Below the pieces are notes generated by a model. That model saw only the letters and a program-made list of their open reading frames with translations, had not been told where the DNA came from and did not search any database. Shown here piece by piece: positions 1 through 64,000 of a stretch of DNA of 64,000 nt. The stretch comes from Macrostomum hystrix. Taxonomy: Eukaryota; Animalia; Platyhelminthes. Position 1 is the stretch's first letter. Every line of letters begins with the position of its first letter. The stretch spans positions 1,736,001 through 1,800,000 of the forward strand of contig CATNEN010000005.1 of the NCBI GenBank assembly GCA_950097015.1. The letters are read 5' to 3'. The position numbers and the translations under genes are program-made.

Positions 1-2
1 TG

Positions 3-530
3 TCGCTTCATTTACAAAGAGACAATGATCGACAAAGAATTGATAAGAAGGCAGAGAAAGCGGTTAGAACATTGGAACAAACAGCTCCAATGAATCAACA
101 TGACGAAGATCAGTTTGATTACGAGGTCCAGAAGCGGCCGGTGCGGGATCAGTACCGTATTGCTCATCGTTTGGCACAGTCGGCTAACCAGAACGCCCAG
201 TTTGCTGCCTGGCTCAAAGAAGGTCGCGATCCTGATGAATTTTTCAGCTGCCGAATGAGCGCCAGCGGCTACTTTTCCTACTTCCCGAGGTTGCCTCGGT
301 ACGATCGCGGCCTCCAGCCGTTCGCCGAATTTTCTTCCGAGCGACATACACAGACGCCACGACACCATGGCAACGGCAATAAAAGAACAGCCGCAACGCC
401 GACTTTCCTAGCCTACGGTGGTAAAAATCCGGACATCTACCTGCCGCCACCGATTCTGGTGAGAGTTCCTCGGCCGAAGGTGAAGCAAACGGAGGCGGTG
501 GAATTGGAGCAGTTGGAAACTACTCGCTAA
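3..530 (+). CDS. 3' end of an unidentified protein-coding gene, open at the window's 5' edge
   Basis: The frame of ORF 72..530 is stop-free back to base 3 (SLHLQRDNDRQ...LEQLETTR*). It is GC-richer than the AT-rich DNA that follows. No recognisable domain. Confidence 0.55.
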   Translation, partial: SLHLQRDNDRQRIDKKAEKAVRTLEQTAPMNQHDEDQFDYEVQKRPVRDQYRIAHRLAQSANQNAQFAAWLKEGRDPDEFFSCRMSASGYFSYFPRLPRYDRGLQPFAEFSSERHTQTPRHHGNGNKRTAATPTFLAYGGKNPDIYLPPPILVRVPRPKVKQTEAVELEQLETTR

Positions 531-2799
531 TGAGCACAATATCTTTGAGCAGGCTTTGGCAGACTATCTGATTTTATTTAGACCGGTTGAATTCACAATC
601 CACTCGTTTTTTCTTGCATGAGATTGCTATCCTGAACTTCAAAATTTGAACTTCAGAGATATAGCTAAATGAAAGTAGTGAAATAAGGACATTTTCACAT
701 TCGCAATTCATGAAATAGCAAATATCAATTAATTTACGAGTATTTACACAGCGAGCAGCTCAATTATATGCTGGAAGCAGCGGCATGATGTAGGCTAGCT
801 AGGTGATACTCAAAAGATGGTGTCAACTTAAGGCTCCAATAATGAAGCACCAAATGAATTAAATAAGTAGCTTTTCGATCCAGTCGACTATAGAAACGCC
901 GTGACAGCTCACCCCAGTTCTTCCCAATGATAACACTGGTGATAATGGGATAAAATGGCGATTTCGTTCTCACTTAATTGGCTCTGGTATTAATGGAAAC
1001 TAATGTCAGGTATAAGTTAGCTGTTCGACCACTGGGGTGAGATCTTTCGGCGTTTCTGTTGTCGACTCAGGATCGACTAGCTACTAATTTTAGTCTGTTT
1101 GACTTGTCGATTGACCTCGGGTTTTTGAGGTTTCCGCGTCTGCTGAACGGCGTCTGCCGAAGCACAAATTTTCTATTACACATTGCTATAATTTACAGCT
1201 ACAGACTGTGATATGCCCATACTTATTATTGTATTATTCTCTGAAAAACTACAGGAACGAAACCTAATTAGTTTATAACTTAAGAACACTGTTTATGATA
1301 AGTCTTCGTTATATAATAGTTCTCTTTTGTTTAAATGTGTGATTGCCTAAACAACACGATTTAATTTGTCAGGTAGTCGCAATATTTTTACAATTTTTTT
1401 CGTGTTTGTTGTGTAATATATTACCGGTCAAACCCAGTATAGATTTATATAATTGGTCATTAGACCTATTAATCACTAAAAGCCACTAAAAGAAGAGCAG
1501 ATCAAGGCTTTAAAGACTTTTAAGACATCATTTCGAAACACTATTTCGATTCTGAAGGATAGACAGTATTTCCTTTTTGTTTCTTACCTTGTCTGTTTAG
1601 TATTGATAATTCTAAATAGATATTAAGGTACTGCTAGTAAGATATATATGTATATTTACAACTATTGATATGCATCATATAGATAGTGATAGTAATGTGT
1701 CACTGTAAGTTTAGTAAGTTGAAGTTCATTAAGTTCATTACATTAAGATAAGATTATGTATTTTGATATAATTGTAATAGGCCTAATAGTGAGGTAAATT
1801 AGACATATTATTGGTGATCACCAATAAAGAAGTGGATCATTTTAACATTTTTGAAACTCATGTCCTTACTTTTTGGTCAGAACTTGTTGTGGTAAATTGT
1901 TTGCCCCAGCAAGTTAGCAAGCTTAAAAAAATCAAGTGGATTGTAGTCACTTTGTAAATAGTCATAAACTTTTTCATCAAAAGACATTTTGCAGTTTCAA
2001 ATATTTTGGTGAACAATTAATTTAATACATGATTCTCAGACTGTATTATCTAAGTCATTTTTATCAGAAAATAGGTAGATTTTAGACCTTGTGGTCACAT
2101 TATCATTTTTTAATAAATATGTCATATTTAATTTAGTTAGTTTGCAATCCAATATGACAATAAGTCATCTTGCATAATATGTTTCAATATGGGCCTAGCT
2201 ATGTACTAGCTTATAGCAAAAAACTATAGACCTTTTTGCTATATTGGCAAAGTAGATTCATTGCTTGTTTATTATGTTTGGTATGTTTGGTAGTATATTT
2301 AGTATTAGTATGTTTGGTAGATTTTATATAATATTCTTAAATATTTTATAACCTATAATTTTTAACTACATTCATATATTAGCATTACAGGTAGTAGTTG
2401 GGCTTTTTACCTTTATTCTGAAAACTTTAAATTTGTTGCCAATTAAAATGGCTAGGTAAGTCATAAGGTTGCAAATATATATGTAGATTTGATGCTTATA
2501 TAAGTCAGTATAATGTCTATATTGAGTGCATAATGTATTATCTGTTATATGATATGAGATGCGAAATAATATTTATCCTAGAAAGCATATAATTTATAAC
2601 ATATTATGGATAAACTATTAACACTAGCTAGACATAATCTATGAAAAATTCCAAATAAGATTCTACAAGAAAATAAATTATAAGCAAACAATATTTTCAT
2701 AATTAGTTTTGTGGACTTGATGTAATGCGTGTGTTCTACATATGTAATGACTTTTGGTGTGGCATGTAATAAACTGGTATGTATTTGAGCTATAGCATG

Positions 2800-3130
2800 C
2801 AATCAGCTGTAGTATGTAATGAACTGTTGTATGTAATGAACTGTTGTATGTAATGAGCTGTTGTATGTAATGAACTGTTGTATGCAATGAGCTGTTGTAT
2901 GTAATGAACTGTTGTATGCAATGAGCTGTTGTATGTAATGAACTGTTGTATGTAATGAACTGTTGTATGTAATGAACTGTTGTATGTAATGAGCTGTTGT
3001 ATGTAATGAGCTGTTGTATGCAATCAGCTGTAGTATGTAATGAACTGTTGTATGTAATGAGCTGTTGTATGCAATCAGCTGTAGTATGTAATGAACTGTT
3101 GTATGTAATGAGCTGTAGTATGTAATGAGG
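2800..3130. repeat. 17-bp minisatellite (ctgttgtatgtaatgaa)
   Basis: Tandem copies read directly, upstream of the first coding exon of the ankyrin gene. Confidence 0.9.
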
Positions 3131-3226
3131 AGCTGTGATAATCAAAACCCAACAGTTGTGATTAAAGGCAGAATGCTATGCTAAATGTCCATATTATTCA
3201 TAAAAAATTGATTACATTTTCCAGGC

Positions 3227-6200
3227 ATGGCCCTTCCTCGACACTATGTTGTCCACAGATTTGTTAAGATCACACTGAAGGACCTGAGCAAGGAGTCTAG
3301 CCAGTGTGATCCCGCCTTTGGCTATGTGCTCAATAATAATAGTAAAATGCTGCGAGACCAATTAGCCGGTCTACTGAATAAGCAGCAGTATTTGTATGTC
3401 AGGGACAAGGCTGGTTGGACACTGTTGCACTATGCTGTACTATGCGGTCATCAGGATATTGCTAGCTTATTGTGCCAGTGCGGCTTTGATCCAAATATCA
3501 AATGCGATGTTAGCGCCTTCGGCGTGACTGGCTGGCGGGCTGCCCACATCGCTGCCGAACGAGGAGACGCTGATATGCTCAAATTATTAATCTCTTTTGG
3601 TGCCAATTGTGAATTGACTGCGGAAATTTCTGGCGGAGTTGAAGAACAACAGCAACAGCAGCAGCAACAACAACAGGATCAACAAGGGGTGAGTGAAGGT
3701 CCCCGAGCTCGATTCCGCGGCGAGGTCACATTTGGGGCTTGTTATGTTATCTACGGCCTTATGGGGCAACCTCTATGAGAGTGTGACGATAAGAAAGTCA
3801 GGGCGGATGTACACACCTGTGTGAGGGTGTGCCTGCGTACAGTGTCTGTGTGCGTGTGTGCTCAGGAATTAGCGAAATGGTCAGAAGTGCTAACTGCAGG
3901 TCTAATGTCGCTAAACGATGTTTCTATCGCCCACAGCCATCCTGCAATTATTTTTTCCATTTTTTAATAGGATCAGCAGCAACAGACTGCAGCAGCATCC
4001 AATCCAGCCAATACAGATTTGTCCGGCCTATCGGAACGATGGAACGCTGTACACATGGCTGTAGTCAGCGAGTCTGTTGATTCAGTCCGAGCCTGTCTAG
4101 AGCTTGGCGGCGCCTATGTGGACACGCGCACACTCAGGCGACAGACGCCGTTAATGCTAGCCTGCCGTTCCGGCTGTCTGGCTATTGTGCAACTGTTGTT
4201 AACAGCCGGAGCCAGTTTGAAAGCTAGGGATAGTCAGGTTTGTTTTACTTATTCGCGTGTTTTAATTGATTATGTAATGTTGCTACGAATTTGTTTATCA
4301 GAGAACCAATGCAACCTATACCAGACAACTAATGACCCCCTTTACCAGACAACTAATGACCCCCTTTAGCAGACAACTAATGACCCCCTTTAGCAGACAA
4401 CTAATGACCCCTTTACCAGACAACTAATGACCCCCTTTACCAGACAACTAATGACCCCCTTTAGCAGACAACTAATGACCCCCTTTACCAGACAACTAAT
4501 GACCCCCTTTACCAGACAACTAATGACCCCATTTACCAGACAACTAATGACCCCTTTACCAGACAACTAATGACCCCTTTACCAGACAACTAATGACCCC
4601 ATTTACCAGACAACTAATGACCCCCTTTAGCAGACAACTAATGACCCCCTTTACCAGACAACTAATGACCCCTTTACCAGACAACTAATGACCCCATTTA
4701 CCAGACAACTAATGACCCCCTTTAGCAGACAACTAATGACCCCATTTACCAGACAACTAATGACCCCCTTCACTAGGCAACTAATTACCCCTTTTACTAG
4801 ACTACTATTGACCCCCTTTACCACACAACTAATGACCCCCTTACTAGGCAACTAATGACCCATTTTACTAGACTACTAATGACCCCCTTTACCAGACAAC
4901 TAATGACCCCTTTACCAGACAACTAATGACCCCCTTTACCAGACAACTAATGACCCCTTTACCAGACAACTAATGACCCCATTTACCAGACAACTAATGA
5001 CCCCTTTACCAGACAACTAATGACCCCCTTACTAGGCAACTAATGACCCCCTTTACTAGACTACGAGTACTAATGATCCCCTTTACTGGACAACTAATGA
5101 CCCCCTTTACTAGACTACGAGTACTAATGACCCTCTTTACCAGACAACTAATGACCCCTTTATCAGACAACTAATGACCCTCTTTACCAGACAACTAATG
5201 ACCCTCTTTACCAGACAACTAATGACCCCTTTATCAGACAACTAATGACCCTCTTTACCAGACAACTAATGACCCCTTTATCAGACAACTAATGACCCTC
5301 TTTACTAAACAACTAATGACCCCTTTATCAGACAACTAATGACCCTCTTTACCAGACAACTAATGACCCTCTTTACCAGACAACTAATGACCCCTTTAAC
5401 AGAAAACTAAGGACCCCTTCACTATACTATACTATAAATAGACGAATCGGATGGAGGCGTTCCCCCCATTGTTACGCTCTATTAGCTAATCGTCTGAATT
5501 GTCTCCGTGCAGGGTAACACGCCGCTTCACTACGCGGCCCAGTCGCCTTGTCTGGATACGCTGCGACACGTTCTAGAAGCCGGCGCTCAGGCTGACGCTT
5601 GGAATCTAGCTGGCCAGCTGCCTGTGCACAATGCTGCCAGCAGTCGGTGCTCCGGCGTAGAGAATGTCGAACTACTGCTAGACGCATATCCAGCTAGTCT
5701 AGAATCTGCTGCCTCAATGCCAGATTTAAACATTAGCGGCGGTGCCACTCCGCTAATAGCCGCGGTTGTATCGCCCGGAGCTTGCTCGGTCACTGAGAAG
5801 TTATTGGCCATGCTAAAACGTGGCGCCAATATTAATAGACTATTTGATTACGGCTCACTAACCGGCGTGAATGTCCTGCGCTTTCTAGTTGATACTCGCA
5901 GTATTAATACCGACCTAATTAGTTATCTGCTTAGCAACGGTATCGACGTTAATTCGGTTGCTAGCGATGGCGTCTCGCCGTTACTGTGCGCTGCCCAGAA
6001 AGGTTCGGTTGTCATGGTAACTAAACTGTGCAAATTCAAACCGGATCCGAATGTGGCCGATAGAGACGGTTACACGGCGCTAATGTACGCCGTCAAATGT
6101 CGCAATCCTAGCCTGGTCAGAACACTACTGGAGCTAAAGCCTAATTTGGAGATTGCAATCAATTTCTTTGACGCGAGGCGTAAGTTAGAGATGAGTGTGT

Positions 6201-9200
6201 TTACTATGGGTGTCAGCTGATGTGCTGAAGAATCGGAGGGTTTTTGGTGTGGGGGTGTCAGCTGATGTGTTGAAGAATCGGAGGGTTTTTGGTGTGGGGG
6301 TGTCAGCTGATGTGCTGAAGAATCTGAGGGTTTTTGGTGTGGGGGTGTCAGCTGATGTGTTGAAGAATCGGAGGGTTTTTGGTGTGGGGGTGTCAGCTGA
6401 TGTGCTGAAGAATCGGAGGGTTTTTGGTGTGGGGGTGTCAGCTGATGTGTTGAAGAATCTGAGGGTTTTTGGTGTGGGGGTGTCAGCTGATGTGCTGAAG
6501 AATCGGAGGGTTTTGGTGTGCGGGTGTCAGCTGATGTGCTGAAGAATCGGAGGATTTTTGGTGTGGGGGTGTCAGCTGATGTGCTGAAGAATCGGAGGAT
6601 TTTTGGTGTGCGGGTGTCAGCTGATGTGCTGAAGAATCGGAGGGTTTTTGGTGTGGGGGTGTCAGCTGATGTGCTGAAGAATCGGAGGGTTTTTGGTGTG
6701 CGGGTGTCAGCTGATGTGCTGAAGAATCGGAGGATTTTTGGTGTGGGGGTGTCAGCTGATGTGTTGAAGAATCTGATGGTTTTGTTGTGCGGGTGTCAGC
6801 TGATGTGCTGAAGAATCGGAGGGTTTTTTGGTGTGGGGTGTCAGCTGAGGTGCTGAAGAATCGGAGGGTTTTTGGTGTGGGGGTGTCAGCTGATGTGCTG
6901 AAGAATCTGAGGGTTTTTGGTGTGGGGGTGTCAGCTGATGTGCTGAAGAATCGGAGGGTTTTTGGTGTGGGGGTGTCAGCTGATGTGTTGAAGAATCGGA
7001 TGGTTTTGTTGTGCGGGTGTCAGCTGATGTGCTGAAGAATCTGAGGGTTTTGTTGTGGGGGTGTCAGCTGATGTGCTGAAGAATCGGAGGTTTTTTAATG
7101 TGGGGTGTCAGCTGATGTGCTGAAGAATCGGAGGGTTTTTAATGTGGGGTGTCAGCTGATGTGTTGAAGAATCTGAGGTTTTTGGTGTGCGGGTGTCAGC
7201 TGATGTGTTGAAGAATCGGATGGTTTTTGGTGTGGGGGTGTCAGCTGATGTGTTGAAGAATCGGAGGGTTTTTGGTGTGGGGGTGTCAGCTGATGTGTTG
7301 AAGAATCGGAGGGTTTTTGGTGTGGGGGTGTCAGCTGATGTGTTGAAGAATCGGAGGGTTTTTGGTGTGCGGGTGTCAGCTGATGTGTTGAAGAATCGGA
7401 GGGTTTTTGGTGTGGGGGTGTCAGCTGATGTGTTGAAGAATCGGATGGTTTTGTTGTGCGGGTGTCAGCTGATGTGCTGAAGAATCTGAGGTTTTTGTTG
7501 TGGGGGTGTCAGCTGATGTGCTGAAGAATCGGAGGGTTTTTGGTGTGGGGGTGTCAGCTGATGTGCTGAAGAATCGGAGGGTTTTTGGTGTGGGGGTGTC
7601 AGCTGATGTGTTGAAGAATCGGAGGGTTTTGTTGTGGGGGTGTCAGCTGATGTGCTGAAGAATCGGAGGGTTTTTAATGTGGGGTGTCAGCTGATGTGCT
7701 GAAGAATCTGAGGTTTTTGGTGTGGGGTGTCAGTTGATGTGCTGAAGAATCTGAGGGTTTTTGGTGTGGGGTGTCAGCTGATGTGCTGAAGAATCGGAGG
7801 GTTTTTTGGTGTGGGGGTGTCAGTTGATGTGCTGAAGAATCTGAGGGTTTTTGGTGTGGGGTGTCAGCTGAGGTGCTGAAGAATCGAAGGGGTTTTTTGT
7901 GGGTGTGATTTCTGAGGTGCTGAATGCCTTGAAATACGACGGATAGAAAGGTGTGATTAATCAATAAAGCTTAGCATTGGTATTCCATTCCTTTTCAGGC
8001 AACAAGTACGCCAACTGCACTCCGCTACAAATGGCCATCGGCAAGGGTCAAGTGGAGATTGTCAAGATGCTGATGGATGCCGGAGCTAATTTGTTTGCTA
8101 ACATGGACAGCATGGGTGAGTGGCTTTCGACCTGTGTTTTTATCACGGTTACAATATGGAAGTAACGCGTTACTAAACAGTTTAAAAACGGTTACACCCT
8201 GGAGTTGACGATTCTGAATTCAGCTCACTTTGTGAGTAACAATTCTTAGACAGAGTTACACTCAGAAAGTAACGATTTAAAACACAGTTACTCTCTGAAA
8301 GTAACGAATAAAAACAGCTACACTTTGAAATTAACGATTAAAAACAGCTTAACGTTTTAAGTCAAACTACAATTCCACAGCTGCAGACTTTAACTAACGA
8401 TTTAAAACACTGTTACACTCTGAAAGTAACGACTCTGAAAAATGTCGTACATTGGTTATCGCTGGATAAACTTGCAGGACCAGACCAGACAGAGTTTAGC
8501 GTCTCCTGTCTGCACACAGCTGTGGTGATGGATCATGCCGGCATAGGCCAACTGTTACTAGATCGCGGCATTGATGTCAATGTTTGCACCTCGTCAGGTT
8601 TGACACCTTTGCACTACGCCGCCAGCTGGGGTCACGACGTATTTGCTAGACTCTTAATTAGCCGCGGAGCCACTGTTGACGCTGTCGGCGAACAATTTAT
8701 GGCCACGCCTTTGATCTATGCCGCCAGGCGAGATAAGCACACAACTATGAAACTGCTGTTGGAACACGGCGCTAATCCTAATCATCAGGATAAGCAGGTG
8801 AGACGAAATTTTATTAGTTATTTTTATTATTTTTCTGACAGAAACAAGTTTGAGTCTTATTGATTATTATTATTAAAAAAATAAAAAACGTTTTCTAATA
8901 ATGACTTTTATTGCTAAACTTAATTAATAACCAAATTACTGTCACTAAAATTGAACACGTACATCACTACTAGCTGCTAAACTACTACTCACTCGTTTAT
9001 TACTACTAGCTCATGTGTACGACTAGATTATCTGATACTACTAGCTCGCCTATACTACTAGCTCGCCTATACTACTAGCTCGCCTATACTACTAGCTCGC
9101 CTATACTACTAGCTCGCTTATACTACTAGCTCGCATATACTACTAGCTCGCATATACTACTAGCTCACATATACTACTAGCTCTTTGACTTACTTGACTT

Positions 9201-12200
9201 AGCGGCAGGGAGCCTCCATGACGGACGCAGCGAGGAGGCGGCTGATGCCGCCCATATCGCTAACCCCTGGCATACTACTAGCTCACATATACTACTAGCT
9301 AGCATATACTACTAGCTCGCATATACTACTAGCTCGCATATACTACTAGCTCGCATATACTACTAGCTCGCATATACTACTAGCTCGCATATACTACTAG
9401 CTCGCATATACTACTAGCTCGCATATACTACTAGCTCGCATATACTACTAGCTCGCATATACTACTATCTCGCCTATACTACTTGCATGTGTATACTACT
9501 AGCTCGCCTATACTACTTGCATGTGTATACTACTAGCTCGCATAAATAACTTAGTCTAACAATAATATTTTAGGCAGACAAAATTTCTTTTTTATTTGTT
9601 ATGCATATGCATGTCAATTAATGAACAAAAAATGCTCATTGCTCAGGGCTACACCGCGTTACACTGGTGTCTTACCTTCAATCACGTGGACTCGTTGGAG
9701 ACTCTACTAAATTGTGGCCGCAGGCTAGACGTGAATCTAGTAAGCCAGAAGGTGGATCACAGACGCGGTGTGACGGCCCTAGTGCTTGGCCTTGAGTACT
9801 GCTCAGCTAAAGTGGTTGAACGCCTCCTAGACTTGGGCTCGGATCCCAATGTTGTCTTTGACGCCAACGAGATGACCCTGACGCCAATCTTTCTATGCGC
9901 AGAATTTGGCTGCGTTGATAAGCTTCAGCTGCTGATTAAATTTGGCGCCGACTTAAATAGGTTTGTGTGCACCTTTTCTGACTTTATAAAAGCTTTTAAA
10001 TAATATAAAATATTTTAATTGTTGATGAAATCAAATACAATTATCAATGAAGACTTATGAATATGTACTCCAGTGCCTAAATGAGTGAAACTATGCACTA
10101 GAGTGACCAAATAAGTGAAACTATGCACTAGAGTGACTACAAGAGTGAAACTATGCACTAGAGTGACCAAATGAGTGAAACTATGCACTAGAGTGACCAA
10201 ATGAGTGAAACTATGCACTAGAGTGACCAAATGAGTGAAACTATGCACTAGAGTGACCAAATGAGTGAAACTATGCACTAGAGTGACTACAAGAGTGAAA
10301 CTATGCACTAGAGTGACCAAATGAGTGAAACTATGCACTAGAGTGACCAAATGAGTGAAACTATGCACTAGAGTGACCAAATGAGTGAAACTATGCACTA
10401 GAGTGACCAAATGAGTGAAACTATGCACTAGAGTGACCAAATGAGTGAAACTATGCACTAGAGTGACCAAATGAGTGAAACTATGCACTAGAGTGACCAA
10501 ATGAGTGAAACTATGCACTAGAGTGACTACAAGAGTGAAACTATGCACTAGAGTGACCAAATGAGTGAGACTATGCACTAGAGTGACTACAAGAGTGAAA
10601 CTATGCACTAGAGTGACCAAATGAGTGAGACTATGCACTAGAGTGACCAAATGAGTGAAACTATGCACTAGAATGACCAAATGAGTGAAACTATGCACTA
10701 GAGTGACTACAAGAGTGAAACTATGCACTAGAGTGACCAAATGAGTGAAACTATGCACTAGAGTGACCAAATGAGTGAAACTATGCACTAGAGTGACCAA
10801 ATGAGTGAAACTATGCACTAGAGTGACCAAATGAGTGAAACTATGCACTAGAGTGACCAAATGAGTGAAACTATGCACTAGAGTGACCAAATGAGTGAAA
10901 CTATGCACTAGAGTGACTACAAGAGTGAAACTATGCACTAGAGTGACCAAATGAGTGAAACTATGCACTAGAGTGACTACAAGAGTGAAACTATGCACTA
11001 GAGTGACCAAATGAGTGAGACTATGCACTAGAGTGACTACAAGAGTGAAACTATGCACTAGAGTGACCAAATGAGTGAGACTATGCACTAGAGTGACCAA
11101 ATGAGTGAAACTATGCACTAGAATGACCAAATGAGTGAAACTATGCACTAGAGTGACTACAAGAGTGAAACTATGCACTAGAGTGACCAAATGAGTGAAA
11201 CTATGCACTAGAGTGACTACAAGAGTGAAACTATGCACTAGAGTGACCAAATGAGTGAAACTATGCACTAGAGTGACCAAATGAGTGAAACTATGCACTA
11301 GAATGACCAAATGAGTGAGATTATGTACTAGAGTGACCAAATGAGTGAGATTATGTACTAGAGTGACCAAATGAGTGAGATTATGTACTAGAGTGACCAA
11401 ATGAGTGAGATTATGTATTAGAGTGACTAAAAGAGTGAAAATATGCACTAGAGTGATACAGGAGTGACACTATTCTATTGTGGGAGTAAATGAGGGAATT
11501 ATTTCACTGTACAGAATAGATCTAGCACCATCTAATCCCTCCAACATTCCCAGAACCTCCTCTCGCAAGGAGACTCCGTTGCATTTCGCGTTGCGCTTCA
11601 AGAAGGTGGCGGCGGCGGAACGCCTGATCCGGGCCGGAGCGGACCTGGAGACCAGAGCCAGCATTGGCAATGGCGAGCATCAGCAAGGCGTCCACGTTGC
11701 CGCCCAGCTCGGGCTGAATAGTTGCATTCGCCTCCTGGCCGAGTACGGAGCCAATGTCAACTCGACCATGACTCTAAAGTGTGTAGAACGAGTCACACCG
11801 TTGCATTTGGCGGCGCTGAACGATCTAGCTGAGACTGTGAAGATTCTTGTCAGCTTGGGCGCCGACGTGAATTGTCAGAGGAGCGACACTTTCACGCCTC
11901 TATTGACAGCCGTCACTAAGTCTAATGTGTGCGCGGTCAAGTGTCTGGTTAGGGCTGGAGCCGATATTCACACCAGATGCATTGTGTCCAGAAGCAAGGA
12001 TGCCACCTGTTTGCATATTGCAGCTCAGGTCAGTTTGCATGAGGATTCTAGGATTTTGGATTTCTGTTTCGTGGATTGGGATTCCATTTTGAAGGGCCGG
12101 GATTCCTGTTCAAGAAATTAGGATTTTTAGATATATTGATTTCGTCTTCAGAAATTGGAATTGCTTTATTTGGGATTAGGATTCGACTTCAGGGATTGGG

Positions 12201-15200
12201 ATTCAATTAAAGGGACTGGGATTCAATTAAAGGGATTGGGATTCAATTAAAGGGATTGGGATTCAATTAAAGGGACTGGGATTCAATTAAAGGGATTCTG
12301 ATTCAATTAAAGGGATTGGGATTCAATTAAAGGGATTGGGATTCAATTAAAGGGATTGGGATTCAATTAAAGGGATTGGGATTCAATTAAAGGGATTGGG
12401 ATTCAATTAAAGGGATTGGGATTCAATTAAAGGGATTCTGATTCAATTAAAGGGATTGGGATTCAATTAAAGGGATTGGGATTCAATTAAAGGGATTGGG
12501 ATTCAATTAAAGGGATTGGGATTCAATTAAAGGGATTGGGATTCAATTAAAGGGATTGGGATTCAATTAAAGGGATTGGGATTCAATTAAAGGGATTGGG
12601 ATTCAATTAAAGGGATTGGGATTCAATTAAAGGGATTGGGATTCAATTAAAGGGATTGGGATTCAATGGAAGGGATTGGGATTCAATCGAACGGATTGGG
12701 ATTCAATTGGGATTGGGATTAGGATTGGAATTTCTTTAATGGGATTGGCATTCTATTAAAATGATTGGTATTTAATATTAGAGTGATTGGGATTACTTTA
12801 GATAAATTTGGATTCAGTTTAAGGGATTAGGATTCGAGTTTCAGGATTTAGATTTGATTTTAGGGATTAGGATTATATTGAAAATCACAATTTTATGTAA
12901 GGATTTGTACTTCATTTTCGGTTTTCTACTTAACTTACTTTAATGCTATACTTTTTCATGACAGTCACAAACTATTTGACAATTTCGAATACCAGTTTGA
13001 GCACAGTATTTGAGCGCACGCCAATCGCATTACGCAGGTTGGCAGCCTAGAAATTGTCGACCTGCTGCTAGAGCGGGGCGCCAATCCTTTGGCTCGCATG
13101 GTCACCGGGGATCGAGCCGGCATCCTTCCAGTCCACCTGGCCTCCGAAACTGGCCACCTGGACGTCATCAAACGCTTCCTGGACATTGGCGTTGATGTCA
13201 ACGCTCAGGAGGACTGCGGCCTGACCTGCCTGCACTACGCGGCCAACGGTGGCAAGGCGGACATCATCAGGCTGCTGTTGGAGCGCGGCGCCAGGGTTGA
13301 TCTGAAAGCTGCCTACGATGACGGTGAGGCCTCGATGGTGGGACAGAGGTAGAATGATGAAGATTGTGAGAACTAGAGAAGGTAGATTTTGAGAATTAGA
13401 GTATGAAGATTATGATAAATAGATAATTTGAAGTAGATTGAGTAGAGTGAGAGAAGCAGATTGGGCAGATTGGGAGAAGTAGATTGGGTAGATTGGGAGA
13501 GGTAGATTGGGTAGATTGGGAGAGGTAGATTGGGCAGATTGAGAGAAGTAGATTGGTTAGATTGTAAGATTGTAAGTTAAGCGGTAGATAAAAAAATTAT
13601 CAAGGGATTAGGAGGCCGAGTTGTTAATGTATTAAGAAGCCGAGCTGTTAAGGGATTATGAAGCTGAGCTGTTAAGGGATTAAGAGGACGATTTATTAAG
13701 GGGTTAAAAGGTCGAGTTAAGGAAATAAGAGGCCGAGATGTTATTGGAATATGAGGACGAATTGTTAAGGGATTAAGAGGCTCAGTTTTTATTTGATTAA
13801 GCGGTCGATTTGTTAAGGGATTATGTGGCCGAGTTGTTAAGAGATTAAGAGGCCGAGTTGTTAAAAAGGATTAAGAGGCCGAGTTGTTAAGGGATTAAGA
13901 GGCCGAGTTGTTAAGGGATTAAGAGGCCGAGTTGTTAAAAAGGATTAAGAGGCCGATTTGTTAAAAGGGATTAAGAGGCCGAGTTGTTAAAAAAGGATTA
14001 AGAGGCCGAGTTGTTAAAAAGGATTAAGAGGCCGGGTTGTTAAAAAGGATTAAGAGGCCGAGTTGTTAAGGGATTAAGAGGCCAAGTTATTAAGGGATTA
14101 AGAGGCCGAGTTGTTAAGGGATTAAGAGGCCGAGTTGTTAAGGGATTAAGAGGCCGAGTTATGAGGGGATTTAGGCATCAAGCAACTAAATGAATAATTT
14201 CGCCTACGACGACGACAGGCAATCGAGTCGACGTGCTGCCCCTGCACATGGCCTGCGAGAAGGGTCACGCCGAATGCGCCCGCCTCCTAGTTGAAGCCGG
14301 CAGTCCGCTGGACGCCACCCTGTTTCGCAATCGCCGGGGCAGCATCACGCCTCTGTACTTGGCCGTAGCCGAGAACAATCCCGAGGTGGTGTCGGTCTTG
14401 TTGGCGGCCGGAGCCGACGTCAACATTCAGGACGGCATCGGCGCCGCGCCGTTGCATATCGCCTGTCAGAGAGGCTATCATGACATCTTCTGCCAGCTGC
14501 TGAGTCATCCGGGAGTCGATATCAACATCGGCACATTCAACTGCGTTACGCCCATTCACATTGTGTCCGAGAAGGGCCATTTCGATATGGCCATGTGGCT
14601 CATTGCGCGCGGTGTTCACGTTAATCCTCTGTGCCGAATCAAAGACGTTCACTCCGGCCAAATGTCCGAGGACATTATTCCCCTGAATCAGGCTTGCGGC
14701 TTTGGACACCTGCAGATTGTCCGGCTGCTGCTTCAGGTGAGTGACAGGCTCTTGTATCGAGAGTGACAGGCTCTTGTTTCCAGAGTGATGGGCTCTGTTT
14801 GGAAGAGTCAAGGCTCTGTTTTTAAGAGTGACAGGCTCTGTTTGAAGAAGTCATAGGCTCTGTTTTTAAGAGAGACAAGCTCTGTTCAAGGAGACAGGCT
14901 CTTATGGGAGAGTGACAGGCTGCGATTAGAGTGACAGGCTGTGATTGGAGTGACAGGCTGTGATTAGAGTGACAGGCTGTGATTAGCGTGGCACACTGTG
15001 ATTCGAGTGACAGACTGTGATTGGAGTGACAGGCTGTGATTAGAGTGACAGGCTGTGATTAGCGTGGTACACTGTGATTCGAGTGACAGGCTGTGATTGA
15101 GTGACAGGCTTTGATTGAGTGACAGGCTGTGATTAGAGTGACAGGCTGTGATTAGAGTGACACACTGTGATTCGAGTGACAGGCTGTGATTGAGTGACAG

Positions 15201-17682
15201 GCTGTGATTGAGTGACAGGCTGTGTTTAGAGTTACAGGCTGTGTTTAGAGTGACACACTGTGATTCGAGTGACAGGCTGTGATTGAGTGACAGGCTGTGT
15301 TTAGAGTGACAGGCTGTGATTGAGTGACAGGCTGTGATTGAGTGACAGGCTGTGTTTAGAGTTACAGGCTGTGTTTAGAGTGACACACTGTGATTCGAGT
15401 GACAGGCTGTGATTGAGTGACAGGCTGTGTTTAGAGTGACAGGCTGTGTTTAGAGTGACAGGCTGTGATTGAGTGACAGGCTGTGATTGAGTGACAGGCT
15501 GTGATTGAGTGACAGGCTGTGATTAGAGTGACAGGCTGTGATTGAGTGACAGGCTGTGTTTAGAGTGACAGGCTGTGATTAGAGTGACAGGCTGTGATTG
15601 AGTGACAGGCTGTGATTAGAGTGACAGGCTGTGATTAGAGTGACAGGCTGTGTTTAGAGTGGCAGGCTGTGATTAGAGTGACAGGCTGTGATTGAGTGAC
15701 AGGCTGTGATTGAGTGACAGGCTGTGTTTAGAGTGACAGGCTGTGATTAGAGTGACAGGCTGTGATTGAGTGACAGGCTGTGATTAGAGTGACAGGCTGT
15801 GATTAGAGTGACAGGCTGTGTTTAGAGTGACAGGCTGTGATTAGAGTGACAGGCTGTGATTAGAGTGACAGGCTGTGATTAGAGTGACAGGCTGTGATTG
15901 AGTGACAGGCTGTGATTAGCGTGACATGCCGTGTTTAGCGTGACATGGTCCTCTGCATCACAACACTCGCAAATTGCAGAGTGGAGCGGACGTTCATCAC
16001 GGTGAGAATTTCGAAGGTCGCCGAGGCATCACCAGCATTCACTGCGCCGCCATCCGTGGCCGGCATCACGTGGTGCCGTTATTAAAAGAATTTGGCGCCG
16101 ATTTGAATGCCCGCGACGAGCTCGGCTGGTGCCCGCTGCACTGGGCTGTACACGAGAGATTCTATGACACTGTCCTGCTGCTGCTGCAGAATGGCGCTGA
16201 TCCCAGTCTTGTCAATCAGGTCTGTGCAGCCCTAGATGACATCTCACCCCAGTTTCTATCAAATCTCACCCCAGTTTCTCTCTAATCTCACCCCACTTTC
16301 TATCAAATCTCACCCCAGTTTCTCTCTAATCTCACCCCACTTTCTATCAAATCTCACCCCAGTTTCTCTCTAATCTCACCCCAGTTTCTATCTAATCTCA
16401 CTCCAGTTTCTATCTAATCTCACCCCAACTTTTATCTAATCTCACCCCAGTTTTTATCTAATCTCACCCCAGTTTCTAAATAATCTCACCCCAGTTTCTT
16501 TCTAATCTCACCCCTGTTTGTCTTATCTCACCCCAGTTTCTATTTAATCTAACTCCAGTTTTTATCTAATCTCACCCCAGTTTCTATCAAATCTCACTCC
16601 AGTTTCTATCTAATCTCACTCCAGTTTTTATCTAATCTCACCCCAGTTTTTATCTAATCTCACCCCAGTTTCTAAATAATCTCACCCCAGTTTCTTTCTA
16701 ATCTCACCCCTGTTTGTCTTATCTCACCCCAGTTTCTATCTAATCTCACTCCAGTTTCTATTTAATCTCACTCTAGTTTCTATCTAATCGCACCCCAGTT
16801 TTTATCTAATCTGACCCCAGTTTTTATCTAATCGGACCCCAGTTTCTAAATAATCTCACCCCAGTTTCTATCTAATCTCACCCCAGTTTTTATCTAATCT
16901 GACCCCAGTTTCTATCTAATCTCACCCCAGTTTTTATCTAATCTGACCCCAGTTTTTATCTAATCTCACCCCAGTTTTTATCTAATCTGACCCCAGTTTC
17001 TATCTAATTTCACCCCAGTTTCTATCTAATCTCACCCCAGTTTCTATCTAATCTCACCCCAGTTTCTATCTAATCTCACCCCAGTTTTTATCTAATCTCA
17101 CTCCAGTTTTTATCTAATCTCACTCCAGTTTCCATCGAATCTCACCCCAGTTTCTATCTAATCTCACCCTAGTTTCTATCTAATTTCACCCCAGTTTCAT
17201 CTAATCTCACCCCACTTTTTATCTAATCTCACCCCAGTTTCTATATAATCTCTGATCAAAGTGGATTAAGTAGTGAAACGGGTCAACTCTTGCACTAAAC
17301 CTTTAGCCAGATTCCACGGCGATGCCACATTAATTTGGGGTGCAGCCGCGGAGAGAAGGCTTGGGGGCTTGTCGTGCAATTTACGCCATTGAGGGCCAAC
17401 CTTCAACGCACAGTGAAAGTGTAAACTGGCTGACGATGAGAAAGTCAGGGCAGATGTACACACCAGTGTGAGCGTGTGCCTGCGTTCGGTATCTGTGTGC
17501 TCAGGAGTCAGCGAAATGGGCAGAATCGCCTCCTATTGCTCACAGCCCACTATTATTGCTATGATTCCCATTCGCAGGCGGGTCAGAAACCAATTGAGTT
17601 CGCTACAACCAACGACATCACCTCTGTTCTGGAGAGATTTGAAGCTCAGCTAGCTAGCAGCAATGACAGCGAAATGTCATGA
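3227..17682 (+). CDS. Large ankyrin-repeat protein (~1256 aa, ~31 ANK repeats), 11 coding exons
   Basis: Exons 3227-3688, 3971-4237, 5513-6179, 7999-8115, 8478-8797, 9647-9960, 11554-12028 (alternative acceptor 11515), 13038-13323, 14219-14736, 15980-16219, 17578-17682. All introns are GT..AG with matching phases; the exons sum to 3771 nt. Recurrent TPLH-x-A...G...LL..GA.VN motifs (GNTPLHYAA, LTPLHYAASWGH, ETPLHFA, WCPLHWAV). Confidence 0.88.
3711..3938 (+). other. Structured intronic element, copy 1 (candidate ncRNA or introner-like repeat)
   Basis: Homologous to 17310-17547; similarity stops just after CACAGCC, ~35 nt before the 3' splice site. Confidence 0.5.
4318..5415. repeat. 22-23-bp minisatellite (accagacaactaatgaccccctt) in ankyrin intron 2
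   Basis: Tandem array read directly. Confidence 0.92.
6207..7905. repeat. 45-bp minisatellite (gtgtcagctgatgtgctgaagaatcggagggtttttggtgtgggg) in ankyrin intron 3
   Basis: Tandem array; it produces the spurious VSADVLKNRRVFGVG ORFs. Confidence 0.93.
9000..9540. repeat. 17-bp minisatellite (ctagctcgcatatacta) in ankyrin intron 5, interrupted by a ~90-bp insert
   Basis: Tandem array with a GC-rich insert at ~9184-9270. Confidence 0.88.
10070..11460. repeat. 30-bp minisatellite (gagtgaaactatgcactagagtgaccaaat) in ankyrin intron 6
   Basis: Tandem array; source of the 477-aa HSFTHLVTLV ORF. Confidence 0.93.
12190..12700. repeat. 20-bp minisatellite (gggattgggattcaattaaa) in ankyrin intron 7
   Basis: Tandem array read directly. 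Confidence 0.92.
13600..14165. repeat. ~24-27-bp minisatellite (ttgttaagggattaagaggccgag) in ankyrin intron 8
   Basis: Tandem array, degenerate at its 5' end. Confidence 0.85.
14740..15945. repeat. 18-19-bp minisatellite (gagtgacaggctgtgatt[a]) in ankyrin intron 9
   Basis: Tandem array starting at the splice donor. Confidence 0.92.
16240..17250. repeat. 22-bp minisatellite (tctaatctcaccccagtttcta) in ankyrin intron 10
   Basis: Tandem array read directly. Confidence 0.92.
17310..17547 (+). other. Structured intronic element, copy 2
   Basis: Homologous to 3711-3938; ACA at 17542-17544, 33 nt before the 3' splice site. Confidence 0.5.
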
Positions 17683-18040
17683 GTATTCGGACTCAATCAT
17701 TGTTAGAATTCGACGACCAGAAACAGAATGGCTTCAAATCAACAGGAAATGCATTAATTAAACATTTTAACGAAATAAAATCTATGTAAGCTACGGAGAA
17801 AAAGCTACTATGAGAATCAGCTCAAATTGTGCCTTTTTACTGCTTATTGTGCGCGCGTTTTCTGTCAATGACACTTTTTGTCGCTATATATAAAAATGCC
17901 GTTTTCTCCTAACTTCGCCAGTAGTAAGTAGCGATTTTTTTGTTTCTCTGTTTTTAGAAAATTAGAGTGTTTAGATAGAATAGCCTGCTTTATATTGATC
18001 AATTATTGTAGATTTTCTTTGTAAATTTGTTCTCCTAAGC

Positions 18041-18729
18041 CAGGGGTCGGCAAACTCCGGCCCGCGGGCCAGATGCGGCCCTCGAAGCTCCCAAATCCGG
18101 CCCGTTGCCCCTTCTGACATCTACAGTGTCCTGTTTCATCTCTCTCGTGTCTAATCTCTCCCGTGTCTCATCGCTCTCGTATCTAATCTCTCCCGTGTCT
18201 CATCTCTCCCGTGTCTAATCTCTTCTCTATCTCATCTCTCCCGTGTCTCATCTCTCCCGTCTCATCTCTCCCGTGTCTCATCTCTCTCGTGTCTCATCTC
18301 TCCCGTGTCTAATCTCTCCCGTGTCTCATCTCTCTCGTGTCTCATCTCTCCCGTGTCTAATCTCTCCCGTGTCTCATCTCTCTCGTGTCTCATCTCTCCC
18401 GTGTCTCATCTCTCCCGTGTCTCATCTCTCTCGTGTCTCATCTCTCCCGTGTCTCATCTCTCTCGTGTCTCATCTCTCCCGTGTCTCATCTCTCTCGTGT
18501 CTCATCTCTCCCGTGTCTAATCTCTCCCGTGTCTCATCTCTCTCGTGTCTCATCTCTCCCGTGTCTAATCTCTCCCGTGTCTCATCTCTCTCGTATCCCA
18601 TCTTTCCTGTGTCTCATCTCTCCCGTGTCTCATCTCTCCCCTATCTCATATTTATACAGTCAATGCGGCCCGCTGTCGTCTTTTAGGCTCTCTCTTTGGC
18701 CCGCCAGCAAATAAGTTTGCCTACCCCTG
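18041..18729. mobile_element. hAT-type MITE containing an internal 16-bp minisatellite
   Basis: TIRs caggggtcggcaaact / agtttgcctacccctg (15/16 match); perfect 8-bp TSD tcctaagc at 18033-18040 and 18730-18737; internal array (c/t)cgtgtctcatctctc at ~18130-18650. Confidence 0.88.
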
Positions 18730-20274
18730 TCCTAAGCGCTTATACAACATATATAATATTGATCAGTTAAGAAAAATCAAACACTGTGATATGTTCTGTC
18801 TATTCGACTAAAACTATGCTTATAGTTTTTTTAACAAGAACTACTAAATTCTCAGTAGATTATTGTGTCTAACAATTGCTTTGATCTTGGATCTACGTAT
18901 CTTATCAGGTCATATATATATATATATATATTCTATTCTATCCCTGCTTATAAACCCTTAATTGGCTTATTGTTATAATGAAGATGTCTTCTATATTGTT
19001 ATGCAACACAATTGTTACACAAATTTGAGCGTGATTTCTGAACGAAATGAAAGTTGATTATCTGTGATTCTTATCTCTATGATTGATTACAAAATCTTTT
19101 ATTATAAACTTATCTATAACCATTCTCTTCGCTTTTTTCTCTGTCTGTCTCACTGTTTTTGTTTGTTTTAACTAGTATATACACACACACTACTGATGCT
19201 GTCTCCAAGTAGTAGTATGCAACTACTTGCTACCTACTAATATAATAAAATAAGCGGTTTGTGTTACTAAAAAATCAATGATTGATTTGATCGAAAATTT
19301 CTAAATTGTTTCTCTATTCAGTACCTCATTTTTTCTCTCTGTGCGTTATCTCTTCACAACTGTAATTTTAGTATGGCGTGTTTTAATATGATTGTCTGCA
19401 TGATAATAATATAAGTAATGGTGATTCTCATTTCTCTCTCTCGCTTTTGTTGTACTCGTAGCTGACTATTTGATTGCTTTTAGTGTTTTCTAGATTTGCT
19501 GTTTTTAGCGTCGTTTTTTGCTTTTGATTTCATTTTTAGCTAGCCATTTACTATGCACCCTACTATTCTAAGATTAAGGATAAGTAGTGTTTTTAAATAA
19601 TTGTTTGTTACTATTTCTTAGTGGGTTCTAGAATGTAGGATGGAAGCCAGTAGTTTTAACAAACAGTTTTTACCTATATTCTCTTACTGTAGGACTGTAA
19701 GACAATTAGGCTACCTGAAAATGTGTTAAACTGCTTCTGTCGTAGTTTTTAATTTGACTTTTTTAACCAGTTTTTTCTTGATTTCTTACTTTTTATCTTT
19801 GTTCAGCCAACTGAAACTATGTAACATATAAGTACTTGTAACATTAACTTAACTGGTCAATTCTTGCTATGTTATTTGGTTTGTGATAAGACAAACATTT
19901 TTAGTTGTATTGTTAACTTTTAACAAGTTGTTGGGGCATAAATTGTACACATGCCTAAGCGTATACAACTAAGTAAATTAAAAAATACATTTAAATATGG
20001 AAATCAAACTCAAACATAATGCTATTGTGTGCAGCGCGAGCAGCAAATCTATTTGAACATTAATTTTGTTTTAATGCTTCTAGTTAGGTGCGTTTTACTA
20101 TTTGGTAACGCAACCTGATCCTGAAGGAAATATCCAGATGATGACGGCTGTTCAGTCCATGGACTGGGGAGACGCCACACCCACCCACACAGCTGATGCT
20201 GGTACTTATTTAACTGGTGCATGAAATGAAACAATGCAGAGTTAAGTGTATTGCTAGATTAGAGGAATTGTTCC

Positions 20275-20346
20275 AATGGAGCCGGGAATCGAACCCCCTA
20301 CCTTTAAGTCGTGATTCCCAAGCTCTAATCACTAGGCTACAAGCCG
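20275..20346 (-). pseudogene. tRNA-derived sequence (SINE head or tRNA pseudogene)
   Basis: Minus strand ggcttgtagcctagtgattagagc...ggggttcgattcccggctcca has an A-box-like and a B-box (GGTTCGATTCC) motif at tRNA spacing, but acceptor and T stems pair poorly. Confidence 0.55.
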
Positions 20347-20359
20347 TTTAGAAAGTTAA

Positions 20360-23020
20360 TTTTCCCAACAGCCCCTGATCCTTCAGGTGACTATTTACCA
20401 ACAGCCCCTGATCCTTTAGGTAACCATTTCCCAACAGCCCCTGATCCTTCAGGTGACCATTTCCCAACAGCCCCTGATCCTTCAGGTGACCATTTCCGAA
20501 CAGCCCCTGATCCTTCAGGTGGTGCTTTCCCTACAGCCCCTGATCCTTCAGGTGACCATTTCCCTACAGCCCCTGATCCTTCAGGTGACCATTTCCCAAC
20601 AGCCCCTGATCCTTCAGGTGACCATTTCCGAACAGCCCCTGATCCTTCAGGTGGTGCTTTCCCTACAGCCCCTGATCCTTCAGGTGACCATTTCCCAACA
20701 GCCCCTGATCTTTCAGGTGACCATTTCCGAACAGCCCCTGATCCTTCAGGTGGTGCTTTCCCTACAGCCCCTGATCCTTCAGGTGACCATTTCCCAACAG
20801 CCCCTGATCCTTCAGGTGACCATTTCCGAACAGCCCCTGATCCTTCAGGTGACCATTTCCCAACAGCCCCTGATCCTTCAAGTGGTGCTTTCCCAACAGC
20901 CCCTGATCCTTCAGGTGACCATTTCCCAACAACCCCTGATCCTTTAGGTAACCATTTCCCAACAGCCCCTTATCCTTCAGGTGGTGCTTTCCCAACAGCC
21001 CCTGATCCTTCAGGTGACCATTTCCCAACAGCCCCTGATCCTTCAGGTGACCATTTCCCAACAGCCCCTGATCCTTCAGGTGACCATTTCCCAACAGCCC
21101 CTGATCCTTCAGGTGACTATTTACCAACAGCCCCTGATCCTTCAGGTAACCATTTCCCAACAGCCCCTTATCCTTCAGGTGGTGCTTTCCCAACAGCCCC
21201 TGATCCTTCAGGTGACCATTTCCCAACAGCCCCTGATCCTTCAGGTGACTATTTACCAACAGCCCCTGATCCTTCAGGTAACCATTTCCCAACAGCCCCT
21301 GATCCTTCAAGTGGTGCTTTCCCAACAGCCCCTGATCCTTCAGGTGACCATTTCCCAACAACCCCTGATCCTTTAGGTAACCATTTCCCAACAGCCCCTT
21401 ATCCTTCAGGTGGTGCTTTCCCAACAGCCCCTGATCCTTCAGGTGACCATTTCCCAACAGCCCCTGATCCTTCAGGTGACCATTTCCGAACAGCCCCTGA
21501 TCCTTCAGGTGGTGCTTTCCCAACAGCCCCTGATCCTTCAGGTGACCATTTCCCAACAGCCCCTGATCCTTCAGGTGACCATTTCCCAACAACCCCTGAT
21601 CCTTTAGGTAACCATTTCCCAACAGCCCCTTATCCTTCAGGTGGTGCTTTCCCAACAGCCCCTGATCCTTCAGGTGACCATTTCCGAACAGCCCCTGATC
21701 CTTCAGGTGGTGCTTTCCCTACAGCCCCTGATCCTTCAGGTGACCATTTCCCAACAGCCCCTGATCCTTCAGGTGACCATTTCCGAACAGCCCCTGATCC
21801 TTCAGGTGGTGCTTTCCCAACAGCCCCTGATCCTTCAGGTGATCATTTCCGAACAGCCCCTGATCCTTCAGGTGACCATTTCCCAACAGCCCCTGATCCT
21901 TCAGGTGACTATTTACCAACAGCCCCTGATCCTTCAGGTAACCATTTCCCAACAGCCCCTGATCCTTCAGGTGACCATTTCCCAACAGCCCCTGATCCTT
22001 CAGGTGACCATTTCCCAACAGCCCCTGATCCTTCAGGTGACCATTTCCCAACAGCCCCTGATCCTTCAGGTGACCATTTCCCAACAGCCCCTGATCCTTC
22101 AGGTGACCATTTCCCAACAGCCCCTGATCTTTCAGGTGACCATTTCCCAACAGCCCCTGATCCTTCAGGTGACCATTTCCCAACAGCCCCTGATCCTTCA
22201 GGTGACCATTTCCCAACAGCCCCTGATCCTTCAGGTGACCATTTCCCAACAGCCCCTGATCCTTCAGGTGACCACTTCCCAACAGCCCCTGATCCTTCAG
22301 GTGACCATTTCCCAACAGCCCCTGATCTTTCAGGTGACCATTTCCCAACAGCCCCTGATCCTTCAGGTGACCATTTCCCAACAGCCCCTGATCCTTCAGG
22401 TGACCACTTCCCAACAGCCCCTGATCCTTCAGGTGACCATTTCCCAACAGCCCCTGATCTTTCAGGTGACCATTTCCCAACAGCCCCTGATCTTTCAGGT
22501 GACCACTTCCCAACAGCCCCTGATCCTTCAGGTGACCATTTCCCAACAGCCCCTGATCTTTCAGGTGACCATTTCCCAACAGCCCCTGATCCTTCAGGTG
22601 ACCATTTCCCAACAGCCCCTGATCCTTCAGGTGACCATTTCCCAACAGCCCCTGATCCTTCAGGTGACCACTTCCCAACAGCCCCTGATCCTTCAGGTGA
22701 CCATTTCCCAACAGCCCCTGATCTTTCAGGTGACCATTTCCCAACAGCCCCTGATCTTTCAGGTGACCATTTCCCAACAGCCCCTGATCCTTCAGGTGAC
22801 CATTTCCCAACAGCCCCTGATCCTTCAGGTGACCATTTCCCAACAGCCCCTGATCCTTCAGGTGACCATTTCCCAACAGCCCCTGATCCTTCAGGTGACC
22901 ACTTCCCAACAGCCCCTGATCCTTCAGGTGACCATTTCCCAACAGCCCCTGATCTTTCAGGTGACCATTTCCCAACAGCCCCTGATCTTTCAGGTGACTA
23001 TTTACCAGCAGCGACTGATC
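20360..23020. repeat. 33-bp minisatellite (gtgaccatttcccaacagcccctgatccttcag), ~80 copies
   Basis: Tandem array; source of the VTISQQPLILQ and GNGHLKDQGLL ORFs. The 5' and 3' halves carry different variant units. Confidence 0.95.
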
Positions 23021-24112
23021 CTTTAATGTTGTTTTAATCCTTTTATCTCTCTGTTAAATGTATATTTTAATTGTTTTTTTCCGAAGCCACCAATTTGCTG
23101 AGTTGGGTACTCGTGAACTATAAATCGATTCCAAAATCGGCTCACGAAAAAAATATGATTTTAGATATTTTGTCATAATGAATTGCTGTTTAGGATTCAG
23201 GTATAGATAACTGCTTTCAGTTAGGAGCCTTGTCCCATTCAACCGCCTATACAAACGCACACACACACACACACGCGCACACACCAGATCTCAGATGACA
23301 GCAGATATGGCGATTCCAACTATAGAATTAATGAGTTTTAGTTGATCATTTTTTTATTTTGAATTGGCACCAGTTGCGTGTTGACTCGGTACCTGCAGCT
23401 ATCCAATGGCTCAGTCATTGCCTTGTTGGCAATTTATTCAATTAATCAGCCAAAACTGAACAAATGCTTGAAGATGGATGACAGCCACCAGTGCTGAGTC
23501 TGACTAAAATGACTATAATAAGATAGAGAGCGAGAGACAATGACTGCTGGTTATAAACCCAGTCGAGATGAGCTTCCCGCTTGGGATAACCATTGTGCAA
23601 CCATCGCGGTTATAACGAAGCGACGTTTTGGCTCTGAAATCCTAAAATATAGTTCTACAGTTGCCATTTAGTTTATTGTGTTTTTCTTTCCTCCCAGCTC
23701 TTCAGATAAGGGTGGCATTCTGTTGGAAATTTAGCCAAATATAAGCGACTCGTGTCATAGTGGGTGGTTCTTTATTTTTGTTGGAGCTTGAGTTGGTTGC
23801 TCTGTGGCGGGGTGGGTCGTATTAGCGACTGGCCAACGATTGGTGCTTGGATTCAGACGGATTTAAACAAAATGGGATTATATTTGGGGAGTAGGAGGGG
23901 GACAGATCTCCTGGCTCAAACGGTGAAATGAGGCTTCTCGGGGTTGTGGCGATAATGTTTTTGTTGCTAAGCGCGCCAGAACCATTAACTAAACGCGCCG
24001 CAATGGGGGCTGACGATGACGAGGGTAGCTGAGGAAAGAATTGACTTGAGGGATTCTGCCAGCCAACCAACTGCAGCCTCCAAAACGCCACCTACCCACC
24101 GACACAGGCCCC

Positions 24113-24118
24113 TATAAA
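24113..24118 (+). promoter_or_regulatory. Candidate TATA box of the neuropeptide-precursor gene
   Basis: TATAAA upstream of a putative 5'UTR exon that ends at a gg|gtaagt donor (~24300); acceptor cacacccag| at 24462 precedes the ATG at 24488. Confidence 0.35.
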
Positions 24119-24487
24119 CTGGTCTAAGCATCTTGTTTGGAGCACAGCCCTCTTTTGCCCAAAAGTTTTTTGTTCCCAAAAAAGCCACTCCGTTTGGCAA
24201 TAGAATTTGTTCTATACCAGCCGTGTGTGTCTAAACACAAGCCTCTTTAAACCCAAGTTTGCTTTTTCAACTACTGTAGCTTCTCTCTCTTTCCGTCGGG
24301 TAAGTCTTGATTGAGTTTTTGAAACAATTATTCTAAAGTTTAATTAGACTGATTGCACTGACGATTGGATTGATTGATGACTGAATTTCAATTCTTGGAT
24401 TTCATTTGCTTTATTGATTGGGTATTTCTTCTTATTCAAAGTCGGATTTTGATCACACCCAGGTCGGTTGCCTAAAACTTCAACGGA

Positions 24488-25500
24488 ATGGCCAAAAGCA
24501 GCAAACTGATCATTTCCTTCCTGCTAGTCATCCTGGCAGCTTCCGTTCTGGCCGAGGTGAGAACTTGAATGGTCACGCGTGTAGTTCTTTCTTCCGAAAA
24601 AAGACATTTTCTTAATCCAAAGCCACTCCTGCTTTATTTTCTGATTCACACAGAGAGCAGACTTGTCGGAATTCGAGGAACGAATGCTGGAGCGAGAGCA
24701 CGCTAAGCCGCAGTCGCAGCGGCATCACAAAGGCGGCCACCGGCAGTCGACGCCTGGGCATCGCGGCGGCGGTCACCATAAGAAGCCAGAATTTGAACGA
24801 CGCGCCGCCCTGTCGGACTTTAAACGCGCCGCTCTGGCCGACTTCAAGCGTGCCGCCCTGTCGGACTTCAAACGCGCCGCCCTGTCGGACTTCAAACGCG
24901 CCGCCCTTTCGGACTTCAAACGCGCCGCCCTGTCCGATTTCAAACGCGCCGCTCTGGCAGACTTCAAACGCGCCGCCCTAGCTGACTTTAAACGTGCCGC
25001 CCTAGCTGACTTTAAACGTGCCGCCCTAGCTGACTTCAAACGCGCCGCCCTTTCTGACTTCAAACGTGCCGCACTGTCTGACTTCAAACGCGCCGCTCTT
25101 AGTGACTTCAAACGTGCCGCCCTGTCCGACTTTAAGCGCTCTTCAAGCCAGCGTGGTCATCACCGCGAAAGCGAGATGTCTGATTTGAAACCGCAAGCTC
25201 AGGTGAGGTCAAGGTGACAATTCTAGCTTACCCGTAATTTATTAGAATGTTAATTAGGTTAATTGTTCTGTCAAATGCTTATCGCTTGAAAGGTGTGAAA
25301 TACTTTCGAACTCTTTTATGAAGTCACTCTTAGTCTCTTATCAGTGGGCGGAATCTAGTCATGTGACGTCACCCTAACCATTCTCACTGTTTCAGCGACA
25401 GCATCAGAATGAAGAGAAACGGGCCTACTACTGGGACGTGTGCAGCCGATGGGTGAAGGGACAGGAACGCCTTTACGTCTGCAAGAAACAGGTGCGCTGA
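24488..25500 (+). CDS. Neuropeptide/peptide-hormone precursor (~240 aa): signal peptide, 14 x AAL(S/A)DF-KR, C-terminal two-Cys peptide
   Basis: Exons 24488-24556 (MAKSSKLIISFLLVILAASVLAE), 24654-25202 and 25396-25500, all phase 0 with GT-AG ends. Dibasic KR/RR sites flank every hexapeptide. Repeat units vary mainly at synonymous sites. A possible AATAAA lies at 25630-25635. Confidence 0.88.
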
Positions 25501-26956
25501 GCACCCATTAATCGACAGAATTGAGAAATGAAAAGAGGCGGAATTATGAGCTAAATTTTGAATTCTGAGTACATTAATTTAAACTCACTTAATTGTCTAT
25601 TTAAGCCTGTTAATGCACTAACAAATGAAAATAAAAGTGAAATATAAATTTACTTTATTTCTTACTCGACCATTTTCTAAGTAAGATTCGTTGAGGCTAT
25701 AGTTGTAACTTTAATCAGAAAATCTGACAAATATTTATAATATACCTGTGTCCTGTACGTACCTAAGCAGCTAAAATACTTTGTAATTAAATATGATTTA
25801 ATAACATTGCCATTGATCGTCATCCATTGTTACAACAATAATTAATATCTTCGGTACACAAAGTAATACCAATTCAGTTCTTGTTACTATAACGAACTCA
25901 ACTATTACTGACTTACCTATATTTTTCTGTTTAAACTAAACAGAATGATCACTTTACTATCATATCATTGCTTAGCCACCGACGACTTTTGTCATAAATT
26001 CATAAATATTTTATAATCTCAGTAATTAATGTTACAATTGGATGTGAATATATATTTTAATTTGTCATTTCCTAATTATGAACAACTGCTATTCACTACT
26101 AATTGTACAATGTTTAAAGTCTATAGACAACATTAATGATACTTATAGAAATGCAATGCCATTTCCGACATTTAATTAAGTGGTAAATTTTGAAAGAAAC
26201 ACATTTTTCCCTATAGTTATTCTAACTATTTCTGCTGCGAAAACGCTTATTTCTTTTTGCTAAATCCGACAAATAAAATTTGCCGAAAAAAATATTTTTT
26301 TTGCTGCCGACATAAAATCAACTTTCTTTACTGGTTCATGAAAACGATTGCCAATGCATTAGCGGAAATAAGTTTTTACGTGTATAGAAACTTCCTGTGA
26401 GCTACTCTACAATGAAAGCGAAAACATGACTCGATTACTTAGTCACCGCAGAAGAAGGATTATTAATAAATTTCTGAGCGAAAAGATGAACAAACCGCAT
26501 CATTTGAAGTTTGTGAATCGAAGTGTCCTTCTATTTTTCTTCCGTTTTGTTGGTATCTGCTCGATTTAGTTGTACCATCAATGAGCATCTATAAATCACC
26601 TGCAAAGGTTTTATGGGGCTGTTAGGAAATTACAACATGAAGGATCAGAATGGTTAAAACTATATACAATTCTGTAGTTTCAACCGTTCTAGCTTGTTCA
26701 AAACAGGTTTGATATGTACCACGATTCTTTACCCAAACTTAATTATGTAAGTTCATAGATTTTCGTCAACTGACTTGTAAATTTTACTAACTTTAATTTA
26801 ATAAAAATTTGAAAATTTGCCCCTGAAGATGTCCATTGTGGGACGAAATGTCACATAACTCTTTTCAACAGCTAGCAAGAGAAACAACAACAAATTTATT
26901 TTATAGCGGCTTTAGCTCGTATTTATAAATGACACAGTTAAATAATTTTCACTAAC

Positions 26957-27302
26957 TCAACATAGTGACCCTTCAGTTGGATGCACGTCTTCCACCGGGT
27001 AAGCATGGACGTCAATGGCATCTGCATATGCCTGCCTTGGCATTTCGTGGACAAGAACCCGTCGCACTTCTTGCTCAAGGCAGTCACGGTTGGCATGAAC
27101 TCCCTCTTGCTTGAGCTTGAGCTTCGGGAAGATGGCGAAATCAGCTGGTGCCAGGTCCGGTGAATACGGTGGGTGAGGCAGGAGGTGGGGCCGAGCATTG
27201 TCATGATGAAGGGGCATTGGCTTCAGTACAGTTCTCCGCTTGTTTGGGATATCATTCTAGTTATGTGAAAAAGTCCAAGGACTTTTGGACACCCCTTGTA
27301 TG
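26957..27302 (-). mobile_element. Internally deleted Tc1/mariner transposase remnant
   Basis: Minus-strand HHDNARPH and PHPPYSPDLAPADFAIFPKLK motifs with the usual intervening residues missing; TIR-like end ta|caaggggtgtccaaaagtcc at ~27280-27302. Confidence 0.8.
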
Positions 27303-28169
27303 TTGATCATTACATTTATTGATTCATTGATTATTAAGCGAGCTATTTTACCCTAGTGAAACATTTTATAGTTTTTGGTTTCACATTTCGTCTGCAGAAA
27401 ATATACATAATCGTCATCATTATTTTTACCAGCAACAGAAGCAAGCTATTAACAGAATAAAGTTGGCACAGTTTAGGCTTCAAGGACAAAGGCAAAAGCG
27501 AAGTCAATTGTCACGCACCCACGGAGAGGAAAGGTAGGCGTGAGAACTCAGAAGCAGAACTGGCCAGATGAGACGACAATGGCAGCCTCTTCTACTGAGA
27601 CAACACACAAAACTCCCAGCCTGACAGATGAAGACTAAATTTGTTAGACTGTGGGAATGTTGGACTGGGGGATCAGAAGAGCGTTTGCCACCCTACTGGG
27701 CTTGTGAGGACAATGGCAGCTCATGCTAGCCCATAATTTGTGCTCAAGCTGACTGCTCAAAGCCTGTATTACTTCAGCAAAGCGATGAGGCTCTAGCATA
27801 TACGCCTATGCAGTCAGGCATGGTCATGCTGCAACTGCTTATTGACACATTTCTAGCTTAGCTTAATACCCCCAGCGCTAGTTGGCATGGCAACCAACCA
27901 GGCATAGGTTCTTGACTTCCTCAACTATTATTTAATCATCATTATCATCATTGTAGGTGTTTTAGACACGCATCCGTCACTTATATTTTATTGCGAGTTG
28001 TTTTGGAGTGCAAATCGATTTATGGGATGATAGTTGACTTTAAATTTAAAGGAATAATACACACATGATAGATTGGCTAGACAGCGACTAGTAATAGGAC
28101 TGGCACCGGATTTGCGAAGGAGAATATCCATTGATGGTGTAGAGGAGAGCTGCAGGATTATAGGAACGG

Positions 28170-29400
28170 AGAGCTCCACGATTATCGGAATATAGAGGTC
28201 GAGGATTATCGGAGTGGAGAGGTCGAGGATTACCGGATTGGAGAGGTAGAGGATTATCGAATTGGAGAGGTCGAGGATTATCGAAATGGAGAGGTAGAGG
28301 ATTATCGGAATGGAGAGGTAGAGGATAATCGGAGTGGAGAGGTCGAGGATTACCGGATTGGAGAGGTAGAGGATTATCGAATTGGAGAGGTAGAGGATTA
28401 TCGAAATGGAGAGGTAGAGGATTATCGGAATGGAGAGGTAGAGGATTATCGGAGTGGAGAGGTAGAGGATTATCGGAGTGGAGAGGTCGAGGATTACCGG
28501 ATTGGAGAGGTAGATGATTATCGGAGTGGAGAGGTCGAGGATTATCGGAGTGGAGAGGTCGAGGATTATCTAAAAAGATAGGTCGAGGATTATCGGAATG
28601 GAGAGGTCGAGGATTATCGAAATGGAGAGGTAGATGATTATCGGAGTGGAGAGGCCGAGGATTATCGGATTGGAGAGGTAGAGGATTATCAGAGTGGAGA
28701 GGTCGAGGATTATCTAAAAAGATAGGTCGAGGATTATCGGAATGGAGAGGTCGAGGATTATCGAAATGGAGAGGTAGATGATTATCGGAGTGCAGAGGCC
28801 GAGGATTATCGGAGTGGAGAGGCCGAGGATTATCGGAGTGAAGAGGTCGAGGATTATCGGAATGGAGAGGTCGAGGATTATCGGAATGGAGAGGTCGAGG
28901 ATTATCGAAATGGAGGGGTAGAGGAATATCGAAATGGAGAGGTAGTTGATTATCGGAGTGAAGAGGCCGAGGATTATCGGAGTGAATAGGCCGAGGATTA
29001 TCGGAGTGGAGAGGCCGAGGATTATCGGAGTGGAGAGGTCGAGGATTATCGGAGTGAAGAGGCCGAGGATTATCGGAATGGAGAGGTCGGGGATTATCGA
29101 AATGGAGAGGTAGATGATTATCGGAATGGAGAGGTCGAGGATTATCGAAATGGAGGGGTAGAGGATTATCGGAGTGGAGAGGTAGATGATTATCGGAATG
29201 GAGAGGTCGAGGATTATCGGAATGGAGAGGTAGATGATTATCGGAGTGGAGAGGCCGAGGATTATCGGAGTGGAGTGGCCGAGGGCGAGGATTATCGGAG
29301 TGAAGAGGCCGAGGATTATCGGAGTGAAGAGGCCGAGTATTATCGGAGTGGAGAGGCCGAGGATTATTGGAGTGAAGAGGCCGGGGATTATTGGTATAGG
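28170..29400. repeat. 24-bp minisatellite (gaggattatcggagtggagaggtc)
   Basis: Tandem array; source of the NPRPLHSD ORF. Confidence 0.92.
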
Positions 29401-29962
29401 GAATCGACCATTGCCGCAATGCACGGTCAAGTAAAATATAAATCGGAATTATCGAAATGAGAGAGTTCGTAATGGCAAGTGAATAAGCGGAAAATATTAT
29501 AAAACAGAAGCAAGAATTAGCTAAATTTTAACAAAGCAATGGAGACGAGACAAGAGGCAGACTTAAAAAATAGAAAAGATCTTTAACAAAGGAACAATTG
29601 GATTGTGCAAGCTCTGAAATTGAAACCACTATCCGCCTGGTAAATCCTAGCAGAATACCAATTATGGCAAAAAAACCTGAACGCCTACAAGGCAAATCAC
29701 AAATCAGCATTTCCTATTTAGGAGCAGTTAAAACAGAAATATTTATTTTTAGCATTTTCACTTCCCAGCGGCTAGTTGTGCAACTCATGCTTCAAGCATA
29801 TACAACTTGTAGATATAAGAATGCAAAAATTGACAGAAAATCTAAATTGATCAATAATTTAATGTTGTGCTTTACTACCAAAGTCATGTTAATTCAAGCT
29901 CACTATACACCCCTATTCTATTGCATGCTAGAATCTGCACGTTTATGCCAACCAAGCATTCA

Positions 29963-31624
<1,662 letters not shown>

Positions 31625-32221
31625 TCAATAAATATTTTCAGTCTGTTAATTGATGCATGGATTATCAAACTTAAAGATAGCAAAGTAATTCAAAATTTTT
31701 TACACCGCATTGTGTATACTTTAATTCAGCAACACAGTTTATCGATTTTTAACATTGTTAACTGAAAGAGAAGAGTAAAAAATAACAACAATTTATATTT
31801 ATTACTCTTTTGTGGTAATACTAAATGTCCAAGGATTGATATATTTCAGACTGAATTTCAAATATGTAATTAAATAACAGTTAAAAGATTTATTATGACA
31901 TTTAACTAAGCAAATAATGTATGTACAAAGCGTATCATTTGTACATACAGGACTGGCAGACCGCATGTACAATCGATACTACTTAGAGACCAAATAGTTA
32001 AAATTGTTGGTTAGTGCGAAAAAATCCATACAAATTACTAAGGCTTTTTACTATAGTTTAGAAATTTGAAAGAATTCTTAAATTTAGTATTGATGAGATG
32101 AGAAATCGAAAAATATTTTAACCATTTCTCATTGACAAACATTCTTGAACTAAAATTTTCTTACAGTTTAGCAATCCACTTAAAAATTGGTGAATAAAAA
32201 CCAAGCAATGTGTCAGATATA

Positions 32222-33993
32222 TCAGCGCTTATCCCCGCGCACTTTATCCCTGACTGAAGCGGCTTCACCGCTAGAAGCAGCGGCAGAAGACGCGCCAGCA
32301 GCAACATCGCTCGCACCCATAGCTTCTAATTCGTCATAAAAGAAGCTTCTCAAACGGAGCAAATATTGGGGAAATAATTCGATATCATTGTGACCGGCGC
32401 CTTCGACCCACAGCGGGTCAACTGGCCTTGGCAGGCGTTCGTAAATGGCAAGGCCGTGGGCCACGCTAATCACTTCATCCTCAGTGCCGTGAATTACTAG
32501 ACAAGGCGAACGAATCCTTGGCGCCTTGTCAATGCTGCGGAAAGGGAGCAGCGATTCGGTTTGTGAGCGCTTGAAGCAGTAGGGTCAGAAATTATTGGCG
32601 GCCCATTAGGTTAAAGTGGATAAATATTGGTCAAAGTCTACCCCACTATCTAAATACCCCAAAAATACTCCATTATTCACTACAAAAGCCTACTCCATTA
32701 TTCACTACCAGAGCCAATTCCACTATCTACTACCAGAGCCTACTCCACTATCTACTACCAGAGCCTACTCCACTATCTACTACCAGAGCCTACTCCACTA
32801 TCTACTACCAGAGCCTACTCCACTATCTACTACCAGAGCCTACTCCACTATCTACTACCGGAGCCTACTCCACTATCTACTACCAGAGCCTACTCCACTA
32901 TCTACTACCAGAGCCCACTCCACTATCTACTACATGTGCCAACTCCACTATCTACTACAAAAACCTACCCTATTATCTGCTACCAAAGTTTACCCCATTA
33001 TCAACTATCAAAGCCTACCCCATTATCTACTATCAAAGCCTACCCCATTATCTACTATCAAAGCCTACCCCATTATCTAATATCAAAGTCTACTCCATTA
33101 TCTACTACTAAAGTCTACCCCATTATCTACTCTTATCTACAGGCCTATCAAAGCCTGTATAGCTAAGGTTCGCATACTTCAGATCCAAATCCTACATTCT
33201 TCAAGCATCATCATCATAATTATCAGCAGCAGCGGACTCACTTGGGAAAGGCATCAAAGAACCAGGTTCTGCTGGTGTCCGGGAAAGCGACCCGCAGGCC
33301 GGACAGCAATGGGCTGTGCAGTATAACACCAGCCGGGTTGACCCGAGTGGCCAAATCCATAGTTGGCACAGTGCCAATAGATTGGCCATAGAGTACAATC
33401 TCGCTAGGCGCCAATCCGTATCGGCCAATCAACTGCTGCCAGGCGCAGTCAATATCGGCGTAAAGATTCTTCTCTAGCGGCCTGCCAGTGCTGGCACCAT
33501 AGCCTGAGTAGTCATAGCTGAATATGTTCATATTGAGCTTGCGTCCCAGGTCGATAAGGAAGCCGCTCATCTGACCTAAATCGACAGCGTTGCCGTGCGA
33601 GAATAGCAGGGTGTACTTTGAGCCGCGCCGAGATCGAACGGCGCGAACTAGGACGCATGCGATCACGCTGCCCCGCGACGTCGTAGCGGTTGACGCCTCC
33701 AGGCATTCGGCTTCGTCGTCAGTCAGCTGCATAACCGGAGCAGTCACCGGATCGTCGCCGCTAGCAGACGGATTCAATTGGAATCTGAGATTGCTCATTT
33801 CTCCAACTAGTGAGTAGGTCGGCCTCGGCGGTAGGAAGGCTAATTTTGCGGCGATTCGCGACGGAAACGGCGGCCAACAGAATAGTCGGCAGAGGTCGCG
33901 GCAGGTCATGGAGGTGGCGCCACTGGCGTGTCCGCCGTCTTCGTGATGAATGTAAGGCGCGCCGGCAGGATTGGACTGATGATTGCCGTCCAT
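32222..33993 (-). CDS. abhd17: ABHD17-family alpha/beta hydrolase (protein depalmitoylase), paralog A
   Basis: Exons 33993 (or 33909)-33242 and 32534-32222, phase-2 GT-AG intron. Cys motif [38 protein letters not shown], nucleophile GQSIG, HGTEDEV and GAGHNDIEL match the ABHD17 signature. Confidence 0.93.
32630..33150. repeat. 25-bp minisatellite (ccagagcctactccactatctacta) in the paralog A intron
   Basis: Tandem array read directly. Confidence 0.88.
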
Positions 33994-34339
33994 TTGGGGT
34001 CCGAATCGGGTCACAGGTTAGATCGAGATATGGTTGCAGTGCTGGTTAATGCGAGATCAGAGACAAAACAAGCTGGATGAGGATAAGAGAATTTGCATAG
34101 CCGTATGGACTGCGACCTGTTTAGCAATGCGAAGCTGTTTGATTTAGTATCTGCAGATTTTTTGAGTGACAGCAGCTGGGCTGAAATTAAAATTTCAAAG
34201 CATTTTTAAGATCAACTCAGTTTAGTACCTAAACAAGCGCGCAATTCCACTGATTACCCACCGGCTATCATGAGACACGCAAAGCCGACTTAATAACTCA
34301 CCACAGAGCCTAATAATCACCCACCTTGAAATCTTACAC

Positions 34340-35010
34340 ATAAACCACCCCAAAGCCGGCCTATCACTCACCCACAGCCGACCTATCACTCACCTAAAGC
34401 CGACCTATCACTCACCCACAGCCGACCTATCACCCCACCCCAAAGCCGACCTATCACTCACCTAAAGCCGACCTATCACTCACATAAAGCCGACCTATCA
34501 CTCACCTAAAGCCGACCTATCACTCACCTAAAGCCGACCTATCACTCACCTAAAGCCGACCTATCACTCACCTAAAGCCGACCTATCACTCACCTAAAGC
34601 CGACCTATCACTAACCCACAGCCGACCTATCACCCCACCCCAAAGCCTTCCTATCACCCACCCCACAGCCTACCTATCACCCACCCCAAAGCCGACATAT
34701 CATCCACACCACAGCCTACCTATCACCCACCCAAAGCCGACCTATCACTCACCCAAAGCCGACCTATCACTCACCCCAAAGCCTTCCTATCACCCACCCC
34801 AAAGCCGACATATCATCCACACCACAGCCTACCTATCACCCACCCAAAGCCGACCTATCACTCACCCAAAGCCGACCTATCACTCACCCCAAAGCCTTCC
34901 TATCACCCACCCCAAAGCCGACATATCACCCACACCACAGCCTACCTATCACCCACCCCAAAGCCGACATATCACCCACACCACAGCCTACCTATCACCC
35001 ACCACAAAGC
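34340..35010. repeat. 22-23-bp minisatellite (aaagccgacctatcactcacct) between the ABHD17 paralogs
   Basis: Tandem array read directly. Confidence 0.88.
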
Positions 35011-35616
35011 AAACCCCATTACTACCCCAAGACTACCCCACTAACCACCCAAAAGCCTACCTTATCATCCCTAAGTTATTTAAGGAGAAAGCTTTTATGT
35101 AATTATACTATTTTTTGTTATGTAAATGCAGCTTTAATACAAATCAATCTTTGCGAAGAACTTATTTACCAAAACAAGAAGAAATTTGAAATCGAAAAAA
35201 GGAAATAATGAAATCATTACCTGTTATCATCAAATATCATCAAATAATTAATCCATGAAAGTCGTTTAATGAATCATAACAGATTAAAATAAAATATAAA
35301 TAAATATAATCGAACTATAATCGAATTTTAGGAAACAAAGTTCACGGAACAGTTGTAATAATTAAAAAAACAAAGAAACTAATTTTTCTAACCAAAAATA
35401 ATGAAAACTTGACAAACTATTATTATTTTTTTATTTAAGAGATTAACAATTCTTACCAAAGATTAACGTTTTCAAATGCAAACAGCCAAAAAATTCATAC
35501 TGAAGTAAAAAACTATTAAAACAAAAAAGAAGTAAAAAATAAATAACAAACAGCATAATGCAGATTGGAAGTCAAGAAACATCATTCATTAACTTGATTC
35601 AAAACCTAAGAATATC

Positions 35617-35778
35617 AAAACTGCAGTTCACAGAGCACGTGAGTCACTAAAACTGCAGTTCAGAGAGATCATTACTCACTAAAACTGCAGTTCACAGAGC
35701 ACGTGAGTCACTAAAACTGCAGTTCAGAGAGATCATTACTCACTAAAACTGCAGTTCACAGAAAGCGGGATTCACTAA
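35617..35778. repeat. Five 32-bp units (aaaactgcagttca...cact) in an ABAB-C pattern
   Basis: Alternating unit variants read directly, downstream of the paralog B stop. Confidence 0.8.
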
Positions 35779-35930
35779 TATCCAAAACGGCAAAATTATG
35801 ACTTTCAGAACATTTTGAATCGTGAAAATGTCGACTTAAAGTAAAATTAATCCTTTAGTCTCAGCATTGCGTTTTAGTAACTTCATTGGTTCGGCTGCGG
35901 TTCTGATCACTGCTGCTGCTCCTGCTGTTT

Positions 35931-38270
35931 CTACTGCTGCTGCTCCTGCTGCTGCTGCTGCTCCTGCTCCTGCTGTTTCTGCTGCTGCTCCTGCTGCAGC
36001 TGCTGTTTCGGCTCCTGCTCCTGCTGTTTCTGCTGCTCCTGCTGCTGCTGCTGCTCCTGCTCCTGCTGTTTCTGCTGCTGCTGCTCCTGCTGTTTCTGCT
36101 GCTGCAGCTGCTGTTTCTGCTCCTGCTGTTTCTGCTGCTGCTGCTCCTGCTGCAGCTGCTGCTGTTTCTGCTCCTGCTCCTGCTGTTTCTGCTGCTGCTG
36201 CTCCTGCTGTTTCTGCTGCTGCTGCTCCTGCTGTTTCTGCTGCTGCTGCTCCTGCTGCAGCTGCTGTTTCTGCTCCTGCTCCTGCTGCAGCTGCTGCTGT
36301 TTCTGCTCTTGCTCCTGCTGTTTCTGCTCCTGCTGCAGCTGCTGTTTCTGCTCCTGCTCCTGCTGTTTCTGCTGCTGCTCCTGCTGTTTCTGCTCCTGCT
36401 GCAGCTGCTGCTGTTTCTGCTCCTGCTCCTGCTGTTTCTGCTGCTGCTGCTCCTGCTGTTTCTGCTGCTGCTGCTCCTGCTGTTTCTGCTGCTGCTGCTC
36501 CTGCTGCAGCTGCTGTTTCTGCTCCTGCTCCTGCTGCAGCTGCTGCTGTTTCTGCTCTTGCTCCTGCTGTTTCTGCTCCTGCTGCAGCTTCTGTTTCTGC
36601 TCCTGCTCCTGCTGTTTCTGCTGCTGCTGCTGCTCCTGCTGTTTCTGCTGCTCCTGCTGTTTCTGCTGCTGCTGCTCCTGCTGTTTCTGCTGCTCCTGCT
36701 GTTTCTGCTGCTGCTGCTCCTTCTCCTGCTGCTGTTTCTGCTGCAGCTGCAGCTGCAGCTCCTGCTGCTCCTGCTGCTCCTGCTGCATCTGTTCTATCTC
36801 CTTATAGAGAAACGAGCGCAATCTCTCCAGATACTGAGGATAGAGTTCGATGTCGTTGTGTCCAGCGCCTTCAATCCACAGGGGTTCAACAGCCGGTCGG
36901 GGCAGGCGATCGTGGATGACGAGGCCGTGGACGAAGTTAATCACCTCGTCCTCGGTGCCGTGAATCACCAGGCAGGGGGCGCGAACACCGGGCGCCTTTT
37001 CTATGCTGCGGAATTAGGCATAGGCAGACTTAGGTAGGAATAGGGAAGCAGTTCCTCTACTCCCATTTTTTCTTCACTCCAGTTCCTCTACTCCCATTTT
37101 CTCCTCACTTCAGTTCGTCTACTCCCCTTTAAAAAGAGAAAACATGACCGCTATTTGCAATCAGATAGAAAACCCATACACCACAAAGTATTCTACCACC
37201 AACCCTAAAACTTACCGATCAACTCCCCGAATCTTATCCATCACCCACCCTAAAGCCATTGTTTCTTACTGGCCATTACTACCCCAAAGATTTCTCAAAA
37301 GGCAATCGAATATCAACCGAAAGTCAATCCATTAACTCTCTAAAGCTATACAATATCACACCAAAGCCATTACGTTATCATGATTCACAACAAAGCTATT
37401 CCGATATCCCACCAAAGCCGTACCATTACTGTCATAAATATCTCAAACTCTACTCAATTAATTAGGATCCTAAACCTACATCTTGTTATCAACCATTTAA
37501 CGGAGTTACACGTAGTAACCGAATTTGGTGCAAATCAAGCAGCAGCATCAGCATCATCATCATCATAATTATCAGCAGCAGCGGACTCACTTGGGAAAGG
37601 CATCAAAGAACCAGGTTCTGCTGACGTCCGGGAAAGCGATCCGCAAGCCAGACAGCAATGGGCTGTGCAGTATAACACCAGCCGGGTTGACCCGAGTGGC
37701 CAAATCCATAGTTGGCACAGTGCCAAGAGATTGGCCATAGAGTACAATCTCGCTAGGCGCCAATCCGTATCGGCCAATCAGCTGCTGCCAGGCGCAGTCA
37801 ATATCGGCGTAAAGATTCTTCTCTAGCGGCCTGCCAGTGCTGGCACCATAGCCTGAGTAGTCATAGCTGAATATGTTCATTTTGATGCGCTTACTAAGAC
37901 CAATTAGAAGGCTGCTTATTTGGCCTAAATCAACGGCGTTGCCGTGTGAGAACAGCAGGGTGTACTTTGATTTAGTGGTGGTACTGCTGTGGTATGGTTT
38001 AACCATCATGCAGGCTATAGTATTACCCTGCGATGTTTTGGCTAGAAATGCTTCCAACAATCTAGCCATATCTTCGTTAGTGAATTTAAATTTAGCCCGA
38101 TCACTCAAGTGCAAGTGGAATGCCTTCTCATCTTTACCATGACTGTCGCTAAGCGACGCCGAAGCTGTCAGAGAGTAAGTTGGCTCAGGCGGTAGAAAGG
38201 CCAGCTTGGCAGCTATGCGCGATGGCAATGGAGGCCAGCACAATAGGCAGCAGATGTCTACACAGGACAT
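35931..38270 (-). CDS. abhd17: ABHD17-family hydrolase, paralog B, with a ~284-aa Gln/Glu/Lys tail (~584 aa)
   Basis: Exons 38270-37591 and 37005-35931, same intron position and phase as paralog A. Motifs [50 protein letters not shown] are followed in frame by a CAG-rich tract. Confidence 0.9.
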
Positions 38271-39129
38271 TGTGACTTATCTGTCTTGAATTATAAATGT
38301 TCTCTTCCAACTGTTAAGAAGATAATACTTAAAATATCATCGCCAATTAATTAAACTGCAATTAGGGTTCAAAATAGCAAACACGTGGTTGTACAAGCTG
38401 ATTAGGCTCCAACATCTAGATACCTTCAACCTGAACATTTGCTTTAGGCTCAACTGAGCTTTAGCTTTAGCATCACCAAAGGCTGTCCGCTGGTGATGCT
38501 GGTGATGCTTATAGGCCTAGAGCCACAATGACAAGAGCAAGAGGCTGGGAACAAAAGTTTTCTTTAATAAACAAACTAATAGCTCAGAATTTTTTTTCGC
38601 TGAGACTCATTCCCCCAGGTAGTGCATAAGTAACTAAACAACTTTTAGATGGCTTGTAATAGCTGCCTGAAGCACATTGGTATACATGATAGCGACAGCA
38701 GTGAAAAGTGAATAACACACTGGCAACACCTTATTTCTACTAAGCAAGGTGCCAAGCTGTATACCAATGAGAAATTGCACAACAAATAGCTTTCATGCCC
38801 ATTGACACCATAGACAGTGGGGCACCAGATTGCACCCTCACTTTTTGAGGTGCTTCCTAGCCTATGATAAAGCTCATTGCTTTTTTGTACAAATCACTTA
38901 ATAAACAAAGCTAAGCTTAAGACTGTGCATGAGTGGCAAGTTTTCTTTGCAGAAGCAATTTTGTACCTTTTCTTGGTACGAAAGTACCCACAGCCACATT
39001 GTAGTGCAGCGAAAATTTCGAGCTCAGTTTGGACTCAATGCCCATCTAACAAGAAGATCCACTATTCTGGCTGCTCAAGCTGTGAAGCAGACGGCCCGTA
39101 TCTGCTAAAACAATGTATGCAGTTGCTGT

Positions 39130-39830
39130 GGTACTGCCTGCATATGGGGATAACCCCGTGTCAACATGCCATGTGGTGATGGAACTCGGTGTTAAAGCAG
39201 TCTCTCAAAACAATCCTTCATTCAAAAGGCCTTCACCCCTACAAGTTACAAATGCAATGGGAAATTAGCAAGCAAGATTGTGCTGATTGCTAATCCTTTT
39301 GCAAAGAGATGCTAAAGGCTATTTGTGAGGATGAATCTCTGCTCATTACACATTTTCTGGACAAATTTGGTGCATTTTTACCTTAGTGGAGAAGTTAACT
39401 GGGATAAATGCAGATGCTGGTCTAACGAAAACCTCGATGTTGTGTAGGAATTGGATTGGTTCTTTCTACTTTGACAAGATAGTCACTAGCCAGTCTTACC
39501 TAGCAATTCTCAAGGAAAAACTGCTCTTAATGCTGTAACAAATACCCAAGTTTAGAGCTGACCAACATTGGTTTATGCACGATGGCGCCACTCTGTACAA
39601 CTATACTGGGCTTCTGTTAAATGGCACATTGGATTGCAATCTAATAGATTGGGCATGGAGTATCTATGTACAGGCCTGCTACCCTGCTTGAAGCCCCAAT
39701 CTTAGTCCATGTGACTTCCACCTGTGGGGTGATCTCAAACACCAAGTTTATACTGTGTGGTCTCCATTCTGGAGCCTAAGCAGCAGATTGTCTTAGCAAT
39801 TAGCACTACACCAAACAGTGTGCTTTAGGC
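39130..39830 (+). mobile_element. Decayed Tc1/mariner-superfamily transposase pseudogene
   Basis: Frameshifted and stop-interrupted motifs LHPYKLQ, WFMHDGA and SPNLSPCDFHLWGDLKHQVY resemble HPYK..., WFQQDGAP and SPDLTPLDFFLWGYLK. Confidence 0.7.
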
Positions 39831-40739
39831 AGCTGTTACAAGCAACATTAATAAGTAGCTGTAGCTCTGCAATGAGCAAAATAGTGTACTCACTTTTTAT
39901 TGAGAACACAATCAAGTTTATCTACTTATATTAGATGGGAAAAAATATGCTGAAAATCCTTTTTCTATGCTGTAATACTTGTTTTTACTAGTTGTTATAT
40001 ACTTTATGAATGCTATAGTAGTTATTGAAGTTACAAGTTGTTCAGTGGCACATACATCTTTTTGCATTCAATTATAACAATTCAAAATTCAAATTTGACA
40101 CATTTTAGCTTCAAAATAGAACTTTCAATTTAGACACTCCCAAAAGGTGCTGTCAATGTCAATGGTGAAATGCAACCACTGGGTCTAAAATTCCATTCAA
40201 ACAAGACAATTTGCACTTCAATTTTGACCATAAACTGAGTTTCTATACCTATTTTGCTTTTTTACCCCTGCTAGTCACTTTTCTGTCTTAAGTGATCAAT
40301 GCACCTTGAAACACAATACAAATTTGTGTTCATTGACATTGTATTTGAATCAGCAAGGAAGGCCAAAGCCAAAGAGTGTACAAAGTGGCTGGACAGAAGG
40401 GTCCATGTGCCACCATCTGTTTGGCCAAGTCACCTCAAATTAGGAGCTGTCCATTGCCAGAAGTAAGCTCTAGGCATGACAAAGGAATGCTTTGCTTAAT
40501 TTTTGCAGATTTTGATAGAAAGTGCCCACATGATTTGGCAGGATCAGCATGTTTATGATATTTGACAATGTCAGTCATAAAAATGCCAAGCTACAGGAGG
40601 TCAATGAAGCAATCTGATTAAAACTATTTCTTGTACATTCTAGTACATATGTAGATATAGTACATTCTTGATACCAGTTGAGAGAGCAATCTTATCATGG
40701 AAAGCTGCTATCAAGCTGTGGACTCAGTATGAATAGTGA

Positions 40740-41020
40740 CATACATGCGCAACCTCCCAAATCTTAGCCGGCCGTGCGACTTAGTTTTTGCTCTCATTTG
40801 CGACTTAGTTCATTTCATTGCTCTATTTACGACTTAGTTTGCTCTCATTTGCTCTCTTTTTCTCTCCCCTTTTTCCTTTTCTTCACGCCTTCCTTTTTTG
40901 TCCCTTGGTCCCCCCTTTGATTTTTTTGCGCTTGGTCAATTGGTTTTTGCGACTTACCTTGCTTGGCCCTCGTTTCACCCGGCCGGTTCGGCCGGGTCGG
41001 CCGGGTGTTGCGCATGTATG
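40740..41020. mobile_element. 281-bp MITE with 8-bp TSD (hAT or P superfamily)
   Basis: Perfect 14-bp TIR catacatgcgcaac / gttgcgcatgtatg; TSD aatagtga at 40732-40739 and 41021-41028. Confidence 0.85.
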
Positions 41021-43312
41021 AATAGTGACATATTTATCAATCCTATAATCGAGTCTTAGGCTGGCCAAACTTTGGTGCAATATGAGATAGGGCTTTGTTC
41101 ATTTTCTAAGAAATATTTGTAATTTTGTTTAAATACACTCTGATTTGTTATAATGCACCAATTTTTTTTATGCACTAAATACACCGAAAGTTATAATATA
41201 ATATAATTATAATATATAATACAATATAATTTTAATAACAGTTATAATAAAGTGAAAAAGGGAAACAAAAAATATGTATATACACAAGTGAGAGAAGGCG
41301 AAAAACTAACATGTGTTTTTCACTACATTCAGAATAAGAAAGCTTGAAGATTGAAGTGTTTGTCTGATAAGTTATTTGAAGAGCTATTGAGAAAGAGAAG
41401 TGAATAGAGTGAAAAGAGAGCTGTAACCCTAGATACACTGGAAAAAGCCCAAGATAGACTGAAGACTGAATTGAAGATCAATAAAAGAGTAATTGAAGAG
41501 TGATAAAGATTGATAGAGGGATAAAGACTGATAAAGAATATTTACAGAAATAATGCAGTAAAGTTATAAAGTGAAAGTAAATAGAGAGAATAAATAGTTG
41601 CCATATTGAACATATTACTTTACCAGATTGAATACATAGGATAATGCTACCAATTTGAAGTGAAATAAGTAATACATAAAGTGAATAGGCCTAACTAAAG
41701 ACACTCATAAGTTTGATATAAGACAATATTTGAACAAGTTTAAATAGCCCTATAACAACTTTGACGACAGCAGTACAATTTAATAAGTTTATATAGCCCT
41801 ACAGCAACTTTGGTGGCATTATTAGGAATTGGAGTTTATTTAGAAATTAGGCCTGTAACAACTTTGGTGCCATTCAGTGGGATATTAATTTATCAAACTA
41901 AAACCCTGCAACAAATATTAGGGTAATGTATCATCAACTGAACAAGAATGTGTATTTTCTTAACTTCAAACCTAAGCTACAAAGATTTTCTATTTAAGAT
42001 ATGATGATGAATCAAAGCCAAGTTATAGAAAAGTTATATCTTTCTAAAAAGTATCTGCTTCTGCTATTTTGTCAAATAGACAAAAATTTATGTGTTTTTC
42101 ATCTCAAAACCGAACGATGATTTTCATGTATCTTCAAACCAAACGGAGAAACTGATATTCAGTTTTACAATTTGAGTGATTGGTTTAATCTTATTTTAAG
42201 GAGTGAACTATCATGAATTATGTAATTTGAAAGCATTTTTCATGCTCTATAAATAACTACATTTATGGTCATTTTATTGGAAAACAACCACATACAATCT
42301 TAGGGCCTAGTCTAAAGTACATGCTGAAAAAGGTTGTTAAAAAGTATGCTTTTGCAATAAAAATGTCTATTGAAATGTCATATCTTTCTTTCCTCTTAAT
42401 GCTTCATTGCATGTCATGCCTTAGCTTGTAGATAATTTTTTTGACTTTCAAATTAGTTGTTCTGTGAAACACAATAGCTTGTTTCTGTCTTGTAGGAGAC
42501 CAAAGAAGGAGTCAAAATTCTTGTTCGGTTTTGAAGATACACTGTTCAGTTGATGATACATTACCTTACTGTAATTAACTGGCCCACTTGGCATATATTG
42601 CCTTGAAAGACCATGTCACATTGGAAAAGTGTCTTTAGGCCTAATGGTATAACTGTATAGGCCTAATCATTGCTTTAATTTTGTGCCAATGTGCCTTCAG
42701 TTGGTGCCAATCAAAAGTGACTGACAACACTAGCCTACATGTACATGCAAGTTTTTAATAGATCAATTCCAATCAACTTTAAGTAGGCCTAGGGTAAAAT
42801 ATGTTTTGACGACTGTTCCATTTACAGTAAACTTGATACTTTTCAAATTTGAATTTAGTTTGCCAAACTTGAATTATGGAATTTTAGCCCCATTTGTTGC
42901 TTTTTACTATAGACATTGACAGTGCCTTTTGGTAAATGTCTAAATTGAATATGCATTGACAAATTTTATTCTAAGTTGAAAGGTCAAGTTGGAAGCTAAA
43001 AATAGTGTTGAATTTGAATATTGAATTGTCTAGATTGAACTCTAGATTTAGCTCTGTTGAAATTGAACACAAAAAGGTATAGCATGTTAGGTAAATTTTC
43101 TTGTGCAATTAAAAAATGTGTAATTAAAAAAGTGCAATTATGAAAATAAACAAAAAAATTGATATTGAATAACATATAAACTCAAAAAATTATACTTGCT
43201 GCTGCACTTATGACTTGTACCTATTTTGTTGTTAATTGTTTGTTGATAGTTAATAGGCCTAGTTTTCGGATAGTTAATTCCGACTCGAATTTAACATGCA
43301 TTCCGAATATTC

Positions 43313-43356
43313 CAAGGACCACTAGAAGAAGAGTGGTCCTCTTCTAGTGGTCCTTG
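43313..43356. mobile_element. 44-bp mini-MITE (two 17-bp TIRs plus a 10-nt core)
   Basis: caaggaccactagaaga-agagtggtcc-tcttctagtggtccttg, flanked by gaatattc at 43305-43312 and 43357-43364. Confidence 0.6.
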
Positions 43357-43364
43357 GAATATTC

Positions 43365-43833
43365 TGTAATGAAATAATTCGTCTATTTTAAATTGTTAGT
43401 AAAATCAAAATATTTATTGTATACTGTTATTACAACTAAATTTATGCTAATCATCTTCTCATATAGCCGGTATTTTCGTACGGATGTTTGTATTAATTAT
43501 GTATTTAGTATTTGTTAAATCTACGCTTGACAAGTTAAATATAAAGTGACACCAGTTGCAACCGGTTTTCTGACCCGCGCGCGCGCATCGGGATTAGCTA
43601 CTAAGTTTAGATAAGTAGAATATTCGAACATTAGATTATAATTAATATAACCACCTTTAACTAATCTTGCTCTATATTGTAAGCGCGTGCGTCAGCAAAG
43701 CGGCGTAATTTATATAACAGAAGTAGGCCCTATCACTAATTATATTACTAATTATATTACATTAAGCTGCAGCCCTTCAAAACGATTTACAATTCATTTT
43801 AAATGGCGACCACCGACCAATAAATTCATTACA
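43365..43833 (+). repeat. 5' LTR
   Basis: Direct repeat of 50509-50977 with TG...CA ends. Confidence 0.96.
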
Positions 43834-43835
43834 AA

Positions 43836-43853
43836 TGGCGACCACGCCAGGAC
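43836..43853 (+). promoter_or_regulatory. Primer-binding site, probably for tRNA-Arg(TCG)
   Basis: TGGCGACCACGCCAGGAC, 2 nt after the LTR; its complement ends in GGTCGCCA like metazoan tRNA-Arg(TCG) 3' ends (the primer class used by mdg1/412-type elements). Confidence 0.75.
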
Positions 43854-44236
43854 CATACTCTAAATGTTAGACTCTGCTGGAATCTATTAGCTATTTTAAT
43901 ATAATCTGGATTCATATTCATTTACTTTGTGTAGTTTTGAGTAATCTCTTCTCTGATATCGAAATTTGTTAATATCTACATACACTTTATCTGTATTTTC
44001 TGGTTATATATTGTCTCACTAAATCTCAGTTAGTCTAGAGCTAGTCTCTTGATTGTTGCCCCTTGCATGTTGCAACTACAGTTTAACTAGGCCTAGATCT
44101 CATTAATGACTTATTTCTCCTTTGGTATTGACCTAATAATTTATTTTGTTTCAAACTACATTTCAAACTCAAACTAGTAATATTGGTCTTAATAGGCTAA
44201 GTTAAATAAAGATCTTAGCTCAACATTTCATTTGTG

Positions 44237-45556
44237 ATGTCTCAACACTTAATGGACACAATTGAATTAAGAAATCGATCAGTTCAGAGAGCACCTGTGC
44301 CAATTCAATCCAACCCTTGGCCAGGCCAATCTGGTGACTTCCAGTCAAACCCAAATGCAGACTATTCATTCTTTAACCCACCAGAACAAATCAATAGAAC
44401 TGAACCAACAATACAAACAAATCCTTTCTATATTGATTATGGTCATAGAGAACCATACATTCCATTATCATCTGCACAAGAAAATTTGAGAGTTCAAGAG
44501 TGGATAAACCACAATCCATCAAGAAGCACTAATCCATTTTTAGATGAAGCATCATGTATTGCCGATTCAGAGCCAACCAATGCTACCAATCCTAGCCTTT
44601 TCTTAGGCCCAGTGCCTCAAGTTTTTCAAGCACAAAAGCATACTAGCATTGAGCCTATGCCAACATCTTACCAGATTCCTCCTGTGCCTAAGCCAGCACC
44701 ATTTAATGGCAAGGAAGACTTTTCTGATTTCATTGCTAGAATCGATAATTATCTTTGCAGATTCCCTAGCTTGACTGATGCTATCAAAATTCAAACACTT
44801 GTTGCTTTCTTAGGTCCAGTCTTTAGTTCTTATAGAGCCTGGTTGGCAAATGCATGTGCATCAGCAAGTATGCCTCTAGGTACACCTCTTGAACAACTGC
44901 CAAATGCTACCTATGACTTATGTGTGCAATTTTTAAAGAGTAGACAAGGTGAGAAAACTAGTATTGTTCTTAGAAGAGAAGTTCGGACCCTAACTAGGAA
45001 GCCTAATGAAACATTTGAGCAATTCTTGACAAACTTACAAAATCTAGCCATTCAAGCTTATCCAGAAAACGCCAATAGTGAAGTAGTCCAAACTATGGTG
45101 CTTGACCAATTTATTGCAGGTATTGGTGACTTAAAGGTAACAGAGTATTTGTCTAACCAATTGCACCTTGAGACACCAGAACAAGCTCTACAGCTGGCAC
45201 AACAAGTTCGAGAGACACAGTTGCTACTTCAAAGTCAATCTACACATAGTGCACAAAGAAGCAATATAATAAGAAACACTAAGCCAATTTACCCACATAT
45301 GGGAAGTCAGCAATGCAATTCAATAGACTCTCAATCTAACCACATGCAAGCAACTGCTAAAACAGCTGTAAACGCAAGGCCTTATCAACCAGCACTACTG
45401 AACCAGCCACAGCGCCAACTGCACCAGAGCAGGAACCAAGGGAAATGCTATGGATGTGGTCAACATGGGCATATAAATAGGAATTGCCCAAACGCCAATC
45501 AGGCTGGATCACGGGGCAGATTCCAGCCAAGAGTGCCAACTGCCCCACCACTGTAG
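44237..45556 (+). CDS. gag: Gypsy Gag polyprotein
   Basis: ATG at 44237; capsid-like FNGKEDFSDFIARIDNYL; CCHC knuckle CYGCGQHGHINRNC. Confidence 0.92.
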   Translation: MSQHLMDTIELRNRSVQRAPVPIQSNPWPGQSGDFQSNPNADYSFFNPPEQINRTEPTIQTNPFYIDYGHREPYIPLSSAQENLRVQEWINHNPSRSTNPFLDEASCIADSEPTNATNPSLFLGPVPQVFQAQKHTSIEPMPTSYQIPPVPKPAPFNGKEDFSDFIARIDNYLCRFPSLTDAIKIQTLVAFLGPVFSSYRAWLANACASASMPLGTPLEQLPNATYDLCVQFLKSRQGEKTSIVLRREVRTLTRKPNETFEQFLTNLQNLAIQAYPENANSEVVQTMVLDQFIAGIGDLKVTEYLSNQLHLETPEQALQLAQQVRETQLLLQSQSTHSAQRSNIIRNTKPIYPHMGSQQCNSIDSQSNHMQATAKTAVNARPYQPALLNQPQRQLHQSRNQGKCYGCGQHGHINRNCPNANQAGSRGRFQPRVPTAPPL

Positions 45557-48500
45557 CTGATCACCAAAAGCAAGGAGCTAGGGAAATCCTTAATGTAAAT
45601 CTTGATTTTAATAATGCTATATATGTAAATGCAATTGTAGCGTCTAAAAAAATACCTTGCCTAATAGACACAGGCTCTAGTGTCACAATCATTTCAGCTG
45701 ATGTCCTTAATCAACCTAGACTAAATCTTATCAAGACAGAAGTTCAGTTAACAGTTGCCAATGGCGAAGAATTAAAGGTTTTAGGAAAGAAAAAAATTAC
45801 CTTTTCATTTGGCCAACTCAATTTAGCACATGAAGTATATGTGTGTAGCAATATCCAGCACAATGTAATTATAGGTTTAGATTTCTTAAAGCAATTTGAT
45901 GTTTCTATCCACCCAGCACAAGGTATTATTACTTTCAATGCTCATAACAAATCAATTCCAACTCGGAAAACCATGGAAGTCCCAAGGTTTCAAGTCCTTG
46001 TTGTGGCCGAAACTACAACTGTGCCACCAGGCCAGACTCTTGATATTTCTATTAAGCCAAAACTTCCTGATCAATCACTTGCTCCAGGCATTGTTGAATC
46101 AAATCACCATGTCCCAGGTCTCTTGCTTGCCAGAGGTATTCATCTAATAAAAAATGAAGGCATGAATGTTAATGTTGTCAATAGTAATGTTAACAGAGAG
46201 TTACTATTAAGAGCCGGTCTAGTCATTGCTAAGTTTATCCCACTAGATCAAAAAGGAAATGTGTGCATCATTGGAAGCTTAAATCCAAACCAAAGTGAAA
46301 ATGAAGACATAATTAGTGAAGAGAGTAACCTAGACAATAAAACTAGTACACAGTCTAACCAAACAAAGTTTAACATATCAAAAGACTTGTCACCATCAGA
46401 AGCAAGTGATGTAGAAGCAGTATTAAATCAATTTAAAGATGTATTTGCATCAGGTAGTAATTTAGGTAGAGCGAATTTGCTGAAACATAAAATCGATACA
46501 GGAGATGCGTTGCCGACCAAGGAAACACTAAGGAGATCTAACTTGACCACTATAAATGAACAGAAAAAGATTATCGATGACATGATCCAAGATAACATCA
46601 TTGTTCCATCATCATCTCCATGGGCAGCTGCAGTAGTGCTAGTTCGCAAGAAAGATGGTAACCTTAGATTTTGCATAGATTATCGAAAATTAAACAATGT
46701 TACAAAGTCTGATGCCTATCCAATGCCTAGAGTGGACGACACTCTGGATGCTCTAGCTGGCAACATATATTTTTCAGCCATGGATATGCAGTCAGGATAC
46801 TGGCAGGTCGAACTTGATGAACATGACAGTGAGAAGACAGCTTTCCTGTGCCACCATGGTCTGTACCAATTCAGGGTCATGCCATTTGGGCTGAAAAATG
46901 CCCCAGCTACGTTTCAACGGCTGATGGACCTGGTGCTGCGCGGTCTGAAGTGGGAAGCTTGTCTTGTGTATATCGATGACATTGTTGTAATGGGCAGAAC
47001 ATTAGACGAGCATAATTGTAATCTTGCTCAAGTCCTCCAGCGCCTCCAAAACGCAAATCTTCGCTTAAAGCCTAGCAAATGTATCTTTGCATCTAAGTCA
47101 ATAAAAATTCTAGGACATAAAATAACACCCCAAGGCATTTCGGTTGATGATGAGAAGGTCAAAGCAGTCCATGATTGGCCTCGACCACAATCGGTTAAGG
47201 ATGTCCAGAGTTTCCTAGGTTTAGCCTCTTATTATAGAAGATTTATTAAAAGTTTCTCCACAATAGCAGAGCCTTTGCGCCGACTAACACTAAAAAATAC
47301 ACAATTTATCTGGACTAATGAACAAGAACAAAGTTTCTGTTCGCTGAAAGACAGGTTAACTTCAGCGCCGATTCTTGCCTTGCCAGACACTTCAGATATT
47401 AATAGTCAATTTATTTTAGATACTGATGCTAGCGGTTTCGGAGTAGGTAGTGTGCTGTCGCAGATTCAAAAAGGACAAGAGAAGGTTATTGCCTACAGCA
47501 GCCGAGCTTTGAATTCGGCAGAAAGAAATTACTGTGTGACTAGGAGGGAACTATTAGCTGTAGTCGAATCGTGCAAAAAATTCAGATCTTATCTAGCTGG
47601 TAAAAAGTTTATAATTCGCATTGACCATGCTGCACTAACCCACTTACTAAGTTTCAAGGAGCCGACTGGACAGTTAGCACGCTGGCTTGAGTCATTACAA
47701 GAATTTGACTTCGAAATTATCCACCGACCAGGTAAAATGCATATGAACGCTGACGCTCTGTCCAGATGTCCGCGGTTTTGTGAAGCATGTCAGCCGGACA
47801 AGCCGCGTAGAGTAGATGCTGAGTGTCAAACTAGTAACAATGAGACCTGTAATGCAGTTGTTCCATCACGTAGGAAGCAGCAACTTGTTGCGCGAACCTC
47901 GGATGTCGAAGATATAAGTGACGAAGACTCAGTTGACACAGATATCGACGAAACATCTTTGAGAGTGTTGCAGCTAAGAGATGATGGTATTGGACCAGTT
48001 TACAGAAAACTCGCTCAGGGAAATACGGAATTGACTGAGGAAGACAAGACAACAATGGCACCAGAGAGCATAATGTTAATAAATAAGGTTAATGATCTAT
48101 GCTTTATCAACGGCGTTATGCATCGTGTTATAGATTCAAAACCAATACTAGTGCTCCCAAGAATTAAAAGACAAGAGATTATTGAAGAAATACATCAACT
48201 TGGTCATTTTGGCATAAAGAAGACTGCTGAAGCAGTTAAAGCACGATTTTATTGGCCAAAACTAATAGATGACGTCATGCTGTACACAAAAGAATGCGTC
48301 CAGTGCCAAAGAGCAAAACCAACATCCGCCTCTAAAGCTCCGCTCCGTCCTATGTCATCTGGCTTCCCGATGCAACGAGTGGCGATTGATGTCGTGAAAA
48401 TAGCCACATCGCGCCAAGGCAACGACCGTCTACTTACAATTATGGATTACTTTAGCAAATGGGTCGAGCTTGTCCCGTTGCAGGACGAACGCGCAGAAAC

Positions 48501-49281
48501 CATCGCAAATGCACTTTTCATGCACTGGATAAGCCGATTTGGAGCGCCCCACATCTTGCACTCTGATAGAGGCAAAGGCGTAGATGGCAAACTGATTAGG
48601 AAGCTCTGTAAACTACTTAACATCCAAAAGACACGCACAACAGCATTTCATCCTCAGTGTGATGGACTGGTGGAACGGTTCCACCGTACGCTTCATAATA
48701 TCTTGCGTTGTTATCTTCAAAATGTTGATCCTGAGGACTGGGAGGATGCAATTCCCCATTGTCTCATGGCCTACCGAAGTTCAGTCCACGCGACTACCGG
48801 TTTCACACCGCACTATCTAATGACTGGTCGCGAGATGGTGCTGCCAGTAGACGTTGTGTACCGCGAGCCTGAGCCTAAATTAACTCCTACTACCTTTGCT
48901 GACGCGATTAAAGAGCAACTAATTAACGCTTATGAGACAGTCAGGAAAGCCACCAAAGCTGTCCAAAGAGTTCAAAAGAGGTACTACGATAGAAATATCA
49001 AGAAGCAAAGATTCCATGAGAATGCATTGGTGTGGGTTTTTACCCCTCCTTTAGCTCTGCGACAGCGGGATTCTCGTTGGTCGCACAAGCACCATGCTCC
49101 ATGGACTGGCCCATTCAGAGTAGTGCGTAAGACATCTCCAGTAAACTACGAAGTTGTCCGTCAGGTTGAAGGTAAAGATCAAGGTAAGGGGAAGATTGTC
49201 CATGCGGGAAAGATGAAACTAGTCGTCCAACCTTCGCAGAAGCTGCCGAGTCTCTGGCAAGATGATATCGAGGAAGAATAA
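45481..49281 (+). CDS. pol: Gypsy Pol (protease, RT, RNase H, integrase), -1 frame relative to gag
   Basis: LIDTGSS (protease), YIDDIV (RT), LDTDASG (RNase H), H..GHFG...CVQC zinc finger, D-D-E core (AIDVV, HSDRG, VERFHR), GPF motif; no internal stops. Confidence 0.96.
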   Translation, partial: ELPKRQSGWITGQIPAKSANCPTTVADHQKQGAREILNVNLDFNNAIYVNAIVASKKIPCLIDTGSSVTIISADVLNQPRLNLIKTEVQLTVANGEELKVLGKKKITFSFGQLNLAHEVYVCSNIQHNVIIGLDFLKQFDVSIHPAQGIITFNAHNKSIPTRKTMEVPRFQVLVVAETTTVPPGQTLDISIKPKLPDQSLAPGIVESNHHVPGLLLARGIHLIKNEGMNVNVVNSNVNRELLLRAGLVIAKFIPLDQKGNVCIIGSLNPNQSENEDIISEESNLDNKTSTQSNQTKFNISKDLSPSEASDVEAVLNQFKDVFASGSNLGRANLLKHKIDTGDALPTKETLRRSNLTTINEQKKIIDDMIQDNIIVPSSSPWAAAVVLVRKKDGNLRFCIDYRKLNNVTKSDAYPMPRVDDTLDALAGNIYFSAMDMQSGYWQVELDEHDSEKTAFLCHHGLYQFRVMPFGLKNAPATFQRLMDLVLRGLKWEACLVYIDDIVVMGRTLDEHNCNLAQVLQRLQNANLRLKPSKCIFASKSIKILGHKITPQGISVDDEKVKAVHDWPRPQSVKDVQSFLGLASYYRRFIKSFSTIAEPLRRLTLKNTQFIWTNEQEQSFCSLKDRLTSAPILALPDTSDINSQFILDTDASGFGVGSVLSQIQKGQEKVIAYSSRALNSAERNYCVTRRELLAVVESCKKFRSYLAGKKFIIRIDHAALTHLLSFKEPTGQLARWLESLQEFDFEIIHRPGKMHMNADALSRCPRFCEACQPDKPRRVDAECQTSNNETCNAVVPSRRKQQLVARTSDVEDISDEDSVDTDIDETSLRVLQLRDDGIGPVYRKLAQGNTELTEEDKTTMAPESIMLINKVNDLCFINGVMHRVIDSKPILVLPRIKRQEIIEEIHQLGHFGIKKTAEAVKARFYWPKLIDDVMLYTKECVQCQRAKPTSASKAPLRPMSSGFPMQRVAIDVVKIATSRQGNDRLLTIMDYFSKWVELVPLQDERAETIANALFMHWISRFGAPHILHSDRGKGVDGKLIRKLCKLLNIQKTRTTAFHPQCDGLVERFHRTLHNILRCYLQNVDPEDWEDAIPHCLMAYRSSVHATTGFTPHYLMTGREMVLPVDVVYREPEPKLTPTTFADAIKEQLINAYETVRKATKAVQRVQKRYYDRNIKKQRFHENALVWVFTPPLALRQRDSRWSHKHHAPWTGPFRVVRKTSPVNYEVVRQVEGKDQGKGKIVHAGKMKLVVQPSQKLPSLWQDDIEEE
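45487..45546 (+). promoter_or_regulatory. Predicted -1 programmed ribosomal frameshift signal
   Basis: C_CCA_AAC heptamer in gag phase, 8-nt spacer, H-type pseudoknot (ggctgga/tccagcc; ggggca/tgcccc). Confidence 0.75.
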
Positions 49282-50497
49282 GTCGATCACTGCCGAAATC
49301 CTTGAAGTTTCTCTTTCCGATCCAGTATTCCAAATGACACAATAATGACACTTATTACATTAAGGGAAGATATGCTTTACTATTATTCTAGAATTTTAGG
49401 TTATTTTAGGTTTGAATAAAAAAAAATTATGTCGCTATGGCCGAAATTAATGCAGATTTTGTTTCAGATGCCCGACTGTGTTGCTATAAGCTACAAGTAA
49501 ACTTTCGGTTGATTGCACTTTTTAATTTTCCATGCGTATGCGTTAACATTTAAACAATATGTCGTCAATCGAATGCTTTTCGCTGCAATAAAGTTCTTTC
49601 GTTTGCTTGTATCTCGAAGTTATTTATCTTCTGTTTGCACTTCCAATATCCTTAAGTGTATCGGTTGCTTTGCAATAAAATTTACCGGCATTCGTGATCA
49701 ATGCATTTTAAAGTCCCAATATGATTAATTGTTACTCGTTACTCGTCAAAATCGTGTTTTTCAAATGTTTAGTTTTTGTATATGTTTTCTTGCGTTTACA
49801 CAATTTTGCGCATTTCAATGAGTTATTGTTTGTGAATGGACTTAACCACTGACTATTCCCTCGTTATTGTTGATGTCGAATGAATCCAAATAGCTAGTCG
49901 AAGTTTGATCGTGTTTAAGTTTTGTCGTGATGTTCGTTATCCATTAAATGTCTATTTGTACCGTAAGAAACCTGTAGACTGTATTGACTGTATTTTTAGA
50001 CTTTGCAATTTTGTATTTTATACTGTATCCGTGTTGTCATAGTTACTGTTATGTTTAGTAGTTTGTCGTGGTTTTCTTCTAGCCGCTGCCACAGCCAGGC
50101 ATGCAGGAGGCATTGAAATGTCCTCCTTGTCATCGCCCGGCAGGTTGGTTCGGTAGAGTTTTGTGAGGCTCGCTGAGGCTTAGGGATTCGAAGCTACCCC
50201 GTCTTTTCGGTGCGTGGTGCAGCTTTCGATCGCCCAAGTTCTTGTCGGTTCTTGTTTGTCAGTTTCGCAGTCCCCGCTCCCAAGCGTACATTTTGTGCTG
50301 TTCGTCTTGTGTTGCTCGGTATCTGTTGAACGGTGTTGTCGCTTGATATCTATTGCTTCGTGTAGAATATATATTATCGAACCTTGTATTTGTACTGCTA
50401 GTAGTATAATCGCGATATGAAGCTATGTATTGAAGTCATTGTAATGCCATATGTACGTTATTTATTGTTATTTTCAATGAGGACATTGACTTTTGTT

Positions 50498-50508
50498 GAG
50501 GAGGATGA
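50498..50508 (+). promoter_or_regulatory. Polypurine tract
   Basis: gaggaggatga immediately 5' of the 3' LTR. Confidence 0.75.
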
Positions 50509-50977
50509 TGTAATGAAATAATTCGTCTATTTTAAATTGTTAGTAAAATCAAAATATTTATTGTATACTGTTATTACAACTAAATTTATGCTAATCATCT
50601 TCTCATATAGCCGGTATTTTCGTACGGATGTTTGTATTAATTATGTATTTAGTATTTGTTAAATCTACGCTTGACAAGTTAAATATAAAGTGACACCAGT
50701 TGCAACCGGTTTTCTGACCCGCGCGCGCGCATCGGGATTAGCTACTAAGTTTAGATAAGTAGAATATTCGAACATTAGATTATAATTAATATAACCACCT
50801 TTAACTAATCTTGCTCTATATTGTAAGCGCGTGCGTCAGCAAAGCGGCGTAATTTATATAACAGAAGTAGGCCCTATCACTAATTATATTACTAATTATA
50901 TTACATTAAGCTGCAGCCCTTCAAAACGATTTACAATTCATTTTAAATGGCGACCACCGACCAATAAATTCATTACA
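50509..50977 (+). repeat. 3' LTR
   Basis: Direct repeat of 43365-43833. Confidence 0.96.
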
Positions 50978-51519
50978 ATTCCAACAGTTAAATTCGAGTC
51001 GGAATGACTGTCTGAGAGTGTATTTAAACAAAAAGACTTTCGAGTCGGAATATTCCGACAGTTTAATTCGAGTCGGAATAACTGTCTGAGAGCTTATTAG
51101 ATGTATGCATGTAATTTCGAGTCGGAATCTGAGCGTGTATTTAAACAAACTGACTTTCGAGTCGGAGGTATAACTGTCGGAATATTCCGAGTCGGACAAA
51201 GTTTTTAAGCTGAGACGCTGTCTAACCTTAAGGGCCTATACAAAAATAAAGCTTCCTAATTCTAAGAATTTTACCGTAAACAATTGTGTAAAACAAAACT
51301 ACGACTACACATCGGCCAAGTTTAGTTAGTGCAATAATTATCTTGAATCATAAAGCGAAAATCTAAAATTTTAGTGAAGACGTGGTTTTTATATAATTTG
51401 TTGAGAGCGCAGAATATTGCTGTAACTACTGTAGCTCTTCATTAATAGATTACTTTGAGCTACAGAATTATATAATAACGAGCTAAACTCCTCCTCCGGA
51501 GGAGGTTGAGGGGAGAGAA

Positions 51520-52420
51520 CTCCCATCGCCTGATCTCCAATCGCCTGATCTTCCCCCGCCTGATCTCCCACCGTCTCATCTCCAATCGCCTCATCTCCCA
51601 TCGCCTGATCTCCCATCGCCTCATCTCCCATCGCCTCATCTCACGTCGCCACATCTCCCATCGCCTGATCTCCGATCGCCTCATCTCCTATCGCCTGATC
51701 TCCCATCGCCTCATCTCCCGTCGCCTTATCTTCTATCGCCTGATCTCCCATCGCCTGATCTCCAATCGCCTGATCTTACCCCGCCTGATCTCCCACCGTC
51801 TCATCTCCCATCGCCTCATCTCCCATCGCCTCATCTCCTATCGCCTGATCTCCCATCGCCTGATCTCCCATTGCCTCATCTCCCGTCGCCACATCTCCCA
51901 TCGCCTGATCTCCCATCGCCTAATCTCCCATCGCCTGATCTCCCATCGCCTCATCTCCCATCGCCTCATCTCCCATCGCCTCATCTCCTATCGCCTGATG
52001 TCCCATCGCCTCATCTCCTATTGCCTCATCTCCCATCGCCTCATCTCCCATCGCCTGATCTCCCATCGCCTCATCTCCCTTCACCTGATCACCCATCACC
52101 TCATCTCCCGTCGCCACATCTCCCATCGCCTGATCTCCCATCGCCTGATCTCCCATCGCCTGATCTCCCATCCCCTCATCTCCCATCGCCTGATCTCCCA
52201 TCCCCTCATCTCCCGTCGCCACATCTCCCATCGCCTGATCTCCCATCCCCTCATCTCCCGTCGCCTGATCTCCCATCGCCTCATCTCCCATCGCCTCATC
52301 TTTCATCGCCTCATCTCCCATCGCCTCATCTCCCATCGCCTCATCTCCCATCGCCTCATCTCTCATCGCCTAAACTCCCATTGCCTCATCTCCCGTCGCC
52401 ACATCCCCCATCGCCTCATC
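51520..52420. repeat. 15-bp minisatellite (ctcatctcccatcgc)
   Basis: Tandem array; source of the HRLIS, PHLPS and GDEAM ORFs. Confidence 0.92.
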
Positions 52421-53499
52421 TAACCAAAAACTCCTCACCCAATGATGTCTGGAAGTAGCAATGTGCGTAAACCGCCTTTTGTCCGACTAAACTGTTGAAA
52501 ACAATTCAAAATTGACCAATTTTTCTTTAGCTACCATGCCCAGAATCTTCAGAATTAAAATAGACGACAACTTTCGGATAAGATTGAGGGGCTAGAAATC
52601 ATATCGCGCGAACTCCATCAACTTTAAATTAAACCCCACCCGTTAAAACAGATGAAGTCCGAGCCATTAATATTGACGACAGCCAGTTCTCCGGGCCCCG
52701 CTCAGTCAGAGGTGCGAATTTCAATAAATAAAATTCAACAGCCCGCCTTCGAGAATAGGAATGTGTGAAACTGTATTGTGGCGAATTCTCTCTCCTTAGC
52801 AATCTCGCCGAGACACTGTACACTCAGCTGAAAGCATTGCAAAAGTATAAAAACTTTATTTGCCCTTGGCATCCCCAATTTTCGGAATTCAGCAATGAAA
52901 TTTATATCTCTGGATTTAGAACTTCAAGTTCTCTCCAGTAGTACAAATTTTATGCACAAATCTTAAAAAAACAAAATAATAATTCTCAGTTGAAATTTCT
53001 GCAAAGGGCAGCCAGTTTAGTAAGCACATTCTTCTCCGCCTACACTGAGAGGCCCGCAAATTTTATCAATTGAATTTAAACCCAGCCAACTCTGCCCTGC
53101 CCATTGTACGCACTTCAATATTGAACAAATCAGACCCCTCAATAGAACTGACTAACGGCACCCTCTCTCCGCCAATACACAGGGGCAGTTAGAATGTGCG
53201 TACGGCCTCCTCTCCGCCCCATTTTCAAACCGACTGCCAACCCTCCACTGGAGAGAAAATACACTAAACAGATAGGCACAAAATGTTGACGCAACTCATT
53301 TAACCGAGGCCAATTTCATCACAGCGGGAAGGACATTTGCCTACTATATACTACTTAATAGCCTTTCTGCTTTTTTGAGGATCATAGAATTTGAAATTTC
53401 AGAATTAAAATAGCCTATAGCCTTCCTCGGAAAATTTCCCATTTTCCCATATAAGTTTCAACGCTGAGTTGCCAGTATTCTAGGAGGAGATGTCGAACT

Positions 53500-53504
<5 letters not shown>

Positions 53505-53543
<39 letters not shown>

Positions 53544-54450
53544 ACACGTGAAAATTAGTATATTTAGATAAAGAGACGCTGGTGAAAACTAAGTGGAACC
53601 AGCACGCACGCGCTCGCGATGGAGCTGGGAAGGACAGATAGACGCAGACAAAGCGGTCAGGCCAATGCATGCCTTCAAGGTCAGAGTTCAGAGTTTTAAG
53701 AAGAGTGACAGTTTGTCCACGACCGCGCCGCAATGGATGGGCTGGTGCAGCAGAACCATGGCAAGCGACGGATTTGCGTCACCGCGGTTGAAGCGCCTTA
53801 GGACGTGAGGTAGCGAGGGTTTGACGCCTGCGACGGAGAATCGTGCTGACTGGCAGAGCGCCGCCGTCTGCCTCGCCAGGTCACGGTCGGAGATGGTCTC
53901 TGGGTAGCGGAAGCCCGTCGATACTTCTTTCCCTCGATGGAGCCATGGAGACCGCCTACAGGCCGTAGAGCAGGATGGTTTTCGACGGCAGAATGAAAAA
54001 TATTCATCTTTAATTTGCCGGAGGCAGCGGAGGAAAAAATAGGGCGCAGCTTGATGGCAGCTTCCGGAAGGCTATAAACATGATTGAGACGGCCTCATGA
54101 CGAGTTATACAGGCTTCTATGATGATGTGGAGGCTGACGATCTGCTCGGTAGACCTTACTGGTCTGAAACCACTTTGAACGCTAAGGAGAAGATGATCAA
54201 GCTCAGGGAGCAAGCGGTTTCGAAGGATAGAGATGAGCAGCTTGCAGTGAGTACACTGCAGAGCAATGCCACGCTGATTATCAAGGCTAGTTGACGGCCC
54301 TTTCTTTGGGATGGAAACAATTTTCGAGGTTCGCCAAGCAGATGGAGGGTGAGCATCTGGCTTTCCTCCAAAGGATGTTGTGCCTTATATAGCAAGTTTG
54401 TAATGACGTACAAGAACTCAGGGAGCTTGAGCACTCGAGTAGAAATTTCG
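53505..54450 (-). mobile_element. Decayed, internally deleted RTE-like non-LTR retrotransposon with a (TG)n tail
   Basis: Minus-strand QSGFRPVRSTEQIVSLHIIIEAC...IMFIAFRK (RT N-terminal motif) and KLKMNIFHSAVE/TILLYG (C-terminal motif), with frameshifts; (CA)n at ~53505-53536. Confidence 0.7.
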
Positions 54451-55536
54451 CCAATACTAATATAATATAATCATGCAGTCTCCATACATAAAAATATCGA
54501 TGCTTGCTTTGCATTGCTTTTAGATGCACTCTTGAGACAGATTCCAACACATTTGTAGTTTTAGCTTACCGAGAGGAATTTGAGCTGCGACTCAAAGATT
54601 TAAAGACACAAAGACTCAAAGAGACATTAATTAGTTATTCAAAACATGTAAGATACTACTACATGTGAGCTTTAATTTCAGTAGTGTATCTAAAATATCG
54701 CTTTATCCAGTTTACCGTTTTTGAATAAAAATATCACGCAGCAATGACGCATTTTTATAGCCTAACGAACGAACAGTTATTTTCAAAAAAAGATATAACG
54801 TAATTTATTCTCATAAACAGATATTCTGCTTGTGTCATTCTGCTTTCCTTACTACAAACTAACGATGAAAGGACAAATAGACGAACAACTATATTCATTT
54901 AGCTAATAACATAGATGGGATTGCCTTTTATTTAAAACATTATTTACCATTTCGTAAATAATAAAACGGTCCCGTTATTTGAATAATTATTTTCAAAGAG
55001 ATTGCACAAAGAAACTTTTCAAAAAATAGCAGCAAACTTTCGACCAGCAAATCTGTTTTGAAAATGATATTTATTAAAATGTTTGTGATTGTACTATAAG
55101 TATACATTTGGGTACAAGGAAGGCAGCACACAACCCTTATAGGGCGGGATAGCAAATAAATGCAGACTATGTAGCTCTCTGTGCATGTTTCGAATCCTAT
55201 TTTTTGTGTAGATTTCAGCAACATCTCTCCCTCTTACTAATTCAGTGTTTTCTATTCCTGATTTAAACTTGAACCAGTCTTAAACAGCGTTGAAAATTAA
55301 CTAAAACCATTATTAACAACACAATGAACTGACTGACACAAAAGTACTTGAAGGTATGTAAAAAACATTTAAAAGGACGCACAAACTATTACTGAAAGTA
55401 GTATTATTACCAGATAATGTTTTATAGAAAAATTATTAAAAAGTATTAAAACCTTTAAAAACGATGACAACTGAAAATGAAGCAGTTTATAAGTTTAGTT
55501 TTAAATGTGCCTCCAGTCAATTATTACTCGTATTAA

Positions 55537-58500
55537 TCAATTGATCCCCCAGGCGTTGGCACTGCGGCAGTGCTGGGCCGACTGAAGGTGTTCTTCCAAT
55601 TCGGCCAGGCTGTGCAAGAACTGGCCGAGATTGCCGACAGCGTCCCGACACACCGGACAGATGTAGGCTAAGCCGTCTTCTCGACGCTGCTGCACAACTA
55701 CCCGAAGGCGTTGCAATTGTTCGGCTAAGAAGCGACGCCATCGAAGCAGCCAAGAGTGCAGGCCGGTTCTCCACTGCGTTGCATTGCTAGCCGAAGATGT
55801 GGTGTCTAGTTGCCTATTCAATTCGGCGATTAGATCTTGAAGATCGTCGCGCATTAGAACCTCTTTGTAGTTCAAACCGACGTCTTGCAGACTGTGATGC
55901 AAGGAATAGATGGCGCGGTGGCTGATTTCCTGCTGGGTGGTTAAGCCGGAGGTCAGGCCGACTCGCTCAGGCCAGCCCCAGGCCTCCACAGAAGGGCCAG
56001 CAGCCAATAGATCCGGCAACTTTGGAACTAGCGGGTAAGGCGTCTTGAAAAACAGATGACGCAACAGTTGACGAATTCTGTGCTGACGGTTGCGCAGATC
56101 CACCAGGTCGCGTTCGACTAGTTGAAGCTTATCGCTGCGACAGTCACTAGGATGATTAAACATGTTTTAAAATATATGAGAAAAATATATAATAGATGTT
56201 GCAGAAAAGTTACGAGAGGTTACGATAAGTTACAGGAAGTTTATTTAGTAGCTTTCCCTGCTGAGATATTCCCGCACGAATTTTCCCCGCGAGAAATTTC
56301 TGCGGCAAACTTTCGTCGCGGGAAAAACTCGCTGTGGGAAATTCTCGTGCTCCCAATAAGAACAGGGATAGACTAAGGAGGAAATGTTGGTAAGACAAAC
56401 TACTTATTAAACAGTAGCTTATAGAACTATTAGAACCGAATTAAAGTCAACATAAAACCTACCGCTCGCCAGTCATCAAATTGGCGGCCATTCGAATCTG
56501 ATTGATTCGAAGCAGATCCGAATTGTCCAACATCACATCCGGTTGCACTAGCAGATCGTGAGCCGGATCAACCGGCTTACCGTCAACTGAGCCCATGCCG
56601 CACAGGAAGCCAGTGAAATGTGTCGCATTTTTTTCATTGCAACGCGTCTCCATCTGAGGCGCGAACAGTAAACAGAGAAGTGTGGGCAGGCCGGGTATTT
56701 GCGGAAATAGGGTGGTGTGATTTAGCACCAGTCGATTCTGATTCTTAGAATCTAGCATCACGGAGCCGGCTATCATTAGGCGATCAATGGGATTCTGCGG
56801 CTCGGGATCAACGGCCACAGAGTTGACAGAATCGGCGTCCAGGCCAATTTGTTTGCGCCGAAAACTGTTGCTAAGGCCGCGAAATCGCATCTCAAATGGA
56901 TGAGTTGGGCCGCGCGGAGTGAAAAAGCCGCGACCGAAGGCGCGACCTTTGCCAATTTCGGCTGCTTCGAAATCGCGAATCAGACTGTCTAGCTCGGAGC
57001 GCTCGTTTAGCCGACCATGGAAACTGGCCGAAAAGTTGATTGGCACAGTTGAACTGTCCGGCACTGTGTTGGTTGTTGATAAGCCGCTAGCAGAGAATAC
57101 CCGCTTGCGCAACAGATTATCCTGACGTGATTCGTAGCCTTCGGTGCAGGACTCGGCCAGGGTCAAATCGTAGCCATCAACTGAGCAAGGCGCGCCAATG
57201 CGACGCAAAAGTTCTTCAAGCGTTGCGGACAGTTCTCTTGCTAGATTGCGGCAGTTGGTGCCCTGTGGGATTGGTTCGCGGTGGACTGTTGAACTTCAGC
57301 GCGGGTAGCAAGAGGATTAGGATTAGGCAGTTTGAGGATTCGAAGCTAGAGGATTAGGCAGTTTGAGGATAGAAAATTTTGGGGATTAGGGAGTTTGAGG
57401 ATCGGAAGCTAGGAAATTAGGAAGTTTCAGGATTCGAAGCTAGAGGATTAGGCAGAAAATTAGCGGATTAAGGAGTTTCAGGATAGAAAATTAGGGGATT
57501 AAGGAGTTTCAGAATAGAAAATTAGGGGATTAAAGAGTTTCAGAATAGAAAATTAGGGGATTAAGGAGTTTCAGGATAGAAAATTAGGGGATTAAGGAGT
57601 TTCAGAATAGAAAATTAGGGGATTAAAGGAGTTTCAGGATAGAAAATTAGGGACTAGGGAGTTTCATTTTGTTGAACTTAGTTGATTAGATTTGAAATTA
57701 AGCGATGAGTACTTAGGAGACATTATTCAGTTTGAGTGATACCAGGTCGCTATGGGGTGAATCAGGAGACGGTGTTTAAGTGCAGAAAAATTATAGTTGC
57801 GTTGTAGACTATACCTTAGTAGATAGTTATAGATAGACAGTAAAATGAGAAGTAATGATAGAAAAATTGATAGCTAACCTGCACCAACAACTGATTGAGT
57901 GTCGGGGCATCATCATCAGTTACAACCATGTTGTCTTCAAATAAATTAACTCGAACGCGCACAATATCGCAGACGATAGAGAAGATGCTGCAACTAACAA
58001 ATAGCTTGTCGAGTTTCTTATCCGTGGCTGAGAACAGCCTGCTAGTTAGAATCTTTTCAAACAGCATCGTCTCATGACAGGTCCATTCGCCGTCTAGATG
58101 TGTTACGCCGCGCGGTTTAATCTCGGCTAGTTTAATTTCAACTGCCAGAGCGGGATAGTCCCGCAGCTTTGGCGGCAGCGCTAACAGTTGCGAAGCAGGC
58201 ACTGTGCCAGTGTTGCCATAGTCGATGTATCGGACATTGACGCTACTATCCTTGTTAATGTTCAATATGCAGCAACGGTACAGTTCGCCATCCTCAAACG
58301 GGGCTAGAGCCATCAAGCCGACAATTGGCTTCTCGCGCAAAGGCATCTTTGGACAGTTTAGCAGCTGATAGCACAGTTGCTGCTCCATGTCAATGAATGA
58401 TTTAGGAATGCCATAGAAGTGGCCAACATTTACAACGTGAGTCGGTTGGACGAGGAAATCTTTTTGGCTCCGTAGCACAGCCAGAGGAGAAGCGATAGCA

Positions 58501-61500
58501 CCAGCGGCTAGTTCGCCTTGGCTTAGTCCGGCGGCGGACTGTCTGGAATGAAATTCCTTCAGCTTGTTGACAAAACTGTCGCGCGTAGCCGGATCCCTGT
58601 GAAGCAAGCGGAATACGTTGCTCATGCGACCTGCCTTCAAGGCCAGCAGTACAGATGGATGAATGCGGCCAACTAGAGAAGGCAAACCAGACTCGGAGCT
58701 GCGATTTGACCTCGCCAGAGAGTCCATCACGTGTTCAACATCGAAGCTAACAAAGCATTTGGAATTCTCACAATAGACGGTAGGCTCGCCTAGAACTTTG
58801 TGCATACAATACTTCTTAACTAAATCGGAGATTTGGCGCCGATATAAGTCGCCTTCGTTGATTGGAAAGCCGCCAAACATGACCGTATTGGTGAGATCAA
58901 AGCCGCTAAATTCTTTACTAGCGCCAGTTTCACCATAGGCGAAAGTGTCACGAATAAAATAATTCGGATAGAATGCTCCGGCCAGTACTATTGGTAGTAG
59001 TATGGCGTCTAATTGGTCTGGCGCCTCGCCCTGACTGCTAGGCTTGGCGGCAACATTCGTGCAATGAATGTTAAATCGCTCGAGTCGACGCCTTAAATCG
59101 TTGTAAAGATTTTCAACCTCTTTCAAAGCCCTGGTATCAATGAATTTGATGCGACACCAACGAACTAGTTCGGCATCTGAACGGAAACCGCCTGTGTTTC
59201 TTAGCTGCAAAAACTGGCGGAATGCGTTGCACATTGCGATGCTATCTGAGCAAGTGCCCTTAGAGTAGATCAGCTTCTCTTCAAAGGAATAGACGGCCTG
59301 ATCTGGCTGAAAGTCCACAATGGGTCTAGAGAATAGACTCTTGCTGCTAGTCATACAGGCGCCAATAATAATTCCATCCTCTAGGCACCCAAAGATAAAA
59401 CTAAGCACAATCAGCTTGCCAACAAGAACATCAACTGGTAGATGAGCAATTACTCGGCCTAGAAAAGTCAAATCGCCGTCGAAATGATTAGCAATGTCGC
59501 TAGTTAAAGCGGCTACTAGCTTTAGTCGAATAATACTCTCAGCAATTCTATTAGGCGATGGCGGATCAATAGCGGCCGACAAGAAACTCAAAGGCACCTC
59601 GTCCATTAGCTTAACCTTTAGAATGCACTGATCAATTGGACAGCGGAGCATCGACGAAGGCTCAAATTCTTCTAGCTTGCCGTCAATATCCGGCGTTATT
59701 AAGCGATAACAGACACCGGCTTGGGTACGTCCGGCGCGACCAGCACGCTGTTTTAAATTGCTCTTGGAGGCCCAGTCTAGACGTAGGCAGCTAAGAGTTG
59801 AATTGTCATCTTTGCACAAGTATTTAGTCTGGCACAGATCAATTACAAAGATTATGTCGTCAATAGTGATAGAGGATTCGGCAATGTTAGTTGATAAGAT
59901 AACTTTACGCTTGCCCGGATAATGTTTAAATGCGCGCCTTTGTTGGTCGGCGCTAACTGTGGAGTGCAGCGGGATAATCTCCCATTCGTTGGGATCGATA
60001 CCAACACAGTTGGATGTGTCCTGAAATTTGAAATGGTTTAAAGTACATAATAAACAATGCATAGGTAGAGTGTGACTTTGCTAAGGCAGAAAGACGTTTT
60101 CGCATCGTCCATTTCGGCACTCATGACTACTAATTTAGTCCTACAGCCGCCAACAGACATTAGCGGTGTAAGTATTTCACAATAGCTCGCAAATGACCAA
60201 ATGACCAAATGACCGATTTTCATGAAAGTCCACCATCTGAATAATACTTTTCCTCCCTTTACGATAAACTAACTTAAAAGTACGAGCCAGCATCGTCGAG
60301 AAATTCAGCGATTCTAGTCGAAGAGCCTGGTGACAAGGATGGCTAACATTGCTCTGTATAAACGTGTTTGGCGAATCAATATTGGTTCAAAATTGAATAA
60401 ATAAACAATATAATCAATACAATATCGTTAACAATAGTAGCCGAAAATGAAATTTTGTAAGCAAATAATTATTTCCTATTTTGTGGTTTTGCCACCACCC
60501 ACCACTAAGAGAATCGTCGAATGTCTCGACGATGCAGATGTTGAATATTTTAGAAGATACAAAAAAAAGAAAAATGTGGGTAGTTGAAATACCACCGTGG
60601 TCTGTTAAAGTACATTTCAGACCCCATATTGTAAAATACCCTGTAAAAAATTCGGCTGCTTCCTCGGCGGGTTTTTTGTGCAAAATAGGAGTGGAATCTA
60701 CCAAAATCCCCCCTATCTCGCAAGAGTTAAAGAAACCACCCAGGAAGCAGCCGATGTAACCGTAAATTGTGCGGAAACCGCCGAAGAATCACCCGAACTA
60801 GTGGCCCATGGGACAACCAGAGAATTATTTACGGGCGATTCCTCGGCGGTTTCTGAGCATGGAATCTTCCGAACTGGAGGATTCTTTGGGTGATTCCATT
60901 TCGCCACCAAGAAGCACCGAGAAAACGCCCAGTTGGCTAGATTCTAAGCATGGAATCATCCGATTGGTATGTTTCCAGCGTTCGGCTGTTTCTTTTTCTG
61001 GAAACACCGCAGATTCCAACTGGAATCACCCAAAGAAACATCCCTATTTTTAGCGGGTAAAGCTAAGATATAAATGATCAATTCTGCATCATTATTCATG
61101 TCACCAGCTGTACAAAGCCAACAAGCCAAAGCGCTCATACCTTTAGATAATCACTCATGGCGATAATATCATACAGGCCAGGTAAGAAGACCAATACGGC
61201 ACCATGCTCAAAGCTAGCTATGAGTCGCTTGATGAGCTCCATCTTGTGCTCATTCAGTCCGAGGTCGTCATAATCCATCGGTTGCGCCACTAGACGAGGC
61301 AATCGAACATCGATGTGCCTAGGAACAAAGTCGTTCACCCGTTGGATAGCATCGTAATAGCCATATGTGTCCACCGTGTAGGGCGCCTCGGTGACATTAA
61401 TAGTGTCTAGGAACTGGTCCGCGTCGCCTTTTAAGTAGGTGCGAATTTTCGCATCGTCCATTGTGGCACTCATGACTACTAATTTAGTCCTACAGCCGCC

Positions 61501-62528
61501 AACAGACATTAGCTGTTTAATGATTAATAGACACATGTCCATTTCAATGTCGCGCTCGTGAGCCTCGTCTAACACAATGTGACTCCAAGCGTCCAAACGT
61601 TTCGAATGAATCAGCTTCTCTAACAGAACGCCAGTTGTAACGTACAGAATGCATGTGTCTTGATTCTGCTTATTGTCCATGCCAATCTGATAGCCGCAGT
61701 AGCCGTTTTCTGTCCAGCCGCGCTGCTTGCATACCCAATCACTGACACTAGTAGCGGCAATACGCCTCGGCTGCGTCACAATGATATTAACTGGCTCTTC
61801 TCTTTCAATGGCATTGTCGAAAATGTACTGCGGCACTTGGGTACTCTTACCGCAGCCAGTATTACCTTGAATAAATATAATATCGCTGCACTCTAATGAT
61901 CGCAGAATATGGGCCCTATACTGCAGTATTGGCAATTTTTCGTAATTATCTAATGATAATTGGACACAGCGAGGCGCTAGTCTAGGCGCGGCTAGGCCCA
62001 CCGGTCGGCCTTCAATCACAGTGACGTCGGTTCGATCGCGCAGACTAGTCACATTGGTGATAGTTTCTAAAGCGCTAATGCTAGCTGGTTGGCGCCTATT
62101 AAACTGCCGCTGCTGCTGATGGGCTACTCCGGCTGCTTGAGAGTCGGCATTTTGAGCGGCAACCGCTGAATGAGCCTTCATGTAATCGTCAATTCCGATA
62201 GACTCCACTTGTCTGACAGCCTAAAATTTATCGGATTAACAAATTTTGTAGAATATGTAGGGCACAGTTTAAACGGTAAAAAATTCTGAATAAAGGGAAA
62301 AGATTTTAAAAGCATAATTAGTAAGATGTAAGTGGCTTAAAGCGACTCACCTGCATATAAGCAGGAGAATTGTCTGGGCCTTGATTCCGACTAGAATCTG
62401 GTCGAGGCAACGAACCAGCTGCTGTAGTGGAGATCCTGCGCAATCCAGTTGGATCAAAAGTTTCGCCGTGTACAAATGTGCGAACCAGCTGATTGATGAA
62501 TGCCGGATCGCCGCCAGCAAACTGCGCC
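55537..62528 (-). CDS. tdrd9: TDRD9/spindle-E DExH RNA helicase with Tudor domain (piRNA pathway); 5' end not located
   Basis: Exons 62528-62351, 62220-61141, 60020-57879, 57262-56463, 56146-55537 with consistent phases (>1600 aa). GNTGCGKST, TQPRRIAA, DEAH, SAT, STNIAESSITIDD, QRAGRAGR; HA2 region; Tudor LAPFEDGELYRC...YIDYGN; C-terminal PGLPTLLCLLFAP...TGFLCGMG typical of TDRD9. Confidence 0.92.
57320..57660. repeat. ~31-bp minisatellite (aaaattaggggattaaggagtttcaggatag) in a TDRD9 intron
   Basis: Tandem array, degenerate toward 57320. Confidence 0.85.
60639..61057. mobile_element. Hairpin-rich non-autonomous DNA element (possibly CACTA/EnSpm-like) in a TDRD9 intron
   Basis: Imperfect termini ccctgtaaaaaa / tttttagcggg flanked by TA on both sides; three internal inverted-repeat pairs of 12-22 bp. 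Confidence 0.45.
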
Positions 62529-64000
62529 CTGGGAATTAAAAATTCAAGAATAGCTTTGTACTACTATGCACACTATATCCTAATTCGGGCTTATGTGATT
62601 ACACTAGCCTTGGTTTAGTTTAGTACAGATTACTAAAGTAGAAGCTAAAATTCAAACAGGTTTTGCTGTGCATCTAAGGCTCTAGAAATTACAGTTGAAT
62701 AGCACACTTGGTAATACACATTTAGACTAATAAAAAAACTAAAGAAATAATTACATTGCAAAATGGTGATGCTGATAGACAAATTGCAAGATGGTGCTGT
62801 CAGTGGCCGATAGTTGATTTTACAAGCTGCAAAATGAAGTGAATTTCATTTTGTAAAACATATTGAGTTTAAAAACAACTTTGTTTAAAAATATTTTATC
62901 AAACACTAAACAACATAATACTTGTTTTAGCAATAAAAGTAAAGTAGGCCTAGCTGCCTAGCAAAACAAGCTAATAAACTATAAAATGAATACAAACTAC
63001 TTATGCTTTATTTTATCTTCTTAGAAGTTAAAATTGTACATAAATATTTAACTTATATAATTGGTTCTATATTTTATAGGAAAAAATTCTAAGTAAATCA
63101 CCTAGTTGACATATGAAGTCAGGACTACATTGCAGTTTTTTATGTGGAAAAAGTTCCATTTGAAATCAATTTTATAGAGAAAAACTAGGCTATCAATTAT
63201 AACAGTGAAAAAGCTATTTAGGATTGACAGAAAAATTGTGCATTATTGATTCAAAAAACGACCCTAACTCATTGATTGGAAGCCTGAACATGACTTTGTA
63301 TATTAAACCATTGCAATATAAACTGTGATATATTTATTGTATCTATGAATTTATATAGCATCTAGCTAGGTCTACTTCAACACACTATTTGCAAACTGTG
63401 ATTTATGCCTATAAAATAGAAGGGAATCACAAGATCTTTTAAGAATCAAAATTGGTTTTAAAGAATAAAAATAGGAAAAATAAGACAGGATAAGCCTATT
63501 TATTACATCCATAGTCAGCTATCAGGAAGGTGGCACAGCATGAGCTGGAATAAATTTTGGAAGGGCAATCTGTGCGCCATCTGTGCACCATCTATGCGCT
63601 GTTTTGTCCTCTAACCCTGACCCTACACAGAAAAGCACCCTTCATATAGGGCCTAATCATATGTCCTTCATACCCCTTATTTGCCACGCTTATGTACCAA
63701 TGTGTGCCTAGACCCTTTGTGTATGCCGCGCTTGTGCACCAATGTGTGCTGAGACCCTTTGTGTGCAATGAGACCCGTTGTGTGCACAGTAATTTCCCCC
63801 TCAGAGGCCACCTTCCTGACTATGGTAGGGGCCTACTACATTAAAGCTGCTATATTAAAATTATAACTTCAAAAAATAGCTAATAAAATAATATAATAAA
63901 ATAAACACATAGTATTAGCCGATATTCAGCATTACCATTCTAGCTAATATAGGCCCTATTTCTAGATATATAACATTGCTAATGTTTTTATCACTGTCAA

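Follow-up and report, generated by a model that had tools for sequence, protein, structure and literature searches.

A candidate Macrostomum-specific peptide precursor with multiple AAL(S/A)DF copies and a predicted C-terminal beta-hairpin

Introduction

The stretch of DNA analyzed here, a window of 64,000 nucleotides from Macrostomum hystrix, is rich in minisatellites with periods of 15–45 nt that are open in several reading frames. Between positions 24488 and 25500 it also contains a 24-nt tandem array that an earlier note, made from the letters of the sequence, had read as part of a neuropeptide precursor with repeated AAL(S/A)DF hexapeptides. As this array is likewise open in other frames, the locus raises the question of whether the repeat is one more minisatellite or the coding core of a gene and, in the latter case, which products the gene may yield and whether they belong to a known family.

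Results

Gene structure

Our reading of the window gives three exons between the ATG at 24488 and the stop at 25500, with two GT–AG introns and every junction in phase 0, and a short product of about 240 amino acids. The features are as follows:

24488–24556, plus strand: exon 1, start codon and predicted 23-residue signal peptide (..VLA, followed by E), with a hydrophobic core, small residues at -3/-1 and the donor GTGAGA at 24557
24557–24653, plus strand: intron 1, 97 nt, GT..AG, phase 0, acceptor cacAG; the intron of the paralogue is at the same position
24654–25202, plus strand: exon 2, 183 amino acids, acceptor cacAG, donor GTGAGG at 25203
24654–24683, plus strand: degenerate N-terminal copy RADLSEFEER, the first 10 codons of exon 2
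24684–24803, plus strand: His/Gly-rich basic spacer ending in RR (24798–24803), from exon translation and composition
24804–25139, plus strand: array of 14 tandem 24-nt units, AAL(S/A)DF plus KR (9 S, 5 A), from TRF and unit comparison
25140–25202, plus strand: post-array spacer of 21 amino acids that closes exon 2 before the donor GTGAGG at 25203
25203–25395, plus strand: intron 2, 193 nt, GT..AG, phase 0, acceptor tttcAG; the unspliced frame would stop at 25217
25396–25497, plus strand: exon 3, acceptor tttcAG, followed by TGA at 25498–25500
25396–25422, plus strand: head of exon 3, spacer RQHQNEE and then a KR site (25417–25422), from exon translation
25423–25482, plus strand: C-terminal 20-residue peptide with Cys7 and Cys20 (codons 25441–25443 and 25480–25482), from exon translation and alignment
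25483–25500, plus strand: KKQVR tail and TGA stop, from exon translation
25630–25635, plus strand: AATAAA, a polyadenylation-type hexamer by sequence match, 130 nt past the stop

The mechanical list of open reading frames shows the exon-2 frame alone (24663–25217) and, as the earlier note had pointed out, misses the signal-peptide exon as well as the last exon. The order of modules proposed there, from RADLSEFEER through the His/Gly spacer, RR and the nine S-type and five A-type units with their KR pairs to the tail, matches the exon translations. Within exon 1, the best 12-residue window has a mean Kyte–Doolittle value of 3.21, used here as a hydropathy heuristic for a signal peptide, and equivalent hydrophobic leaders ending in AE open the paralogue and the M. 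lignano proteins described below. The N-terminal part of exon 2 (24654–24803, degenerate copy counted in) consists of 14% His and 38% basic residues. TRF reports a period of 24 with 14.2 copies for the array, which reads AALSDF-KR nine times and AALADF-KR five times; Gly stands before KR in none of the 14 units, as expected for the non-amidated hexapeptides that had been suggested. Exon 3 reads ..KR-AYYWDVCSRWVKGQERLYVC-KKQVR, with 12 residues separating its two Cys. All searches and models were run on the separate exon pieces of the gene.

Codon phase of the variation in the array

As the surroundings are rich in minisatellites, we tested the codon phase of the variation among the units, with eight neighboring minisatellites as identically measured controls. 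The 14 units differ in nine nucleotide columns, seven of them third codon positions and the other two in the S/A codon; the varying positions amount to 1/8, 1/8, and 7/8 for codon positions 1, 2, and 3, and the unit diversity divides into 0.15, 0.04, and 0.81, with 81% thus falling on codon position 3. The S/A exchange is the sole residue change across the 14 units, and the serine codon itself switches from TCN to AGT. Leader and splice sites provide an independent definition of the frame in which this was scored. The eight control arrays had 2–7 variable columns in every phase, and their richest phase mostly held 37–52% of the diversity, with one at 68%, its phase being arbitrary. A concentration comparable to that of the array was not found in these neighbors, in agreement with the earlier claim of selection on the peptide; the pattern of nucleotide exchanges thus indicates that purifying selection acts on the peptide and not on the DNA repeat.

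A search for AAL[S/A]DFKR was carried out with a degenerate DNA pattern over 220 Mb of the organism's own genome. It found 14 matches here, nine at a paralogous locus and two singletons, and the reversed control pattern gave 0 matches in the same 220 Mb. Within these 220 Mb, the AAL[S/A]DF-KR array is present at two loci only.

A paralogue in the same genome

The second locus (L002; contig 12, C12; minus strand) has the same three modules and the same intron positions. Its leader of 21 residues ends in ..SAE and is followed by the donor GTGAGC and an intron 1 of 120 nt. Exon 2 opens with R and carries, within its N-terminal spacer and upstream of the tandem array, an isolated intact copy, KR-AALADF-RKR; after the basic spacer come nine AALADF-KR units (1+9 AALADF in total), and all nucleotide differences among these nine tandem units are synonymous. 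Intron 2 (75 nt) lies at the equivalent position in the spacer, right before exon 3, which reads ..KR-QLYWDICTRMQNGQEMYYACQKSL, has a tail of the form QLYWDIC..C and ends in ..CQKSL, with KK absent. The isolated N-terminal copy, intact in the paralogue lineage, has decayed in the gene of the window, where RADLSEFEER has no dibasic borders.

The two tails share the spacing of 12 residues between the Cys, and 14 columns are invariant in the two-sequence alignment of exon 3, including Y-W-D, both Cys, and G-Q-E. Over the 25 residues of the tail (the 20-mer plus KKQVR), identity to the paralogue is 46%.

Of the 166 matches that a protein search of the own genome with exon 2 returned, the inspected ones other than the paralogue were translated minisatellites open in several frames, and they were rejected as kin.

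Counterparts in M. lignano

A word-index search with exon 2 retrieved three M. lignano proteins, P0001–P0003, which are filed as hypothetical or as "Conserved secreted protein". Each is a single chain of leader, His-rich spacer, RR, 8–11 AAL(S/A)DF-KR units, a further spacer, and KR-SYYWDVCSHWING(R/Q)ERLYVCKKQIR, with the tail pattern KR-SYYWDVC..C-KKQIR. As these models run uninterrupted across both proposed splice junctions, they are the best support at hand for the proposed splicing. The three-exon model of the earlier note is thus borne out by its GT–AG phase-0 introns, by the same exon logic in the paralogue, and by the M. lignano proteins that cross both junctions, and the locus is a genuine protein-coding gene for a small secreted multi-copy pre-pro-protein.

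The paralogue has its orthologue within P0004, a mis-model of 900 residues; the copy number there is 1+9, the tail starts with QLYWDICTRMENGEE, and the isolated N-terminal copy is intact and dibasic-flanked, as in the paralogue. The presence of orthologues of both genes in M. lignano indicates that the two paralogous genes predate the species split. In P0013, an ankyrin-repeat gene is fused to the precursor, and because its ankyrin part matches the ankyrin gene upstream in the window, synteny with this upstream gene is conserved. Several M. lignano gene models are mis-fused or frameshifted, P0009 and P0026 being frameshifted ones.

Conservation between the species differs by module. The hexapeptides are identical except for the S/A exchange and one A-to-S exchange at position 2 in M. 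lignano, and the C-terminal tail (25 residues) is 76% identical, whereas identity is 45% for the leader and 36–38% for the spacers (36% in the N-terminal part and 38% after the array). The His-richness of the spacer is retained in both genes and both species despite the sequence drift, the KR before the tail is conserved in all four genes, and the KK after the second Cys is also present in the M. lignano orthologue. As a comparison of sequences, this gradient presents the classic signature of a prohormone, indicating that the products and not the scaffold are under selection.

Structure prediction for the C-terminal peptide

AlphaFold2, applied to exon 3 with the paralogue as the alignment, returned a confident beta-hairpin (mean pLDDT 84.5, core 96–97) with predicted strands at residues 11–20 and 23–32 and the turn at K-G. 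The pair N-G, a classic turn pair of type I', takes the place of K-G in all three relatives. Together with the conservation of the tail, the model agrees with the Cys-flanked hairpin around a KG turn that had been proposed. In the model, Cys7 and Cys20 share a face of the hairpin but are placed diagonally rather than directly opposite, with a two-residue turn implied by DSSP, and this register makes an intramolecular disulfide no more than plausible. The net charge of the tail is +1 to +4 here (+4 as the 25-mer) and 0 in the paralogue. Cleavage of the tail at KK is uncertain, as the paralogue has no KK.

Searches for wider kin

A profile, for which the M. lignano proteins were combined with the exon pieces of the gene and its paralogue, was searched against 1.84 billion representative proteins. 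Of the 150 best matches, nine were inspected by sequence, and among these there was no relative outside Macrostomum, the non-Macrostomum ones being periodic repeats. Neither the exon pieces nor P0001–P0002 were assigned to a family by Pfam, which gave one sub-threshold GRP match for P0003; the sequence search of the PDB gave no meaningful match (best E-value 0.37), and Foldseek with the hairpin model returned nothing at E < 3. The top look-alike in the ESM Atlas, an apidaecin multi-peptide antimicrobial precursor, scored 0.77, which is below the level that shuffled proteins reach, and the structure matches there had TM < 0.4 and are meaningless. Nine strings (DFKR, LADF, LSDF, ALSD, WDVC, WDIC, LYVC, YYAC, and GQE) were absent from all 8 supplementary files of the planarian prohormone study (PMC2953531). 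A literature search by gene identifiers found no paper, and no published catalogue of non-amidated Macrostomum peptides was found in the literature search either.

As far as can be seen from these comparisons, the family is restricted to Macrostomum. The earlier statement that the peptides could be assigned to no named family accordingly stands against Pfam, the PDB, the tables of planarian prohormones, and the inspected matches of the profile search. That the system is undescribed holds for the literature searched, but the orthologues are already in public databases as hypothetical proteins.

Discussion

Proposed processing and function

Taken together, we consider it likely that the locus encodes a Macrostomum-specific multi-copy precursor, from which cleavage at dibasic sites would release the hexapeptides and the hairpin tail. 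The 23-residue leader would direct the protein into the ER and be removed after ..VLA. A convertase of the PC2/PC1-3 type would then cut after each RR/KR pair in the secretory pathway, and a carboxypeptidase would trim the basic residues, by which nine AALSDF and five AALADF hexapeptides with free carboxyl ends would be released (computed [M+H]+ 623.30 and 607.31, respectively); they are expected to be free acids because a Gly as amide donor is missing. Further products would be fragments of the His-rich spacer and one C-terminal peptide of 20–25 residues that would fold as a beta-hairpin, probably closed by a disulfide between Cys7 and Cys20. For this peptide in its oxidized form, the computed [M+H]+ values are 2522.17 as the 20-mer and 3161.59 as the 25-mer. 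The hexapeptides would most likely be the main signal, acting as a neuropeptide or peptide hormone.

The furin consensus needs an Arg at P4. The dibasic contexts found here, F-K-R, E-R-R, and E-K-R, have no P4 Arg, which speaks for convertases of the PC1/3 or PC2 type, active in the regulated pathway. Convertase genes are present, as matches to the P-domain PF01483 were found above cut-off at 13 places in the own genome, and for M. lignano a PC2 homologue is reported that shows a nervous-system pattern by in situ hybridization and whose knock-down in hatchlings was lethal (PMC4490696). We infer with high confidence that the product is a secreted precursor that is cleaved at its dibasic sites. 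For a neuronal or endocrine signal, with the cell type and the receptor action that this implies, our confidence is lower, and we regard it as the somewhat favored assignment. Two aspects count against it: the spacers of neuropeptide precursors are more often acidic, so that His-rich basic spacers are unusual, and we know of no receptor class for a six-residue acidic free-acid peptide.

Spiralians and xenacoelomorphs are known to have many clade-specific multi-copy peptide precursors (Thiel et al. 2018, PMC6188537). The Macrostomum gene resembles them in its signal peptide, its near-identical short peptides bounded by dibasic sites, its drifting spacers, and its restriction to one clade with no detectable link to bilaterian families. 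It differs in that AAL(S/A)DF was not found among them, in the lack of amidation, in the extra two-Cys hairpin, and in spacers that are His-rich and not acidic. Within the flatworms, non-amidated planarian prohormones (eye53, 1020HH, planarin, and spp-12/16) were validated by mass spectrometry in a study of 51 genes (Collins et al. 2010, PMC2953531). These likewise yield free-acid peptides after PC2-dependent cleavage at KR/KK, but they share no strings with the Macrostomum proteins, and no sequence relation was detected. The release of tandem units at dibasic sites is also known from apidaecin precursors and fungal Kex2-processed repeat proteins; this is an analogy of layout alone, as the taxa and the peptides are unrelated.

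The role of the tail

For the conserved tail there are two readings, as a further ligand or as a module associated with the precursor. That it is a ligand in its own right is quite conceivable, if short of an even chance. According to the alternative, which we regard as tenable without favoring it, the hexapeptides are the sole ligands, and the Cys hairpin serves the sorting or aggregation of the precursor in dense-core granules, or its folding. Analogues of such a module are the disulfide loops of granins and POMC and the two-Cys C-terminal regions of luqin and SIFamide precursors. Both paralogues have one tail per precursor, always in the last position; the His-rich spacers could promote condensation in response to pH or metals; and the difference between the paralogues at the KK site, like the diagonal Cys register of the model, is also in line with a module that stays with the precursor. 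However, a conserved KR precedes the tail in all four genes, as it would for a released product, the tail of the paralogue begins with Gln, a typical N-terminus for pyroglutamate formation, and the cross-species identity of 76% is as high as in bona fide ligands.

C-terminal disulfide-loop hormones are well known, among them somatostatin/allatostatin-C, MCH, and urotensin II, with about 4–10 residues between the Cys. These hormones and the two-Cys regions of luqin and SIFamide precursors have in common with the Macrostomum tail a single Cys–Cys peptide that comes last, right after a dibasic site. In contrast to the hormones, the Macrostomum ring would span 12 residues, shows no motif similarity, and is combined with a 14-copy array.

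Arenicin and capitellacin are annelid beta-hairpin antimicrobial peptides that are cut from the C-termini of their precursors. They are similar in being spiralian hairpins of about 20 residues at a precursor C-terminus with one disulfide, which for Macrostomum is predicted; unlike them, the Macrostomum gene has no BRICHOS domain according to Pfam, and the tail of its paralogue has a charge of 0. By this charge and the missing BRICHOS domain, the reading as an antimicrobial hairpin was rejected.

Gland products, polymers, and achatin-like peptides

The same processed precursor could also be an exocrine product, made in prostate or seminal-fluid, adhesive, pharyngeal, or epidermal glands and serving as pheromone, as seminal peptide that manipulates the mate, or as defense peptide. 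A family restricted to Macrostomum among 1.84 billion proteins would suit such an origin, as this is common for reproductive and exocrine products, and the cationic hairpin tail of this gene copy (net +4 as the 25-mer) and the apidaecin precursor as the nearest ESM look-alike (0.77, a mere lead) point in the same direction. The uncharged tail of the paralogue and the acidic hexapeptides, however, make an antimicrobial role unlikely, the dibasic sites are not of the furin type and suggest the regulated PC2-type pathway, and both genes with both of their peptides, older than the separation of the species, have stayed conserved, in contrast to the fast evolution that is usual for reproductive proteins. 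An exocrine role is, in our judgment, rather improbable.

Other spiralians have secreted His/Gly-rich proteins with a structural role, which would be in favor of an uncut His-rich repeat polymer of a glue, an eggshell, or a stylet matrix, in which KR merely contributes charge. We find this very hard to reconcile with a protein of only about 240 amino acids in which KR strictly follows every unit and the residues of the unit are invariant. In addition, an RR and a KR enclose the array, the isolated copy of the paralogue lies between KR and RKR, and a tail with KR flanking of its own is more readily explained by processing than by a matrix role.

Membership, as a strongly diverged sequence, in the achatin-like family of spiralians is about as hard to defend, even if it has an exact string in its favor: the product SYADSKDEESNAALSDFA of the Aplysia achatin-like precursor (apALNP) ends in AALSDF plus Ala (PMC11277431). 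In a full-text search of the literature, AALSDF turned up in two papers, among them this Aplysia study. Both systems would yield very short acidic non-amidated peptides from several KR-flanked copies. However, the achatin unit G-[FYM]-[GAF]-[DN] was absent from all exon translations and from P0001–P0004, the Aplysia hexamer closes an 18-mer instead of filling the space between two KR pairs, six common residues may recur in this order by chance, and the Macrostomum gene is distinguished by its hexapeptide unit and its Cys-hairpin tail. As the Macrostomum proteins contain no G-F/Y-x-D unit, we treat the shared AALSDF as a probable coincidence of sequence.

Finally, the view that the array is a non-coding 24-nt minisatellite and the exons a chance construct is effectively refuted, in spite of the many multi-frame-open repeats in the window and of the fact that, apart from the paralogue, the top protein matches in the own genome are such arrays, by the concentration of variation in phase 3 with its TCN/AGT serine switch, by the order of leader, array, and tail that is kept in the paralogue and the orthologues, and by the occurrence of the array at just two loci in 220 Mb.

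Significance

The preferred reading, a dibasically processed precursor of hexapeptides and a hairpin tail, makes the gene an undescribed yet fairly ordinary lineage-specific peptide-signal gene, as such multi-copy precursors are routine finds. No general concept is changed by it, as each spiralian clade can be expected to have lineage-specific multi-copy precursors of its own.

A more far-reaching possibility, which we regard as unlikely at present, is that one Macrostomum-specific precursor, encoded by two paralogous genes older than the split from M. lignano, gives rise to two unrelated ligands with receptors of their own. One would be a linear acidic free-acid hexapeptide in 10–14 copies and the other a disulfide-closed beta-hairpin with a 12-residue ring, of a type that has no counterpart among the known bilaterian peptide hormones; or else AALSDF would be a remnant that links flatworm precursors to the molluscan achatin-like family with its D-amino-acid-bearing peptides. 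The importance of the finding would rise if the hairpin were indeed a new kind of second ligand or if the achatin link held.

The array also provides a worked control for cases in which a coding peptide repeat has to be told from the 24-nt minisatellites that abound in this genome. Among flatworms, Macrostomum serves as a genetic model in which transgenesis and RNAi are established and regeneration and mating behavior are studied. In this organism, the gene pair is a clean and testable candidate signal that predicts two hexapeptides of known mass and one oxidized hairpin peptide; natural variants come built in with the two paralogues, and in situ hybridization, RNAi, and receptor deorphanization could be applied to the orthologues of M. 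lignano.

Upstream region and gene models of the precursor

Two sequence features were located upstream of the start codon of the precursor gene.

Window 24113-24118: TATAAA, about 375 nt 5' of the precursor ATG
Window 24301-24463: GTAAGT..CAG pair, between TATAAA and the ATG

The GTAAGT..CAG pair could be a 5'-UTR intron, in which case the precursor gene would have four exons.

Four public M. lignano models of the two precursor genes (P0004, P0009, P0013, and P0026) were wrong: one was fused to 600+ residues of an unrelated frame, one was joined to the ankyrin gene that precedes the precursor, and the remaining two contained a frameshift through the array. Evidently, automated annotation was broken by the repeat arrays at these genes.

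Genomic neighborhood

A long ankyrin-repeat gene extends over window 2777-23023 on the plus strand, and the same gene adjoins the precursor in the M. lignano model P0013. Nearly all gaps between its open reading frames are occupied by minisatellites (periods of 16-45 nt, 20-80 copies), with a different array in each gap. A Ty3/gypsy-type LTR retrotransposon lies at window 43356-50799, bounded by two direct repeats of 300 nt each that are 99% identical and 7144 nt apart.

Window positions (all approximate) 3227-3778, 4019-4369, 5507-6220, 8522-8863, 9596-10003, 11480-12121, and 14233-14766, plus strand: exon-sized ORFs of the ankyrin-repeat gene
Window 33241-34014 and 37587-38270, minus strand: two tandem alpha/beta-hydrolase exons, paralogous to each other (Hydrolase_4 match)
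Window 35910-36968: 24-nt CTG/CAG-type repeat between the hydrolase exons
Window 44234-45556: open gag-like frame of the retrotransposon
Window 45484-49281: open protease-RT-RNaseH-integrase frame of the retrotransposon
Window 57819-62208, minus strand: DEAD/DEAH helicase with Helicase_C and Tudor domains

The repeat identity and the two open frames suggest that the retrotransposon is a young insertion. Both hydrolase exons look ABHD17-like. Read on the minus strand, the repeat between them yields a Gln/Glu/Lys-rich ORF of ~345 aa that runs on into hydrolase-like sequence, and it may be a coding repeat expansion. The helicase is similar in architecture to TDRD9, a helicase of the piRNA pathway.

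AALSDF and similar strings outside the two precursor genes

The degenerate DNA pattern for the hexapeptide-KR unit had two isolated matches beyond the two precursor genes, on contigs C38 (2539373-2539395) and C39 (12149946-12149968) of the M. hystrix assembly G000. Their translations read AALTDFK. and AAFADFK.; both matches are probably due to chance. AALSDF also forms the near-C-terminal end of a D-amino acid-bearing peptide from the Aplysia achatin-like precursor (PMC11277431). Its presence in both the Aplysia peptide and the Macrostomum precursor is either a coincidence or a trace of kinship.
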